Of a DNA stretch of 41,318 bases, positions 1 through 41,318 are shown piece after piece. The stretch covers positions 1 through 41,318 of the forward strand of contig JBBKXB010000021.1 of NCBI GenBank assembly GCA_037969255.1, given 5' to 3'. The DNA is from Bdellovibrionales bacterium (GTDB taxonomy: Bacteria > Pseudomonadota > Alphaproteobacteria > Micavibrionales > JBBKXB01). Both the position numbers and the translations under genes were made by a program. Below the pieces are notes generated by a model, which saw only the letters and a list, made by a program, of their open reading frames with translations, did not search any database and was not told the origin of the DNA. Within the stretch, counting starts at the first letter, position 1; every line of letters starts with the position of its first letter.

Positions 1-218
1 GTGTAAGATTTCACAGAACCTTTTTCTATGAAATAAACATAGTCCGCCACCGAACCTTCCATAAAAATTACGCCGTTTTTGCTGATGGTGACAACACTGC
101 ATGCCTCAAAATATCGTTCTTGTTCTATTTTGGGATAAATACTTAAAAATTTTGAAAACGATGATGGCTTCTGCGCGCTCAGGCCAGAATGGTATTTTTT
201 TATGTCAACGTGATCCAC
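1..218 (-). CDS. Crp/Fnr-family (cNMP-binding domain) protein, 5' part only; runs off window
   Basis: Not in the ORF track. My manual translation from GTG at 218 (RBS GAGGTG upstream) gives MDHVDIKKY...CSVVTISKNGVIFMEGSVADYVYFIEKGSVKSY, matching the IFxEG...YFIxxGxV pattern of cNMP-binding domains. Confidence 0.75.
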   Translation of the reverse strand, partial: MDHVDIKKYHSGLSAQKPSSFSKFLSIYPKIEQERYFEACSVVTISKNGVIFMEGSVADYVYFIEKGSVKSY

Positions 219-279
219 GTCACACCTCTATTTCCTTGATTTCAGTTATTATAAAGAAACAAAAATAATAAGAAAAGGA

Positions 280-1104
280 ATGTATATGGCTGTATTGAAA
301 AATCCTGCTCACACCAGTGCCCTTGGCATGACATTATCGGCAACGCATGACAGTTTTATCAATCAAAAGGATACAATTGCCCAAACTATTGAAAATGGAA
401 TTGGCTCTGATATTGGTATGACTGGTTTCGGCCCTTTATTATATGCCACATCTTTGACTGGATCCATTTTAGGCCACATATTCCCAAAGATAAAATTAAA
501 CCCATTCGCAAAACCAGAGAGAATATCATATGTTATGGCCGCTGGCGCGACATGTAATTTATTTGAAAATATTGCCAGCTTTATTCAAGCTCCGTCTGCC
601 ATTCTTGCAAGCTGGGGACTATATTGGAGTCTTGCAACATATGTTCATATACGAATGGCAATCTTTGATAAAAATTGTAAAAAACCAACCATTAAAGACG
701 ATAGTCCTCTCTTGACCACTGCGCTCTTCCCTGGAAATGTTTTCATACCCATGAACGCAACATTGGCCTGTATTCCATTATTTATTGCTGGTGGAACACC
801 TATTACCATAGGCGCAGCTGCAATTTCATTGGGCGTGTGTGCGCTCGGTGCTTTATATCAATATAAACAAAATAAACGTTACCAAAGCGGTGATATAGCG
901 ATAAATCAAATCAATGATGGGCGCGTTAATGAACTTAATATAGGTGTGTGTTTCACAAATGCGATTGCATTCGGGTTGGCAGGTGCGCCAATAATGGCTT
1001 TATCGATGACCGCGTTTCTAGCAACCAACCTTTTATTCCGCAATATGCTCAAGGGTAACAGAGCGCCAAAGCCCTTGAAACCAACAACATTCTCACTCTC
1101 TTAA
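280..1104 (+). CDS. Orphan multi-pass membrane protein (274 aa)
   Basis: Long AT-rich ORF with AAGGA RBS and several hydrophobic Gly/Ala-rich segments; no family recognised. Confidence 0.7.
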   Translation: MYMAVLKNPAHTSALGMTLSATHDSFINQKDTIAQTIENGIGSDIGMTGFGPLLYATSLTGSILGHIFPKIKLNPFAKPERISYVMAAGATCNLFENIASFIQAPSAILASWGLYWSLATYVHIRMAIFDKNCKKPTIKDDSPLLTTALFPGNVFIPMNATLACIPLFIAGGTPITIGAAAISLGVCALGALYQYKQNKRYQSGDIAINQINDGRVNELNIGVCFTNAIAFGLAGAPIMALSMTAFLATNLLFRNMLKGNRAPKPLKPTTFSLS

Positions 1105-1140
1105 AAAATAAAAAACCCCGCGTTTGACGGCGGGGTGTTT
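1103..1140 (-). terminator. Intrinsic terminator of rpmI-rplT (possibly bidirectional)
   Basis: Stem ACCCCGC(1115-1121)/GCGGGGT(1130-1136) with an A-tract on its left (U-tract on the minus strand), between convergent genes. Confidence 0.75.
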
Positions 1141-1203
1141 CATATGTCGGCTCATCCGATCAACTGATGTGTTCAGGGATAAACCCCGATCAATTCTTTT
1201 TAA

Positions 1204-1605
1204 TTAAGCTGCTTTTTTGGTTTCAACTTTCGAAGTTTCTTTTTCAGCTTTTTCCAATGCTTTTTTCGCTTGTTCAACGATCACGGCAAAGGCCGCGGCG
1301 TTGTTCATCGCCAAATCAGCCATGATCTTACGATCAACAACCACGCCAGCTTTGGTACAGCCATTCATGAATGTCGCATACGTCATGCCTTGTTGGCGCA
1401 CAGCCGCATTGATACGTTGAATCCATAAAGCGCGGAAGTTACGTTTTTTCGTACGGCGATCACGGTAAGCATATTGCAGACCTTTTTCGACTTTTTGAAT
1501 CGCAACGCGGAAACAGGTGGACGCTCTACCGCGATAGCCTTTGGCCATCTTGAGAACTTTTTTATGACGAGCGCGTTTCGATGCGCCCCCTTTGGTACGT
1601 GCCAT
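1204..1605 (-). CDS. rplT: 50S ribosomal protein L20
   Basis: MARTKGG...[17 protein letters not shown]...[23 protein letters not shown] signature. Confidence 0.98.
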
Positions 1606-1609
1606 TTTA

Positions 1610-1876
1610 TTAAGCCTCCGTATTCGTTTTGTTTAATTTTTTAGCGTCGTTACGCAATGTGCGTTGACGGCGTTTTTTAGCATACGGCAACAAATAATTC
1701 ATCACGCGTACAACATCTTTCGTGTCCATAAGGCGTGTGCCCTTGGCTTTACGTTTCATGCTTTTTGGTTTGCTAATCAATCTGTGACGTGAGTGCGCAG
1801 GTTTAACTTTAAGTTTACCTTTACCCGTCACAAAGAATCTCTTCTTCGCAGAAGAATGGGTCTTTAGTTTCGGCAT
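1610..1876 (-). CDS. rpmI: 50S ribosomal protein L35 (with C-terminal extension)
   Basis: [21 protein letters not shown] signature; directly upstream of rplT. Confidence 0.96.
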
Positions 1877-2037
1877 TTTGATCTCCTAAATTATAGGGTT
1901 TATATATGCGGACGAGGCATGCCATTAGCCAGCCCGCGGACTTAGATAGGTTTGATATCATAGCCTCGCCACATAAGTCAAACATATTGTGGATAAAGAT
2001 ACTTTGATTAAATCTAATATTATTGATAAAATAAATT

Positions 2038-2994
2038 ATGAACCTAAATTTCGGCATTATTGGCACGGGGAGTATTGCAGATGGTGCCCATGCACCCGCC
2101 CTAAAATCATTAGCAGACTCAACCTTGCATAGCGTCTATAGCGAATCTGATAAACGAGGGAAAGACTTCAAAATCAAGCATGGAGCAATGATAAGTTATA
2201 CTAATATGCACGATTTTCTAAATGATGGAGATTTAGATGCAGTCATTATTGCTAGTCCAGACAATCTTCACGCGACACAAATCATTCAATGCGCTGAAGC
2301 TGGAAAACACATTTTAGTTGAAAAGCCTATGGCTGTAACTGAACAAGAATGTATTGTAATTAAGAATGCTTGTGAGAAAAATAATGTCAAATTAGCCGTT
2401 GGATTCAATCTGCGTTGGCATAGTGGTCATCAATTATTACATGATAAAATATGCAATGCTCAGGCTATCGGCGAGTTTCGCCATATGCGTCTGCATTATA
2501 CATTCCAGCAAAAAGATGCCTCCAATTGGCGAGCCACCAAAGAATTGGGAACATGGTGGTCTTTGGCGGCAACTGGCGCGCACTGCTTTGATTTGGCGTT
2601 TTGGTTTGCAGGCAAAAATCGACGTGTGGTGGAGCGCTCAAGCCTTATCAATAATAAGATATGGAATGGTGCCCATGATGATAGTGCAACCGCATGTTTA
2701 TTATTTGATGACGGACTAACAGTTGAAATTCATTCATCTGTATTATACGCCTCGACATCGCGTTTCGAAATATACGGAACAAATGGTTCAGCTATTTGCG
2801 ATGATACGCTAAACCGAAAAGGTTCAGGCTCCATTTTTATAAACGATAGGAAAATGGCATATTCGCCGGTTAATACGTATGAAGCGCAGATTAAAAACTT
2901 TATAAATACCATTCAAAATCCTGATATTTCTAATCCTGTTGATTATAATACAGGAGCGATAGTTACAAGGGAATTGTTACTATCCGCAAGTTAA
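2038..2994 (+). CDS. Gfo/Idh/MocA family oxidoreductase
   Basis: GIIGTGSIA Rossmann motif, DAVIIASPDNLH, AGKHILVEKPMA, VGFNLRW. Confidence 0.92.
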   Translation: MNLNFGIIGTGSIADGAHAPALKSLADSTLHSVYSESDKRGKDFKIKHGAMISYTNMHDFLNDGDLDAVIIASPDNLHATQIIQCAEAGKHILVEKPMAVTEQECIVIKNACEKNNVKLAVGFNLRWHSGHQLLHDKICNAQAIGEFRHMRLHYTFQQKDASNWRATKELGTWWSLAATGAHCFDLAFWFAGKNRRVVERSSLINNKIWNGAHDDSATACLLFDDGLTVEIHSSVLYASTSRFEIYGTNGSAICDDTLNRKGSGSIFINDRKMAYSPVNTYEAQIKNFINTIQNPDISNPVDYNTGAIVTRELLLSAS

Positions 2995-3016
2995 TATATT
3001 TGCATAATACGTATTT

Positions 3017-3625
3017 ATGTGCTTTATGGTTTCTATGATTAATAATGTTGCAACCTCCCAAGATTTCTCTATAGCACGCTCACAGTTTCGCGCGGGTGAG
3101 AATGAACCATTAAAATTTGATGGCGTGGGCATTTCAGAGTTAAAAACATTTTTGCTTGTTGGCGCGTTATTAAACGATAAAGGCGCTCTATCGCGAAACG
3201 ATGAGGCATTTTTGTACGCCTTTATGAGAACCTGTATTGAGCTTGGCTTTAGCGTGAGCTCTAAACATAAAATTAACGTTTGCACGATTCCTGATCATGA
3301 TTTTCTTTGGTCTGAAAATGATGGCGTCGATGCCGTTCTCTTCTGTAATATATTCAATTGTTCTCACACCACCTTAGAACAAATCGCTTCGGAGACTGAA
3401 CCCCTTTTATTGCAAAGCGAAGCGTGTAATGTCTCCAATGTTTGGAGCAACGCACTTGAAAATACGGGCGCATGCATTGCAGGTAATGTTAATGGGTCGG
3501 TCACTCTGGCAACAGAAAAACTTACAGAAACAAAATGCTTCTTAAAAGTAAAACTCCCGCAGCGCGTTGATATCCAATCTTATGATCTCGATATTGTGGC
3601 AAAACCGAACCTTAGGCTGAGTTAA
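3017..3625 (+). CDS. Orphan hypothetical protein (202 aa)
   Basis: Fills the gap between the oxidoreductase and secB and overlaps the secB stop by 4 nt; start uncertain; no recognised motif. Confidence 0.55.
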   Translation: MCFMVSMINNVATSQDFSIARSQFRAGENEPLKFDGVGISELKTFLLVGALLNDKGALSRNDEAFLYAFMRTCIELGFSVSSKHKINVCTIPDHDFLWSENDGVDAVLFCNIFNCSHTTLEQIASETEPLLLQSEACNVSNVWSNALENTGACIAGNVNGSVTLATEKLTETKCFLKVKLPQRVDIQSYDLDIVAKPNLRLS

Positions 3626-4122
3626 GCGTTACCCGCGACTTCTTGATTTTGTTGGTTCAAATACTGATCCCGATACAACTTTTCAAACGATACTGGCGTT
3701 AACATTAATGGCGGAAAACCACTGTTTTGTGTCACTTCAGCAACAATTTGACGTACGAATGGGAAGGCTAATTTTGGCCCTTCGATCATCAATAACGGGT
3801 GATGGTTTTTCTTCGGTATGCTCTCGGCTATGGTAATGAAAAGCCCATAAGACAAATTAAGCGCGAACAATTCTTCGCCCTCTTCTGTTTTAGCTGATGC
3901 CTCGACACTAAGAACGATCTCGTATGGTTGCCCAGGGACGCCTTCTAAATCTTTAAATTCTTTGCCATCCATGTTGATGTTCACGGATATTTTTGGCGAG
4001 ATACCAGGCGCTAAGGACAATGGCGCACCAGGTGAGACATGGCTCAAGCTTTTGATATATTGGGTGTGCACCATAATAGGTGATACTTGTTCGGCTTCTG
4101 TTTTTTTATTTTCTGTTGTCAT
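3622..4122 (-). CDS. secB: Protein-export chaperone SecB
   Basis: QYIKSLS..P.AP, LMIEGPKLAFPFVRQIVAEVTQNSGFPPLMLTPVSFEKLY; divergent from tim44 as in other alphaproteobacteria. Confidence 0.93.
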   Translation of the reverse strand: MTTENKKTEAEQVSPIMVHTQYIKSLSHVSPGAPLSLAPGISPKISVNINMDGKEFKDLEGVPGQPYEIVLSVEASAKTEEGEELFALNLSYGLFITIAESIPKKNHHPLLMIEGPKLAFPFVRQIVAEVTQNSGFPPLMLTPVSFEKLYRDQYLNQQNQEVAGNA

Positions 4123-4178
4123 ACATTATTACTTAACGCCTCTTTACTTGTTCGTCTAGAGGCACCATTCTAATAAAC

Positions 4179-4874
4179 ATGTTACCTATGGATTTGATTA
4201 TATACGCTGGTGTCGCTGCGGCACTCTTTTTTATGCTGTTTCGTATGCTTGGAACGAATGCCGATGAGGGGCCCGTCAAACGCAATCCGTTTGTCGATGC
4301 ACCTGAAGAGGTTAAGCCCAAGACCAATACGAGAGGCGAAACCGTGGTTAAAGCAACTGAAGTTCACACGCCGCCTCACATGACAATCGATGAATCATCG
4401 TCTGTCCAACAAACGCTCTTTCAAATGGCCATCATTGATAAAAACTTTGATGCGGGGCAATTTGTCTCTAATGCCAAAGAAGCCTATCGCATTGTGGTTG
4501 AAAGCTTTGCCGATGGTGATAAGAGCACGTTAGAAGATTTACTCGCCCCCCATGTTTATGAGGCTTTTGAAGAGGCTATCAACGCGCGGGACAAAGCGGG
4601 CGAGACCATGGACAATGAAATCCGATCTATCAGCAATGCCGACATCACCAGCGCCGTTTTAGATAAGAAAAACAACGCCACAGTGCGCGTGAAATTCACC
4701 TCGCAACAAGTCCGCGTCATTAAAGACAAAAATGGTGTGATCCTTGATGGCAATGAGAATTACGCGACCACATTGGTCGATGAATGGTCATTCGCAAAAG
4801 ATTTGAAAAATTCTGACCCGCGCTGGATGGTGAGTGAAACCGAAGATGGCGATCCGAGCGATGGCCCTGTATAA
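4179..4874 (+). CDS. Tim44/TimA family protein
   Basis: N-terminal TM, then FDAGQFVSNAKEAYRIVVESFADGD...DEWSFAKD...DPRWMV; secB-tim44-mltA synteny. Start may be 4188. Confidence 0.92.
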   Translation: MLPMDLIIYAGVAAALFFMLFRMLGTNADEGPVKRNPFVDAPEEVKPKTNTRGETVVKATEVHTPPHMTIDESSSVQQTLFQMAIIDKNFDAGQFVSNAKEAYRIVVESFADGDKSTLEDLLAPHVYEAFEEAINARDKAGETMDNEIRSISNADITSAVLDKKNNATVRVKFTSQQVRVIKDKNGVILDGNENYATTLVDEWSFAKDLKNSDPRWMVSETEDGDPSDGPV

Positions 4875-6015
4875 AATCGTTCTGACAACAGCGTTGCTCG
4901 GCTTAACAGCTTGTTCCAATACCTTGCTTGATAATCCTGTTGATATGCCTGTGAGTACCCTTGGGGACAAAGCTGTGATCAAAAAAGTATCTTTTGATGA
5001 TCTCCCCAATTGGGAAAATGATGATCTCAATGCATTATGGCCTGCATGGCAAAAAAGTTGCGAGGTCATTCAAAAACGTTCTCCACAGGTTGACCTTGGC
5101 GCTGATCCACAATGGGGAAAAGTGAGCGATTGGCAGTCCGAGTGCGAAGCTTCAAAAGCATTCGCGGCCAATCCACGCGGATTTTTTGAAACACGTTTTA
5201 CACCCCTTTCCATCACATCATCCACATCTTTATTCACAGGTTACTATGAGGCCTCACTCGCTGGGTCACCTGTTAAAACCATGCGCTATCAAACACCGAT
5301 ATACGGAATACCGAGTGATTTTGTGACCGCCAATCTCGTTGATTTTTCTGATAAATATGATGGGAAAACCGTTTTAAAAGGCCGTGTAAAAGGTAACAAA
5401 TTTGTACCTTATGCAAACCGCAGCGAAATAGAAAGCGCGCCACTTGATGCACCCATCATTGCCTATGTCGAAGACCCCATTGGTTTGTTTTTCATGCACA
5501 TCCAAGGCTCGGGGCGTATTCATTTTGAAAATGGTCAATCCATTCGCGTGGGCTATGCCGAACAAAACGGACATGATTATGTGGCGATTGGTAAAGTCCT
5601 TAAAGAACGCGGAGATCTAACCGATGTGTCCTTGCAAACCATCAAGGCATGGATGGCGAATAATCCTGATAAATCCCAAGCGCTGATGAATGAAAATCCA
5701 TCGTTTATATTCTTTAGAAAACTGGATAACGGAGATGGGCCAATCGGCGCGCAAAACATCGCGCTCACACCGATGCGTTCTATTGCGATTGATAAATCAA
5801 AATATGCGTATGGGTTACCATTTTATGTTGAAACAACCGAGCCAGCATTAACGCGTCTCATGATCGCACAAGACACGGGCGGGGCGATTAAGGGTAATGT
5901 CCGCGCTGATATCTTTTGGGGCTATGGGGCAGAGGCCGAAGACAAAGCAGGCATCATGCAATCACGCGGACGTTATTGGGCTTTGATCCCGAATTCAATT
6001 GTCTCTAATTTCTGA
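4861..6015 (+). CDS. mltA: Membrane-bound lytic murein transglycosylase A (lipoprotein)
   Basis: Lipobox GLTAC after ATG 4861; FTGYYE, HIQGSG, QDTGGAIKG...DIFWG.G motifs. Confidence 0.95.
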   Translation: MALYKIVLTTALLGLTACSNTLLDNPVDMPVSTLGDKAVIKKVSFDDLPNWENDDLNALWPAWQKSCEVIQKRSPQVDLGADPQWGKVSDWQSECEASKAFAANPRGFFETRFTPLSITSSTSLFTGYYEASLAGSPVKTMRYQTPIYGIPSDFVTANLVDFSDKYDGKTVLKGRVKGNKFVPYANRSEIESAPLDAPIIAYVEDPIGLFFMHIQGSGRIHFENGQSIRVGYAEQNGHDYVAIGKVLKERGDLTDVSLQTIKAWMANNPDKSQALMNENPSFIFFRKLDNGDGPIGAQNIALTPMRSIAIDKSKYAYGLPFYVETTEPALTRLMIAQDTGGAIKGNVRADIFWGYGAEAEDKAGIMQSRGRYWALIPNSIVSNF

Positions 6016-7106
6016 AATGATCGTGCGTAGAAATACGCGAACACGCACAGTCCGAGCCAGTCATTTTGCCACACGCCATATGATAATGATCCAATGATGA
6101 ACAATCCAACTAATGTCACAATCATGATCGGCGAGGTGGCGGTGCGGAACAATTGAAACCAAACAAATGCCAATCCCAGAGCGCCCATGACACCAAACTC
6201 GACCCAAACTTGGATCGCCATATTATGCGGATGCAATGTTTTTTCATCGGCGATAAACACATGGCTGATAGGCAGTTCTATAAATCTAGTCACATCATAC
6301 CCCCAACCATACCCCCAGTTTTGTACAATGATGCTTGATAACCCATGCCATATTTCAATACGTCCGCCCGTTGACGGATTATTTAAGATGCCAATCGATT
6401 GCACGCTCTCCCAAATAAATGGCATTGCAAATGGCAACGCCACAATAATGACAGGACACATAATCATAAAGAGCATACGCGCCCAGCGCTCAAATTTTGT
6501 CACCACATACAATAAAGGTAGTGATAAAAGTGCGACCAGAAGTGCCGCTGTCGCCTGAGAATAAAAAAGAACCCCGCATAACATTATATATAAAATTATC
6601 GCATTACGGTTTTTGTCACGCTCCATATGAAATGCCATTGTGGCGATGGCCAAAATCGCGATGATCACGAACATGCGATTATAATCCGCCCATTCAATAT
6701 TGAAATAAGGATTAATACTAATGATAAGAAAGATAACCAATACAAACGGTATTATTTTACGCCACATAAAATGGAATGATTTGAAGTAATTGTTAGGCGT
6801 CACAGATAATGTCACAATCATGCCTGCGACCACAAAAAGACCAAGCAATCTTTGCATGAAAAAATCAAGCTGCAGATCAGGAAAAGCCGCCCACGCAATT
6901 GATACAATACCGAATAGACCAAACCATAAAGGTACACACCCCGATATCCACTTCGGCCATTGATTGAAGTTACGATAACGCCACACAGCAAGTCCCATGA
7001 TAAGTGGCCAACCCGCCAAAATCTTTGGTGCAATCAGAAATAAAAATGGGGCGATAATCCAAAGGACCATCACCCACATATTTTTAAAATTAAATAAATT
7101 CAGCAA
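5973..7106 (-). CDS. O-antigen ligase (WaaL/Wzy_C) family membrane protein
   Basis: Polytopic; GRIEIW...GWGY...LHPHNMAIQVWVEFGVMG motif. Overlaps the mltA 3' end by 43 nt. Confidence 0.85.
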   Translation of the reverse strand: MLNLFNFKNMWVMVLWIIAPFLFLIAPKILAGWPLIMGLAVWRYRNFNQWPKWISGCVPLWFGLFGIVSIAWAAFPDLQLDFFMQRLLGLFVVAGMIVTLSVTPNNYFKSFHFMWRKIIPFVLVIFLIISINPYFNIEWADYNRMFVIIAILAIATMAFHMERDKNRNAIILYIMLCGVLFYSQATAALLVALLSLPLLYVVTKFERWARMLFMIMCPVIIVALPFAMPFIWESVQSIGILNNPSTGGRIEIWHGLSSIIVQNWGYGWGYDVTRFIELPISHVFIADEKTLHPHNMAIQVWVEFGVMGALGLAFVWFQLFRTATSPIMIVTLVGLFIIGSLSYGVWQNDWLGLCVFAYFYARSFQKLETIEFGIKAQ

Positions 7107-7661
7107 TTATTTTTTAGCTGTTTTTTTCGTGGTTTTCTTAGCCACTTTTTTCTTTGCTGGTGCCTTCTTTTTAACAGGCGCTTTTTTAGCAACAACTTTG
7201 GTTGTCGCTGGTTTAGCAGTAGCTGATTTCCCGCCTTTTAAAAGGTCACGGATTTCGCTCAAAAGAACAACATCGGCGGCAGGTGCTGCTGGTTTTTTAG
7301 CATCTTCTTTGGCTTGCTCTTGCTTCATTTTATTGATGCCGCGCACCATAGTGAAAATCACCAAAGCCACGATCAAGAATTGGATAACAGCATTCACGAA
7401 TAAACCATAAGCCATAACAGGTGCACCGGCTTCTTTGGCCGCTTCTAATGTCACGTAATTAATGCCATCAAGTGATAGGAACATGTTGGAAAAATCCATA
7501 CCGCCCATAAGCACACCAATAGGTGGCATAATAACATCTGATACCATTGATGTTACGATCGCTGTGAACGCCGCACCAATGATAATACCAACGGCCATAT
7601 CAACCACGTTACCGCGGCTTATAAAGGCCTTAAATTCTTGTCCAAAACTTGTGTTCGCCAT
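7107..7661 (-). CDS. mscL: Large-conductance mechanosensitive channel with Lys/Ala-rich C-terminal tail
   Basis: [24 protein letters not shown]...[13 protein letters not shown]...LLSEIRDLL; GGAG RBS before ATG 7661. Confidence 0.96.
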
Positions 7662-7762
7662 GTTCTTTTTCTCCATACTTTAAAAAGGTTAAATTATTAA
7701 ATAAGAGAAAATTGTGTCAGGTTTTATGATTCGGGTCAATCAGTCCGCACTATAACCAAGTA

Positions 7763-8326
7763 CTAGTTCAGTATTTTATAGTAATAATGGCCTTTTACCA
7801 TGTCATCATTAACCTTGGCATAGGCAGGGTGAATACCCATCAACGTGTACCCTTGACCTTCATACAACTTAATCGCCGCACTCATGGTTTCGCGCACATC
7901 CAAATTTATAACTTCATATCCTTCATCGCGTGCAATGGCTTCACCCTCTAATAAAAGAGCTTTGGCTATCCCAGATTTACGAGCCCAAGGTGCGGTGAAA
8001 TGATGAGCAAATTGTACGGATGTTCTTTGCGCTTCATTATTCAATTGTGGGCGAATAATTTGCAAAGCGCCCGCAATCACACCCTCTAATCGCGCCACCA
8101 ATAAAATACGATTGGGCACAGCGTTCACACCTTGCCAGTATCGCTCCATAGCCTGGCGCTCTGGCATCTTAACCCATCCAAATCCACCGCCCGCCAATAT
8201 GGCGCTATCGGCGGCATCGCACAGATCATTAAGATCGGATATTTTGAGTTTAGACGTGATCCGCTCAACGCGAATATCGCGGAATATTTTTGATTTTTCG
8301 GGGGCTTTCATAACGCTTTGGTTCAT
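7763..8326 (-). CDS. GNAT family N-acetyltransferase
   Basis: APWARKSGIAKALL acetyl-CoA motif and LDVRET..AAIKLYE..GY. Confidence 0.9.
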   Translation of the reverse strand: MNQSVMKAPEKSKIFRDIRVERITSKLKISDLNDLCDAADSAILAGGGFGWVKMPERQAMERYWQGVNAVPNRILLVARLEGVIAGALQIIRPQLNNEAQRTSVQFAHHFTAPWARKSGIAKALLLEGEAIARDEGYEVINLDVRETMSAAIKLYEGQGYTLMGIHPAYAKVNDDMVKGHYYYKILN

Positions 8327-8374
8327 ACTTTTATTATACCAAAAAATTCTATACAGAGTCTTAATGATAAAGTG

Positions 8375-9520
8375 TTATTTATGCTGCAATGCGGAATGTG
8401 TAGGGTTGTGCGTAACAGCATGATTAATGCCAAGCATAATTTGGCTTGGATCTTTTACGCTGAGTTCAATGGCCAAGGTTCCAATTCTTCGGGGCTTATA
8501 TTTGGTAAATAACCCTTTATAAATTGCAGCACGCACCGCCGTTTCATCCATCACCGCCATGAGATCAGTTGGAGTTTTAAACCGCTCTCTTGCCATGAGC
8601 GCAGCATTAATAACATCGTCATCATGGCGCATAATAAATTTAATTTTTTGCCAAGGAAGTTGGCGTGTATTGGCGCCCGAACGTTGGTTAAATGGATAAA
8701 ATGGCAATCCTAAATGCTGGACATCTATTTCTGGAGAATGCCATTCCATAGAAGATTTTGAATGATGCGCGCCAGATATATTAACCACTTTGACATTAAA
8801 TTCTTCACTTAGAGAATGCGTAGCCTCTTGGGTGAACGGCAAAGAAATCATTAAGGGGATCGGCTCGCTTCGTGTGATATTTTTCCTCTCTCGGCTCGAA
8901 AGTGATCGATGCATGACATTATCAATTAAGGTTTGTACGGACGCTAAATTATCCGCTTTGAGTTCAATGACATCACGTTCATAAAAACAGCCTAAGAATG
9001 AGACATGAACATCAGCCGTCTTATCCAAATCCCATTGAATTCTACGAATAAGTGACGTGGTTTCCACGTAATCTTGGGCTGATTTGATTGAGATGTTGAG
9101 ATAATCTTTGTCGCCACGCTTTTGACGACCAATGGCCTTACCTAAATTTTCATGACGCTTGCCTTTAATAAGCGCTCGCGAGTCCTTTTCGTGCGTTAGC
9201 CCGTCGCCATTAAGATTGAGAATAAGTGATTTACCTTGCGCCACAGCTTCGCGCATATTTATGCGCTGATGCTCAAGACGCTGTAAAGTTGGGATGGGAC
9301 AGTTTTTTTCGTGCTCTTGCCCTGGATTGGTTGCAAAATGTGCAGTGCGCCTTAATACATTACCTTTGGTTTTTGACACTTTTCTGAAATGCATTGAGGC
9401 CTTACCACATGATGGACATTTCATTTGCCCATCGGGTCTATAACCTTTTAGAAATTTTTTTATAGGAATTACGCCACTAAGGTGACCATCTTCTTTTTCT
9501 ATTTTAACAAAGGATGACAT
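8375..9520 (-). CDS. Orphan protein with N-terminal CoiA-like Zn-binding motif
   Basis: 381-aa ORF; CPSC...HF...H...C pattern near the N-terminus; remainder unrecognised. Confidence 0.6.
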   Translation of the reverse strand: MSSFVKIEKEDGHLSGVIPIKKFLKGYRPDGQMKCPSCGKASMHFRKVSKTKGNVLRRTAHFATNPGQEHEKNCPIPTLQRLEHQRINMREAVAQGKSLILNLNGDGLTHEKDSRALIKGKRHENLGKAIGRQKRGDKDYLNISIKSAQDYVETTSLIRRIQWDLDKTADVHVSFLGCFYERDVIELKADNLASVQTLIDNVMHRSLSSRERKNITRSEPIPLMISLPFTQEATHSLSEEFNVKVVNISGAHHSKSSMEWHSPEIDVQHLGLPFYPFNQRSGANTRQLPWQKIKFIMRHDDDVINAALMARERFKTPTDLMAVMDETAVRAAIYKGLFTKYKPRRIGTLAIELSVKDPSQIMLGINHAVTHNPTHSALQHK

Positions 9521-9549
9521 GACCCAGATATTCTACATTATTATGTAAT

Positions 9550-10092
9550 CTATGTCACGCGTTTTCTGCGGAGCAAAATATAGCTTGCGCCCAATCCTCC
9601 ATGCTGAGGTTTGGCAATCGCGTGAGAGAGCACAATAGATGGCACTTCATCGAGCCATTGCGGAAACGTCTTTTTAATTTTCGCCACCCCTGTGATGGAA
9701 CCTTTTCCGTGGATCAAAAGCAAACAACGCCCGCCCGTACCATGTAAATTTTTGAGCGTTGAGAGTAAAACCACGCGCGCATCAGACAAATTATGTCCAT
9801 GCAAATCAAGCGTGTAATCAATATTCAATTGACCCTTTTTCAAGCGCATTAATGTGCGTGTATCAACGTCTTGCGCCTCTGTTTTAGTCTTTTTGATGGA
9901 GGTTTGAATGGGGCGGACAGGCACTTGATTTTGGCTTTTGACATGCACTTTTGGCGCCTCTGTTTCATCCATCATGTCAGAAAAGTCTTGCAGATCATCT
10001 GGAACAATAGCGCGCGCTGCATCAAGGGGCATGATCTTTTTTGTGATCAAACGCCATATCTTCTTGTCCTCTTTGGTTAATGATTTTTTCAT
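9550..10092 (-). CDS. Smr/MutS2 domain protein
   Basis: TLDLHGHN, LLIHGKG, HGGLGASYILLRR. Confidence 0.93.
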   Translation of the reverse strand: MKKSLTKEDKKIWRLITKKIMPLDAARAIVPDDLQDFSDMMDETEAPKVHVKSQNQVPVRPIQTSIKKTKTEAQDVDTRTLMRLKKGQLNIDYTLDLHGHNLSDARVVLLSTLKNLHGTGGRCLLLIHGKGSITGVAKIKKTFPQWLDEVPSIVLSHAIAKPQHGGLGASYILLRRKRVT

Positions 10093-10125
10093 CTTTTGTA
10101 GCTGTCATTCGTATAATAGTTTATA

Positions 10126-10956
10126 ATGATGATCATGTTACACCGTGTCCGTACTTTGTTGCCAGTTTTTTTAATTGCCTTCTTCTTGAGCGCAATAACA
10201 GCGCCTTCTTATGCCGAAGATATCAAAAAGAAACCAGAAACCAGAGCCATTAAGGTTTTTACCCAAGGTATGTACGCACCCGACTCGATTTTTTCCCTTA
10301 TCCCCCAAAGCGGGCAAGAGGCCATTTTACTAAGCTTTTACCGCAATAGTGGCCGTGCGCCCAATTTTGAACGCTGGTCTAAAATGACGAATTTAGCGGT
10401 TGAGGCCCCTGATTACGATAAGCCTGTGGTGGCGCTGAATGAACAAGTGCGCTTGCAAACCGCCTATGAAAACACTGATCCCGATGAATTTTTGGTGATC
10501 CACGCGCAACTTGATGGCAATAATTATTCTGCCGCGCAAGATGTGATCTTTTTTGAAGAATTTCGCACGGGTGGCACATTACGCCAGAATATTTACGGGG
10601 AAAAACTGGCGATTGTGATCCAAGATATTGATAAATTTCAAGCCATTTATATGAATAATGACGATGCGAGCTATTTCTTTAGCGTGCTGAACGCTGATCA
10701 AAACACATCTGATCTCAATAAAAACTTGATCGCTGAGATGGTTGTTCGCCCAAAAAATGCGATCTTCTCCAAAGCCGCGCGCGTGGGTAAAAATGACCAT
10801 TATCTCTTCATCACCGATTTGGCGCAATTAACGCTCTGGCGCGCAGAAGGCAATGGCGACAGACGCGCTCGCCCTTTATGGTCATGGCGTGCACCATGGT
10901 ATGAAATTGAGGATGATAACGCTGATCTTCTCCAGCTTTACAAGGCCATTAACTGA
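10126..10956 (+). CDS. Exported hypothetical protein (possibly DUF4852-like)
   Basis: Signal-peptide-like N-terminus (..SAITAPSYA/EDI); the family guess is from memory only. Confidence 0.6.
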   Translation: MMIMLHRVRTLLPVFLIAFFLSAITAPSYAEDIKKKPETRAIKVFTQGMYAPDSIFSLIPQSGQEAILLSFYRNSGRAPNFERWSKMTNLAVEAPDYDKPVVALNEQVRLQTAYENTDPDEFLVIHAQLDGNNYSAAQDVIFFEEFRTGGTLRQNIYGEKLAIVIQDIDKFQAIYMNNDDASYFFSVLNADQNTSDLNKNLIAEMVVRPKNAIFSKAARVGKNDHYLFITDLAQLTLWRAEGNGDRRARPLWSWRAPWYEIEDDNADLLQLYKAIN

Positions 10957-11486
10957 TGGATGTAAAGGCGCCCAGAGGCATGACACCGCCAAAAGGTGCG
11001 GAACTTCGTCACACAGAGCGCAGCGATACAGACAATCACATTGATAAAGAGGATATGGATCGTCATCGCCGTGGCAAGAAAAACACGGATGAGTATGAGC
11101 GCACCGATATTTATGATGATTTGACCCAAGTGTCGATAAAACTGTTGCGCGGATTCTTACAAGGCTTGCTTGATACGCGTGACAAACTTCATGACACGCG
11201 CCGTGAACACGCCATCAAAAGCAATCCAGCCGTTCAGGCCTATCAAACCGCCAAATTTATGGCGCCTGACACGCCGCGCCCAGCGCCAGAAGTGGATGAA
11301 AACGTGGAAGTGGTTGGTTTTTCGCGCAAAGAACTCGCCGCCGAAGGTCTTAATCAAGACGAGATCAAATCTCTCATGTCCGCGCTTGCGCATTTGGACA
11401 CTGCGGGCGTCCATTTTATTGAAATGCAACGCGCCGATAGTTTTCTTATCTCGATAAAAGAGGCTATAGAACGGGTTAGTATTTAA
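10956..11486 (+). CDS. Hypothetical protein (176 aa)
   Basis: TGATG coupling to the upstream gene; codon usage looks like the core genes. Confidence 0.7.
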   Translation: MDVKAPRGMTPPKGAELRHTERSDTDNHIDKEDMDRHRRGKKNTDEYERTDIYDDLTQVSIKLLRGFLQGLLDTRDKLHDTRREHAIKSNPAVQAYQTAKFMAPDTPRPAPEVDENVEVVGFSRKELAAEGLNQDEIKSLMSALAHLDTAGVHFIEMQRADSFLISIKEAIERVSI

Positions 11487-11487
11487 T

Positions 11488-11501
11488 TATATTGACATAG
11501 T
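11488..11501 (+). repeat. 14-bp inverted repeat, left arm (TATATTGACATAGT), containing a sigma70 -35 box
   Basis: Exact reverse complement of 12066-12079; TTGACA at 11492 followed by GCTAATAAT and an AAGGA RBS. Confidence 0.8.
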
Positions 11502-11548
11502 ATTAATGAGCGTGCTAATAATTGGTTACAATCAAAAGGATGTAAACT

Positions 11549-11977
11549 ATGTCGACCGAAACAAGCAAGATCAATACAGTCATTGATGGTGCAGCACGAT
11601 ACTACACATCTGGTACTGGCAACCTGTCCAAAGTACCGAGTAACTTTCTGACCAACGGCGTAATAGCTGGTGTGATTAACTACGTTCTTACGGAGGCGCC
11701 TTCTGCTACAACCCAATTTACCATTGTATCATCTGGTGCTACATCTGCTATTGCATTTAGTCTTGCTATGCTATTAATAGCCCCTTCAATGATGCTCATG
11801 CTTCCTAAAGGGTTGGGAACAGCTGATCATAAAGAGCACACCAAATCAGATTTGTTGGGTAAGGGGCTTGCGTTGGCATTGCCTTTAATCGGCTCTATAG
11901 CTTGCGCCAATTATGTAGCACAAGATTTAAATTCTAGTCACGCAGCAAAACCATTACTATCAATAGTCGGTCTATAA
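11549..11977 (+). CDS. Small membrane protein, dispersed Gly/Ala family member
   Basis: Own promoter and RBS; family motif HTKSDLLGKGLALALP. Confidence 0.75.
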   Translation: MSTETSKINTVIDGAARYYTSGTGNLSKVPSNFLTNGVIAGVINYVLTEAPSATTQFTIVSSGATSAIAFSLAMLLIAPSMMLMLPKGLGTADHKEHTKSDLLGKGLALALPLIGSIACANYVAQDLNSSHAAKPLLSIVGL

Positions 11978-11978
11978 T

Positions 11979-12023
11979 TTAGTTATATTTTAATTCTCGG
12001 TTTTGCGAGGGTGACGTAGTCAT
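11979..12023 (-). other. 14-codon micro-ORF or truncated remnant (MTTSPSQNRELKYN)
   Basis: Preceded by TTGACA-N16-TATAGA and AAGGT; stops 1 nt from the stop of the convergent 11549 gene. Confidence 0.35.
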
Positions 12024-12065
12024 ACCTTATATTTTATTTAACCCTACTCTATAGCCAATTTTTCG

Positions 12066-12079
12066 ACTATGTCAATATA
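12066..12079 (-). repeat. 14-bp inverted repeat, right arm, containing a sigma70 -35 box
   Basis: ACTATGTCAATATA is the reverse complement of 11488-11501. Confidence 0.8.
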
Positions 12080-12081
12080 TT

Positions 12082-12098
12082 TTGGCATATAAATTGCA
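12082..12098 (+). promoter_or_regulatory. Sigma-54 (-24/-12) promoter
   Basis: TTGGCATATAAATTGCA with exact GG-N10-GC spacing (GG 12084-85, GC 12096-97). Confidence 0.7.
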
Positions 12099-12109
12099 CT
12101 GTATAAGAT

Positions 12110-12499
12110 ATGTTAGAAATCGCGCAATCCAACGCTATCCCTACACCTCAGAGTCAAACAAGTGACTCTAATACGTTTGCCAAGAAAACTTTTGAAAGCG
12201 TGATTGATACGGTGAACCCCCTTCATCACATACCCATTATTGGGCAATTATACCGCACAATTTCGGGCGATGAAATATCCCCACAATCAAGTTTCGCGGG
12301 TGGTTTTCTCTTTGGCGGGCCATTGGGCGCACTTGGTGCCACGGCGAGCCTTATTATTGGCGGGGTTATTGGTGATATGAGTGGGAATAATGACACGGTT
12401 CAAACGGCGTTTAATGCGCATAGTGCCAAAAATTTAGGCGGGGACGCACCCCGGCATCCCCGCATCGACATATCTGATCCATGGCGCTTTAACAGCTAA
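12110..12499 (+). CDS. Conserved hypothetical protein
   Basis: DTVNPLHHIPIIGQLYRTISGDEI...GGFLFGGPLG resembles a conserved proteobacterial hypothetical family. Confidence 0.75.
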   Translation: MLEIAQSNAIPTPQSQTSDSNTFAKKTFESVIDTVNPLHHIPIIGQLYRTISGDEISPQSSFAGGFLFGGPLGALGATASLIIGGVIGDMSGNNDTVQTAFNAHSAKNLGGDAPRHPRIDISDPWRFNS

Positions 12500-12540
12500 A
12501 TGGTCAAAGATGATTTGTACCTATACTATTTTCTAAGAAA

Positions 12541-13764
12541 TTATACGCGTAATGTATGAACCTGTGCTTCAAAACGCTTTGTTTTGCGGCGGTCACGCTT
12601 GATTGTTGGGAATGCAAGGATAATCGCACTGCCTTCATGTGTTGCTGTGTCGGCATTTTTAGATTTGCCTGTTTGCATTTTGATTTCTGCATCGCGGAAC
12701 GAGCGCTCGAATTTCACAAACCACATGAAATTAGCATTTGAACGGTCGCGCACTTCGCCATAAAACCCATCATCTAACAATGTCATGAAGTGATCGATAA
12801 GGTAGTTACGGCCAATGTTTGAACGTTTACCAACACTGCGCAAGGCTTCGATGGCTTCGCTGTTTGATGTTTCAATCGCTTCGCTCGCTTCATCACTAGA
12901 GGCAAGAAGCACTTGGATCAAAGCGCGATCGGCTTTGCGTGTACGACCTGAATAAAACCATTGATCAAAAGCAGCAATCGCGGCTTTACCATCGCGTAAA
13001 GCGCGGAAATCGTCACTTGCACGATGAGCAAAAGCGTAGGCTAAATCAGCCACACCGCTTTTTGATACGTAATCCCAAGCAGTGTTATCGCCCGATAATT
13101 TCATTTCCCATGCAACTTGAACCGGTGCACACGCAAGCTCAGCTTGCATAGAACGGTTCAAAAGGATCGCACGATCTGGATTGACCAATAATGCGCGCAC
13201 ATCCACCATTTGCATGGCGCGGATACCGCGAACAATATTAAGGGCTGTTGCCACTACATTTTGCGCGATTGGGATAAAGATGGTGTTTGATGCGTAATCT
13301 ACATCCATTTGATCAATTATATTACTCGCTTCAATGGCAATGTTATTGTCTGTGGCAAAAGCGATGTATTCACGAGCGAGGTCGCTGTGTTTAAGCATAT
13401 CCAATGCGTCATCAATGGATGAGCCTTGAACCGGTGCAAATGCATTTTCGCACAACGCGGCTAAATCGTCTGTTAAAGGAAGGCCACATTCTGGATCACC
13501 GAGTGTGATAAAACCTTCTGATGTTTCTTTGGCTTGTTTTAAAGCATCTGGGATCATGCTATCGGCAAGATCGGCTTCTAGGCTGTCTTCAAAGCTCATC
13601 ATGAGTTCGTCATCTGAAGCATCAGCATAAAAATGATTGTCAGAAGCCACAAAGCTACACATCACAGGCGCTTGCCCTTTAAATGTCATAGCTATTTTTG
13701 GCTGATTGCTTGAAAGCGCAACGGCGCTCATCATTTCATCTAGTATATTCTTGTTGTCGGACAT
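12541..13764 (-). CDS. Hypothetical protein, possibly a degenerate DUF6782-like metallopeptidase
   Basis: GGGAGAG RBS before ATG 13764; NRSMQAE...VQVAWEMK..G segment; no HExxH motif. Family call is tentative. Confidence 0.6.
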   Translation of the reverse strand: MSDNKNILDEMMSAVALSSNQPKIAMTFKGQAPVMCSFVASDNHFYADASDDELMMSFEDSLEADLADSMIPDALKQAKETSEGFITLGDPECGLPLTDDLAALCENAFAPVQGSSIDDALDMLKHSDLAREYIAFATDNNIAIEASNIIDQMDVDYASNTIFIPIAQNVVATALNIVRGIRAMQMVDVRALLVNPDRAILLNRSMQAELACAPVQVAWEMKLSGDNTAWDYVSKSGVADLAYAFAHRASDDFRALRDGKAAIAAFDQWFYSGRTRKADRALIQVLLASSDEASEAIETSNSEAIEALRSVGKRSNIGRNYLIDHFMTLLDDGFYGEVRDRSNANFMWFVKFERSFRDAEIKMQTGKSKNADTATHEGSAIILAFPTIKRDRRKTKRFEAQVHTLRV

Positions 13765-13800
13765 TTGATGTCTCTCCCTGGTACATGCGTCAATAAAACG

Positions 13801-13867
13801 GGTTCTTAAGAACCTCTTTTTCTGCGATACATTCATAATGACAAAGAATAGTTAACAAGGTGTGAAC
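13801..13867. promoter_or_regulatory. 14-bp palindrome plus CtrA-like site
   Basis: GGTTCTTAAGAACC (13801-13814, perfect palindrome); GTTAACAAGGTGTGAAC (13851-13867), i.e. TTAA-N7-TTAA with one mismatch. Confidence 0.45.
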
Positions 13868-13969
13868 AATGGCTAAAAATCCTACAATTCCTTTGATAGC
13901 CTTGGTTTTTGGGCGATTTTTATGCGCTAGCACGGATGGTTTTGCAGGCCACTTTCCTTAATCAACGCA

Positions 13970-14566
13970 TCAAGCGCTGAGCGCTTGATCTTGAACGGGC
14001 AATGTATCGGCCAATATCTCGGTTGGTTTCAACATGACAGAGCCCTTTTTATCAATCGTTGCCAGCGCTTTGAATAATTTATCACCGATCAAAAAACATC
14101 CCTCAATCTCATGGCTCGATTGAATATGAGTTGGCGTGATCAGCGCTTGCAAATTACGGCGCGTGATCAATGTTAATTCCTCGCGCAAAATTAGATCATC
14201 AACATTTTGGATGGTCAGAACGCGTCCCGCTTGACCGCGCGTGAACCCGAGATAGAAAAATAAATAATCACATATATTGGTCTTATTCAGGTCTAAACCC
14301 GCTTTTTGAACCAATGTTTCGACCACATCCCCACCATATTCGCAAAGGGAGACATCATTATCGATATCAATAATGTAGTGACGCTTTTGTGAAAGATCAT
14401 CTTCATCGATAATTTCGGCCAGACTTGACGACTTCTTAAAAAAATCTAATTTCCAAGAAAGGCCTTTCCATTTGGCTTTTTCAAGACCTGCTTTTTTGGC
14501 CCAATCTTGCGCCGCGCGTGTCTTGAGTAGGTCTGCGTCGCATTGGAGCGCTAGAGGAGGTGTCAT
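13970..14566 (-). CDS. Hypothetical protein (198 aa) flanking the origin
   Basis: AAGGA RBS, clean ORF, no recognised motif. Confidence 0.7.
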   Translation of the reverse strand: MTPPLALQCDADLLKTRAAQDWAKKAGLEKAKWKGLSWKLDFFKKSSSLAEIIDEDDLSQKRHYIIDIDNDVSLCEYGGDVVETLVQKAGLDLNKTNICDYLFFYLGFTRGQAGRVLTIQNVDDLILREELTLITRRNLQALITPTHIQSSHEIEGCFLIGDKLFKALATIDKKGSVMLKPTEILADTLPVQDQALSA

Positions 14567-14943
14567 CGATATGTCCTTTTGTCGGTTTCATTTAAGAATA
14601 TGATCTTAGGGGCGCTATCGGGGATGAAGCGCGTTTCGCATAGGATCAACTCTGTGGACAATCATGGGGGAAAATACTTATCCACCCAAGCCTTTTTTCA
14701 CCCCCACCTTATCCCCATGTGTAAAACTTGGAATCTGTATTGGGCATAGAGTCTAAAGAATCAATTTTTTCAAAGCCCTTAAATATGAAATAGCAGACTC
14801 ATAGATCTGGGGATAAGGAGTCAGTGCACGTGATTCATATAGATCAATTACAACAATAAATACAGATTAAGACTCTTCATTAAATTAAGATTACTCATCC
14901 CTCTTTTCAAACCGACCTAACTCGTGTCAGTGTCCTAACCAAC
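14567..14943. other. Candidate chromosomal replication origin (oriC)
   Basis: Intergenic region upstream of hemE, the usual alphaproteobacterial position. DnaA-box variants: TGTGGACAA 14653, TTATCCACC 14678, TTATCCCCA 14709, TGGGGATAA 14808. Seven GANTC sites between 14731 and 14875, and an AT-rich stretch at ~14840-14895. Confidence 0.8.
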
Positions 14944-15933
14944 ATGAACAACAAAACTTTATCGCATAAAAATATTAACAATTCCTTAATGGGTCAAAAA
15001 CCTATTTGGCTTATGCGACAAGCGGGACGCTATTTGCCTGAATACATGGACATCCGTCAAAAAATAGGTGGGTTTGTTGATCTTTGTATGAACCCTGATA
15101 TGGCATCCGAAGTGACCTTGCAACCCATAAAACGCTTTGATTTTGATGCTGCGATTATCTTTTCTGATATCTTGATGATCCCTTATGCATTGGGTCAAAA
15201 ACTATGGTTTGAAACGGGTGAAGGGCCACGACTTGGTGATCTTAATTGGCATGAATTTGACGCTCAAAAACTTCAACCCGTATACGATGCCATCACACTG
15301 ACCCGTCAAAATTTAGACGATGAAAAATCATTAATAGGCTTTGCGGGTGCGCCTTGGACATTACTACTTTATACCTTGCAAGGACGCGGTGGTAATGACT
15401 TTGTAACCGCACGTTCCATGGTTTATAATGATCTTGAAAATGCTAAAAAACTTTTAAAAATCTTAGAACAATCGGTGATTGAGCATTTGTCTAATCAGAT
15501 AAAAGCGGGCGCCGATGTGGTTCAAATATTTGATAGCTGGGCGGGTCTATGCCCTGCACAATTGCAAAATGATTTCTTGATTGACCCCGTTAAGAATATC
15601 GTTAGCGCGCTTAAAAAACTGCATCCTGATGTGACCATTATTGCGTTTCCAAAGGGCTATAAAGACCTTAATCAATACACAAAAATTATTGGCAATGATG
15701 TGGTCGGGATTGATCAGTTTTCGCATCTTACATGGGTTGATAAAGATATTGCGACCCAAGGCAATCTTGATCCGCTGGTTCTTATTCAAGGTGGTGATGT
15801 TTTAGAAAAAGCGGTTCTATCAATCTTAGAGAAAACAGAAAACCGCGCCCATATTTTCAATCTTGGTCATGGCATTGATAAAACAACGCCCATCGCCCAC
15901 GTCGAACAACTTGTAAGATTTGTAAAAGGGTAA
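14944..15933 (+). CDS. hemE: Uroporphyrinogen decarboxylase
   Basis: PIWLMRQAGRYLPEY, LIGFAGAPWTL, HIFNLGHGI. Confidence 0.98.
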   Translation: MNNKTLSHKNINNSLMGQKPIWLMRQAGRYLPEYMDIRQKIGGFVDLCMNPDMASEVTLQPIKRFDFDAAIIFSDILMIPYALGQKLWFETGEGPRLGDLNWHEFDAQKLQPVYDAITLTRQNLDDEKSLIGFAGAPWTLLLYTLQGRGGNDFVTARSMVYNDLENAKKLLKILEQSVIEHLSNQIKAGADVVQIFDSWAGLCPAQLQNDFLIDPVKNIVSALKKLHPDVTIIAFPKGYKDLNQYTKIIGNDVVGIDQFSHLTWVDKDIATQGNLDPLVLIQGGDVLEKAVLSILEKTENRAHIFNLGHGIDKTTPIAHVEQLVRFVKG

Positions 15934-15934
15934 T

Positions 15935-16378
15935 TTAAGAAGGAGTACAGTTAGAATATCGAATTGCATTTCCTTTCATATTTGTACAATCTAAAACGCC
16001 AGATTCAAGAACTACAGGCTGTACTTTGTGTTGTTCAGGCAGTTGAGTTGAAATAGCCATTATTGTTGCAGCAGCACCAATCAGATATGATCCGGATGTT
16101 GTAAATGGTTTACCTGATTCCACAGCAACAACAGTAGCAGCAACAACAGTAGCAGCAGCACCAATAATAGCAACACCCAAAAGAGCAGCACCAGTAACAA
16201 CAGTAGCACCACCAGGACCAATAGCAGCACTAATAGCAGCATAAGCACCAATAGCCTTATAAACAGCACCAGCACTAATAGTAGCACCAATAATAGTACC
16301 ACATAACCCACTGCCAACAACAGCCATCAGTAATTTCTTAGTACCGTTATCTTCAAATCCAGTTGTGATTTCACTCAT
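15935..16378 (-). CDS. Small glycine-zipper membrane protein with C-terminal Cys pair, dispersed family member
   Basis: Promoter, AAAGGA RBS and ATG; long Gly/Ala/Ile/Val tract; ends ..DC...SNCTPS. Confidence 0.75.
   Translation of the reverse strand: MSEITTGFEDNGTKKLLMAVVGSGLCGTIIGATISAGAVYKAIGAYAAISAAIGPGGATVVTGAALLGVAIIGAAATVVAATVVAVESGKPFTTSGSYLIGAAATIMAISTQLPEQHKVQPVVLESGVLDCTNMKGNAIRYSNCTPS
16122..16327 (-). repeat. Low-complexity trinucleotide tract (GCT/GGT/GTT/ATT/ACT codons)
   Basis: Nearly all codons of the minus-strand ORF in this stretch end in T and start with a purine. Confidence 0.8.
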
Positions 16379-16411
16379 TATAATTTCCTTTGTTTAATAA
16401 ATATTTAAAAC

Positions 16412-16440
16412 AGACTACATAGTTGTTTTTAATATGTCAA
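16412..16440 (-). promoter_or_regulatory. Sigma70-type promoter of the 15935-16378 gene
   Basis: TTGACA-tattaaaaacaactatg(17)-TAGTCT. Confidence 0.7.
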
Positions 16441-16487
16441 TACATATTTTATGACAGTGATGTTATTTATTGTTAAAAATATAACCC

Positions 16488-17522
16488 ATGAAAACAGCGG
16501 TCATATTATTTAATCTTGGTGGACCTGATAGCGCCTCATCTATTAAACCGTTTTTGAAAAACTTCTTTATGGACAAAGCCATTATTCCCGCGCCGCGCCC
16601 GTTTCGTGATGTGATATCGAGCCTGATTGCCAATAAACGATCCCGCGCAGAGGCTGGTCAGAGCTATGGCGAGATAGGTGGAGCATCACCACTCCTTAAA
16701 AACACGAACGCACAAGCGGACGCGCTTCAAATAACCCTTGGTGATGATTTTAAAACCTTTACGTGCATGCGCTATTGGCATCCCATGGCAAAAGATGTTG
16801 TGGGGCAGGTCAAAGACTACAACCCAGAGCGCATCATTTTATTACCCCTTTACCCACAACTTTCAACAACCACCACCAGCTCGAGCTACAAAGAGTGGAT
16901 GAAACATGCTAAAAAAACGGGTCTAAAATCACAAACTTTGGCGTGCTGTTATCCAACGAATGAAGGCTTTATAACAGCCAGCGCGGATAACATAAAATTG
17001 AAATATAACGAAATGGTCAAAAATGGTCAAACACCGCGCGTGTTATTTTCCGCCCACGGTGTGCCGTTATTTGTGCTTAAACGCGGTGATCCGTATCAAT
17101 GGCAATGCACACAAACCGCCCATGCCATTGTTAAAAAACTAAGCATCAAGGATTTAGATTGGGCAGAATGTTATCAATCACGCGTGGGGCCAACCAAATG
17201 GACAACGCCGTCCGTTGAGGACGAACTGAAACGCGCCGCCAGTGATAAAACGCCCGTGCTTTTATACCCCCATGCGTTTGTGAGTGAGCATGTGGAAACG
17301 CTTGTCGAGCTCGATATTGAATATAAAGACATGGCCGAAGGTTTGGGTATCAAAGGATATGAGCGCGCGCAAACCGTGTCGACCCATCCCGATTTTATCG
17401 CAGGGTTAAAAAAGATTGTTCTAAACGCTTTAAAGGACGATAATAACATCCAAGGCGCTGGTAAAAATGGACAATCTATATGCCCACCACAATTCACCGC
17501 CTGCGCGTGTCGAAATAATTAG
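16488..17522 (+). CDS. hemH: Ferrochelatase (Cys-rich C-terminus, probable [2Fe-2S] type)
   Basis: LFNLGGP, MRYWHP, LPLYPQ, LFSAHG, YQSRVGP, FVSEHVETLVELD; C-terminal Cx6CxC. Confidence 0.97.
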   Translation: MKTAVILFNLGGPDSASSIKPFLKNFFMDKAIIPAPRPFRDVISSLIANKRSRAEAGQSYGEIGGASPLLKNTNAQADALQITLGDDFKTFTCMRYWHPMAKDVVGQVKDYNPERIILLPLYPQLSTTTTSSSYKEWMKHAKKTGLKSQTLACCYPTNEGFITASADNIKLKYNEMVKNGQTPRVLFSAHGVPLFVLKRGDPYQWQCTQTAHAIVKKLSIKDLDWAECYQSRVGPTKWTTPSVEDELKRAASDKTPVLLYPHAFVSEHVETLVELDIEYKDMAEGLGIKGYERAQTVSTHPDFIAGLKKIVLNALKDDNNIQGAGKNGQSICPPQFTACACRNN

Positions 17523-18017
17523 TTATTTTGGAACACAACTCTTAGGCACAAATACAGTGCGTGACCCATCGGGATTTTTTGTGATGACAGGTTTATTTTC
17601 CGATGAAGCGCATTTAAAATTAAGACGAGCATCATGCGCTATTGGCGGTGAAACAATAGGCTTTGGATTATTTAATTCGTGTTGATAGGCCACATAACCA
17701 GCCGTTAACGGCAGCCCTAAACCAACAGCAACCCCAAATAATTGGCTTATTTTATGTTTTTTTCGATCTACATTTCCACCAACAGCGCCACCAACAACAG
17801 CACCAAGAGCAAGAGCCCCAACAGCCCCAAGAGCAAGAGCCCCAAGAGCACCACCACCAACAACAGCCCCAAGAGCACTAACAGCACCAACAGCCCCAAG
17901 AGCACCAACACCAAGAGCACCAACAACAACAGCCCCAAGAGCACCAATAGCACCAACAGCACTACCACCAACAGCATCAGCAGCAGTTGAGATTCTATCT
18001 TTTAAAATTTGTTCCAT
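17523..18017 (-). CDS. Small glycine-zipper membrane protein with C-terminal Cys pair, dispersed family member
   Basis: AAAGGA RBS; MEQILKDRIST, (GA[LV])n tract, HKISQLFGVAVGLGLP motif; ends KC...KSCVPK. Confidence 0.78.
   Translation of the reverse strand: MEQILKDRISTAADAVGGSAVGAIGALGAVVVGALGVGALGAVGAVSALGAVVGGGALGALALGAVGALALGAVVGGAVGGNVDRKKHKISQLFGVAVGLGLPLTAGYVAYQHELNNPKPIVSPPIAHDARLNFKCASSENKPVITKNPDGSRTVFVPKSCVPK
17777..17986 (-). repeat. Degenerate tandem repeat encoding (G-A-[LVI])n
   Basis: Recurrent ccccaagagc / accaacagc units; the + strand has only about 4 T in ~210 nt. Confidence 0.88.
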
Positions 18018-18047
18018 ATTAATAATCCTTTTTATTTTAATAATGCC

Positions 18048-18076
18048 AACTCAGCACAATATTTACAATATGTCAA
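18048..18076 (-). promoter_or_regulatory. Sigma70-type promoter of the 17523-18017 gene
   Basis: TTGACA-tattgtaaatattgtgc(17)-TGAGTT; the -10 box is weak. Confidence 0.55.
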
Positions 18077-18122
18077 TAATTATTATGTCGCAGAGTTGCT
18101 GTTTTTGGCTATTATGCTTGTC

Positions 18123-18551
18123 ATGACTTTTTACCTTATTTTAAAAGCCCTACACATTATCGCCGTGATTTCATGGATGGCTGGAATGCTTTATTTGCCG
18201 CGCTTGTTTGTGTATCACATGGAGGCTAAATCAAAGGAGACACGCGAGACGTTCAAAACGATGGAGCGCCGTTTGTATAAATACATTATGACCCCTGCCA
18301 TGATTGGGACGTGGCTTCTTGGCATAACGTTACTCGCACAACAACCGTATTATATGACCCAAGGGTGGATGCACGCCAAATTATTATTGGTATTACTAAT
18401 GAGCGGTGCACATGGTTATATGGGCGGCTGCGTCCGAAAATTTGCTAGCGATGCCAACACAAAATCATCAAAATTTTACCGTTACCTCAATGAAGTCCCA
18501 ACGCTTTTGATGATCGTTATTGTATTCTTGGTGATCTTAAAAGGGTTTTGA
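18123..18551 (+). CDS. hemJ: Protoporphyrinogen IX oxidase HemJ
   Basis: KALHIIAVISWMAGMLYLPRLFVYH, MERRLY, WMHAKL, NEVPT. Start moved from TTG 18009 to ATG 18123. Confidence 0.96.
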   Translation: MTFYLILKALHIIAVISWMAGMLYLPRLFVYHMEAKSKETRETFKTMERRLYKYIMTPAMIGTWLLGITLLAQQPYYMTQGWMHAKLLLVLLMSGAHGYMGGCVRKFASDANTKSSKFYRYLNEVPTLLMIVIVFLVILKGF

Positions 18552-18923
18552 TATAGGAGCGGGGGCAGAAGAAGCAGTTGATATCCTCATAGTATTATGA
18601 TTTTTATCAATACTACCTAATGTTATTGGTGTTCCTAGTCCCGCAATGACAGCCATTAACGTTATTGCTTTATGAGTTCCAAATCTCGTATTAGCACCGG
18701 CACTTATTTGTTTATTGGGCATCCAATTACCTTGTTCGGTTCTATGAGCAATGACTGTTTTTGGAGATGAATTGTAAGCCCAAATCATACCAGAAAGACA
18801 AATTATAATTCCACCAGCCAAAGCTCCCATATTAGACCCATCCAGAAAAAGCCCTGCCAAGCCACTTAACGCGAAAGCACCGCTTCCAGTCGAAATTCTA
18901 TTTTTTGTTACTTGTTTCATCAT
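18537..18923 (-). CDS. Small membrane protein, dispersed family member
   Basis: AGAGGA RBS; MKQVTKNRIST and HKAITLMAVIAGLGTP motifs; overlaps the hemJ end by 15 nt. Confidence 0.75.
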   Translation of the reverse strand: MMKQVTKNRISTGSGAFALSGLAGLFLDGSNMGALAGGIIICLSGMIWAYNSSPKTVIAHRTEQGNWMPNKQISAGANTRFGTHKAITLMAVIAGLGTPITLGSIDKNHNTMRISTASSAPAPISKPF

Positions 18924-18941
18924 GATATCCTCTTTAATTTT

Positions 18942-19247
18942 TTAAGGCGTTAAAACACCAGCGCCTGTCATAACGGGCAATGCAAGGCCTGTTAATCCGC
19001 CCAATGTTACAGCCAGTGCATGTGAAGCTAGATTTTTAGACTCTCCACTTGAGCTTAACCCGACCGAGTTTTTTGCAAAAGCACCGCCGAACATTATTAA
19101 AACCATTCCAACCACCGCAGCACCTGTTCTTGCGGCACCTTCAAAAGCTATAGGCGTAATTAGAAGCGCAGCAATAGCTCCTATAGCCAGCCCTAGTGAC
19201 ATAGTATTAAAATGATTGCTGGTTCTTTTAATGATACTTTTATTCAT
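18942..19247 (-). CDS. Small membrane protein, dispersed family member
   Basis: AAGGGGG RBS before ATG 19247; three hydrophobic segments; HALAVTLGGLTGLALP motif. Confidence 0.75.
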   Translation of the reverse strand: MNKSIIKRTSNHFNTMSLGLAIGAIAALLITPIAFEGAARTGAAVVGMVLIMFGGAFAKNSVGLSSSGESKNLASHALAVTLGGLTGLALPVMTGAGVLTP

Positions 19248-19275
19248 GGTAGCCCCCTTGATCTTTGACACCAAT

Positions 19276-19304
19276 TTAATAACAACCTTATTTTAATATG
19301 TCAA
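19276..19304 (-). promoter_or_regulatory. Sigma70-type promoter of the 19247/18923 gene pair
   Basis: TTGACA-tattaaaataaggttgt(17)-TATTAA. Confidence 0.65.
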
Positions 19305-19319
19305 CGCCATTCTGCCCTC

Positions 19320-19348
19320 TTGACAGAGTATGCTAAAAAGCCCTAAAT
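19320..19348 (+). promoter_or_regulatory. Candidate rho promoter
   Basis: TTGACA-N17-CTAAAT, back-to-back with the minus-strand promoter. Confidence 0.5.
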
Positions 19349-19456
19349 GGCGTTATTCCCATCAATCCTGATCAGGATAACCCTCTCCCAGCCAGACCTT
19401 TTTATTCTTAAAAGATGGCTCAACACATCACAAAACCATAGTAAATTATCACCCTT

Positions 19457-20713
19457 ATGAATTTAAAAGACCTCAAAGCCCACAAACCTAACGAACTCAT
19501 TGAACTTGCTGAAGAGCTAGAGATTGAGAACATACCCTCCCTTCGTAAACAAGAATTGATGCTCGCCATCCTTAAGCAAATGGCCGATGACGGCGAAGTG
19601 TTGCATGGTGGCGGTGTGATCGAAGTCCTTCAAGACGGATTTGGATTTTTACGTTCTGCTGAGGAAAACTATCTTCCAGGGCCCGACGATATTTACATGG
19701 CACCCGCCCAAGTTAAGAAATTTGGCCTACGCACAGGCGACACAGTCGAGGGCGAGATCCGCGCTCCCAAAGACAATGAACGCTATTTCGCGATGCTTAA
19801 CATTGAAAGCATCAACCATGATGAGCCTGAAAAACTGCGCCATCGCATTAACTTTGATAATTTAACGCCGCTTTATCCCGATCGTAAGATCAAGCTTGAG
19901 CTAGACGATAAAACAAAAGACGACAACACACAGCGCGTGATTGAACTTGTGACACCGCTTGGTTTTGGTCAACGTGCATTGATTGTTGCCCCGCCACGCG
20001 TGGGTAAAACAGTGATGCTCCAAAACATCGCGCATTCAATCTCTGCCAATCATCCCGAAGCCTATTTGATGGTATTGCTTATCGATGAACGCCCCGAAGA
20101 AGTGACCGACATGGATCGCTCTGTGAAGGGTGAAGTGGTTAGCTCAACATTTGATGAACCCGCGACACGCCACGTACAAGTGGCCGAAATGGTGATCGAA
20201 AAAGCAAAACGTCTTGTCGAGGCCAAACGCGATGTCGTGATTTTGCTTGATAACATCACGCGTCTTGCGCGCGCTTATAACACTGTTGTGCCATCATCGG
20301 GTAAAGTGCTTACGGGTGGTGTGGATGCCAACGCTTTGCAACGTCCAAAACGTTTCTTTGGTGCGGCGCGTAATGTTGAACAAGGCGGATCGTTGACCAT
20401 TATTTCAACATCCTTAATTGATACAGGCTCTCGCATGGATGAAGTGATCTTTGAAGAGTTCAAAGGAACGGGTAATGCCGAGATCGTGCTTGATCGTAAA
20501 ATCGCTGATAAACGTGTGTTCCCAGCCATTGACGTTCAAAAATCAGGAACTCGTAAAGAAGAATTGCTTGTCGATAAAGCCACATTGCAAAAAATGTGGA
20601 TATTGCGCCGTATCTTGAACCCAATGGGGACTGTGGATGCGATGGAATTCTTGCTTGGAAAACTTAAAGACACCAAATGCAATAATGACTTCTTTAATGG
20701 GATGAACCAGTAA
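19457..20713 (+). CDS. rho: Transcription termination factor Rho
   Basis: [45 protein letters not shown]. Confidence 0.99.
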
Positions 20714-20724
20714 AACTGATTGCT

Positions 20725-21051
20725 TTACAGCCCTAAAGTTTTAGCCGAGATGGTTAAATTTTCTGCTGGAGTGAGCTCAGGACTATGAAGCGTTGCCCCC
20801 GTAAGAGCCGCAGCAGTGGCTGCTGTAACAAAGGCAGTTTTAACAGCATCCAATTTGCGTCCAACAGCAAAAGTGCCTACAGCGCCAGCTAAATTCAATA
20901 CATATGATACAGCTTCGTGACCTGGACTTTCGATCCCGTCAGCCGCCATGTAAGACCTCATAACGAAACCTACTGCGCACATTATGCCAAAAGCAGTTCC
21001 TGCTAGACCGGCGCCTATAATTTTCCCTACATTTGATTGCGAATGATTCAT
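20725..21051 (-). CDS. Small Gly/Ala-rich membrane protein, probable dispersed family member
   Basis: AGGAG RBS before ATG 21051; three hydrophobic segments; family-type promoter. Confidence 0.72.
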   Translation of the reverse strand: MNHSQSNVGKIIGAGLAGTAFGIMCAVGFVMRSYMAADGIESPGHEAVSYVLNLAGAVGTFAVGRKLDAVKTAFVTAATAAALTGATLHSPELTPAENLTISAKTLGL

Positions 21052-21074
21052 AGCTATTCTCCTGATTAACAAAC

Positions 21075-21102
21075 AGTATACATTATTTTAACATTATGTC
21101 AA
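21075..21102 (-). promoter_or_regulatory. Sigma70-type promoter overlapping the last codons of the upstream gene
   Basis: TTGACA-taatgttaaaataatg(16)-TATACT; TTG ACA TAA is Leu-Thr-stop of the 21094 gene. Confidence 0.65.
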
Positions 21103-22557
21103 TAAATTATATCCATATACTGATCCTGCAATTACAATCATCACCGCAATTTCCCATCCCAAGCGTGGACGCGGTGTGTAGGTGAATTTATGGGATCGTG
21201 CGAACTGCATTTTACCAAAGATTATAATGCCGTGGAACACGATGATGCCTAAGATTGCGCCCACTAATGCCCCAATGATACCGCCGATAAACCATGATAA
21301 TCCCAGCGTCACGATGACACTGAGCGCCCATGCGAGGATGCGTTCTTTTCTGGTTTGTGCGATGATTTTGGAACGCGCTTTGGTTAATACTTCTTTGCGT
21401 GTACGCTCTGATAAACCAATTGGATATTTTTTGGCGACGATATAATTGGCCTTTTTAATCCCGTAATGGAGCACGTTTTCAAGCGCTTCATTGTATAAAC
21501 GTTTTGCATTATCGCTATATTTATCAAGGAATGTTGGGCAATGATTGATGCGCCCTTTGCGCCCCGCGGCTGTGACATCAAACGCCGCTTTGTCTTTGAC
21601 TTTGACGATGGTTTCGCACCATGGAATATCGCTCTCAATGCGGTAATAGAGGCTATTTGGATTGCCCTTAATCGTGCGTCTTGTTTCGTCCTCGGACGTG
21701 TCAGGTGGACTGGTCATGGGTTTGCCTATGACACTCATGGGTAAGTGTCCTTTTTTGGCCAAAACGCCAATGGCCGCAACGCCCAATAAATGGGATACGG
21801 CTCTGGGGGGTTCCGCGCTCATACGATGTGCCTGTACGCGCCATGCGAATGATAGACCCATCACATATTCTTTTTCACCCGATCCACCACACTCACGGCA
21901 ATGGCTGTGTCCCGTGCCATTACAAGGCTGACAACTTGTGACGCCATGTCCATCACACCGCAGACAACGCGTACGTCCATCGCCACCGCACCACGTACAC
22001 AAGGGGTCACTTAGATTGCCTTCGCCGCTGTGTCCCTTACCGCGACATTGTCCGCACCACTCTGTGCGCTCGCCTCGACATTGCGGACATACAGATTGCC
22101 CTTTGCCATGACATACAGGGCACCCGCCTTTGCCTTTGCCACTGCACGCATTGCATGGATCCTTATAGCCAAAATTGTAATGAAGCCCCGTGATGGGATA
22201 AATAGGTCTATCACCCTCTAGCCCCATGGCAGAGCGCTTTAATATTGTGCCTTCAATCACCGCCATGGCCTCAGGGCTTGTCATCAATCCTTCGGCTGCA
22301 CGTTCAATTTCCTCGGTCATTTCGGCTTTCGAGCCATAAATATGCGTTTTTTGATCTTTGGATTTCGTTGGTTTATCGTCTTGGTCAATGATTAAGCTCA
22401 GCTCAAGCAGGCTTTCGAGCTTAAATTTACCCGTTTCTTCACATACGAATTCAATGTCTTGCTTGGTGATCCCGTTGCCTTTGCTGACATAGGCAATCCC
22501 GCTCATAATTTTACGAGCTAGCGGTGATGCATTTTTGGGATAAGTATTTTCCATCAC
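21094..22557 (-). CDS. DnaJ-type zinc-finger (8x CxxCxGxG) membrane protein lacking a J-domain
   Basis: Eight CxxCxG motifs, no HPD motif, three C-terminal hydrophobic segments. Confidence 0.8.
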   Translation of the reverse strand: MMENTYPKNASPLARKIMSGIAYVSKGNGITKQDIEFVCEETGKFKLESLLELSLIIDQDDKPTKSKDQKTHIYGSKAEMTEEIERAAEGLMTSPEAMAVIEGTILKRSAMGLEGDRPIYPITGLHYNFGYKDPCNACSGKGKGGCPVCHGKGQSVCPQCRGERTEWCGQCRGKGHSGEGNLSDPLCTWCGGDGRTRCLRCDGHGVTSCQPCNGTGHSHCRECGGSGEKEYVMGLSFAWRVQAHRMSAEPPRAVSHLLGVAAIGVLAKKGHLPMSVIGKPMTSPPDTSEDETRRTIKGNPNSLYYRIESDIPWCETIVKVKDKAAFDVTAAGRKGRINHCPTFLDKYSDNAKRLYNEALENVLHYGIKKANYIVAKKYPIGLSERTRKEVLTKARSKIIAQTRKERILAWALSVIVTLGLSWFIGGIIGALVGAILGIIVFHGIIIFGKMQFARSHKFTYTPRPRLGWEIAVMIVIAGSVYGYNLLT

Positions 22558-22688
22558 TTAGGGCTTAATGCGTTTCATTCTTGCAATATGTCATTAAAAA
22601 ATATATACCTTTCAATATATTAAGATTATTATTTAATCTATAGACGCCTATTTTGTCAAAACAAGTCAACACGTACGAGGATAAAGTC

Positions 22689-22901
22689 ATGAAAGTCACG
22701 ATTAATATAGATTGTACGCCCGAAGAAGCTCGTTCTTTTATGGGTTTGCCAGATGTTACCGCCATAAATGAAGCGATGGTAAAAAAAATGACAGAACAAA
22801 TGAGTGAGATGAGTCCTGATAAAATGATGGCACTTTGGGGTGATCAGATGTCAAAAATGACCAATATGTGGACCAATCAGTCTAATAAGGGTAACAAGTA
22901 A
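22689..22901 (+). CDS. DUF6489-like small protein
   Basis: MKVTINIDCTPEEARSFMGLPDV signature; GAGGA RBS. Confidence 0.8.
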   Translation: MKVTINIDCTPEEARSFMGLPDVTAINEAMVKKMTEQMSEMSPDKMMALWGDQMSKMTNMWTNQSNKGNK

Positions 22902-22902
22902 T

Positions 22903-24198
22903 TTGGATACGATTTATGCCATAGCCTCTGGCGCTGCGCCTGCTGGCATCGCAATTGTCCGCGTGTCTGGGCCTCTTGCACTGGATAGTTTGCGCAATCT
23001 AACGGACGGCGAACCGCTTCCGCAACCGCGCAGTGCCACATTGTTTCACGTGAAACATCCCAAAACGAACAAACATATTGATAGCGCCATAGCGCTCACG
23101 TTCCCGCAACCCAACTCGTATACGGGCGAAGACGTGGTGGAATACCATGTACATGGCGGTAAAGCCATCATTGATAGCTTGCTCAATGCGTTGTCCAGCC
23201 AAGATCGCCATCGCCCAGCCGAAGCAGGGGAATTCACAAAACGCGCGGTGCTTAACGGCCGTATGGATCTCACGCAAGCCGAGGCCGTGCATGATCTTAT
23301 TATGGCTGAAACTGAGGCTCAACGTGATCAAGCGCTGGCGCAACACCATGGCGCGTTGGCACGTTTATACGATGGATGGCGTACCGAGCTCACACGTTCG
23401 CTTGCTTATATCGAGGCATATCTGGACTTTCCCGATGAAGCGTTGCCCGAAGACTTGCTTGAAACTGTAAAACCATCAATTGAAGATATTTTATCGGGGC
23501 TAGAGGCGCATTTGAGCGATCCTAATTTAGGGGAACGCCTTCGTGAAGGCTTCCGCGTGGTGATAGCGGGTGCACCTAATGCAGGAAAGTCGACGCTGTT
23601 AAACGCCCTCACAAAACGCGAAGTGGCGATTGTGTCTTCTAAAGCGGGCACGACGCGTGATATTTTGGAAGTTCCGCTTAATTTGGGCGGTTTTCCCGTA
23701 CTTTTGACCGACACCGCGGGTATTCACGATCAATCGGATGATGATATCGAAATTGAAGGCATTCGCCGCGCCAAAGCCAAACTACAAGAGGCGGATATTC
23801 GCATACTCTTACTTGATCCGACGCAGGCCGTATCTGCGCAAATCGAGGATGCCGACATCACCGCGTGGACAAAAGCCGATATTGAAAAATCTCCCCCAGG
23901 GGCGCTCCCAATATCGGCTGAAACGGGTCAAGGATTGCCAGAGTTAATCAATGAAATTGTTGCGCAATTAAAGACACGTACCAATAAACGTCAAGGTCTT
24001 GGGCCTACACGGGCGCGCCATCGCCGCGCTCTCGAACAAGCATTGTTTCACGTGAAACAATCGCTTAACGCGCAATTGCCTGAGTTACTGGCCGAAGACA
24101 TCCGTCTGGCCTCGCGTGCTTTGGGCGAAATCACAGGGCGCGTTCACGTTGAGGACTTGCTTGATGTAATTTTCCGTGACTTTTGCATCGGCAAATAA
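22903..24198 (+). CDS. mnmE: tRNA modification GTPase MnmE
   Basis: DTIYAIASG, SYTGEDVVE..HGG, GAPNAGKSTL, GTTRD, DTAG, FCIGK. Confidence 0.98.
   Translation: MDTIYAIASGAAPAGIAIVRVSGPLALDSLRNLTDGEPLPQPRSATLFHVKHPKTNKHIDSAIALTFPQPNSYTGEDVVEYHVHGGKAIIDSLLNALSSQDRHRPAEAGEFTKRAVLNGRMDLTQAEAVHDLIMAETEAQRDQALAQHHGALARLYDGWRTELTRSLAYIEAYLDFPDEALPEDLLETVKPSIEDILSGLEAHLSDPNLGERLREGFRVVIAGAPNAGKSTLLNALTKREVAIVSSKAGTTRDILEVPLNLGGFPVLLTDTAGIHDQSDDDIEIEGIRRAKAKLQEADIRILLLDPTQAVSAQIEDADITAWTKADIEKSPPGALPISAETGQGLPELINEIVAQLKTRTNKRQGLGPTRARHRRALEQALFHVKQSLNAQLPELLAEDIRLASRALGEITGRVHVEDLLDVIFRDFCIGK
23042..23057. promoter_or_regulatory. parS site 1 (inside mnmE)
   Basis: Perfect TGTTTCACGTGAAACA. Confidence 0.92.
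24044..24059. promoter_or_regulatory. parS site 2 (inside mnmE)
   Basis: Perfect TGTTTCACGTGAAACA. Confidence 0.92.
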
Positions 24199-24200
24199 TT

Positions 24201-24557
24201 TTATTTAATATTAAGCGCCATAGTTGCTATAGCTATGGCTGTTGCGGGCCCACCAATGAGCATACTAGTTTTTACACTAGCTTCAGAATATCCACCTAAG
24301 TTTGAGATGGCCATATTGCGGCTGCCTTTAGCAAGCGCTCCTGAAATAACTGCAATTATGCCTAACGCAATTGTTCCATTATTTATTCCAGATTCCGCCG
24401 CTTTAAATACAGTGGCTCCAGAGTGGAAAAGGCAAACGCCCAGAAACAGGCTTGCTAAAAATTGTTGTGCATGACCAAAGAATCGCGGTGCTTGAGTAAC
24501 AATATCATCAAACTCTTTATCAATATTTCTTGGGGTACGAGTATCAAATTCAACCAT
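24201..24557 (-). CDS. Small membrane protein between mnmE and mnmG, probable dispersed family member
   Basis: AAGGA RBS; TTGATA-N17-CATAAT promoter at 24611-24639; three hydrophobic segments; SMLIGGPATAIAIAT resembles SYLIGAAATIMAIST of the 15935 gene. Confidence 0.72.
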   Translation of the reverse strand: MVEFDTRTPRNIDKEFDDIVTQAPRFFGHAQQFLASLFLGVCLFHSGATVFKAAESGINNGTIALGIIAVISGALAKGSRNMAISNLGGYSEASVKTSMLIGGPATAIAIATMALNIK

Positions 24558-24662
24558 TTTCTGTCCTTAAATCCTTATTGTTTGGTTAGATAATATTGCG
24601 GAGATAAGAGATTATGAAGAAATTAGTGACTTTTATCAATGATAAAGGTATATGATCTTATT

Positions 24663-26504
24663 ATGAAACAATTTGATGTTATTGTGATCGGTGGAGGACA
24701 TGCGGGCTGCGAAGCCGCCGCGGCCAGTGCACGTATGGGCGCTAACACGGCGCTTGTGACGCATCGCCTTGATACAATCGGTGTCATGTCATGTAATCCA
24801 GCCATTGGGGGACTTGGCAAAGGCCACTTAGTGCGTGAAATTGACGCGCTTGATGGGATCATGGGACGTGTGATCGATCAAAGTGGTATTCAATATCGCA
24901 TGTTAAATGCTAGTAAAGGTCCTGCCGTACGCGGACCTCGCGCACAAGCGGATCGCAAGCTTTACAAAAAAGCGATGCAAGACACGCTCAATAACTATGC
25001 TAATCTCTCCATCATTGAGGCTTCGGTTGATGATCTCATCATTGAAAACAGTCGCATAGCGGGCATTGTTTGCGAAGATGGACAATCCATATCATCCAAA
25101 GCGGTGGTTTTAACCACGGGCACGTTTTTAAGAGGTATAATCCACCGCGGGATGGAGCAAACGCCCGCAGGTCGTATGGGCGATAAACCCGCCATAAAAC
25201 TTGCTGAAACCATTGAAAAACTTGGTCTACCAATGGGGCGTCTTAAAACGGGCACTCCGCCACGCCTTAATGGTAAAACGATTGATTGGTCGCAATGCGA
25301 GGCGCAATCTGCGGACGATGTGCCTGTGCCCTTCTCGTTCATGAATGATCGTATTGATATTCCGCAAATCGATTGCCACATCACATACACGACGTTAAAA
25401 ACACACGATATTATTCGCGAGAACTTGAATAAATCCGCCATGTATAGCGGTAATATTGAAGGCGTTGGCCCTCGTTATTGTCCGTCCATTGAGGATAAAG
25501 TTGTTCGTTTCGCCGATAAAGATCGCCATCAAATATTTCTCGAACCAGAAGGTTTAGACGATGACACTGTCTATCCTAACGGCATCTCAACATCACTGCC
25601 AATTGACGTCCAAGACGAGTTTTTACGCTCTATCAGAGGCTTAGAAAATGTTGAAGTGTTTGAATATGCGTACGCCATAGAATATGATTTCGTTGACCCA
25701 AGAAGCCTTAAAAATACACTGGAAAACAAGGCTCTGAGCGGTTTATACCTCGCAGGTCAAATTAATGGCACAACGGGATACGAAGAAGCCGCCGCGCAAG
25801 GCCTTATGGCTGGTTTCAATGCGGCGCGCGCGTCCATGAACAAAGAACCAGTCATTCTTGATCGCGCTGATGCGTATATTGGCGTGATGATTGATGATCT
25901 GATCACACAAGGCGCACCAGAGCCCTATCGAATGTTTACCTCACGCGCTGAATATCGACTACGTCTTCGCGCAGATAATGCCGACCAACGCCTTACAGAT
26001 ATTGGTCTTGCGTGGGGCTGTGTGAATGAAACGCGTAAAGAATTATGGCTTAATAAGAAGGCTAAACTTGAGGCCTGCGCCACGATTTTGACCAATCTTG
26101 AGGCAACGCCGAATGAGCTTGAAAAGCAAGGCATTAAAGTCAAACTTGATGGACAACGTCGCAACGCTTATGAGCTATCACGTCAATTTAATTGGGATGT
26201 TTTGGCCACCATATGGCCAAAAATCAATGATTTTGATGGTGATATTCTTGAACAAATACAAATAGATGCACAATATGAATCCTATTTGGTGCGCCAGAAT
26301 GCTGACATAGCCGCCTACCGCAAAGATGAAGAATTATTACTCCCAGGCAACCTTAATTATAAAGATATTGGTTCTTTGTCTAACGAGGTGCTTGTTAAAC
26401 TTGATACCGCAAAGCCAGCCACGCTTGGCGCGGCAGCGCGTATTCCTGGCGTCACCCCTGCGGCGCTTGTGGCGTTAATGCGATATGTCCGAAAAAGCGC
26501 TTGA
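24663..26504 (+). CDS. mnmG: tRNA uridine 5-carboxymethylaminomethyl modification enzyme MnmG (GidA)
   Basis: [49 protein letters not shown]. Confidence 0.99.
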
Positions 26505-27054
26505 TCTTTATAAATCTGAGTTGGTCCGCTGGAATAAGGCGATCAATCTTGTGAGTCCCAAAACAATTGCAGACATTGACGTGCGTCACATTAAGGATTC
26601 GCTTCAATTGGCCCAATACATCCCTCAAAACAAAATTGTTATGGATTGGGGTAGTGGCGGCGGATTGCCAGCCTTGGTCATCGCGATTATGCGATCAGAC
26701 CTTTTGGTACATATGTGTGAAAGTGACAGTAAAAAATCGGAATTCTTAAGACATGTTTCACGTGAAACATCCATTGAAACGCACGTCCATAATTGCCGTA
26801 TAGAAACGCTTGATCCATCAGAGGGTAAACCTGATATCATTACCGCCCGCGCCCTTGCCCCACTGGATCAATTGCTGTCTTGGATGACGCCATTTGCTAA
26901 ATCGAATAATAGTCTTGAAGGTTTATTCCTCAAGGGTGAGCATTGGCAAAATGAGCTCACAGACGCACAATCGAGCCATCAGTTCGACTATGATGTTTAT
27001 CCCAGCGAAACGGATAAAAAGGCGAGGATAATTCATATCAAAAACTTGACTTAA
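26485..27054 (+). CDS. rsmG: 16S rRNA m7G527 methyltransferase RsmG (GidB)
   Basis: [36 protein letters not shown]. Confidence 0.96.
26754..26769. promoter_or_regulatory. parS site 3 (inside rsmG)
   Basis: Perfect TGTTTCACGTGAAACA, read as HVSRET. Confidence 0.92.
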
Positions 27055-27080
27055 ACCGTTGATATGGCGCAGATTGAATT

Positions 27081-27878
27081 ATGACTAGAATTCTGGCAGT
27101 GGCCAATCAAAAAGGCGGTGTGGGTAAAACCACAACATCAGTTAATCTCGCAACAGCGTTGTGCGCTGTGGGGTGCAACGTTTTACTCATTGACTTGGAC
27201 TCGCAAGGTAACGCCTCAACGGGTCTTGGAATGGGTCAAGAACAACGTCAAAAAAGCAGTTACGATCTCTTTTTTGATCGCAGCATTAATGTGACCGATT
27301 GGGCGCAAGATACCAAAGTGCCCAAGCTTTCCATGATCCCTGGATCAACCGATTTAGCAGGCGCTGAATTAGAGTTGGTTGGTGAAGAAAACCGTGAATT
27401 TCGCCTCAAAGAAATGCTTCAAAAATCCAAAGATAATTATGATTATATTATCCTTGATTGCCCTCCATCTCTTTCGCTCATAACGCTTAATGGATTGGTT
27501 GCCGCGCATGCGGTGCTTATTCCCTTGCAGGCTGAATTTTATGCGCTCGAAGGTCTGTCGCATTTAACAAAGACGATTGATCGCGTGAAAAAAACACTTA
27601 ACCCTCAATTGGATATTCAAGGACTTGTGCTCACAATGGTCGATAATCGTAACCGTTTGTCAGAGCAGGTTGAAGCCGATGTTCGAAAGCATTTCGGTGA
27701 TCTTGTTTACAAGACAATTATTCCGCGCAATGTACGGATGAGTGAAGCGCCATCTCATGGTTTACCCGCGCTCGTGTATGATCTCCATTGCAAGGGATCA
27801 CAAGCTTATTTATCGCTCGCGAGAGAGCTTATCAAGCGTGAACGCAAGCTCCGCGATAATGAGAGCTTGGTGGCTTAA
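27081..27878 (+). CDS. parA: Chromosome partitioning ATPase ParA
   Basis: ANQKGGVGKTT, DCPPSL, IPRNVRMSEAPSHG. Confidence 0.97.
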   Translation: MTRILAVANQKGGVGKTTTSVNLATALCAVGCNVLLIDLDSQGNASTGLGMGQEQRQKSSYDLFFDRSINVTDWAQDTKVPKLSMIPGSTDLAGAELELVGEENREFRLKEMLQKSKDNYDYIILDCPPSLSLITLNGLVAAHAVLIPLQAEFYALEGLSHLTKTIDRVKKTLNPQLDIQGLVLTMVDNRNRLSEQVEADVRKHFGDLVYKTIIPRNVRMSEAPSHGLPALVYDLHCKGSQAYLSLARELIKRERKLRDNESLVA

Positions 27879-28760
27879 GTGGTTGGCAATCAACAAAAAA
27901 AAGGTTTAGGTCGCGGTCTATCCGCCTTGTTCGGTGACGATGAACCAATTGGTACAGATTTATCTTTATCAGCGTCTCGTAAGTTTAAAACGGTGCCTGT
28001 CTCTAAATTAAAGCCATGTCCGTTCCAGCCACGCCGTAATTTTGATAGTAAATCCATTGACGATTTAGCAACAAGTATGAACACACACGGCGTTCTACAG
28101 CCATTATTAGTGCGTTCCACAGATATTGAAGGCGAATACGAGATTGTGGCAGGTGAACGCAGATGGCGCGCCGCGCAAAAAGCCAAGATACATGAATTAC
28201 CCGTGGTGATCCGTGATCTAACCACTGAAAATGTCTTGCAAATTGGTCTCGTTGAAAATCTACAACGTGAAGATTTAACGCCATTAGAAGAGGCCGAAAC
28301 ATATAAGCGGTTAATTGAGGAATTTGGTTACACTCAAGATGGTTTGGCAACGGTTATTGGTAAATCACGCCCTCATATTGCCAATATGATGCGTTTATTA
28401 TCCTTGCCAAAAGACGTACAGACGCTTGTGAATAATAATTCATTGTCGGCGGGACACGCACGTACGCTGATAGGCAATGATCGAGCGTACGAACTCGCAC
28501 AAAGAGCTATTAAAGAAAAATTAAGCGTACGTGAATTGGAGCGCTTGACGCAGATCAAACAGGTACAATCTAAATCAAGTAGCGCGAAATCTAATAAAAG
28601 CTCTAAAGGCCCTAATATTAAGGATTTAGAACAGAAAGTATCACGTCATTTGGGTAGCAATTTTACTGTGAATCCGAATAAAAAAGGCGGCGGTAAAATT
28701 GTGATCGATTATACCGATATGGCACAGTTCGATATGATTTTTGAAAAATTAATTAAATAA
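27879..28760 (+). CDS. parB: Chromosome partitioning protein ParB
   Basis: GLGRGLSAL, QPRRNF, IVAGERRWRAA, ENLQREDL, HTH. Confidence 0.97.
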   Translation: MVGNQQKKGLGRGLSALFGDDEPIGTDLSLSASRKFKTVPVSKLKPCPFQPRRNFDSKSIDDLATSMNTHGVLQPLLVRSTDIEGEYEIVAGERRWRAAQKAKIHELPVVIRDLTTENVLQIGLVENLQREDLTPLEEAETYKRLIEEFGYTQDGLATVIGKSRPHIANMMRLLSLPKDVQTLVNNNSLSAGHARTLIGNDRAYELAQRAIKEKLSVRELERLTQIKQVQSKSSSAKSNKSSKGPNIKDLEQKVSRHLGSNFTVNPNKKGGGKIVIDYTDMAQFDMIFEKLIK

Positions 28761-29801
28761 TTAAGCCGTACGTCTATGCATTTTAGGCGACATGTTTTCA
28801 ATAAGCCATTGTCCAAAAATATCAGATGTTAAATCAGTGCCGTACGTTTTTAAATCGGTTTCAAGATCAATCATATCCGATTGCAAGCTTTGAATGGCGT
28901 GCAAATCCCATTGCATAAGCTGGTTACGGAATTGACGCTCAAGCTTAAAGAATATAGGGGGTTGCAAGGATTTGATCGCTTGATCCATGCCTATGCCATT
29001 ATTGACATTAAGCTGTACGCGTTCAAGTTTTCGTGCGTGGTTTTGAAGGCTGCGTAAGATCAACATGAACGGCACATTTTCAGTTAAAAGCACATCTAAC
29101 GCACGGAACAGCACTGACCAATTTCCATCAAACGATGCGTACACCACGTCGTCAATATTTTGACCTGCTAAATCAGGGACTGCGACACGTACGTCATCAA
29201 ATGTGATGAGTTTTTGTGTAGCACCTGCGTATGTAATCAGTTTTTCCAATTGGCGGCGCGCCAACATGCGATCGCCCACAAGGTTTTTGGCCAAATACAT
29301 GAGTGCGTCTCGATCACAGCCATAACCAGATTCACGCAAATAAGTGCCGATAAATTGTGAGATTTGCTGTTCATCTTCGACATAGCAAGGCAGTGCCACG
29401 GATTGTTTGTCTTTTTCAGCCAGTACGCGTAAATGCGATTTGGGCGCGAGATTGCCCGTGGTCACAATGATTTTAACATCGGTATTATTGAGCGCTAAGG
29501 CTTCTTTTAGTGTTGGCGTTAAGTTATCGCCCGCACCCGATATTTTAACAACGCGTTGTGCAGGTCCAAGCAGTGACATGGCCGAAAGCTCGTTGAGCAA
29601 AAGCGATTCATCGTCCACAATATCCGATGCTGAGAGGGAAGTAATGGCCATAGGATCAGTCGCATCATCTATAAGTTTTGGGATGAGATCGGCGGCGCGT
29701 TCTTGAACAAGTCCGTTTTCAGGGCCGTAGACGAGGATGAAAGATAGCGCGCGGTCTGGTTTGGCGAGGAAAGGCGCAATATCTCGGAATCCTAGTTTCA
29801 T
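28761..29801 (-). CDS. holA: DNA polymerase III subunit delta
   Basis: LVYGPENGLV, ALPCY, QLEKLITY, PPIFFK; leuS-lptE-holA synteny. Confidence 0.93.
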   Translation of the reverse strand: MKLGFRDIAPFLAKPDRALSFILVYGPENGLVQERAADLIPKLIDDATDPMAITSLSASDIVDDESLLLNELSAMSLLGPAQRVVKISGAGDNLTPTLKEALALNNTDVKIIVTTGNLAPKSHLRVLAEKDKQSVALPCYVEDEQQISQFIGTYLRESGYGCDRDALMYLAKNLVGDRMLARRQLEKLITYAGATQKLITFDDVRVAVPDLAGQNIDDVVYASFDGNWSVLFRALDVLLTENVPFMLILRSLQNHARKLERVQLNVNNGIGMDQAIKSLQPPIFFKLERQFRNQLMQWDLHAIQSLQSDMIDLETDLKTYGTDLTSDIFGQWLIENMSPKMHRRTA

Positions 29802-30280
29802 GGGCGCGATTTGATGGCCAAGAGGCTATGTGTTTCAATTTGGCGCGCAAGATCATTAATGGCCAAACTGAGCGCATTATCACGCGATACGTTCGTGCCA
29901 TATTGCGAGAGAAGTACGTTATAAGACGTACGGGCAACAATTTGGCGATCCAATACGGTTTTATCATCTTCATAAAGGCGCAAAGAGCCTAATACAGTCA
30001 ATTGGCGACGTGTGGATGTGTTGTCAGGGGCGATACCAAGATCAACCTCTGTTACGCGTAGATTTTCGACTTTGAGATCAAGTGCGCCCGATTGGGATGA
30101 TGTCCCAAACCCTCGATCGAGTAGATTATTGCGCAAGAGCTGACCTGTACGTTCTGGGATAGGACGTACGGTGATTTGTGAAAGTTCGGTAGATACATTC
30201 TTGGTGCTGTAAACGGGCGAAAATCCGCACGCGCTTAGGGTCAAGATTAGTAAAGGTAGGAGGAGTAATTTAAGCTGCAT
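29798..30280 (-). CDS. lptE: LPS assembly lipoprotein LptE
   Basis: Lipobox [10 protein letters not shown]; located between leuS and holA. Confidence 0.88.
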
Positions 30281-32822
30281 CGGACACCACTATGTTCACA
30301 ATTTTCCCAGGGATAGCGATGATTTTACGCACCGTTTTTCCGTTCAAATATTTGGCGATATGATCGTCATTCATCGCCTCTTTTTCAAGAGTATCTTTGT
30401 CAATATCGGTGGGAACAGTGATTGTACCGCGCACTTTGCCGTTTATTTGTACGCCAATTGTGACGTTTTCATCAATCAAATATGCCTCATTAAATGTTGG
30501 CCAATCGGAGAGATAAAGGGGTGTTTTATGACCGAGATTCTCCCACAATTCTTCGCATAAATGGGGAACAATAGGAGAGAGTAATTGCACAATGGTTTGG
30601 AGCGCGTACGTGTATGCGTCATCATCCATGCCGACTTGTTCAGCCATGTTATAAAGCTCGCGGATACGCGCCACAGATTTATTATAATGGAAGTTTTCAA
30701 TATCGTCCGATATGCCGGATATGGTTTGATGGGCTTTACGTGCCAGCTCATTATCCACATCATTATCCACAGGTTTATCAACGATATCTTGCACAGAGCG
30801 ATATAATTTATTGATAAAGCGCCACGCGCCATCAAGGCCCGCTTCTGACCATTCCAGATCACGATCTGGCGGGCTGTCGGATAGAATGAACAAACGGGCG
30901 GCATCTGCGCCATAGCTTTCAAATATATCGGTGGGATCAATCACATTTTTCTTGGATTTGGACATTTTAATGACCGCGCCCGCTGTGACCTTGAGATTTG
31001 ATCCTTTTTCACTTAACGATCCGTCATCGTTTTTGATGATGTCGGAGGGAAACACCCATTTATCATCCGCGTTTTTATAGGCGCGGTGATTGACCATGCC
31101 TTGCGTGTAGAGACCCTTAAACGGTTCTTTTATGTCCAAATACCCACAATGTTTCATAGCGCGGGTGAAGAAACGTGCGTAAAGAAGATGCATCACCGCA
31201 TGCTCGACACCGCCAATATATTGATCCACGGGTAGCCATTTATTGGCCTTAGACGCTTCAAACGGTTTGTTTTCATTGCGCGGATCGGTATAGCGTGCGA
31301 AATACCACGAGCTTTCAAAAAACGTGTCAAATGTATCCGTTTCGCGGATCGCAGGCTCGCCCGTTTCGGGGCATGTCGTATGTTTCCATGTTGGATGATT
31401 ATCAAGTGGATTGCCGTGCTGGGAAAAATCCACATCATCGGGCAAAGTAATTGGCAATTGATCTTTTGACACGGGGACACAAGCCCCATCAGATGTGCGA
31501 TACACCACAGGGATCGGGCAACCCCAATAACGTTGGCGTGACACGCCCCAATCGCGCAGGCGATAATTGGTTTGACCTTCGCCAATGCCCATTTTTTCCA
31601 TGCAAGCGATGATCTTTGTAATGGCTTCATCAGATGTGAGGCCATCCCATTCGTCAGAATTAACAAGCGTGCCTTTGCTGGTGAACGGTTTGCCGTCTTC
31701 AAAGCCAGCGCCCGTGATAACGGGGCGAATTGGCAGGCCGTATTTGGTGGCGAAATCAAAATCACGTTCATCGTGGGCAGGCGCGGATTTCACAGCGCCC
31801 GTTCCGTATGTGTAGATCACGAAATTACCGATATAAACGGGCATGTCCTCGTTCGTGAAAGGGTGGCGCACAGTGTAAGGCGTTTTAAAACCTTTCTTTT
31901 CGGCGCGTTCAATCGCCTCTTCACTTGTGCCCATTGTGCTACATTCTTCTAAGAAAGCTTCGGCATCTTTATCCGTTTCGGCAAGTTTCAAAGAAAGAGG
32001 ATGTTCAGGGGCAAGTACGGCAAAGCTCGTGCCCATGATGGTATCAATGCGTGTTGTGTAAACGGGTAGTTTTTCATCGCTTGCAAGATCAGGCCCAGAG
32101 ATATCAAAGCTAAAGGTTATGCCCTCAGATTTGCCAATCCAATGTTTTTGCATGGTTTTTACGCGTTCTGGCCAATCGGGCATGTTATCCAGTTCTGATA
32201 ATAACTCGTCGGCAAATTGCGTGGTTTTTAAAAACCATTGTTTTAAGTTTTTACGCTCGACAGCCGCGCCAGAGCGCCAACCTTTGCCATCAACCACTTG
32301 TTCGTTGGCCAATACTGTGTTTTCAACAGGATCCCAATTCACCGTGGATTCTTTTTGGTAGGCGAGGCCGTTTTTAAGAAAATCAAGGAACATGGCTTGT
32401 TCGTGTTTAAAATAGTCAGGGTGACAGGTGGCAATTTCTCTGTCCCAATCAAGAGATAGACCCATAAGTTTCAATTGACCGCGCATCACGGCGATGTTTT
32501 CATACGTCCATGTGGCGGGCTGTGCACCTCGTTCGATGGCGGCATTTTCGGCAGGCAAACCAAACGCATCCCAGCCCATTGGATGGAGCACATTATAGCC
32601 TTTTGCGCGTTTATAGCGCGCCACAACGTCGCCAAGTGTGTAATTGCGGACATGCCCAACATGGATTGCGCCCGACGGATAGGGAAACATTTCGAGCACA
32701 TAAAAAGGCTCTTTATCGGAGTCATCATCCGTTTTAAAAGCGTTGTTATCATTCCAAATTTTTTGCCATTTGGATTCGGTGGCGCGGATGTTGTAGCGAT
32801 CATTATCGGATGTGTCAGACAT
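30270..32822 (-). CDS. leuS: Leucine--tRNA ligase
   Basis: [42 protein letters not shown]. Confidence 0.99.
30751..30783 (+). promoter_or_regulatory. Tandem DnaA boxes inside leuS
   Basis: TTATCCACA 30751, TTATCCACA 30763 and TTATCAACG 30775, at a 12-bp period. Confidence 0.55.
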
Positions 32823-32871
32823 AACCCTACACTAGCGTTAGTGGCAACAAATCCGCAACCGATTTTTTTGG

Positions 32872-33687
32872 TTAAGCGTGCTCATTATCTTTAAGAAAAT
32901 CTAAATCTTCTCGCGTGATTTTCTTGCGCATACGTGGTTTATCACTACCCGAATTCGTTTTGCGCAACATTGGCTTTTTATAAACAGTGTTAGGTTTTCT
33001 GGGCTCAACACCTTCAGGCATTTCGGCCACATCTGTTTTGGCGGTATATTCTTGCGCATCATCTTGTGCCACAACACTTTGTAAATCATCAGGATGAATA
33101 GGTTCGCCTATTTGTTCTTCGGCGCCAATATCATAGTCTTTGAGAATGTGAAGAATTTTAACAAATCTATAAGGGTCTCTTAAAATGGGAAGATCGTAAT
33201 CATCCACAAGTCGCGCATCTAGGTGGATTTGTCCATAGCTGAACATGCGTCCCAACACGAGTTGGTTAACGTTGGCGGCTTCAACTTCATCCAGTTCAAT
33301 TTCGTGCACTCTAACCATCACAAGGCCTTTTTTAACGACCATGCGGTGGCTGGTGAGCAGTACTTTAGTACAAATATAATGAATGGTGTCTTTGATAACC
33401 CACAACAAACCAAAGCCAATCATCAGCCATGGAATAAAGCGCACCACATCATAAAACCAATATACCAATTCATTCGTGGCCTCGCCAGCAACAGCGCCAA
33501 TGCCAGAGCCAGCTTGGTCAACGGGACGAACAAATAATCCGCCTTCGTTCATATAATCAATCATTGAAAAGGCGGCAAAGGCCAAAACAAGGCAAAAGAA
33601 GAGGGAATTGACCATGGTGATCCAGTGGACGCCGCCAAAATAATAGACGCGTTCATGGGGGCCGAGCATTTTTTTATAATTATACAT
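32872..33687 (-). CDS. Bacterial PH-domain (bPH_2) membrane protein
   Basis: Two TMs, then LTSHRMVVKKGLV...EIELDEVE...Q.VLGRMFSYGQI. Confidence 0.8.
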   Translation of the reverse strand: MYNYKKMLGPHERVYYFGGVHWITMVNSLFFCLVLAFAAFSMIDYMNEGGLFVRPVDQAGSGIGAVAGEATNELVYWFYDVVRFIPWLMIGFGLLWVIKDTIHYICTKVLLTSHRMVVKKGLVMVRVHEIELDEVEAANVNQLVLGRMFSYGQIHLDARLVDDYDLPILRDPYRFVKILHILKDYDIGAEEQIGEPIHPDDLQSVVAQDDAQEYTAKTDVAEMPEGVEPRKPNTVYKKPMLRKTNSGSDKPRMRKKITREDLDFLKDNEHA

Positions 33688-33780
33688 GTGTGAGGTAAAC
33701 CTTTGGGTGATTGAATTAGTTCCTTTTTATACATGAATGGACATTGCAATCATAGATGAATATAGACACTATACTGTTCC

Positions 33781-35682
33781 ATGGAAAAAATGTTGCTCGC
33801 TCAAATCATTATTTTATCAGTTGCGGCCATTATGTCGCAATGGGTGGCGTGGCGTTTACGTTTACCAGCGATTATATTTCTTTTAGGGCTTGGTTTTTTG
33901 CTAGGGCCTATCACAGGCATTATGAAGCCAGAGATATTATTTGGTGAGGCGTTGCATCCTTTCGTATCGGCGGCAGTGGCCATCATTCTATTTGAAGGCT
34001 CATTACAATTAAATTTGCGCGAACTCCGCGCGGCGCGGCGCAGGGTGAGACAAATCATTATTGTGGGTGCCCCTTTGGGGTGGGCGGCGATATCGGCGGG
34101 TGCTTATTATATAGCAGGGCTTAGCTGGCCAGTCGCGGTCACATTGGGCGGTATGCTCATCGTGACAGGGCCAACGGTTGTGATGCCAATGCTTCGTCAT
34201 GCACGGCTTAAAGAAAACGTTGGCTCAACGCTCACGTGGGAATCGATTGTGAACGATGCGGTGGGCGTGATGTTTGCGGTGCTCGCGTTCGAATATTTCT
34301 CGTCTCATACATTTGGATCGGGCAGCACCAGCTTTATCATTGAACATGGGTTAATCATTTTGGGTATTATCGGTATTTCATTCGCATGCGCATACATGAT
34401 CACCTATTTATTTGAACATGGTTTGGTACCAGAATATCTCAAAGCGCCGTTCTTATTAACATTCGTCCTCGTGCTGTTTTATTTGTGCAACACATTATTA
34501 TATGAAAGCGGTTTAATCGCCGTGACCGTACTCGGCGTGACGCTCACCAATGTGTACGAGCATTCCATCGAAGAATTAAAACGATTTAAAGAAACGATCA
34601 CATTATTATTGGTCTCTGGCGTGTTCTTATTGCTCACGGCTGATCTTGATCTACACGCGATGCTCGCGATGGATTGGCGCGCCTTGGTATTTGTGGTCGC
34701 ATTGTTGCTCATTATCCGTCCGTTGGTTGTGGCGGTATGCTCCATTGGCACGAAAGCCACATGGAAAGAAATATTATTCATGGGCTGGATTGCCCCGCGC
34801 GGTGTTGTGCTCGCCGTTTTGGCAGGTGTCTTGGGCCCGCAACTTGTGGGCGCTGGGTTTGAGGATGGTAATAAAGTATTGCCCATCGCGATCACGGTTG
34901 TGATTGTCTCCGTGATTGTCGGCAGTGTGCTCATTGACCGTTTGGCCGCCAAATTTGGCTTGGCACATGAGGCAGGGCGCGGATTGGTTATTGCAGGTGC
35001 CCATCCTTGGTCGTTGCAATTAACGGAATTATTACATTCTAAGCATATCCCCGTGTTACTCGTGGACAATAGCTATGTGGCTTTGAAGCCTGCTCGCCTA
35101 AGCGATGTGCCCTCTTATTATGGGGATATTTTATCGGATGAGGCCGAACACGAAATACAATTCCATCAATATCACGCGGTGCTAAATGCCACATACTCGC
35201 AAGCCTATAATGCGTTTGCCACAGATACATTGGGACGTGAACTTGGGCGCGAACGCGTGTTCCGCGTAGGGCTTGAGCGCGCCGAAAAATCATCACGCAC
35301 CAAATTTTCAAAAGCATTGGCGGGCAATCGCTGGGGGTCATCCGATTTGACCATTGAGAAATTGGAACAGTTATTTGAGGCTGGCTGGCGTTTCAAAACG
35401 CGTAAATTGTCATTCCACGAAGGCTCAACCGATAGCCTTGATATCCCACAAGAAAACGACGCACGTATGATTTTGGGTGTGCTCGCTAAAGGTGAGAGTG
35501 TTGAGTTGTATAGCGCGGATCACGTGTCACGCAAAATCACACTCCGCTCAGAGGACTCGCTCATTATCTTTGAAAAACGGGATGAGCTGGCCGAAGCCAA
35601 AAAAATTCAAGGCAAAAAAGCCGATTCCGAGGCCCGCGCCGAGGAAGTGACCGAGGCTAAGAAAGACAAGACTAAAGCTTAA
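33781..35682 (+). CDS. CPA1-family cation:proton antiporter with C-terminal RCK/TrkA-N-like domain
   Basis: AVAIILFEGSL, VTGPTVV, ESIVND, WIAPRGVV; soluble C-terminal domain with YYGDIL. Confidence 0.9.
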   Translation: MEKMLLAQIIILSVAAIMSQWVAWRLRLPAIIFLLGLGFLLGPITGIMKPEILFGEALHPFVSAAVAIILFEGSLQLNLRELRAARRRVRQIIIVGAPLGWAAISAGAYYIAGLSWPVAVTLGGMLIVTGPTVVMPMLRHARLKENVGSTLTWESIVNDAVGVMFAVLAFEYFSSHTFGSGSTSFIIEHGLIILGIIGISFACAYMITYLFEHGLVPEYLKAPFLLTFVLVLFYLCNTLLYESGLIAVTVLGVTLTNVYEHSIEELKRFKETITLLLVSGVFLLLTADLDLHAMLAMDWRALVFVVALLLIIRPLVVAVCSIGTKATWKEILFMGWIAPRGVVLAVLAGVLGPQLVGAGFEDGNKVLPIAITVVIVSVIVGSVLIDRLAAKFGLAHEAGRGLVIAGAHPWSLQLTELLHSKHIPVLLVDNSYVALKPARLSDVPSYYGDILSDEAEHEIQFHQYHAVLNATYSQAYNAFATDTLGRELGRERVFRVGLERAEKSSRTKFSKALAGNRWGSSDLTIEKLEQLFEAGWRFKTRKLSFHEGSTDSLDIPQENDARMILGVLAKGESVELYSADHVSRKITLRSEDSLIIFEKRDELAEAKKIQGKKADSEARAEEVTEAKKDKTKA

Positions 35683-35686
35683 GAGC

Positions 35687-36229
35687 TTATTTCTTATTAC
35701 GTTGAAGAGTGGCCACACGCAATTCACGGGCGCGTGTTAAGATCGCATCCTCTAATTGACGGTTGGCGGCCTCGTCGCTTGGTGCATCCACCCAGTTTGA
35801 TCCTGATTTCGTTTGACGGAACAAGCGCGCACGCACGTTATCGGCGCGCAGTTCACGACCCAATATATAAGCATTCACTTTAAAGCGTTCATTTGGCGCA
35901 CCCGCATTGGAATACCAATCCGTAATAATCGTGCCACCAAAAGGATCAGCCGTGGTGATCGGCATAAAGTTAATCGCATCAAGAGACGCACGCCATAACA
36001 AGGCGTTCACGCCAATGCCTGCGCCGCCTTGGTCATCATTTTTATCTTTGTTAGAAAACAGCTCTAATCCACCTTCGCCAAAAATACTTTGGGATTTATT
36101 ATAAATGTTGTTGCTGCCACCCGTGGAAGCGCGGTCAGCGCCCGTAGGGTATTTGGCTTCGCTATTGGCACCGCAGGCGCTGATAAGAAGTATGGATGAT
36201 AAGGCTACAAAAGAATAAAATGTTTTCAT
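35687..36229 (-). CDS. DUF3576-like lipoprotein
   Basis: Lipobox ISAC; GVNALLWRASLD..FMP...DPFGG.IITDWY; adjacent to leuS and the porin as in other alphaproteobacteria. Confidence 0.85.
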   Translation of the reverse strand: MKTFYSFVALSSILLISACGANSEAKYPTGADRASTGGSNNIYNKSQSIFGEGGLELFSNKDKNDDQGGAGIGVNALLWRASLDAINFMPITTADPFGGTIITDWYSNAGAPNERFKVNAYILGRELRADNVRARLFRQTKSGSNWVDAPSDEAANRQLEDAILTRARELRVATLQRNKK

Positions 36230-36424
36230 GAAAGTGATAATAGGGCGGGTTTATTATAAAGTCATCATTAAATCTGCGGATTTATTCACAAAGTGTGGAT
36301 ACGAATCACGGTGGTTTTGAAAACCTCTTAGCGCACTTATGAAATGAGCAAGAATACTGTATTGGCATCGCGATGGTGTGGGTGTATACTTCCAACAGCA
36401 ATGAAATCAAAGGTCTTAGCCATT

Positions 36425-36440
36425 GTTGCAAAAATGCAAC
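36425..36440. promoter_or_regulatory. Palindromic operator upstream of the porin
   Basis: GTTGCA-AAAA-TGCAAC. Confidence 0.55.
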
Positions 36441-36548
36441 GCGTGTGATTTTTTTGCATCATTCCCCTAGAAATCGATCAGAACTTGCCTGATAATGAAT
36501 GTATTCGGATTTGTTCGGATGTAAATTAATCTTTCGTGGAGGAAAAAC

Positions 36549-37694
36549 ATGAAAAAAATCTTACTTTGCGGTGTTGCTGCCCTTGCTGTAGCTGCTGCTT
36601 CTCCTGCCAAAGCCGAAGGCATTGACCTTGGCCTAGGTGGTTACTTTATCGGTTACGGTGTTTACACTGACTCTGATAACGACGATAACCTACGCTCTTT
36701 CGATTTCCGTAAGGAAACTGAAATTCACGTGAATGGTGAAACAACTCTAGACAACGGTCTTACAGTTGGTGCGCACATTGAATTAGACGTTGATAAATCA
36801 GACGACCTTACTGGTGGTACGAATTCAACAATCATCGAAGAATCATATATGTATCTTTCTGGTGGTTGGGGTCGCGTAAACTTTGGTCAAGAAGACGGTG
36901 CGTCTTACTTGTTACAAGTTGCTGCTCCTTCAGCTGATGATAACATCGACGGTCTTCGTCCTGATATCAACACGTTTGATCTTGCAAACATCCTTAACGG
37001 TACACCTTCAGTAGGTTCTAGCGTTCTTGATTATGCTTCTGATCCAACAGCGTATAGCAACAAGTTGACTTATATCACACCATTGTTCAACGGTTTCCAA
37101 ATGGCTGCCTCTTTCACACCTTCTGTGAGCGATTCACCAATTGATTCTGAAGCTGCTCGCGTAGCTGACAACAATGCTGGTCAATTTGATACAGCCTATG
37201 AAGTTGCTGGTCGTTACCAAGCTATCTTCTCTGGTGCTGACGTAACATTCGGTGCTGGTTATGCTTCACTTCAAACAGAAGCTGATGCTGCCACAACACT
37301 TATTGGTTCAGATGACCAAGACGTGTTTAACGTTGGTGCACGCGTAGGCTTTGACGCTTTTGGCGTTGGTGTTTCTTATGTTGACGACAATAACGGCGTT
37401 GACACAAACGGCGACACAGACATCCTTGTTGTTGGTACAGACTATGTAACAGGCCCGTTCAAATTCGGTCTTTCTTACTATGACCGTACAGACGAAGCAA
37501 ATGCTGCTGGTACTACTTTAGGTACAACAGGTAGCGTAGGCGACGTTGATACAACTCGCTGGACAGCTGGTGTTGGTTACCAATACGGCCCAGGTATGAG
37601 CTTAAACGGTTCTGTTGCTTATGTTGACATCGAAGATGATGCAACATCAGGTGATGGTTTCCAAGTTGGCTTGGGTACACGCGTAGACTTCTAA
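36549..37694 (+). CDS. Major outer-membrane porin (alphaproteobacterial type)
   Basis: Signal peptide, GETTLDNGLTVGAHIEL, terminal Phe, GGAGG RBS, codon bias typical of high expression. Confidence 0.93.
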   Translation: MKKILLCGVAALAVAAASPAKAEGIDLGLGGYFIGYGVYTDSDNDDNLRSFDFRKETEIHVNGETTLDNGLTVGAHIELDVDKSDDLTGGTNSTIIEESYMYLSGGWGRVNFGQEDGASYLLQVAAPSADDNIDGLRPDINTFDLANILNGTPSVGSSVLDYASDPTAYSNKLTYITPLFNGFQMAASFTPSVSDSPIDSEAARVADNNAGQFDTAYEVAGRYQAIFSGADVTFGAGYASLQTEADAATTLIGSDDQDVFNVGARVGFDAFGVGVSYVDDNNGVDTNGDTDILVVGTDYVTGPFKFGLSYYDRTDEANAAGTTLGTTGSVGDVDTTRWTAGVGYQYGPGMSLNGSVAYVDIEDDATSGDGFQVGLGTRVDF

Positions 37695-37720
37695 TTTAAA
37701 AAGTTTACCTTAAAGTTTTT

Positions 37721-37750
37721 AAAAAGAGCGGGTTTTCCTGCTCTTTTTTA
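37721..37750 (+). terminator. Intrinsic terminator after the porin
   Basis: AAAAAGAGCGGG-TTTT-CCTGCTCTTTTTT hairpin with U-tract. Confidence 0.85.
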
Positions 37751-37767
37751 TTGTCTAAAGTTCAGTG

Positions 37768-38391
37768 ATGAAGCAACGCTTAAAAGACATCAGAACTCGT
37801 ATTGAACAAGCGTGCACATTTGCGGGTCGTGATCCATCAAGCGTTACACTCATCGCTGTTACTAAGAACCGCGATGTTGATGTTATCAAAAAACTTATTG
37901 ATCATGGCGTCACCCATTTTGGTGAAAACCGTGTGCAAGAGGCGCTTGATAAATGGCCTGATCTCAAAACGGATGCATTAAACCTCCATATAATAGGCCC
38001 CTTACAATCCAACAAAGTGAAACAGGCCGCCACACTTTTTGATGCGCTTCATTCGCTTGATCGACCCTCATTATTAAAAGCTATGATTAATGAAAACTGG
38101 ACACCACAATGCTTTGTGCAAGTCAACACAGGCGCCGAAGACCAAAAAGGCGGCGTATTACCAAACGATTTGGATGCGTTTTTAAGCGATATTCCCTTTG
38201 ATGTAGCGGGATTAATGTCCATTCCCCCCAAAGATGAGCCAGCCTCGCTCCATTTCGCGCTCTTAAACAATCTCGTTAAGGCTAATCAGCTGACCGCCTT
38301 ATCGATGGGGATGAGCGAGGATTTTGAGGCGGCGATTAAATGCGGGGCCACGCATATCCGCCTTGGTCGTATTTTATTTGATGATCTGTAG
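37768..38391 (+). CDS. yggS: PLP homeostasis protein YggS
   Basis: LIAVTK, FGENRVQEA, IGPLQSNK, LSMGMSEDF..AI..GATHIRLG. Confidence 0.96.
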   Translation: MKQRLKDIRTRIEQACTFAGRDPSSVTLIAVTKNRDVDVIKKLIDHGVTHFGENRVQEALDKWPDLKTDALNLHIIGPLQSNKVKQAATLFDALHSLDRPSLLKAMINENWTPQCFVQVNTGAEDQKGGVLPNDLDAFLSDIPFDVAGLMSIPPKDEPASLHFALLNNLVKANQLTALSMGMSEDFEAAIKCGATHIRLGRILFDDL

Positions 38392-38412
38392 ATTTGAGCT
38401 AGTGTTATAGCC

Positions 38413-39279
38413 ATGAAAGAATTGAATTTAACCCATAGGGCACCCATTATCCATCTTGTGTCTGATGCCACGGGAGGCACTTTACAAGGACTCACGCGGG
38501 CATGCCTCACGCAATTTGAATTGAGTGAGCTCCCCATAGAACGTTTTTGGAATTTGATCCGTAGTGAGGAACAACTCGATAGCGTGATTGAAAACATCAT
38601 CAATAGCCCAGGGCTTGTCTTATACACTTTGGTGGATGATAAGTTGGCTAAAAAACTCAAAAAAGCTTGCCGTGCAAAAGACATTCCGTGCGTTTCTGTA
38701 CTTGAACCGATTTTAAAAGGTCTATCGGGCTTTTTCAAAAAAGAAGTGGCTGGGCGTCCAGGGGGACAATACCGTCTTGATAAAGATTATTTTGATCGTA
38801 TGGATTCGCTTGATTTTGCGCTCCATTATGATGACGGACAAATGATTAAGGGCATCGAGGAAGCCGATGTCATTTTGGTGGGCTGTTCACGCACATCCAA
38901 AACACCGACATCCGTTTATTTGGCGCATCGCGGGGTCAAGGCCGCCAATATTCCATTCGTGCCTAATGTGCCATTCCCACGCGAAATCGCGAGCATGAAA
39001 CAACCGCTTATCGTTGGGTTAACAGAGTCACCCACCCGATTGGCCGAAGTGCGCCGCGCCCGTTTAAAAACCGAGGATGGAAGCGTCGATCCTCGTCTTC
39101 AAGATTCTGCCTATTTGGATCTCGAGCATGTGGAACAAGAAATGCGTGCCGCGCGCCGTTTATATAGCGAGTATGAATGGCCGATGATTGATGTGACGCG
39201 CCGTTCGGTGGAAGAAACTGCGGCTGAAATTATGACGTTGTTAACCATGCATCGCCCAGAATTGAGGTTTTTAGCATGA
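38413..39279 (+). CDS. ppsR: PEP synthase/PPDK regulatory protein (kinase-pyrophosphorylase, DUF299)
   Basis: HLVSDATGGT, HYDDG, LVGCSRTSKTPTSVYLA, IDVTRRSVEETAA. Confidence 0.93.
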   Translation: MKELNLTHRAPIIHLVSDATGGTLQGLTRACLTQFELSELPIERFWNLIRSEEQLDSVIENIINSPGLVLYTLVDDKLAKKLKKACRAKDIPCVSVLEPILKGLSGFFKKEVAGRPGGQYRLDKDYFDRMDSLDFALHYDDGQMIKGIEEADVILVGCSRTSKTPTSVYLAHRGVKAANIPFVPNVPFPREIASMKQPLIVGLTESPTRLAEVRRARLKTEDGSVDPRLQDSAYLDLEHVEQEMRAARRLYSEYEWPMIDVTRRSVEETAAEIMTLLTMHRPELRFLA

Positions 39280-39848
39280 GCAAAGTCATTGGTATTACAG
39301 GACTAATTGGTACAGGAAAATCCACGATAGCCTCTATTTTACAAGGGTTGGGCGCACCTGTGCATGACGCCGATGCCATTGTTCACATGCTTTATGAAGA
39401 TAAGGCTATAACAACATTAATCGCAAATGAATTTGATATGGACGAGGCGACATTGACCCGTGAAAAATTGATGGATTCATTAAGAAATGACGCTAAAAAG
39501 CGCGCTAAGTTAGAAGGCATACTTCACCCACTTGTGCGCCAATCGCAATTAGACTTTCTTCTTGTGAATAAAGACAAAAAAATATGTGTGTTGGATGTGC
39601 CATTATTATTTGAGACCAAAGCAGATGCGATATGTGATGAAGTGTGGGTCACGACATGTTCACGGGACACGCAAAAAGAGCGTGTTTTAAAAAGAACAGG
39701 ATTCACGGCGGAAAAATTTGACACGATTTTGGCGTGGCAAGGGGGCGATACGTGGAAAAAAGAGCTCGCCACGCATGTGATTGATACGGATTTGCCAATG
39801 AGTGAGCTTGAAGAGCACGTACATAGGCTGTTAGGATCATGTTCATGA
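39276..39848 (+). CDS. coaE: Dephospho-CoA kinase
   Basis: IGITGLIGTGKST, DADAIVH, LEGILHPLV, LDVPLLFE. Confidence 0.96.
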   Translation: MSKVIGITGLIGTGKSTIASILQGLGAPVHDADAIVHMLYEDKAITTLIANEFDMDEATLTREKLMDSLRNDAKKRAKLEGILHPLVRQSQLDFLLVNKDKKICVLDVPLLFETKADAICDEVWVTTCSRDTQKERVLKRTGFTAEKFDTILAWQGGDTWKKELATHVIDTDLPMSELEEHVHRLLGSCS

Positions 39849-40528
39849 GAGAAATTATTTTCGATACCGAAACCACAGGGTTTGAACCTAGTGAAGGTCA
39901 CCGCATTATTGAGATCGGTTGCATTGAAATGATTGATGGTTTAGTCACGGATAATACATATCATGTGTATCTTAACCCAGAGCGTGATGTGCCAGCCGAC
40001 GCGGTGGCCGTTCATGGCATTACAAACGAATATTTAAGAAATAAGCCCGTTTTTGCCGAAGAAGTGGGCAATTTCCTTGATTTCATAGGTGAAGATAGCA
40101 TTTTAGTGGCGCATAATGCCAAATTTGATATGAATTTCGTCAATTATGAGCTAAATACTCTCGGATTTGATCCAATATCGAACAAAAGGGTGGTTGATAC
40201 GCTCCAAATCGCCCGAGAGAAATTCCCTGGATCGCCAGCGTCTTTGGATGCGTTGTGCCGCCGTTTTGAAATTGATAATTCGAACCGTGACCTTCATGGC
40301 GCTCTTTTGGACGCCGAATTATTGGCCGAAGTGTATATTGAACTGTCGGGCGGTAAACAACGCGCGCTTGAACTAACAGCCGATATAAAAAATAATGATA
40401 AGGGTGTTGTGACGCAAAAACGCGTACAGCGTACGTCTCATATTATTGTGTTATCGGACGACCAGAAGAAAGCACATGACGATTATCTTGAAAGCTTTGA
40501 CAGCCCACTATGGCGCAACCAAGATTAA
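39845..40528 (+). CDS. dnaQ: DNA polymerase III subunit epsilon
   Basis: MREIIFDTETTG, AHNAKFD, SLDALC, HGALLDAELLAEVY; ATGA overlap with coaE. Confidence 0.97.
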   Translation: MREIIFDTETTGFEPSEGHRIIEIGCIEMIDGLVTDNTYHVYLNPERDVPADAVAVHGITNEYLRNKPVFAEEVGNFLDFIGEDSILVAHNAKFDMNFVNYELNTLGFDPISNKRVVDTLQIAREKFPGSPASLDALCRRFEIDNSNRDLHGALLDAELLAEVYIELSGGKQRALELTADIKNNDKGVVTQKRVQRTSHIIVLSDDQKKAHDDYLESFDSPLWRNQD

Positions 40529-41318
40529 CGTTTTAAAATAGCTTTCATGCGATCTTGTGAGGCTTGCGTTTTCATCAATGTCACAAATCCATCACATTCG
40601 GCGTCCCACATAGCGTCTTCATCAGGCGCCGAAAGGATATTAATGAGCGTTTGCCCAATAAGACGATCATGACTCGTCAAATCAGCATTTTTAAGCCAGT
40701 CATTCATGACACGTATGTCTTGGGTCGTGGCTTGTGTGAACAAACGTTTCTCAGGCAACGCCGTGCGCAAAGCAATCATTTTGGCACGTGATAACAATAA
40801 ATCGCGGTTCATAACGATGGGATCAGTGTCGCCCATAAAACCTTTTATTTTAGCGTCAAGCGCGGAGCCTGATGTCCATTGAGTGAGGATGGTCTTTAGC
40901 GCCTCAGGCGCGCCCATACGGCGCATCGCCTCTACACAGCCACCCCATGCAGGCACCACGCCAACACGTGGCTCAACAAGGCCAATATTGGTCTCGCTGT
41001 GGGCAATGAGCGCGGTTGAATGGAGCGCGAGTTCGCACGCACCGCCCATGACATAGCCATTGAGAGCCGAGATGATAGGAATGGGCGCAAGGCGTACGCC
41101 TTTTATGACGTCTTGACCACGTTTGACAAAGCTGGAAAGCCCGTCCCAATTCTTTGCCTCGGCTAAATTTAAAAAGCGTTCGATATTGGCGCCCGCTGAG
41201 AAATGGTCGCCGTCCGTGGCAATCACCAACGCGTCATGGTCATGCGTGATGGCAAATTCAAGCAAGTCACAAATGCCCGTATCAACAATATTCATTTTGG
41301 TATTGAACGATAATAATG
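40525..41318 (-). CDS. C-terminal enoyl-CoA hydratase domain of a FadN-like 3-hydroxyacyl-CoA dehydrogenase; 5' end off window
   Basis: Frame stays open to the window edge (LLSFNTKMN); FSAGANI, MGGACEL, IGLVE..VGVVPAWGG. Confidence 0.88.
   Translation of the reverse strand, partial: LLSFNTKMNIVDTGICDLLEFAITHDHDALVIATDGDHFSAGANIERFLNLAEAKNWDGLSSFVKRGQDVIKGVRLAPIPIISALNGYVMGGACELALHSTALIAHSETNIGLVEPRVGVVPAWGGCVEAMRRMGAPEALKTILTQWTSGSALDAKIKGFMGDTDPIVMNRDLLLSRAKMIALRTALPEKRLFTQATTQDIRVMNDWLKNADLTSHDRLIGQTLINILSAPDEDAMWDAECDGFVTLMKTQASQDRMKAILKR

Follow-up and report, generated by a model that had tools for sequence, protein, structure and literature searches.

Closest described systems

Across bacteria, a four-part promoter spacer has been described in the available text of PMC12641261, with an A/T tract first, 'mainly thymine', and a G-rich end that holds a TG, an arrangement said there to raise promoter strength. 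For Sinorhizobium meliloti, the accessible part of PMC2873474 gives the sigma-70 consensus CTTGAC-N17-CTATAT. In Micavibrio aeruginosavorus ARL-13, according to the available portion of its transcriptome study, the top attack-phase genes are mostly of unknown function (PMC3189940). Unlike the present work, that portion contains no promoter analysis, the word 'promoter' occurring 0 times in it. Our literature search turned up no publication about promoter motifs in Micavibrio, and the matches listed for the 8-mer described below concern, judging by their titles, other subjects. Micavibrio-like bacteria are obligate predators.

Here we analyze a locus of this clade in which the 8-mer TTGACATA (the -35 hexamer TTGACA followed by TA) stands in front of small lineage-specific genes. 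As in consensus sigma-70 promoters with an extended -10, we find TTGACA, a spacer of 16-18 nt, A/T after the -35 and TG before the -10. The sites differ from the consensus form in the available text of PMC12641261 by being TA-specific (16/36 against TT in 2), by their weak -10 and by their concentration before genes without a known family. With S. meliloti sigma-70 promoters, as given in the accessible part of PMC2873474, they have in common a strong conserved -35 and, after a spacer of 17 nt, a -10 that is less canonical, but A or T rather than C precedes TTGAC here, and a conserved A, followed by TA, occupies the sixth position of the -35. The genes themselves resemble those of the ARL-13 attack phase, as far as the available text of PMC3189940 describes them, in belonging to the same clade, being lineage-specific and of unknown function, and apparently being built for high expression. 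Even if the motif were no more than a standard promoter of high strength, the result would be useful as the first description of promoter form in the clade. Phage morons consist of a promoter, an ORF and a terminator, and are found inserted between conserved genes; our units are similar in being single small genes with their own promoter between genes adjacent in relatives. Unlike morons, they occupy a chromosomal, origin-proximal context with no prophage, terminators or phage protein families.

Genomic setting and small proteins

The window, which is the whole stretch of 41,318 nt that was analyzed, covers, in a Micavibrio-like alphaproteobacterium, the origin-proximal block hemE-hemH-hemJ-rho-mnmE-mnmG. 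The replication origin is likely near the locus, and the core genes are tightly packed and probably co-transcribed. It was compared with 80 related loci (1.45 Mb) whose hemH is 50-60% identical; no match to the window hemH above 60% identity was found among species-representative genomes. The small genes are antisense within core-gene junctions, which are mostly far shorter in the relatives. The hemE-hemH gap measures 557 nt here; over 79 loci, the window among them, its median is 20 and only 3 loci exceed 400 nt. The gaps hemH-hemJ (489 nt) and hemJ-rho (908 nt) compare with medians of 69.5 and 309. The small genes sit between core genes that adjoin in relatives. Seven of them were considered:

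11549..11977, forward strand: F11549, 142-aa hydrophobic orphan; Shine-Dalgarno (SD) AAGGA 8-9 nt before the ATG
15935..16378, reverse strand: F16378, 147-aa Gly/Ala-rich membrane protein; hemE-hemH junction
17523..18017, reverse strand: F18017, 164-aa Gly/Ala-repeat membrane protein; hemH-hemJ junction
18537..18923, reverse strand: F18923, 128 aa, paralogue with its own SD and without TTGACATA; 18 nt downstream of F19247
18942..19247, reverse strand: F19247, 101 aa; hemJ-rho junction; probably leads a two-gene unit
20725..21051, reverse strand: F21051, 108-aa hydrophobic orphan; downstream of rho
24201..24557, reverse strand: F24557, 118 aa; variant promoter upstream

A coding-frame codon signal is present in all seven ORFs, with GC3 values of 0.14-0.36 against 0.43 +/- 0.05 in the core genes. 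Searches for homologs were uninformative. Pfam returned nothing beyond a sub-threshold MARVEL match, NCBIfam and PHROGs gave no matches, an Atlas search reached a best score of 0.76 with nothing informative, and tblastn of the seven proteins against the 80 related loci gave no match at E<=1e-3. In a word-indexed search of 5.8 billion proteins, F11549 matched itself alone.

The earlier note had treated these genes as one family, which holds for F11549, F18017, F18923 and F19247. These four are detectable paralogues (blastp E about 1e-4) with K7, T10, H97 and a GLxLP motif in common, although they are only 21-29% identical. F16378, F21051 and F24557 are small, Gly/Ala-rich and hydrophobic as well, but the likeness is one of style, and a profile of the four paralogues misses them (E>10). 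Against 1.84 billion representative proteins, the same profile matched only its four query proteins. We read the locus as an example of new genes settling among packed core genes by the likely origin, each with its own promoter.

Anatomy of the promoter sites

The sites and promoter-like elements of the window are as follows:

201..208, reverse strand: TTGACATA that is not promoter-like, within a truncated cNMP-binding (Crp-like) ORF (codons 4-6)
11492..11499, forward strand: TTGACATA (-35 plus TA), predicted promoter of F11549; 57 nt to ATG 11549
11516..11521, forward strand: -10 candidate TAATAA of F11549, spacer 18, TGC before; alternative AATAAT one base on
12068..12075, reverse strand: sixth TTGACATA, with N18-TAGAGT (12051-12046), facing the F11549 3' end
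16433..16440, reverse strand: TTGACATA, predicted promoter of F16378; -10 TAGTCT at 16417-16412; 62 nt to ATG 16378
18069..18076, reverse strand: TTGACATA, predicted promoter of F18017; weak -10 TGAGTT at 18053-18048, TGC before; 59 nt to ATG 18017
19297..19304, reverse strand: TTGACATA, predicted promoter of the F19247-F18923 pair; -10 TATTAA at 19281-19276, TGT before; 57 nt to ATG 19247
19320..19327, forward strand: candidate rho promoter TTGACAGA, 137 nt ahead of the rho ATG and back to back with the F19247 -35
21095..21102, reverse strand: TTGACATA, predicted promoter of F21051; -10 TATACT at 21080-21075; 51 nt to ATG 21051
24611..24639, reverse strand: variant promoter TTGATA-N17-CATAAT, 82 nt before F24557

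The five gene-linked sites (11492+, 16440-, 18076-, 19304- and 21102-) and their flanks are those reported in the earlier note, and its distances between first T and ATG (57, 62, 59, 57 and 51 nt) were reproduced, as were its readings of the variant ahead of the 24557 gene and of the rho candidate as TTGACAGAG (19320+). For the 19247 and 21051 genes, distances were taken from the ATG with an SD; the longest ORFs there begin at TTG 19274 and TTG 21072, which would place their first codons on or before the predicted start of the transcript.

All six promoter-positioned sites have a perfect -35, with a -10-like hexamer 16-18 nt beyond it. The best hexamers (TAATAA, TAGTCT, TGAGTT, TATTAA, TATACT and TAGAGT) match TATAAT at 3, 3, 2, 4, 5 and 4 of 6 positions. 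In the five gene-linked sites a TG stands no more than 3 nt away from the -10, the predicted leader is short, and an SD lies 7-9 nt from the ATG. When the six upstream regions are aligned, only TTGACATA, the SD, scattered A/T and the ATG are conserved. The 21102 site, whose -35 overlaps the stop codon of the upstream 487-aa gene, is the best sigma-70 match (11/12) in the 17 kb scanned. That the five copies would act as promoters is well supported by this anatomy. The weakness of the -10 hexamers (2-5 of 6 against TATAAT, with TGAGTT for F18017) counts against a sigma-70 reading. No terminator-like site was found 3' of any small gene, which also counts against the reading we favor below.

Distribution in the window and in related loci

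TTGACATA has 7 copies in the window, where a mean of 1.78 is expected from 100 shuffles, with 7 reached in 1 of the 100. Neither one-mismatch variants (52 against 48 expected) nor generic sigma-70-like sites (43 against 37.6) show enrichment, and degenerate forms of the motif were dropped. As the earlier note proposed, conservation continues past TTGACA into the spacer, TA following 6 of the 9 curated non-coding hexamers of the window (background P(TA|A)=0.118; binomial p=1.7e-4).

Between 11.5 and 21.1 kb the motif heads every one of the five leading small-protein units, and it is absent from the 21 other probable transcription-unit starts in the window, including those of porin, rpmI and rho; the porin promoter reads TTGGCA-N17-TATACT. 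Counted by gene, it precedes 5 of the 17 window genes without a Pfam family above the cut-off and none of the 30 with one (p=0.004). Such class-specificity within the window is not what a generic housekeeping promoter alone would predict.

In the 80 related loci, TA follows TTGACA in 9 of 361 coding and 19 of 110 intergenic occurrences, and in 17 of 38 sites located 30-120 nt upstream of a same-strand ORF (background 0.087, p=5e-9). Without near-duplicates, the latter count becomes 16 of 36; TT is found in only 2 of the 36, so that the preference is specific for TA. The published 'mainly thymine' A/T tract leaves this specificity unexplained. Intergenic TTGACATA was seen 19 times where an order-3 Markov model expects 7.1. 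The aligned sites of the relatives yield tttaTTGACATAat; with a spacer of 17, the first two -10 positions are T in 15/20 and A in 13/20. Distances to the called start fall into 34-36 nt (6 sites, leaderless-like), 52-71 nt (12 sites) and 126 nt (1 site).

The genes behind these sites are unrelated to those of the window and mostly unrelated to each other. The enrichment before orphan genes that had been proposed as a check is found in the relatives, where a Pfam family is lacking for 16 of the 19 genes behind TTGACATA and for 40 of 95 controls (p=0.0009), and the motif is not equally common before core genes there. Relative to the core genes of their locus, their GC3 is lower by a median of 0.076; the comparison with other orphans gives p=0.003. 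Small hydrophobic proteins make up 4 of 19 targets and 104 of 823 controls (p=0.29), and a clade-wide regulon of small membrane proteins was consequently rejected. As a tag for lineage-specific genes built for strong, activator-independent transcription, the motif would offer a cheap way of shortlisting them in the uncultured genomes of the clade.

Possible explanations for the shared motif

The motif is the ordinary sigma-70 -35 consensus followed by an A/T-rich spacer start. We consider it probable that it represents the -35 and two spacer bases of self-sufficient, strong RpoD/sigma-70 promoters in a form preferred by the clade, for which neither co-duplication nor a dedicated regulator is required. 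The RpoD holoenzyme would bind the perfect -35, and the A/T-rich spacer start, to which the TA step may contribute, together with the TG before a weak -10 located 16-18 nt downstream, would aid binding and opening. Transcription would then start about 7 nt past the -10, giving a predicted leader of 15-25 nt in which an AAGGA-type SD 7-9 nt before the ATG directs translation of a small hydrophobic protein. These five units would be independent lineage-specific genes, antisense between hemE, hemH, hemJ, rho and the 487-aa gene, and because of this position each would need its own promoter. The common 8-mer may be convergence on the favored form of a perfect -35, one that would serve mostly AT-rich genes without a known family. 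The 8-mer resembles a strong promoter of the ordinary kind in an interesting place rather than a new control system.

A dedicated factor, either an alternative sigma or a DNA-binding protein reading TTGACATA with its flanks, could instead co-regulate lineage-specific genes, for example in the predatory attack phase. The presence of the motif at 5/5 leading small-protein units and 0/21 other probable unit starts would be explained, as would the TA preference and the enrichment before family-less genes across the clade; in the available text on ARL-13, the highly expressed attack-phase genes are mostly hypothetical and sigma-32 rises 12-fold (PMC3189940). We find such a factor unlikely, however, since the word equals the -35 consensus of sigma-70 and is followed by a -10 at the canonical distance, no dyad symmetry or second half-site is common to the sites, and aroE, rho and an OmpR-type regulator also have TTGACATA in relatives. 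The alphaproteobacterial RpoH (sigma-32) consensus is CTTG-N17-18-CYTATNT, whose CTTG is a misfit here: the base preceding TTG is A in 5/6 and G in 1/6 window sites and C in only 2/20 sites of the relatives, and no CYTAT occurs in the -10 regions. Fnr/FixK-like, CtrA-like and GANTC readings of the spacer were also rejected, inspection by eye having found no second half-site in common. It is likewise improbable, in our opinion, that TTGACATA marks clade-wide promoter-ORF units which repeatedly colonize origin-proximal junctions and perhaps supply attack-phase 'hypothetical' proteins, the TA being read by a clade-specific RNA polymerase feature or a dedicated factor so as to produce a stage-linked regulon.

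The earlier note also suggested that promoter and gene were copied as a unit, the 8-mer then being the remnant of an ancestral upstream region. The paralogy of F11549, F18017, F18923 and F19247 speaks for this descent, and some residual hints are found: the F11549 promoter (11485-11501) has an inverted twin at 12066-12082 that agrees at 16/17 positions, a direct copy with 16/17 matches is present at 19194-19210, and the upstream regions of F16378 and F18017 are 70% identical over 50 nt. About one chance 16/17 match is nevertheless expected over all position pairs in 14 kb by a rough, uncomputed estimate, and more in A/T-rich DNA. With a protein identity of only 21-29%, neutral DNA upstream of the genes should be randomized, yet the surviving part is exactly the functional consensus, the upstream likeness amounting to TTGACATA and the SD. 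Only 3 of the 5 TTGACATA units encode demonstrable paralogues, so the downstream proteins are not all homologous; F16378 and F21051 carry the motif with no detectable kinship to the family profile (E>10), and the identical 8-mer is found at like distances ahead of unrelated genes in 15 other Micavibrio-like loci. Copying of promoter with gene is therefore weakly supported and would not be needed to explain the common 8-mer, and we hold common descent as its source to be doubtful. Mobile promoter-ORF cassettes, moron-like or MITE-like, inserting between core genes with their own promoter, would fit the shortness of the occupied junctions in relatives and the low GC3 of these genes, which is also below core for the motif genes of relatives. 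They would also fit the finding that other lineages have orphan genes of their own in the same junctions, TTGACATA accompanying some of them (L057 and L062, hemH-hemJ; L062, hemJ-rho; L058, mnmE-mnmG). One 17-nt inverted pair does flank F11549, but the other four units have no inverted or direct flanking repeats, terminators are lacking, no transposase, integrase or phage protein was matched, and no copy of a unit was found in the 80 relatives or among 1.84 billion representative proteins, which makes cassettes very unlikely. Chance clustering of a common A/T-rich 8-mer in A/T-rich intergenic DNA, as in the single shuffle that reached 7 copies, is hardly credible given that 6 of the 7 copies are promoter-positioned with a fixed geometry to SD and ATG, that TA follows TTGACA so often in the non-coding window, and that the preference was independently replicated in the relatives.

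Further observations

The density of 5-6 TTGACATA per 10 kb here is unusual beside the relatives, where the motif accompanies just 17 of 588 ORFs classed as rare or orphan, and this difference counts against the reading as strong sigma-70 promoters. T-ending codons in four-fold boxes reach 74% in F16378, 70% in F18017 and 62% in the porin gene; as a clade-wide mark of high expression, this bias was unsupported in the relatives (p=0.37), and it is limited to F16378 and F18017 here. Two copies of TTGACATA exist beyond the five cited. The one at 12075(-), within the inverted twin, is promoter-like, and the 14-codon ORF behind it was discarded as unlikely to be translated, its SD being only 1 nt from the ATG. 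The one at 208(-) is inside the cNMP-binding (Crp-like) ORF, which runs off the window edge.

Sites in the window

The 8-mer TTGACATA, that is, the -35 hexamer TTGACA plus TA as the first two bases of the spacer, is present seven times in the 41,318 nt, both strands counted. In 100 dinucleotide-preserving shuffles the mean was 1.78 (sd 1.27), with one shuffle also containing 7. Five of the copies precede small ORFs, named here by the coordinate of their ATG, and an earlier note on this DNA had described them as a stereotyped promoter. The motif count confirmed all five coordinates with their extensions into the spacer, and the distances to the ATG hold as well.

Copies of TTGACATA in the window, with strand and context
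11492, + strand: 57 nt before the ATG of F11549; -10-like hexamer TAATAA
16440, - strand: 62 nt before the ATG of F16378; TAGTCT; back to back with ATGACA-N18-AAAAAT, whose end lies 7 nt before the hemH ATG
18076, - strand: 59 nt before the ATG of F18017; TGAGTT; back to back with the hemJ start region
19304, - strand: 57 nt before the ATG of F19247; TATTAA; back to back with rho TTGACAGA
21102, - strand: 51 nt before the ATG of F21051; TATACT
12075, - strand: extra copy, promoter-like, N18-TAGAGT
208, - strand: extra copy, codons 4-6 of an ORF leaving the window, at the start of a cyclic-nucleotide-binding domain

The longest ORFs of F19247 and F21051 begin at an upstream TTG. This codon would fall upstream of the predicted transcript start or right on it and lacks a Shine-Dalgarno sequence (SD), so the ATGs at 19247 and 21051 are the better starts. 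Two promoter candidates named for comparison also read as described, the rho candidate TTGACAGAG (19320, + strand) and the variant TTGATA-N17-CATAAT before F24557. Among 26 probable transcription-unit starts in the window, the only other perfect TTGACA is that of rho; the porin promoter candidate is TTGGCA-N17-TATACT.

In a curated count, TA follows 6 of the 9 non-coding TTGACA in the window (background frequency 0.118; p=1.7e-4). One-mismatch variants of the 8-mer (52 against 48 expected) and generic sigma-70-like sites (43 against 37.6 expected) were not enriched, and the signal therefore resides in the perfect 8-mer. The observation is real and exceeds chance.

In all five units TTGACA is followed by TA and an A/T-rich start of the spacer, which is 16-18 nt long, with a TG at most 3 nt from the -10-like hexamer. 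The -10 lies 23-33 nt before the ATG, and AAGG, AGGA or GGAG is found 7-9 nt before it. The 21102 site is the top sigma-70 match over the 17 kb scanned (11/12). No terminator-like site was found in the scan downstream of any of the small genes, whose stop codons come within about 12 nt of that of the converging core gene, with F18923 reaching into the end of hemJ.

The extra site at 12075 points at the 3' end of F11549, having downstream only a 14-codon ORF with the SD 1 nt from its ATG. F11549 is flanked by an inverted pair with TTGACATAGT, identical at 16 of 17 positions (11485-11501 and 12066-12082), and the right-hand copy forms this convergent promoter-like site without a convincing ORF. 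It could be the source of an antisense RNA or the remnant of a lost gene. Back to back with it, TTGGCATA-N14-TAAGAT (12082-12109) adjoins the ATG of a 129-aa ORF (12110); since it is too near this ATG, the ORF may depend on read-through from F11549 or have a different start.

Small genes and their proteins

The seven small ORFs (F11549, F16378, F18017, F18923, F19247, F21051 and F24557) encode hydrophobic, Gly- and Ala-rich proteins of 101-164 aa, and their codon log-likelihood is positive in the own frame and negative in the other five. Only F11549, F18017, F18923 and F19247 are demonstrable relatives (blastp E values of 3e-4 and 1e-4), sharing an N-terminal K/R-I/F-S/N-T, a conserved His and a GLxLP motif. 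Searching 9,006 local ORFs with a profile built from the four gave no match to F16378, F21051 or F24557 at E<=10, and from 1.84 billion representative proteins this profile retrieved its own four queries only. For F11549, a search of 5.8 billion proteins returned zero relatives, and searches of the small proteins against Pfam, NCBIfam, PHROGs and Atlas gave nothing. The evidence for one single family is weak. Of the "five family transcription units" in the earlier note, three belong to one orphan family according to profile and blastp, while the other two encode look-alike proteins.

Imperfect internal tandem repeats build F16378 (16122-16306) and F18017 (17776-17985), with periods of 9, 12, 15, 24, 33 and 66 nt; they encode Gly/Ala/Val runs and are 60-65% alike between the two genes.

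In the seven small genes GC3 ranges from 0.14 to 0.36, compared with 0.43 +/- 0.05 in 29 annotated genes, where the porin has the lowest value (0.32). T makes up 74% of the four-fold boxes in F16378, 70% in F18017 and 62% in the porin, against 19% to 40% in the other annotated genes checked. Judging from codon usage, F16378 and F18017 may be highly expressed, with which their bias is compatible.

The 8-mer in related genomes

A ferrochelatase scan of species-representative genomes gave 464 relatives, from which we used the best 80, labeled mostly as Micavibrio, Alphaproteobacteria or Rhodospirillales MAGs. As the best ferrochelatase matches are 50-60% identical, the genome of the window organism is absent from that set. 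The sample comprised 20 kb around hemH per genome (80 loci, L001-L080; 1,449,227 nt), with genes called by a greedy longest-ORF approximation, which makes distances and "orphan" denominators rough.

TTGACATA is not special to the window. In the 80 loci, TA follows TTGACA at 9 of 361 coding and 19 of 110 intergenic sites, and at 17 of the 38 sites that have a same-strand ORF 30-120 nt downstream (background 0.087; p=5e-9). With near-identical contexts merged, the last value is 16/36; at the same 36 sites, TT comes next in only 2 and G in 10. An order-3 Markov model predicts 7.1 intergenic copies of the 8-mer, against the 19 found. The alignment of 20 relatives' sites gave the consensus tttaTTGACATAat, with T in 15/20 and A in 13/20 at the spacer-17 start of the putative -10. 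TTGACATA also precedes unrelated genes in junctions equivalent to those of the window: hemH-hemJ (L057, L062), hemJ-rho (L062) and mnmE-mnmG (L058).

Roughly, the 8-mer lies 34-36 nt from the called start at 6 sites, 52-71 nt at 12 and 126 nt at one. In the first class (6/19 sites; loci including L005, L041, L062 and L073) the ATG follows the -10 by about 6-7 nt, which amounts to a leaderless layout. Two window genes have a leaderless-type arrangement, hemH (16451-16490), with ATGACA-N18-AAAAAT, 7 nt and then an ATG without SD, and the 487-aa gene (22554-22594), with ATGACATA-N18-CATTAA, 7 nt and then GTG ATG.

The most over-represented intergenic 8-mers of the relatives are CGAATCGA/TCGATTCG (33 against 3.2 expected), GAATCGAT, AGTAGTAG and GTCCCTCG. 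They are not promoter-like and probably represent conserved non-coding elements inherited from common ancestors.

Enrichment before orphan genes

Counted from position -130 to +45 relative to the called start, TTGACATA is carried by 2/751 of the relatives' ORFs conserved in at least 20 loci, 0/241 of those in 5-19 loci, 5/230 of those in 2-4 loci and 12/358 of those in one locus. Restricted to ORFs preceded by a gap of 60 nt or more, the contrast is 1/381 against 12/364 (p=0.0014). Since "conserved" here means conserved near hemH, the test was repeated with Pfam. Genes without a Pfam family were 16 of the 19 behind TTGACATA (18 independent cases, because L069 and L071 are orthologous) and 40 of 95 controls (p=0.0009), so that the enrichment before orphan genes, for which the earlier note had proposed a test, is present in the relatives. 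The controls were random genes with their own upstream region, lacking TTGACA, and a stricter E-value biases them against the contrast. The three family-bearing genes behind the 8-mer are rho, aroE and an OmpR-type regulator. TTGACA without TA is intermediate, with 16/26 genes lacking a family (p=0.12 versus control). In the window, TTGACATA precedes 5/17 genes without a Pfam family above the cut-off and 0/30 with one (p=0.004).

Small membrane proteins are not enriched among the relatives' TTGACATA targets (4/19 versus 104/823). The non-core genes behind the 8-mer have a median GC3 0.076 below the locus core, while other orphan ORFs show -0.023 (p=0.003). As no T-specific codon bias was found in the relatives' TTGACATA genes (p=0.37), the clade-wide signal is A/T-richness and not clear translational selection, as would be expected for young or foreign genes.

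Proposed interpretation of the shared motif

The motif corresponds to the -35 consensus of sigma-70. We suggest, as the best reading of the sequence, that the TTGACATA sites before the small genes would be a set of independent, strong, activator-free sigma-70 promoters in the form preferred by the clade, each serving one lineage-specific gene, antisense between core genes. According to PMC12641261, the first part of bacterial spacers is an A/T tract, mostly T, and the last part is G-rich and includes the TG element; such spacers lead to higher promoter strength. The conservation beyond the generic TTGACA pointed out in the earlier note is indeed there; a tract of this kind would explain it, though not the specific TA. 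PMC2873474 gives CTTGAC-N17-CTATAT as the sigma-70 consensus of S. meliloti, which shows the combination of strong -35 and looser -10 seen in alphaproteobacteria. A literature search on promoter motifs of the Micavibrio-like clade returned no paper.

Duplication of promoter and gene together, one of two explanations put forward in the earlier note, can account for no more than part of what is seen. There are hints of local copying, as the 17-nt stretch at the F11549 -35 recurs with 16/17 identity both inverted (12066-12082) and as a direct copy (19194-19210), and the upstream regions of F16378 and F18017 are 70% identical across 50 nt. By a rough estimate, chance alone would give about one 16/17 match over all position pairs in 14 kb. 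Aside from the ATG and scattered A/T, the alignment of six upstream regions retains nothing but TTGACATA. Since protein identity between the paralogues is 21-29%, their neutral flanks should be scrambled, and what is left upstream is the functional consensus. The other proposal, a regulon, is only a possibility for these lineage-specific genes. The restriction of the 8-mer to one gene class within the window lends it some support. RpoH promoters have CTTG at -35, whereas the window sites have A or G in front of TTG and C is rare there in the relatives, which disfavors an RpoH reading. Some support also comes from the ARL-13 transcriptome of M. aeruginosavorus (PMC3189940), in which the highly expressed attack-phase genes are mostly hypothetical, sigma-32 is up 12-fold in attack phase and the top attachment-phase transcript is a porin; the word "promoter" is absent from its text.

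Genomic context

The small genes lie in a block of DUF6782, a 198-aa gene, hemE, hemH, hemJ, rho, the 487-aa gene, DUF6489, mnmE, mnmG, rsmG, parA and parB. The core gene order is conserved, and tblastn found hemE in 78, hemJ in 72, rho in 65 and mnmE in 45 of the 80 loci. The junctions are normally short in the relatives.

Junction lengths (loci include the window)
hemE-hemH: window 557 nt; median 20 nt in 79 loci; 3 above 400 nt
hemH-hemJ: window 489 nt; median 69.5 nt in 66 loci; 19 above 400 nt
hemJ-rho: window 908 nt; median 309 nt in 61 loci; 22 above 400 nt

The long junctions of the relatives contain other genes, mostly on the opposite strand and mostly without a family, including a few small Gly/Ala-rich membrane proteins (L010, L022, L057). 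The window's small genes are therefore lineage-specific occupants of junctions that turn over clade-wide. Across the Micavibrio-like genomes (L001-L080), hemE-hemH, hemH-hemJ, hemJ-rho and mnmE-mnmG are hot spots for unrelated genes.

The 377 nt at 14567-14943, which separate the 198-aa gene from hemE, contain several GANTC sites and four one-mismatch DnaA-box-like 9-mers (14653-, 14678+, 14709+, 14808-), of which the whole window has 23 against 11.5 expected. This is likely a replication origin, at the place where Caulobacter has its origin, although the placement is uncertain since the cumulative GC skew turns near 22-24 kb instead. Inside mnmE, the 19-nt palindrome CATTGTTTCACGTGAAACA is found in two identical copies 1 kb apart (23039-23057 and 24041-24059), and the leuS coding region (30751-30771) has two perfect TTATCCACA boxes with 3 nt between them.

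Follow-up and report, generated by a model that had tools for sequence, protein, structure and literature searches.

Orphan genes for small Gly/Ala-rich proteins in the junctions of an alphaproteobacterial core gene block: candidate moron-like cassettes

Introduction

How do small genes without detectable relatives come to lie between the core genes of a reduced bacterial chromosome, and what might their products do? The question is raised by the window, the 41,318-nucleotide stretch of DNA analysed here. Its backbone comprises hemE, hemH, hemJ, rho, mnmE, mnmG, rsmG, parA and parB, with the conserved block order hemE-hemH-hemJ-rho-(p487)-mnmE-mnmG, and it is likely near the origin. A first-pass annotation had picked out seven small open reading frames among these genes and had read them as a repeatedly duplicated, lineage-specific arsenal of toxins, effectors or immunity proteins.

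Results

Seven small open reading frames

All seven reading frames are present with the coordinates and strands first given for them, and each is the longest frame in its place. They are A (11549-11977, plus strand, 142 aa) and, on the minus strand, B (15935-16378, 147 aa), C (17523-18017, 164 aa), D (18537-18923, 128 aa), E (18942-19274 as listed), F (20725-21072 as listed) and G (24201-24557, 118 aa). For E, ATG 19247 is the more likely start, giving 101 aa, because it has a GGGGG Shine-Dalgarno site and agrees with the 101-aa form from the profile search; for F, ATG 21051 is more likely, giving 108 aa, because an AGGAGA site lies upstream. A Shine-Dalgarno site is visible 5′ of every start (7/7), in keeping with the good ribosome-binding sites ascribed to the genes. 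Judged by codon use, the seven are real-looking genes, with in-frame codon log-odds of 0.044-0.189 that are positive and the best of six frames in all seven cases, and with scores that all exceed the 95th percentile of wrong frames (-0.055). The scores of A, B, D, E and F fall below the 5th percentile of real-gene segments (0.124), and some of these genes could therefore be very young or non-functional. The genes do cluster: five of the seven (B, C, D, E and G) are among the ten open reading frames in the genome that pass a filter of 80-200 aa, at least two hydrophobic segments and a G+A fraction of at least 0.22, thresholds that were picked after the proteins had been seen.

The genes had been called visibly more AT-rich than their neighbours. 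This does not hold for whole genes, with a GC content of 0.39-0.46 against 0.442 for the window, but it does at third codon positions, where GC3 is 0.13-0.35, compared with 0.41-0.42 in 519 long genes. The pooled GC3 of the seven, 0.25, is below that of long genes (0.41) and of EF-Tu, EF-G and ribosomal genes (0.35), and ATA accounts for 0.33 of Ile codons in the seven but for only 0.01 of those in highly expressed genes. Low GC3 and the use of ATA suggest a composition that is foreign or young.

Position and expression signals

Six of the genes lie antisense in backbone junctions, as had been noted, and fill them nearly to the base. Gene B occupies the hemE-hemH junction (15934-16487, 554 nt), with the hemE stop at 15933 and its own at 15935; imperfect 15/18-nt tandem repeats at 16122-16211 encode its Ala/Gly/Val/Thr-rich core. 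Gene C lies in a 608-nt hemH-hemJ insert (17514-18121), with the hemH stop at 17522 and its own at 17523, and a repeat array at 17777-17985, with units of 9-66 nt, encodes about 65 residues of G/A/V/L. The hemJ-rho promoter insert (18554-19313, 760 nt) holds a two-gene unit, E then D, 18 nt apart. The 3′ end of D overlaps the end of hemJ by 15 nt, and its final five codons and stop fall outside the insert, within the hemJ 3′ end. Gene F lies in the rho-p487 interval (20716-21093), and gene G in a 463-nt mnmE-mnmG insert (24200-24662) that spans from the mnmE stop to the likely true mnmG start, ATG 24663; these units, like those of B to E, are on the minus strand. Unit A (11485-12082, plus strand) contains gene A with its promoter box and is bracketed by a 17-nt inverted repeat with arms at 11485-11501 and 12066-12082.

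The claim that each gene or pair has its own promoter is supported by sequence for A, B, C, E and F; for G there is a weaker site only. TTGACA boxes, with 16-17 nt spacers and -10-like hexamers, lie 5′ of those five genes. The extended -35 box TATTGACATA is common to the upstream regions of A (11490-11499), B (16433-16442), C (18069-18078) and F, and the corresponding box of E is GTTGACATAT. The 10-mer TATTGACATA has 34 copies in the 1.41 Mb genome, five of them within 11.4-21.1 kb of the window. The E promoter (-35 at 19304-19299, -10 at 19281-19276) stands back to back with the rho -35 box (19320-19325), and that of F, TTGACA (21102-21097), 16 nt and TATACT (21080-21075), overlaps the last codons of the conserved p487. 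Gene G does not have the common TATTGACATA box and is preceded by a promoter-like site, TTGATA-17-CATAAT, at 24639-24611. Taken as a class, promoter-like sites do not exceed chance expectation in the region (32 against 30.6).

Terminator-like sites are absent from the 3′ ends of B, C, D and F; the only one close to a gene end falls within the 3′ portion of G (24233-24217), and such sites as a class are again in no excess over chance (18 against 15.7 expected). The 3′ ends of all seven are met by convergent transcription, from a core gene for six and from an inverted promoter copy for A, where the downstream arm of the repeat is part of a minus-strand promoter-like site (12075-12046) pointing into the 3′ end of the gene. 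The promoter motif of A also recurs, at 88% identity and on the plus strand, within the 5′ coding part of E (19193-19209). With no terminators and convergent 3′ ends, cassette and host transcripts would have to overlap in antisense, which probably limits cassette expression. Neither a transposase nor an integrase had been visible, and none occurs among the 32 larger open reading frames of the window (E <= 1e-5); the window also contains no tRNA and no match to an Rfam family.

Empty junctions in relatives

The first-pass annotation had suggested looking for empty forms of these junctions in sister genomes. Those of C, D+E and G are closed in relatives; empty forms of A, B and F were not seen. 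A metagenome contig of a relative (L023; hemH 84% identical in amino acids, rho region 85.5% in nucleotides) was compared with the window by blastn. At the hemH-hemJ junction it has 16 nt in place of the window's 608, with C absent, and at hemJ-rho 3 nt in place of 763, with D and E absent; hemH and hemJ of L023 are coupled and overlap. Among contigs of the window's own sample (X1), one joins 18553 to 19314, skipping 760 nt with four other letters between, and another joins 24199 to 24663, skipping 463 nt, and with them G, with 14 other letters between. These joints, in two Logan contigs, came from matching at 90% likeness, and their shorter sides measure 30 and 38 letters. The tool warns that other organisms are a frequent source of joints that fall below 95% likeness or have a side shorter than 30 letters, and we read the joined contigs as those of a related organism, not of the same strain.

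The wider order gives a similar picture. Median junction lengths are 16, 35 and 279 nt for hemE-hemH, hemH-hemJ and hemJ-rho (129-160 related loci) and 152 nt for mnmE-mnmG (40 loci). The hemE-hemH junction reaches at least 300 nt in 4 of 160 related loci and the hemH-hemJ gap is shorter than 300 nt in 118 of 146; at none of 113 loci are all three of hemE-hemH, hemH-hemJ and hemJ-rho at least 300 nt long, as all three are in the window. The filled form of B recurs in a 1423-nt Logan contig that bridges hemE-B-hemH with seven differences, one of them K135T in B. For C there is a length variant with an in-frame insertion behind 17895 which, being of 15 nt, keeps the reading frame.

The inserts have their edges 9 nt beyond the -35 box of E and, where they meet core genes, at the stop codon or within it. 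The units have no terminal sequences in common and no terminal repeats, and there is no further DNA copy of them in the genome. The closed junctions of relatives therefore point to C, D+E and G as recent insertions, the direction of change being drawn from a single metagenome contig, the two joined Logan contigs and outgroups at the level of the order. On this sequence comparison, C, D+E and G are minimal promoter-to-stop insertions, polymorphic between relatives; for B, insertion between neighbours that are adjacent elsewhere is suggested at the level of the order only.

Orphan status and kinship

The genes had been taken as lineage-specific. Indeed, a profile search of 1.84 billion representatives recovered nothing beyond the proteins of the window itself, and the same was true when D, G and B served as queries in word-based searches of 5.8 billion proteins, with G alone among all of them. 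None of A-G falls into a Pfam, NCBIfam, PADLOC or PHROG family, and tblastn of D against 50,697 phage records found no match. Of 301 genomes of the order, three gave a match to F at E <= 0.01: its own genome and two at chance level (about 0.007). A candidate kinship with the type IV secretion pilins VirB2/TrbC was rejected: the genome, 96.9% complete, contains no match to PF04956 (TrbC; E <= 1) or to PF03135 (VirB4; E <= 0.01).

Pairwise motifs had been said to link six of the seven. Only two pairs score above composition-preserving shuffles. For A-C, z is 6.5 against global shuffles and 6.2 against local ones, and phmmer gives E 0.0074 in a set of 6283 open reading frames; for C-D, the two z values are 8.5 and 6.4. 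Both exceed all of 400 random pairs of the genome's other small hydrophobic open reading frames, none of which reached z 5. The D-E pair is marginal (z 3.5 and 2.8), and B, F and G are unlinked. Full-length leave-one-out profiles recover none of A, C, D and E, and block profiles recover C alone (E 1.2e-5). A, C, D and E have in common a basic loop and last helix with the motif H-x10-[AG]-L-[AG]-[LT]-P-[LIV], a four-way motif defined after the fact. The single duplicated family of seven thus shrinks to A, C and D, which appear to be fast-diverging paralogues, with E possibly a fourth. B, F and G fall outside it: what they have in common with the rest is composition, architecture and, G excepted, promoter type, and we regard them as apparently unrelated orphans of similar build.

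Predicted membrane placement

The proteins had been likened to glycine zippers. GxxxGxxxG occurs once in C and once in D and is missing from A, B, E, F and G, and spacing between glycines in the seven shows no enrichment at 4. The two to four hydrophobic segments ascribed to each protein stand in part, several being only weakly hydrophobic in a Kyte-Doolittle scan. The cores of B and C are almost purely G/A/V/L/I/T, and their C-terminal tails have two Cys each. N-termini are polar and mostly basic, none of them signal-peptide-like by eye. From the crude hydropathy scan and low-confidence AF2 models (pLDDT 51 and 50; C among those modelled), which carry both topology and retention, we infer that the products may stay in the producer's own inner membrane, with a basic loop preceding the last helix and the C-terminal tail, with its Cys pair in B and C, predicted to lie outside.

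Discussion

We favour, as an even call, the reading of A-G as recently acquired, self-contained accessory gene cassettes in the core chromosome that resemble phage morons. Each unit would consist of a sigma-70-type promoter, a short Shine-Dalgarno leader and one open reading frame (two in E-D) up to its stop, and would have been spliced by illegitimate recombination into origin-proximal hemE-mnmG junctions of an uncultured Micavibrio-like alphaproteobacterium, no more than a few bases from start and stop codons of essential genes; the products would act as dispensable accessory proteins in the inner membrane. Morons are described as having their own promoter and deviant GC, and moron gene 15 of HK97 as encoding gp15, a small inner-membrane exclusion protein (PMC3594210). 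The units are similar to these in being extra transcription units between genes that are adjacent in relatives (C, D+E and G), in having a promoter of their own, as read from sequence, and in a composition unlike that of their neighbours, here in GC3 and not in whole-gene GC; a moron product, too, can be a small inner-membrane protein. They differ in that morons have a terminator, whereas none was found for the cassettes, in that they sit beside the likely origin in the core chromosome and not in a prophage, with no PHROG match, and in that they run antisense to the host operon.

As to what the products might do, a protective or self-acting role (immunity, exclusion or envelope-modulating) would be the likeliest, at about one chance in three, by analogy with moron-encoded inner-membrane proteins. 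Immunity proteins for pore-forming colicins have 110-180 aa and three to four inner-membrane helices, and their genes, often orphans, lie on the other strand from the adjacent operon, with a constitutive promoter of their own. The genes of the window are similar in size, predicted membrane helices, own promoter, opposite strand and orphan occurrence; they differ in that no colicin or toxin gene is near A-G and there is no sequence or profile match.

If the moron-like reading is correct, the locus would offer a clean natural case of small membrane-protein genes entering a reduced bacterial genome as minimal units near essential-gene ends, still polymorphic between co-occurring relatives. It would also hold a new family of a few proteins (A, C, D and perhaps E) whose motif is defined and which could be assayed for activity on membranes, and the TATTGACATA box would mark many other orphan genes of the Micavibrio-like lineage. 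An unlikely extension of it is that the units are undescribed transposase-less mini-cassettes, each a promoter with a small fast-evolving membrane-protein gene, which circulate in the lineage's accessory pool and colonise operon junctions beside the origin. Antisense insertion would then couple transcription of the cassette to that of the flanking essential gene and could yield addictive or self-silencing 'chromosomal morons', and orphan genes behind TATTGACATA boxes genome-wide could be further members.

The earlier idea of a glycine-zipper arsenal, Cdz- or microcin-like, exported into target membranes and possibly with immunity partners, would bear on predator-prey biology, but nothing here shows such an arsenal. 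Micavibrio is a genus of predatory bacteria, and kinship to it lends the idea some appeal, as does the rapid turnover of the genes, which fits conflict genes. The nearly pure G/A/V/L/I/T cores of B and C recall the alphaproteobacterial CdzC and CdzD of Caulobacter, whose mature forms are given as 75% Gly and small hydrophobic residues (PMC5380434), and E-D could be a two-peptide or a toxin and immunity pair. Five of the seven, however, do not have the extended zipper, and at 101-164 aa all exceed CdzC (86 aa), CdzD (84 aa) and the reported Cdz size of about 5-10 kDa (PMC5380434). No sequence likeness to these was detectable in the libraries searched, nor does any bacteriocin or leader family appear in Pfam or NCBIfam at E <= 1. 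Neither cdzAB-type secretion genes nor a cdzI-type immunity gene adjoins A-G; the genome does have a type I secretion operon, but the only one found is on another contig, C96, where it adjoins the gene for a giant repeat protein. Single genes make up five of the six units, and a lone, exported, self-toxic pore former would presumably be hard to maintain. We consider an arsenal of this kind quite unlikely. Addiction of the type I toxin-antitoxin sort, with a self-harmful membrane protein checked by antisense RNA from essential-gene read-through or, for A, from the inverted promoter copy, seems rather improbable as well. The ibs/sib, ldr/rdl and z3289/z3290 pairs are described as intergenic, strain-variable and multi-copy, without mobility genes, the yehI-yehL spacer with z3289/z3290 being 0.3 kb or 1.2 kb by strain (PMC2887945). 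The units are likewise intergenic, hydrophobic in product, repeated nearby, variable between relatives and free of a transposase, and antisense transcription is possible at their unterminated, convergent 3′ ends, through the site at 12075-12046 aimed into A, and from the motif copy at 19193-19209 within E. Type I toxins, though, are given as under 60-70 aa with one transmembrane helix (PMC2887945); A-G are two- to fivefold longer, most of them have at least two hydrophobic stretches, they match no Rfam family, and their strong promoters and Shine-Dalgarno sites suggest proteins meant to be made.

Two further readings were weighed. The units could be functionless young DNA, insertions or repeat expansions with chance open frames (proto-genes), and the apparent family a compositional convergence. 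Low coding scores for A, B, D, E and F, very low GC3, the short imperfect tandem repeats behind the B and C cores, a D C-terminus whose last codons come from antisense hemJ sequence beyond the insert edge, the empty homology searches and the failing leave-one-out profiles would all fit. We nevertheless find this improbable: seven frames of 101-164 codons with Shine-Dalgarno site and start, six of them with a near-consensus promoter, would be unlikely to arise by chance, in every case the annotated frame outscores the other five, the A-C and C-D likeness survives local shuffling and stands above every control pair, the C length variant preserves the frame, and about 3 kb of junk between essential genes is unlikely in a 1.4 Mb genome whose relatives have median junctions of 16-35 nt. 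Alternatively, the genes might be ancestral, positional and very fast-evolving, lost from the compared relatives instead of gained here. Six other lineages of the order do have antisense hemH-hemJ open reading frames of 103-190 aa with two to three hydrophobic segments, and L023 has after rho a 123-aa open reading frame with two hydrophobic stretches, different from F and unrelated to it. These analogues are unrelated to the window's small open reading frames (the seven and one further frame, X, described below), however, with z below 4 in 56 of 56 comparisons (best 3.9), and z exceeds 3 in none of the 21 pairs among the analogues themselves. Most loci also have a short hemH-hemJ gap, and deletion would need to restore the L023 hemH/hemJ overlap exactly; we hold ancestry to be highly unlikely.

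Just downstream of unit A, and outside the list of the first-pass annotation, lies a further orphan open reading frame, X (12110-12499, plus strand, 129 aa), with two true GxxxGxxxG motifs and a promoter-like site of its own, TTGGCA-16-TAAGAT. Its likeness to C and to D is marginal (z 3.4 and 2.3, local shuffles).

Genomic context of the small genes

The window is one entire contig (C21) of a genome that comprises 1,414,171 bases in 105 contigs and is 96.9% complete; a GTDB-based genome set contains no other member of its family or genus. Because the nearest named records are MAGs labelled Micavibrio sp. or Alphaproteobacteria bacterium, with HemH proteins 51–60% identical, we treated the source as an uncultured Micavibrio-like alphaproteobacterium. 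Searches of Pfam and NCBIfam confirmed the backbone genes hemE, hemH, hemJ, rho, mnmE, mnmG, rsmG, parA and parB, and their order is conserved order-wide. Between rho and mnmE lie a DUF6489 gene and p487 (21094–22557, minus strand), which encodes a conserved Cys-rich membrane protein of 487 residues in which CxxC/CxxCxGxG-like repeats are numerous and the C-terminal part is hydrophobic. The protein matches no Pfam family above the cut-off and is kept beside rho across the order at 20–25% identity.

The description of this region as origin-proximal is plausible, because four DnaA-box-like sites, with one mismatch each, cluster at 14653–14816 just upstream of hemE. They fall in the AT-rich 377-nt spacer that separates hemE from the ORF p198, and this spacer is the likely replication origin. 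DnaA-box-like sites are also enriched over the window as a whole, with 23 found against 11.5 expected. The interior of mnmE carries two identical 19-nt copies of CATTGTTTCACGTGAAACA, at 23039–23057 and 24041–24059 (1002 nt apart), whose core is perfectly palindromic. Two backbone starts look to have been listed too far out: ATG 24663 is the probable start of mnmG, judged by the start in relatives and by a contig with an empty junction, and ATG 18114 (MTFYL...), not TTG 18009, is probable for hemJ.

Small genes fill backbone junctions

The seven small orphan ORFs all lie where the first-pass annotation had placed them, at 11549 on the plus strand (A) and at 15935, 17523, 18537, 18942, 20725 and 24201 on the minus strand (B to G). 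They occupy the junctions nearly to the base: the 3′ ends of B and G lie 1 nt beyond hemE and 2 nt beyond mnmE, respectively, that of C abuts hemH, and D shares 15 nt with the end of hemJ. Each is the longest frame at its position and has a Shine-Dalgarno site. From the placement of these sites, the start of E is most likely ATG 19247, giving 101 residues, a form also present in a protein library, and that of F ATG 21051, giving 108 residues.

With a codon model trained on 519 long genes of the genome, the in-frame score was positive and the best of six frames for all seven ORFs (0.044–0.189 per codon), exceeding the 95th percentile of wrong frames (−0.055); the scores of A, B, D, E and F lie below the 5th percentile of real-gene segments (0.124). 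Third-position GC is 0.13–0.35, compared with 0.41–0.42 in long genes, and the pooled value of 0.25 is below the 0.35 of EF-Tu, EF-G and ribosomal genes. ATA accounts for 0.33 of isoleucine codons in the seven and 0.01 in the highly expressed set. We take the low third-position GC as a sign of foreign or young DNA with a general AT bias at these positions, rather than of translational selection. The genes had been called visibly AT-rich, which is true only of their third positions and promoters; whole-gene GC, at 0.39–0.46, is no different from the window's 0.442.

Short, imperfect tandem repeats make up the cores of B and C. In a contig from the same sample, C gains an extra repeat of 15 nt at window position 17895, with the frame kept, and another carries K135T in the tail of B (window 15975), a form found separately in a large protein collection. 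As same-sample contigs bridge hemE, B and hemH with 7 differences, and hemH and C with 2, the filled junctions are not an artefact of MAG assembly.

Empty junctions in relatives and in the same sample

Looking for empty junctions in relatives, as the first-pass annotation had proposed, showed that L023, a metagenome contig of 3.3 kb, lacks the C and D/E units, and that contigs from the window's own sample skip D/E and G. L023 is the closest relative found, with HemH 84% identical and the rho region 85.5% identical in DNA, and it aligns to window positions 16540–17513, 18122–18551 and 19315–20715. It has 16 nt in place of the 608-nt C unit and 3 nt in place of the 763 nt that contain D and E, and in this contig hemH and hemJ are coupled by an overlap. 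Its similarity to the window in DNA ends at the rho stop codon, and directly after rho, at the position of F, it carries a different ORF of 123 residues with two hydrophobic stretches (L023:2824–3195, minus strand).

Among Logan contigs from the sediment sample containing the window, one passes from 18553 directly to 19314, omitting 760 nt and showing 4 other letters at the joint, and one connects 24199 with 24663, omitting 463 nt and showing 14 letters at the joint. These joints were found at 90% likeness and have sides of 30 and 38 letters, in a setting where joints below 95% or with sides under 30 often belong to other organisms. Read depth was 6.6–7.7 over D/E versus 13.9–15.2 over the first two rho bins. 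We read the skipping contigs as a co-occurring relative with empty junctions, probably not the same strain.

In related loci, the hemE–hemH gap has a median of 16 nt in 160 loci and reaches 300 nt in 4 (window, 554 nt); the hemH–hemJ gap, a median of 35 nt in 146 loci, reaching 300 nt in 28 (window, 591 nt); the hemJ–rho gap, a median of 279 nt in 129 loci, reaching 300 nt in 53 (window, 905 nt); and the mnmE–mnmG gap, a median of 152 nt in 40 loci, reaching 300 nt in 16 (window, 440 nt). None of the 113 loci in which the first three gaps could all be measured has at least 300 nt in all three: 55 have no such junction, 46 have one and 12 have two. No empty form of A, B or F was seen, and the view of B as an insertion rests on these order-level gap sizes. 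F had no match in 300 other genomes of the order.

Six other lineages of the order carry, in hemH–hemJ, an antisense ORF of 103–190 residues with two or three hydrophobic segments (L109:9033–9446, L120:9076–9597, L121:9050–9361, L157:9869–10441, L162:9062–9412 and L163:8999–9406). A Cys pair ends two of the six; none has a Pfam family or resembles another or the window genes. Insertions seem to land in this junction repeatedly.

Insert edges and the origin of the units

The insert edges match functional edges. hemH takes its final three codons and stop from the C insert, and D is completed by five codons and a stop beyond its own insert, in hemJ antisense. The edge of the D/E insert stands 9 nt outside the −35 box of E, itself back to back with the conserved −35 box of rho. 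Comparison of the edges revealed no common terminal sequence, terminal repeat, direct repeat or target duplication. The units carry no visible mobility gene, as had been observed, and no tRNA gene either, and the genome has no other DNA copy of them. Such edges look like the product of illegitimate recombination, with selection having retained only events that spared the core genes. D and C are only 28% identical; hence, if D/E was gained since the divergence from a relative whose identity, over the aligned pieces, is 90% or more, D cannot be a recent in-place copy of C. The simplest source would be an unsampled pool of such units.

Relationships among the small proteins

The seven ORFs had been proposed to form one family. 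By alignment they do not: the proposal is mostly wrong, since only A–C and C–D exceed shuffled controls. In Smith-Waterman comparisons against 300 global shuffles and 300 local shuffles (12-residue block), A–C gave z-scores of 6.5 and 6.2 and C–D 8.5 and 6.4, and no other pairs were singled out. Marginal values came from D–E (3.5 and 2.8) and from pairs with X, an additional small orphan ORF beside A (X–C, 5.3 and 3.4; X–D, 3.7 and 2.3), and all pairs with B, F or G were at chance once local composition was preserved. Among 400 control pairs, drawn at random from the genome's other small hydrophobic ORFs, 8 reached z ≥ 3 and none reached z ≥ 5. A phmmer search with C against 6283 ORFs of the genome ranked D first (E = 0.0047) and A second (E = 0.0074) after C itself.

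In A, C, D and E, a basic loop and, after it, the pattern H-x10-[AG]-L-[AG]-[LT]-P-[LIV] align without gaps. The pattern occurs in no other ORF of the genome and is absent from all 11,781 ORFs of 180 related loci; this exclusivity is weak evidence, as the pattern was defined after seeing the four. A block profile of A, D and E recovers C (E = 1.2e-5) and the other three leave-one-out block profiles fail; with full-length profiles, the left-out member fell outside the top 10 in four of four runs. True paralogy with C is, on these alignments, highly probable for A and D, about an even call for E and improbable for B, F and G. Kinship of B and C through their Cys-pair tails was rejected (z = −0.99), the two being alike only in a 50-nt upstream stretch (70%), as was homology of F to MotA, its sole match being 31 residues within one MotA helix.

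Protein features and possible role

The N-terminus of each protein is polar, and that of C, D and E is also basic. Two to four stretches are hydrophobic, some weakly and some strongly. In A, C and D, and less markedly in E, a basic loop comes before the last helix; the tails of B and C each contain two cysteines. Canonical glycine zippers are scarce: C and D have a single GxxxGxxxG each, and the other five have none. Neither A–G nor X matched Pfam, NCBIfam, PADLOC or PHROGs, queries of the ESM Atlas with D and C gave no usable match, and tblastn of D against phage records gave none. AF2 modelled C and B as low-confidence helices (mean pLDDT 51 for C from a 4-row alignment, 50 for B from a single sequence); only the tail of C, residues 131–164, reaches 72–84, as a small β-sheet. 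Foldseek against the PDB returned nothing at E ≤ 0.001.

From these features, we favour products that would stay in the producer's inner membrane: no signal-peptide-like N-terminus was seen on reading the small proteins, the genome is without a type IV secretion system, and the one type I secretion operon found serves another substrate. This operon (contig C96:36–7063) encodes a TolC-like protein, a 773-residue ABC transporter and an HlyD-like adaptor; it lies after the giant repeat protein that it serves, which is truncated at the end of the contig. An 'AVGG' in C prompted a search for a double-glycine microcin leader; no family matched, and the only C39-like match, at 19.3 bits, is a sub-threshold domain of the transporter in that adhesin-type operon. 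A VirB2-like pilin was also rejected, given the lack of a type IV system.

By analogy with moron-encoded small membrane proteins (PMC3594210), we favour a self-acting accessory role for the products; colicin immunity proteins are a second analogue. The rival readings are an exported toxin, a type I-like self-toxin and a functionless young gene. The toxin reading of the first-pass annotation is unsupported. Functionless young genes would suit the third-position bias, and have to be set beside codon scores that single out the annotated frame in every case.

The protein sequences are new, relatives being absent from the sets searched, and the kind of element is already known in outline: type I loci and morons are likewise strain-variable, self-promoted genes for small hydrophobic proteins in intergenic spacers. 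What is unusual is that six units sit within one conserved 13-kb core block next to the likely origin, that five of them, with six of the seven genes, are antisense, that two are polymorphic within one sample and that all lack a mobility signature. The literature on small or glycine-zipper proteins of Micavibrio and on Micavibrionales yielded no paper on such genes in this order. The first-pass observation was largely right, and the case for insertion is stronger than its reader could have told from the sequence alone.

The orphan island and a shared promoter element

X (12110–12499, plus strand; 129 residues) is an eighth orphan small protein, the sole one of the eight with two clear GxxxGxxxG motifs, and has a promoter-like site to itself. 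Inside its 3′ end, at 12463–12438 on the minus strand, lies a GC-rich hairpin resembling a terminator, presumably that of the convergent gene p431. Just before A, at 10126–11486 on the plus strand, are two ORFs of 276 and 176 residues without a Pfam family. As A, X and these two ORFs had no match in 180 related loci, the stretch at 10.1–12.5 kb is an island of four orphan genes.

The 3′ ends of six units face a convergent core gene, and a scan found no terminator in any unit. A is flanked by a 17-nt inverted repeat, the downstream arm of which lies within a promoter-like site aimed back into A. Promoter-like sites as a class do not exceed chance in the region (32 found, 30.6 expected). The extended −35 box TATTGACATA precedes A, B, C and F. 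A version with one mismatch stands before E and a looser one before p487, and G, which lacks the box, has only TTGATA-17-CATAAT upstream. This 10-mer occurs 34 times in the genome, five of them between 11.4 and 21.1 kb of the window (11490, 12068, 16433, 18069 and 21095). Elsewhere it lies mostly upstream of orphans: 15 of 20 proteins tested, from 27 downstream ORFs of at least 60 residues outside the window contig, had no Pfam family (E ≤ 0.001). Several of the downstream ORFs encode small proteins that have a pair of hydrophobic segments. For 10 of the 34 copies, the start of the best downstream ORF lies 27–29 nt past TATTGACATA, a spacing that would give leaderless mRNAs.

Follow-up and report, generated by a model that had tools for sequence, protein, structure and literature searches.

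Several kinds of small, Gly-rich membrane proteins have been described in bacteria. VirB2/TrbC pilins, built of two or three hydrophobic helices rich in Gly and Ala, occur in some lineages as several diverged paralogs, and the Gly-rich small families of Pfam include the glycine-zipper 2TM/17-kDa antigen, YMGG and GlsB/YeaQ/YmgE 'transglycosylase-associated' families. Substrates of intramembrane proteases typically have helix-weakening Gly and Pro within the transmembrane (TM) segment, and rhomboid/rhombosortase substrates of the GlyGly-CTERM type have a signal helix at the very C-terminal end, with a basic cluster after it. According to the available part of PMC13689184, small-xxx-small and tandem GxxxG helices promote TM self-association, and such helices drive self-association in glycophorin A, VacA and the second TM helix (TM2) of EspZ. 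The same part of that source describes the presence of GxxxG by itself as a weak predictor of dimerisation (PMC13689184).

The window analysed here spans positions 1 to 41,318 of contig JBBKXB010000021.1 from a Bdellovibrionales bacterium. Judged from their sequences, four small membrane proteins encoded in it (Table 1), each named by its lowest coordinate, are true, strongly diverged paralogs that are known from one bacterial genome only. In all four, a short polar N-terminal segment leads into a hydrophobic hairpin, after which a polar loop with a terminal His is followed by a last helix that bears a shared motif. The motif helix and the His that precedes it are the only conserved part, and the rest of the proteins has drifted.

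Table 1. Genes, motif blocks and upstream boxes of the family and of an adjoining orphan.
Feature	Positions	Strand	Remark
11549	11549..11977	+	most distant family member, 142 aa; strand opposite to the other three
17523	17523..18017	-	family member, 164 aa; N-terminal box MEQILKDRIST
18537	18537..18923	-	family member, 128 aa; N-terminal box MKQVTKNRIST
18942	18942..19247	-	family member, 101 aa from ATG
Motif block HTKSDLLGKGLALALPLIGS	11837-11896	+	in 11549
Motif block HKISQLFGVAVGLGLPLTAG	17697-17756	-	in 17523
Motif block HKAITLMAVIAGLGTPITLG	18615-18674	-	in 18537
Motif block HALAVTLGGLTGLALPVMTG	18963-19022	-	in 18942
TATTGACATA box	11490..11499	+	59 nt upstream of 11549 start codon
TATTGACATA box	18069..18078	-	61 nt upstream of 17523 start codon
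TTGACATA box	19297..19304	-	upstream of the 18942-18537 pair; 17-nt spacer, then TATTAA
Look-alike orphan 15935	15935..16378	-	similar build to family, adjoining

The sequence-only reading had aligned the last hydrophobic segments of these proteins under the motif H-x6-[GA]-x3-[GA]-L-[GA]-[LT]-P. All four blocks (20 residues, numbered from the invariant H1) were found in the named genes; they align without gaps, and hydropathy places each within the last hydrophobic segment of its protein. H1, L13 and P16 are invariant as it claimed (4/4 blocks), the His being the sole invariant polar residue, and Gly8, Gly12 and Gly20 each occur in three of the four blocks, with A, A and S, respectively, in the fourth. 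[GA]8-x3-[GA]12, the i/i+4 spacing of small residues that defines a TM interaction motif, is present in every block. The small-residue row reads SxxxGxxxG in 17523 and AxxxGxxxG in 18942. The similarity that had been noticed beyond the block between 17523 and 11549 is also real, and BLASTP aligns this pair at E 0.028.

The motif could have occurred just as often in any Gly-rich TM helix of the proteome. We scanned the whole 1.41-Mb genome in six frames (9,241 ORFs of at least 40 aa) and obtained four regex matches, all of them the four family proteins. Among the 1,860 hydrophobic segments of the 2,773 ORFs that reach 80 aa (238 segments with at least 25% G+A), the regex again matched four, every one of them in the family. 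In a non-circular leave-one-out comparison, in which a BLOSUM62 profile built from three blocks was scored against the windows of the 9,237 non-family ORFs, 17523, 18537 and 18942 each ranked first, above all non-family windows, and 11549 ranked fifth, its score being equalled or exceeded by four non-family ORFs. With the four-sequence profile, family scores were 41.8-55.2, and no other ORF scored above 23.2. Furthermore, when the four proteins were searched without bias for their best-scoring ungapped 20-mer, exactly the claimed block came back; its sum-of-pairs score of 183 compares with 86.5 +/- 11.7 after whole-protein shuffles and 101 +/- 11.7 after shuffles inside TM or loop segments; none of 300 shuffles of either type reached 183 (z = 7-8). 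These statistics argue against a chance or compositional convergence of Gly-rich stretches, for which two other results can be cited. The bare skeleton [GAS]x3[GAS]x3P is common, occurring in 145 of the 1,860 hydrophobic segments of the genome, and HMMER leave-one-out mostly fails, with no left-out member recovered by full-length profiles (0/4) and one of four recovered by the 28-aa block (17523, E 2.4e-5).

The same alternative would include a DNA-level repeat or spurious spacer ORFs as the source of the likeness. The low-complexity DNA of 17523 does leave other frames open, and a consensus promoter scan of the region gave 24 sites where 24.3 were expected by chance. However, no DNA repeats were found over the blocks, and their pairwise identity at codon positions 1, 2 and 3 is 0.51, 0.49 and 0.29. 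Because the third positions are only 29% identical, which is about random, the block is conserved at the protein level. Identical residue pairs use the same codon in only 10 of 41 cases, and the invariant Pro is encoded differently in every member (CCG, CCA, CCC, CCT). The codon-usage score is positive solely in the annotated frame of all four ORFs and exceeds that of 454, 454, 454 and 450 of 454 shadow ORFs in the four members; ribosome-binding sites can be recognised in the sequence, and the gene callers of public collections call all four ORFs as proteins. By these three lines of evidence, the four ORFs appear to be real genes. The tests that were run went against chance, DNA-repeat and spurious-ORF origins alike, and we regard this explanation as the least probable of those considered.

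The paralogy of the four proteins despite their low overall identity, as originally suggested, is supported by the block statistics, BLASTP, phmmer, the common architecture and the scrambled synonymous sites. BLASTP aligns 17523 with 18537 over nearly the full length (E 1e-5), and the N-terminal boxes of these two outscore every one of the ORF set's 825,312 windows. When 17523 was searched with phmmer against all 9,241 ORFs, the best non-self matches were 18537 (E 0.007) and 11549 (E 0.011). The protein 18942 had no phmmer match and is joined to the family through the block alone (BLASTP against 18537, E 1.9). We consider it very probable that the paralog family is real and that its helix is under selection.

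The proteins are built as membrane proteins: in each of the four, hydropathy resolves hydrophobic blocks, then a loop and finally a helix, from which a three-helix topology is predicted for chains of 101-164 aa. In 17523, a low-complexity hydrophobic stretch of about 60 aa (Gly/Ala/Val/Leu) is followed by the loop NVDRKKHK, the motif helix and a polar tail of 53 aa, which has two Cys and ends C-V-P-K. In 18537, a two-helix hydrophobic hairpin precedes a 35-aa loop and the motif helix; this gene is the second of a tandem pair and begins 18 nt past the stop of 18942. The longest ORF of 18942 begins at a TTG at 19274, and an AAGGGGG ribosome-binding site precedes its ATG. The hydrophobic domain is two-lobed by hydropathy in 18537 (residues 25-50) and 18942 (residues 12-62). 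AF2 secondary structure for 18942 has three helices (5-29, 39-61 and 74-93); with a mean pLDDT of 50.5 and a pTM of 0.24, the model has low confidence and therefore gives no tertiary packing. In this low-confidence model, the motif helix runs straight through the Pro and ends two residues past it, which gives no support to the Pro kink suggested by the sequence-only reading.

We propose that the family consists of old, lineage-specific and strongly diverged paralogs that would be small inner-membrane proteins with three helices, two of them in the Gly/Ala-rich hydrophobic hairpin that follows the short polar N-terminus and the third beyond a polar loop that is often basic. From the codon comparison among paralogs, the third helix appears to be the single part held by purifying selection. 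It carries small residues at 8, 12, 14 and 20 together with the invariant Leu13 and Pro16, and the invariant His would mark its start at the boundary of the membrane. Because small residues at 8, 12 and 20 and the Pro at 16 are spaced by four, positions 8, 12, 16 and 20 line one helix face. This face may be the packing surface of the family, of the small-xxx-small (GxxxG-like) type, and it could pack against the protein's own hairpin or, in a homo- or hetero-oligomer, against the corresponding helix of another subunit. Against this reading stand the weak predictive value of GxxxG by itself, the commonness of the bare small-residue skeleton in this genome and the lack of a strict tandem GxxxGxxxG in all four blocks. 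We infer a packing or oligomerisation role, like any cellular function, from the sequence; that helix packing or oligomerisation is the purpose of the motif is a tentative suggestion, to which we give a little less than an even chance. To the explanation as a whole, a real paralog family together with a packing helix, we give slightly better than an even chance.

A helix and a His that are kept amid drift would also be expected of a shared docking or processing signal. The conserved helix may thus be a recognition element rather than a self-packing one, namely the site for a common partner, a membrane-insertion or sorting signal, or the site of an intramembrane protease, whose substrates resemble it in having Gly and Pro within the TM segment. 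However, rhomboid-family proteases (PF01694) had no match in the genome, which is 96.9% complete, and were found in all 14 control genomes. Moreover, the helix is not extreme C-terminal, being followed by tails of 5, 23, 17 and 53 aa without a fixed basic cluster, and the adjoining genes offer no conserved partner candidate, the corresponding gaps of relatives holding unrelated insertions. We consider a recognition element unlikely.

Three members and the look-alike 15935 occupy the spaces directly between hemE, hemH, hemJ and rho, in tail-to-tail orientation to the haem genes. This position, and the His as the single invariant polar residue, would suit a family that is an accessory of HemE, HemH and HemJ and binds haem or metal through the boundary His. 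However, in 23 relatives of the same order, the same gaps measure about 30-60 nt or are filled by unrelated genes (a GIY-YIG-like ORF, toxin-antitoxin-like pairs and an acetyltransferase-like ORF). The fourth member, 11549, lies 3 kb before hemE in a run of genes without family matches; each chain has one His and no obvious ligand pair, and haem-binding families gave no match to the four proteins. A role in haem or metal binding is accordingly very improbable in our view. The orphan 15935 resembles the family in its Gly/Ala-rich hydrophobic stretch and its upstream box, and its tail, like that of 17523, has two Cys (terminal residues C-T-P-S). Comparisons of 15935 with the family did not establish kinship (profile rank 1239, hhalign E 0.28, BLASTP E 0.74). 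It is conceivable, at long odds, that the four proteins, perhaps with 15935, form one lineage-specific hetero-oligomeric membrane assembly, a pore or scaffold, whose subunits would be zipped by the H-x6-small-x3-small-L-small-x-P helix. Such a family would have expanded beside a probable replication origin, tail to tail against hemE, hemH and hemJ, and its boundary His would be a haem or metal ligand or a contact to HemJ/ferrochelatase.

Searches for relatives returned none among 1.84 billion representative proteins and none in 319 same-order genomes, and the sensitivity of these and the following searches is poor at paralog-level divergence. Pfam, NCBIfam, PHROGs, PADLOC and PDB sequences contained no relative of the four proteins; with E values up to 10 allowed, 17523 matched nothing in Pfam, and the other members had sub-threshold, unrelated Pfam matches only (MARVEL, 17.1 bits with a cut-off of 32.8; DUF6232; ABC2_membrane_5). 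The sequence is present in one run only, labelled sediment metagenome. This source argues against exported hairpin membrane proteins that are destined for another cell's membrane, like chlamydial Inc proteins or EspZ, a reading that the small genome (1.41 Mb) and the two-helix hydrophobic hairpins of 18537 and 18942 might suggest. A precedent is EspZ itself, in the available part of PMC13689184 a 98-aa two-TM protein with a self-associating, GxxxG-type TM2. However, the genome's sole FHIPEP match is flagellar (genome 96.9% complete), its gene lying in a cluster with FliF, FliG, FliN, MotA, FlhA, FlhF and FliI, and no non-flagellar type III secretion was found. VirB4 (PF03135) had no match in the genome, the control being positive in Caulobacter, and TrbC (PF04956) had none in the proteins at E up to 10 or in the genome at E up to 1. 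An ATP/ADP translocase likewise had no match in the genome, although its control also matched nowhere. Export into another cell is highly improbable on this evidence, which covers secretion systems of types III and IV.

If a packing helix in a real paralog family is the correct explanation, the locus would be a clean natural case of a small membrane-protein family that drifts while one helix face is retained, and that face would mark the residues that matter: His1, small8, small12, Leu13 and Pro16. The hemE-hemH-hemJ-rho string, otherwise tight in this order, accepts insertions of new genes, here of one expanding family. In other respects the case is unremarkable; metagenome-assembled genomes commonly contain orphan families of small membrane proteins, and the data imply no function.

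Compared with known systems, the family differs from phage holins in that none of the seven small proteins scanned matched a PHROGs family, holins included, at E up to 0.1. It differs from rhombosortase substrates in the 5-53 aa that follow its helix, in having no fixed basic cluster and in the missing rhomboid gene. The glycine-zipper 2TM, YMGG and GlsB/YeaQ/YmgE types are likewise small, Gly-rich, multi-helix membrane proteins, but none of their Pfam families matched the four proteins. VirB2/TrbC pilins are similar in size, Gly/Ala-rich helices and diverged paralogs; they are set apart by the TrbC and VirB4 results. Effectors of the chlamydial Inc and EspZ type share small size, two close hydrophobic helices and a short polar N-terminus, whereas the present family adds a third helix with the motif, has no sequence match to them and comes from a genome in which no injectisome was found. 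There is also a likeness to the small-xxx-small, GxxxG or 'glycine zipper' helices of glycophorin A, VacA and EspZ TM2, which similarly have small residues four apart on one helix face; this is a motif class and not a homologous family. The strict tandem GxxxGxxxG that EspZ TM2 has in the available part of PMC13689184 occurs in none of the four blocks, and two blocks extend to S/A4-x3-G8-x3-G12. In this family, the row of small residues runs into an invariant Pro, and an invariant His stands seven residues earlier, two features that lie outside the definition of the class.

The sequence-only reading had claimed an ungapped 20-residue block, H-x6-[GA]-x3-[GA]-L-[GA]-[LT]-P, in the last helix of four small orphan membrane proteins, which are named here by their lowest coordinates in the window (17523, 18537, 18942 and 11549). 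The four blocks are present in the sequence exactly as quoted; His1, Leu13 and Pro16 are invariant in all four, and Gly8, Gly12 and Gly20 are each found in three. When all 9,241 six-frame ORFs of at least 40 aa in the genome were scanned, this expression matched only the four proteins (4 matches), and even its five-residue core, [GA]L[GA][LTIVM]P, matches just 28 times in the ORF set. Because the expression was derived from the four sequences themselves, three non-circular tests were run. When a BLOSUM62 profile built from three blocks was used to score the left-out block against 9,237 non-family ORFs, the blocks of 17523, 18537 and 18942 outscored every window, and for 11549 four non-family ORFs scored equal or higher. 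An unbiased search of the four whole proteins for their best common ungapped 20-mer returned this very block, with a sum-of-pairs score of 183 vs 86.5 ± 11.7 for whole-protein shuffles and 101 ± 11.7 for shuffles confined to hydrophobic segments and to loops; in neither set did any of the 300 shuffles reach 183. The third test addressed the rival of chance or artefact through the refuting condition named in the sequence-only reading, equal frequency of the motif in random Gly-rich helices. The bare skeleton [GAS]x3[GAS]x3P is indeed common, occurring in 145 of 1,860 hydrophobic segments (from 2,773 ORFs of at least 80 aa; 238 segments with at least 25% G+A); the full expression matches 4 of the 1,860, all of them in the family. 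The shared block is real and lies well outside chance expectation.

The conservation is visible at the protein level. Pairwise identity in the block at codon positions 1, 2 and 3 is 0.51, 0.49 and 0.29, the same codon is used in only 10 of 41 identical residue pairs, the invariant Pro is encoded by CCG, CCA, CCC and CCT in the four genes, and no DNA repeat was found over the blocks. These data indicate that the duplications are old and that the amino acids of the helix were held while the rest drifted. A codon-usage log-odds score trained on 544-560 ORFs of at least 300 aa is positive for each orphan in the annotated frame only (0.13-0.36; HemH 0.21, HemJ 0.18). Compared with 454 "shadow" ORFs of comparable length, the orphans score higher than 454, 454, 454 and 450 of them. 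Furthermore, the start codons of the orphans are preceded by purine-rich ribosome-binding sites.

The proposal that the four proteins are paralogs despite low overall identity holds, and it is firm for 17523 and 18537, good for 18942 and probable for 11549. A BLASTP alignment of 17523 and 18537 covers nearly the whole length (E = 1e-5, 28% identity), and at the N-terminus the two have a common box (MEQILKDRIST and MKQVTKNRIST) that outscores each of the 825,312 windows of the ORF set in a leave-one-out comparison; 18942 and 11549 show no significant likeness in this part. In a phmmer search of the ORF set with 17523, the top non-self matches were 18537 (E = 0.007) and 11549 (E = 0.011), and the similarity noted between 17523 and 11549 does extend beyond the block (BLASTP E = 0.028). 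Protein 18942 is joined to the family through the block only. All four have the same hydropathy build: after a short polar N-terminus come one or two hydrophobic stretches, then a polar loop ending in the His, and then the motif helix. The AlphaFold2 monomer of 18942, a low-confidence model used for secondary structure only (mean pLDDT 50.5), has helices at residues 5-29, 39-61 and 74-93, with the His in the first turn of helix 3 and the Pro two residues before its end. A complex prediction for an 18942 homotetramer, based on the alignment of all four proteins, gave no answer (score 0.00, partner fold uncertain) and speaks neither for nor against an oligomer. We consider it highly probable that these proteins are a genuine family of paralogs in which this helix is under selection.

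The genome holds no further member by the family profile, since the best non-family ORF scores 23.2 vs 41.8-55.2 for the family. The neighbouring orphan 15935 has a build like that of the family and a two-Cys tail ending as in 17523, and the 50-nt stretch upstream of its gene is 70% identical to that upstream of 17523; the sequence tests (profile score, hhalign and BLASTP) give no support for kinship. Membership of a further small hydrophobic ORF, 12110, was likewise not supported. Imperfect tandem repeats of GCN, GGN and GTN codons encode Gly/Ala/Val/Leu stretches of 17523 and 15935, and other frames are also open there.

The window is one of 105 contigs of a genome of 1,414,171 bases (43.5% G+C; 96.9% complete, 1.7% contaminated). 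Its conserved plus-strand string opens with SecB, a Tim44-like protein, MltA and Smr, continues through the haem genes and rho, and closes with MnmE, MnmG, RsmG, ParA and ParB, a gene order that we take to be typical of the origin region in alphaproteobacterial chromosomes. Orphans 15935, 17523, 18537 and 18942 fill the spaces between the string genes on the opposite strand. Three of them lie tail to tail with hemE, hemH and hemJ (15933/15935, 17522/17523 and 18537-18551); with spacings of 1 nt, 0 nt and a 15-nt overlap, terminators have no room between the convergent genes. Genes 18942 and 18537, 18 nt apart, look like one transcription unit.

Features of the window discussed in the text
Feature	Coordinates	Strand	Remarks
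TATTGACATA	11490-11499	+	
Orphan 11549	11549-11977	+	142 aa; no family match; 3 kb before hemE, within a run of further unmatched genes
TATTGACATA	12068-12077	-	directed leftwards into 3' end of gene 11549
Small hydrophobic ORF 12110	12110-12499	+	no family match
DUF6782 ORF	12541-13836	-	431 aa; putative metallopeptidase family, E = 1.6e-13; among unmatched genes before hemE
DnaA-box-like cluster	14653-14816		four sites, one mismatch each; spacer before hemE
HemE	14944-15933	+	
Orphan 15935	15935-16378	-	147 aa; no family match
Tandem repeats	16122-16306		in 15935; periods 9-66 nt
TATTGACATA	16433-16442	-	
HemH	16488-17522	+	
Orphan 17523	17523-18017	-	164 aa; no family match
Tandem repeats	17777-17985		in 17523; periods 9-66 nt
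HemJ/UPF0093	18009-18551	+	Pfam match starts at residue 39
TATTGACATA	18069-18078	-	
Orphan 18537	18537-18923	-	128 aa; no family match
Orphan 18942	18942-19247	-	101 aa from ATG; no family match
Rho	19457-20713	+	
Small hydrophobic ORF	20725-21051	-	no family match
Cys/Gly-repeat ORF	21094-22557	-	487 aa
TATTGACATA	21095-21104	-	
Small hydrophobic ORF	24201-24557	-	no family match
Two perfect DnaA boxes	30751-30771		at 30751 and 30763, 12 nt apart

This arrangement bears on the rival explanation that the invariant His is a haem or metal ligand. Among 23 same-order loci of relatives (L014-L036), hemE-hemH-hemJ-rho is usually tight, with gaps of ~30-60 nt and ~300 nt before rho; in this genome they measure 555, about 590 and 905 nt and are occupied by the orphans. 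In some relatives, the same gaps hold an unrelated GIY-YIG-like ORF, toxin-antitoxin-like pairs, an acetyltransferase-like ORF or a 209-aa ORF, and a small membrane ORF at the same position on the opposite strand in one relative (G024; L034 2008-2529) is unrelated (hhalign E = 0.12). These unrelated insertions at the same places indicate that the gaps are permissive insertion sites. The adjacency of the orphans to haem genes is a point in favour of a functional link to haem synthesis, but it is not conserved in the relatives, and the link is thereby weakened.

Of the three small hydrophobic ORFs of the table, one follows 11549 and the others lie between rho, mnmE and mnmG; the motif is absent from all three. 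In the 487-aa ORF, C-x-x-C-x-G-x-G units that resemble the zinc-finger pattern of DnaJ are repeated in a long run, and its C-terminus has hydrophobic helices; it has no Pfam match. The window contains 23 DnaA-box-like sites vs 11.5 expected, and its cumulative GC skew turns near 22-23 kb. The replication origin probably lies somewhere within the window.

The orphan genes also share an upstream element. The box TTGACATA precedes each orphan unit, 55-64 nt before the start, and in three cases the box is the complete decamer TATTGACATA. Base composition predicts 5.4 copies of the decamer in the genome, and there are 34. Most stand 30-65 nt in front of small ORFs without an evident identity, many of them with hydrophobic stretches. 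The decamer may represent the -35 region of the strongest promoters, or else a common regulatory site. The second hexamers after the boxes are weak, and a promoter-consensus scan of the region was at chance level, with the boxes before 11549, 15935, 17523 and 18942 not among its sites; we therefore regard the box as a shared upstream element and not a proven promoter. No ORF of at least 40 aa lies behind the copy directed into gene 11549, so that copy may drive an antisense transcript.

The source genome is the sole representative of its family among the genomes compared, and every relative belongs to the same order. When 1.84 billion representative proteins were searched with a full-length profile of the four proteins, nothing beyond the four was recovered. 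Among the 48 candidates of a word-index search with 18537, the only match was 18537 itself, and scans of genome and metagenome contigs returned no relative. Against 40 relatives, the full profile gave noise only (best match E = 0.0126, with two internal stops), and the sole match over the motif region was a 66-aa ORF in a spacer between two unrelated genes. Against 319 other genomes of the order, the 28-aa block also gave noise only, a single match (E = 0.0045) that is antisense inside a 492-aa ORF. Searches of Pfam, NCBIfam, PHROGs, PADLOC and PDB sequences returned nothing above threshold; a PDB profile match to MotA (E = 0.008) is confined to a Gly/Ala-rich stretch, and the best ESM Atlas scores (0.76 and 0.83, both to unnamed clusters) are within the range of shuffled proteins. 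A single sequencing run, of DNA and labelled sediment metagenome, is listed as containing the sequence; no RNA run is listed. These searches show that close orthologs are absent from public data. HMMER profiles of three full-length members recovered the fourth in 0 of 4 trials, and profiles of three 28-aa blocks did so in 1 of 4 (17523, E = 2.4e-5); because the profiles fail on their own left-out member, relatives as diverged as the paralogs would be missed.

Several other identities were considered. A VirB2/TrbC pilin was rejected, since there was no TrbC-family match and VirB4 was not found in the genome. The helix might also be a docking or processing signal; a rhomboid substrate was rejected, a rhomboid match not being found in the genome. 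The hairpin could suit an exported effector, and an ATP/ADP translocase had no match in the genome, but the control for that translocase family matched in no genome either. The Inc-like form of this idea is weakened; the 1.41-Mb genome has kept a flagellar gene cluster (contig C40, 6000-24000) with FliF, FliG, FliN, MotA, a sigma-54 activator, FlhA, FlhF, a MinD-like ATPase and FliI.

We regard the four orphans as a new family, restricted to this genome and ordinary in kind. Basic residues adjoin the His at the helix start in two members and, by the positive-inside rule, this His is probably at the cytoplasmic boundary. Block positions 8, 12, 16 and 20, which are small, small, Pro and small, fall on one face of the helix, position 14 is also small, and position 13 is always Leu; as judged from the sequence, this face is a small-xxx-small surface. 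In well-characterised examples, a surface of this kind brings two membrane helices into close contact, but the motif by itself is a poor predictor of association (PMC13689184). Because of this surface and the close packing reported for such helices, we commit ourselves, tentatively and at somewhat less than even confidence, to the reading that the four are small inner-membrane proteins whose third helix would provide the conserved face for packing, whether on the Gly/Ala-rich hairpin of the same protein or from one subunit to another.
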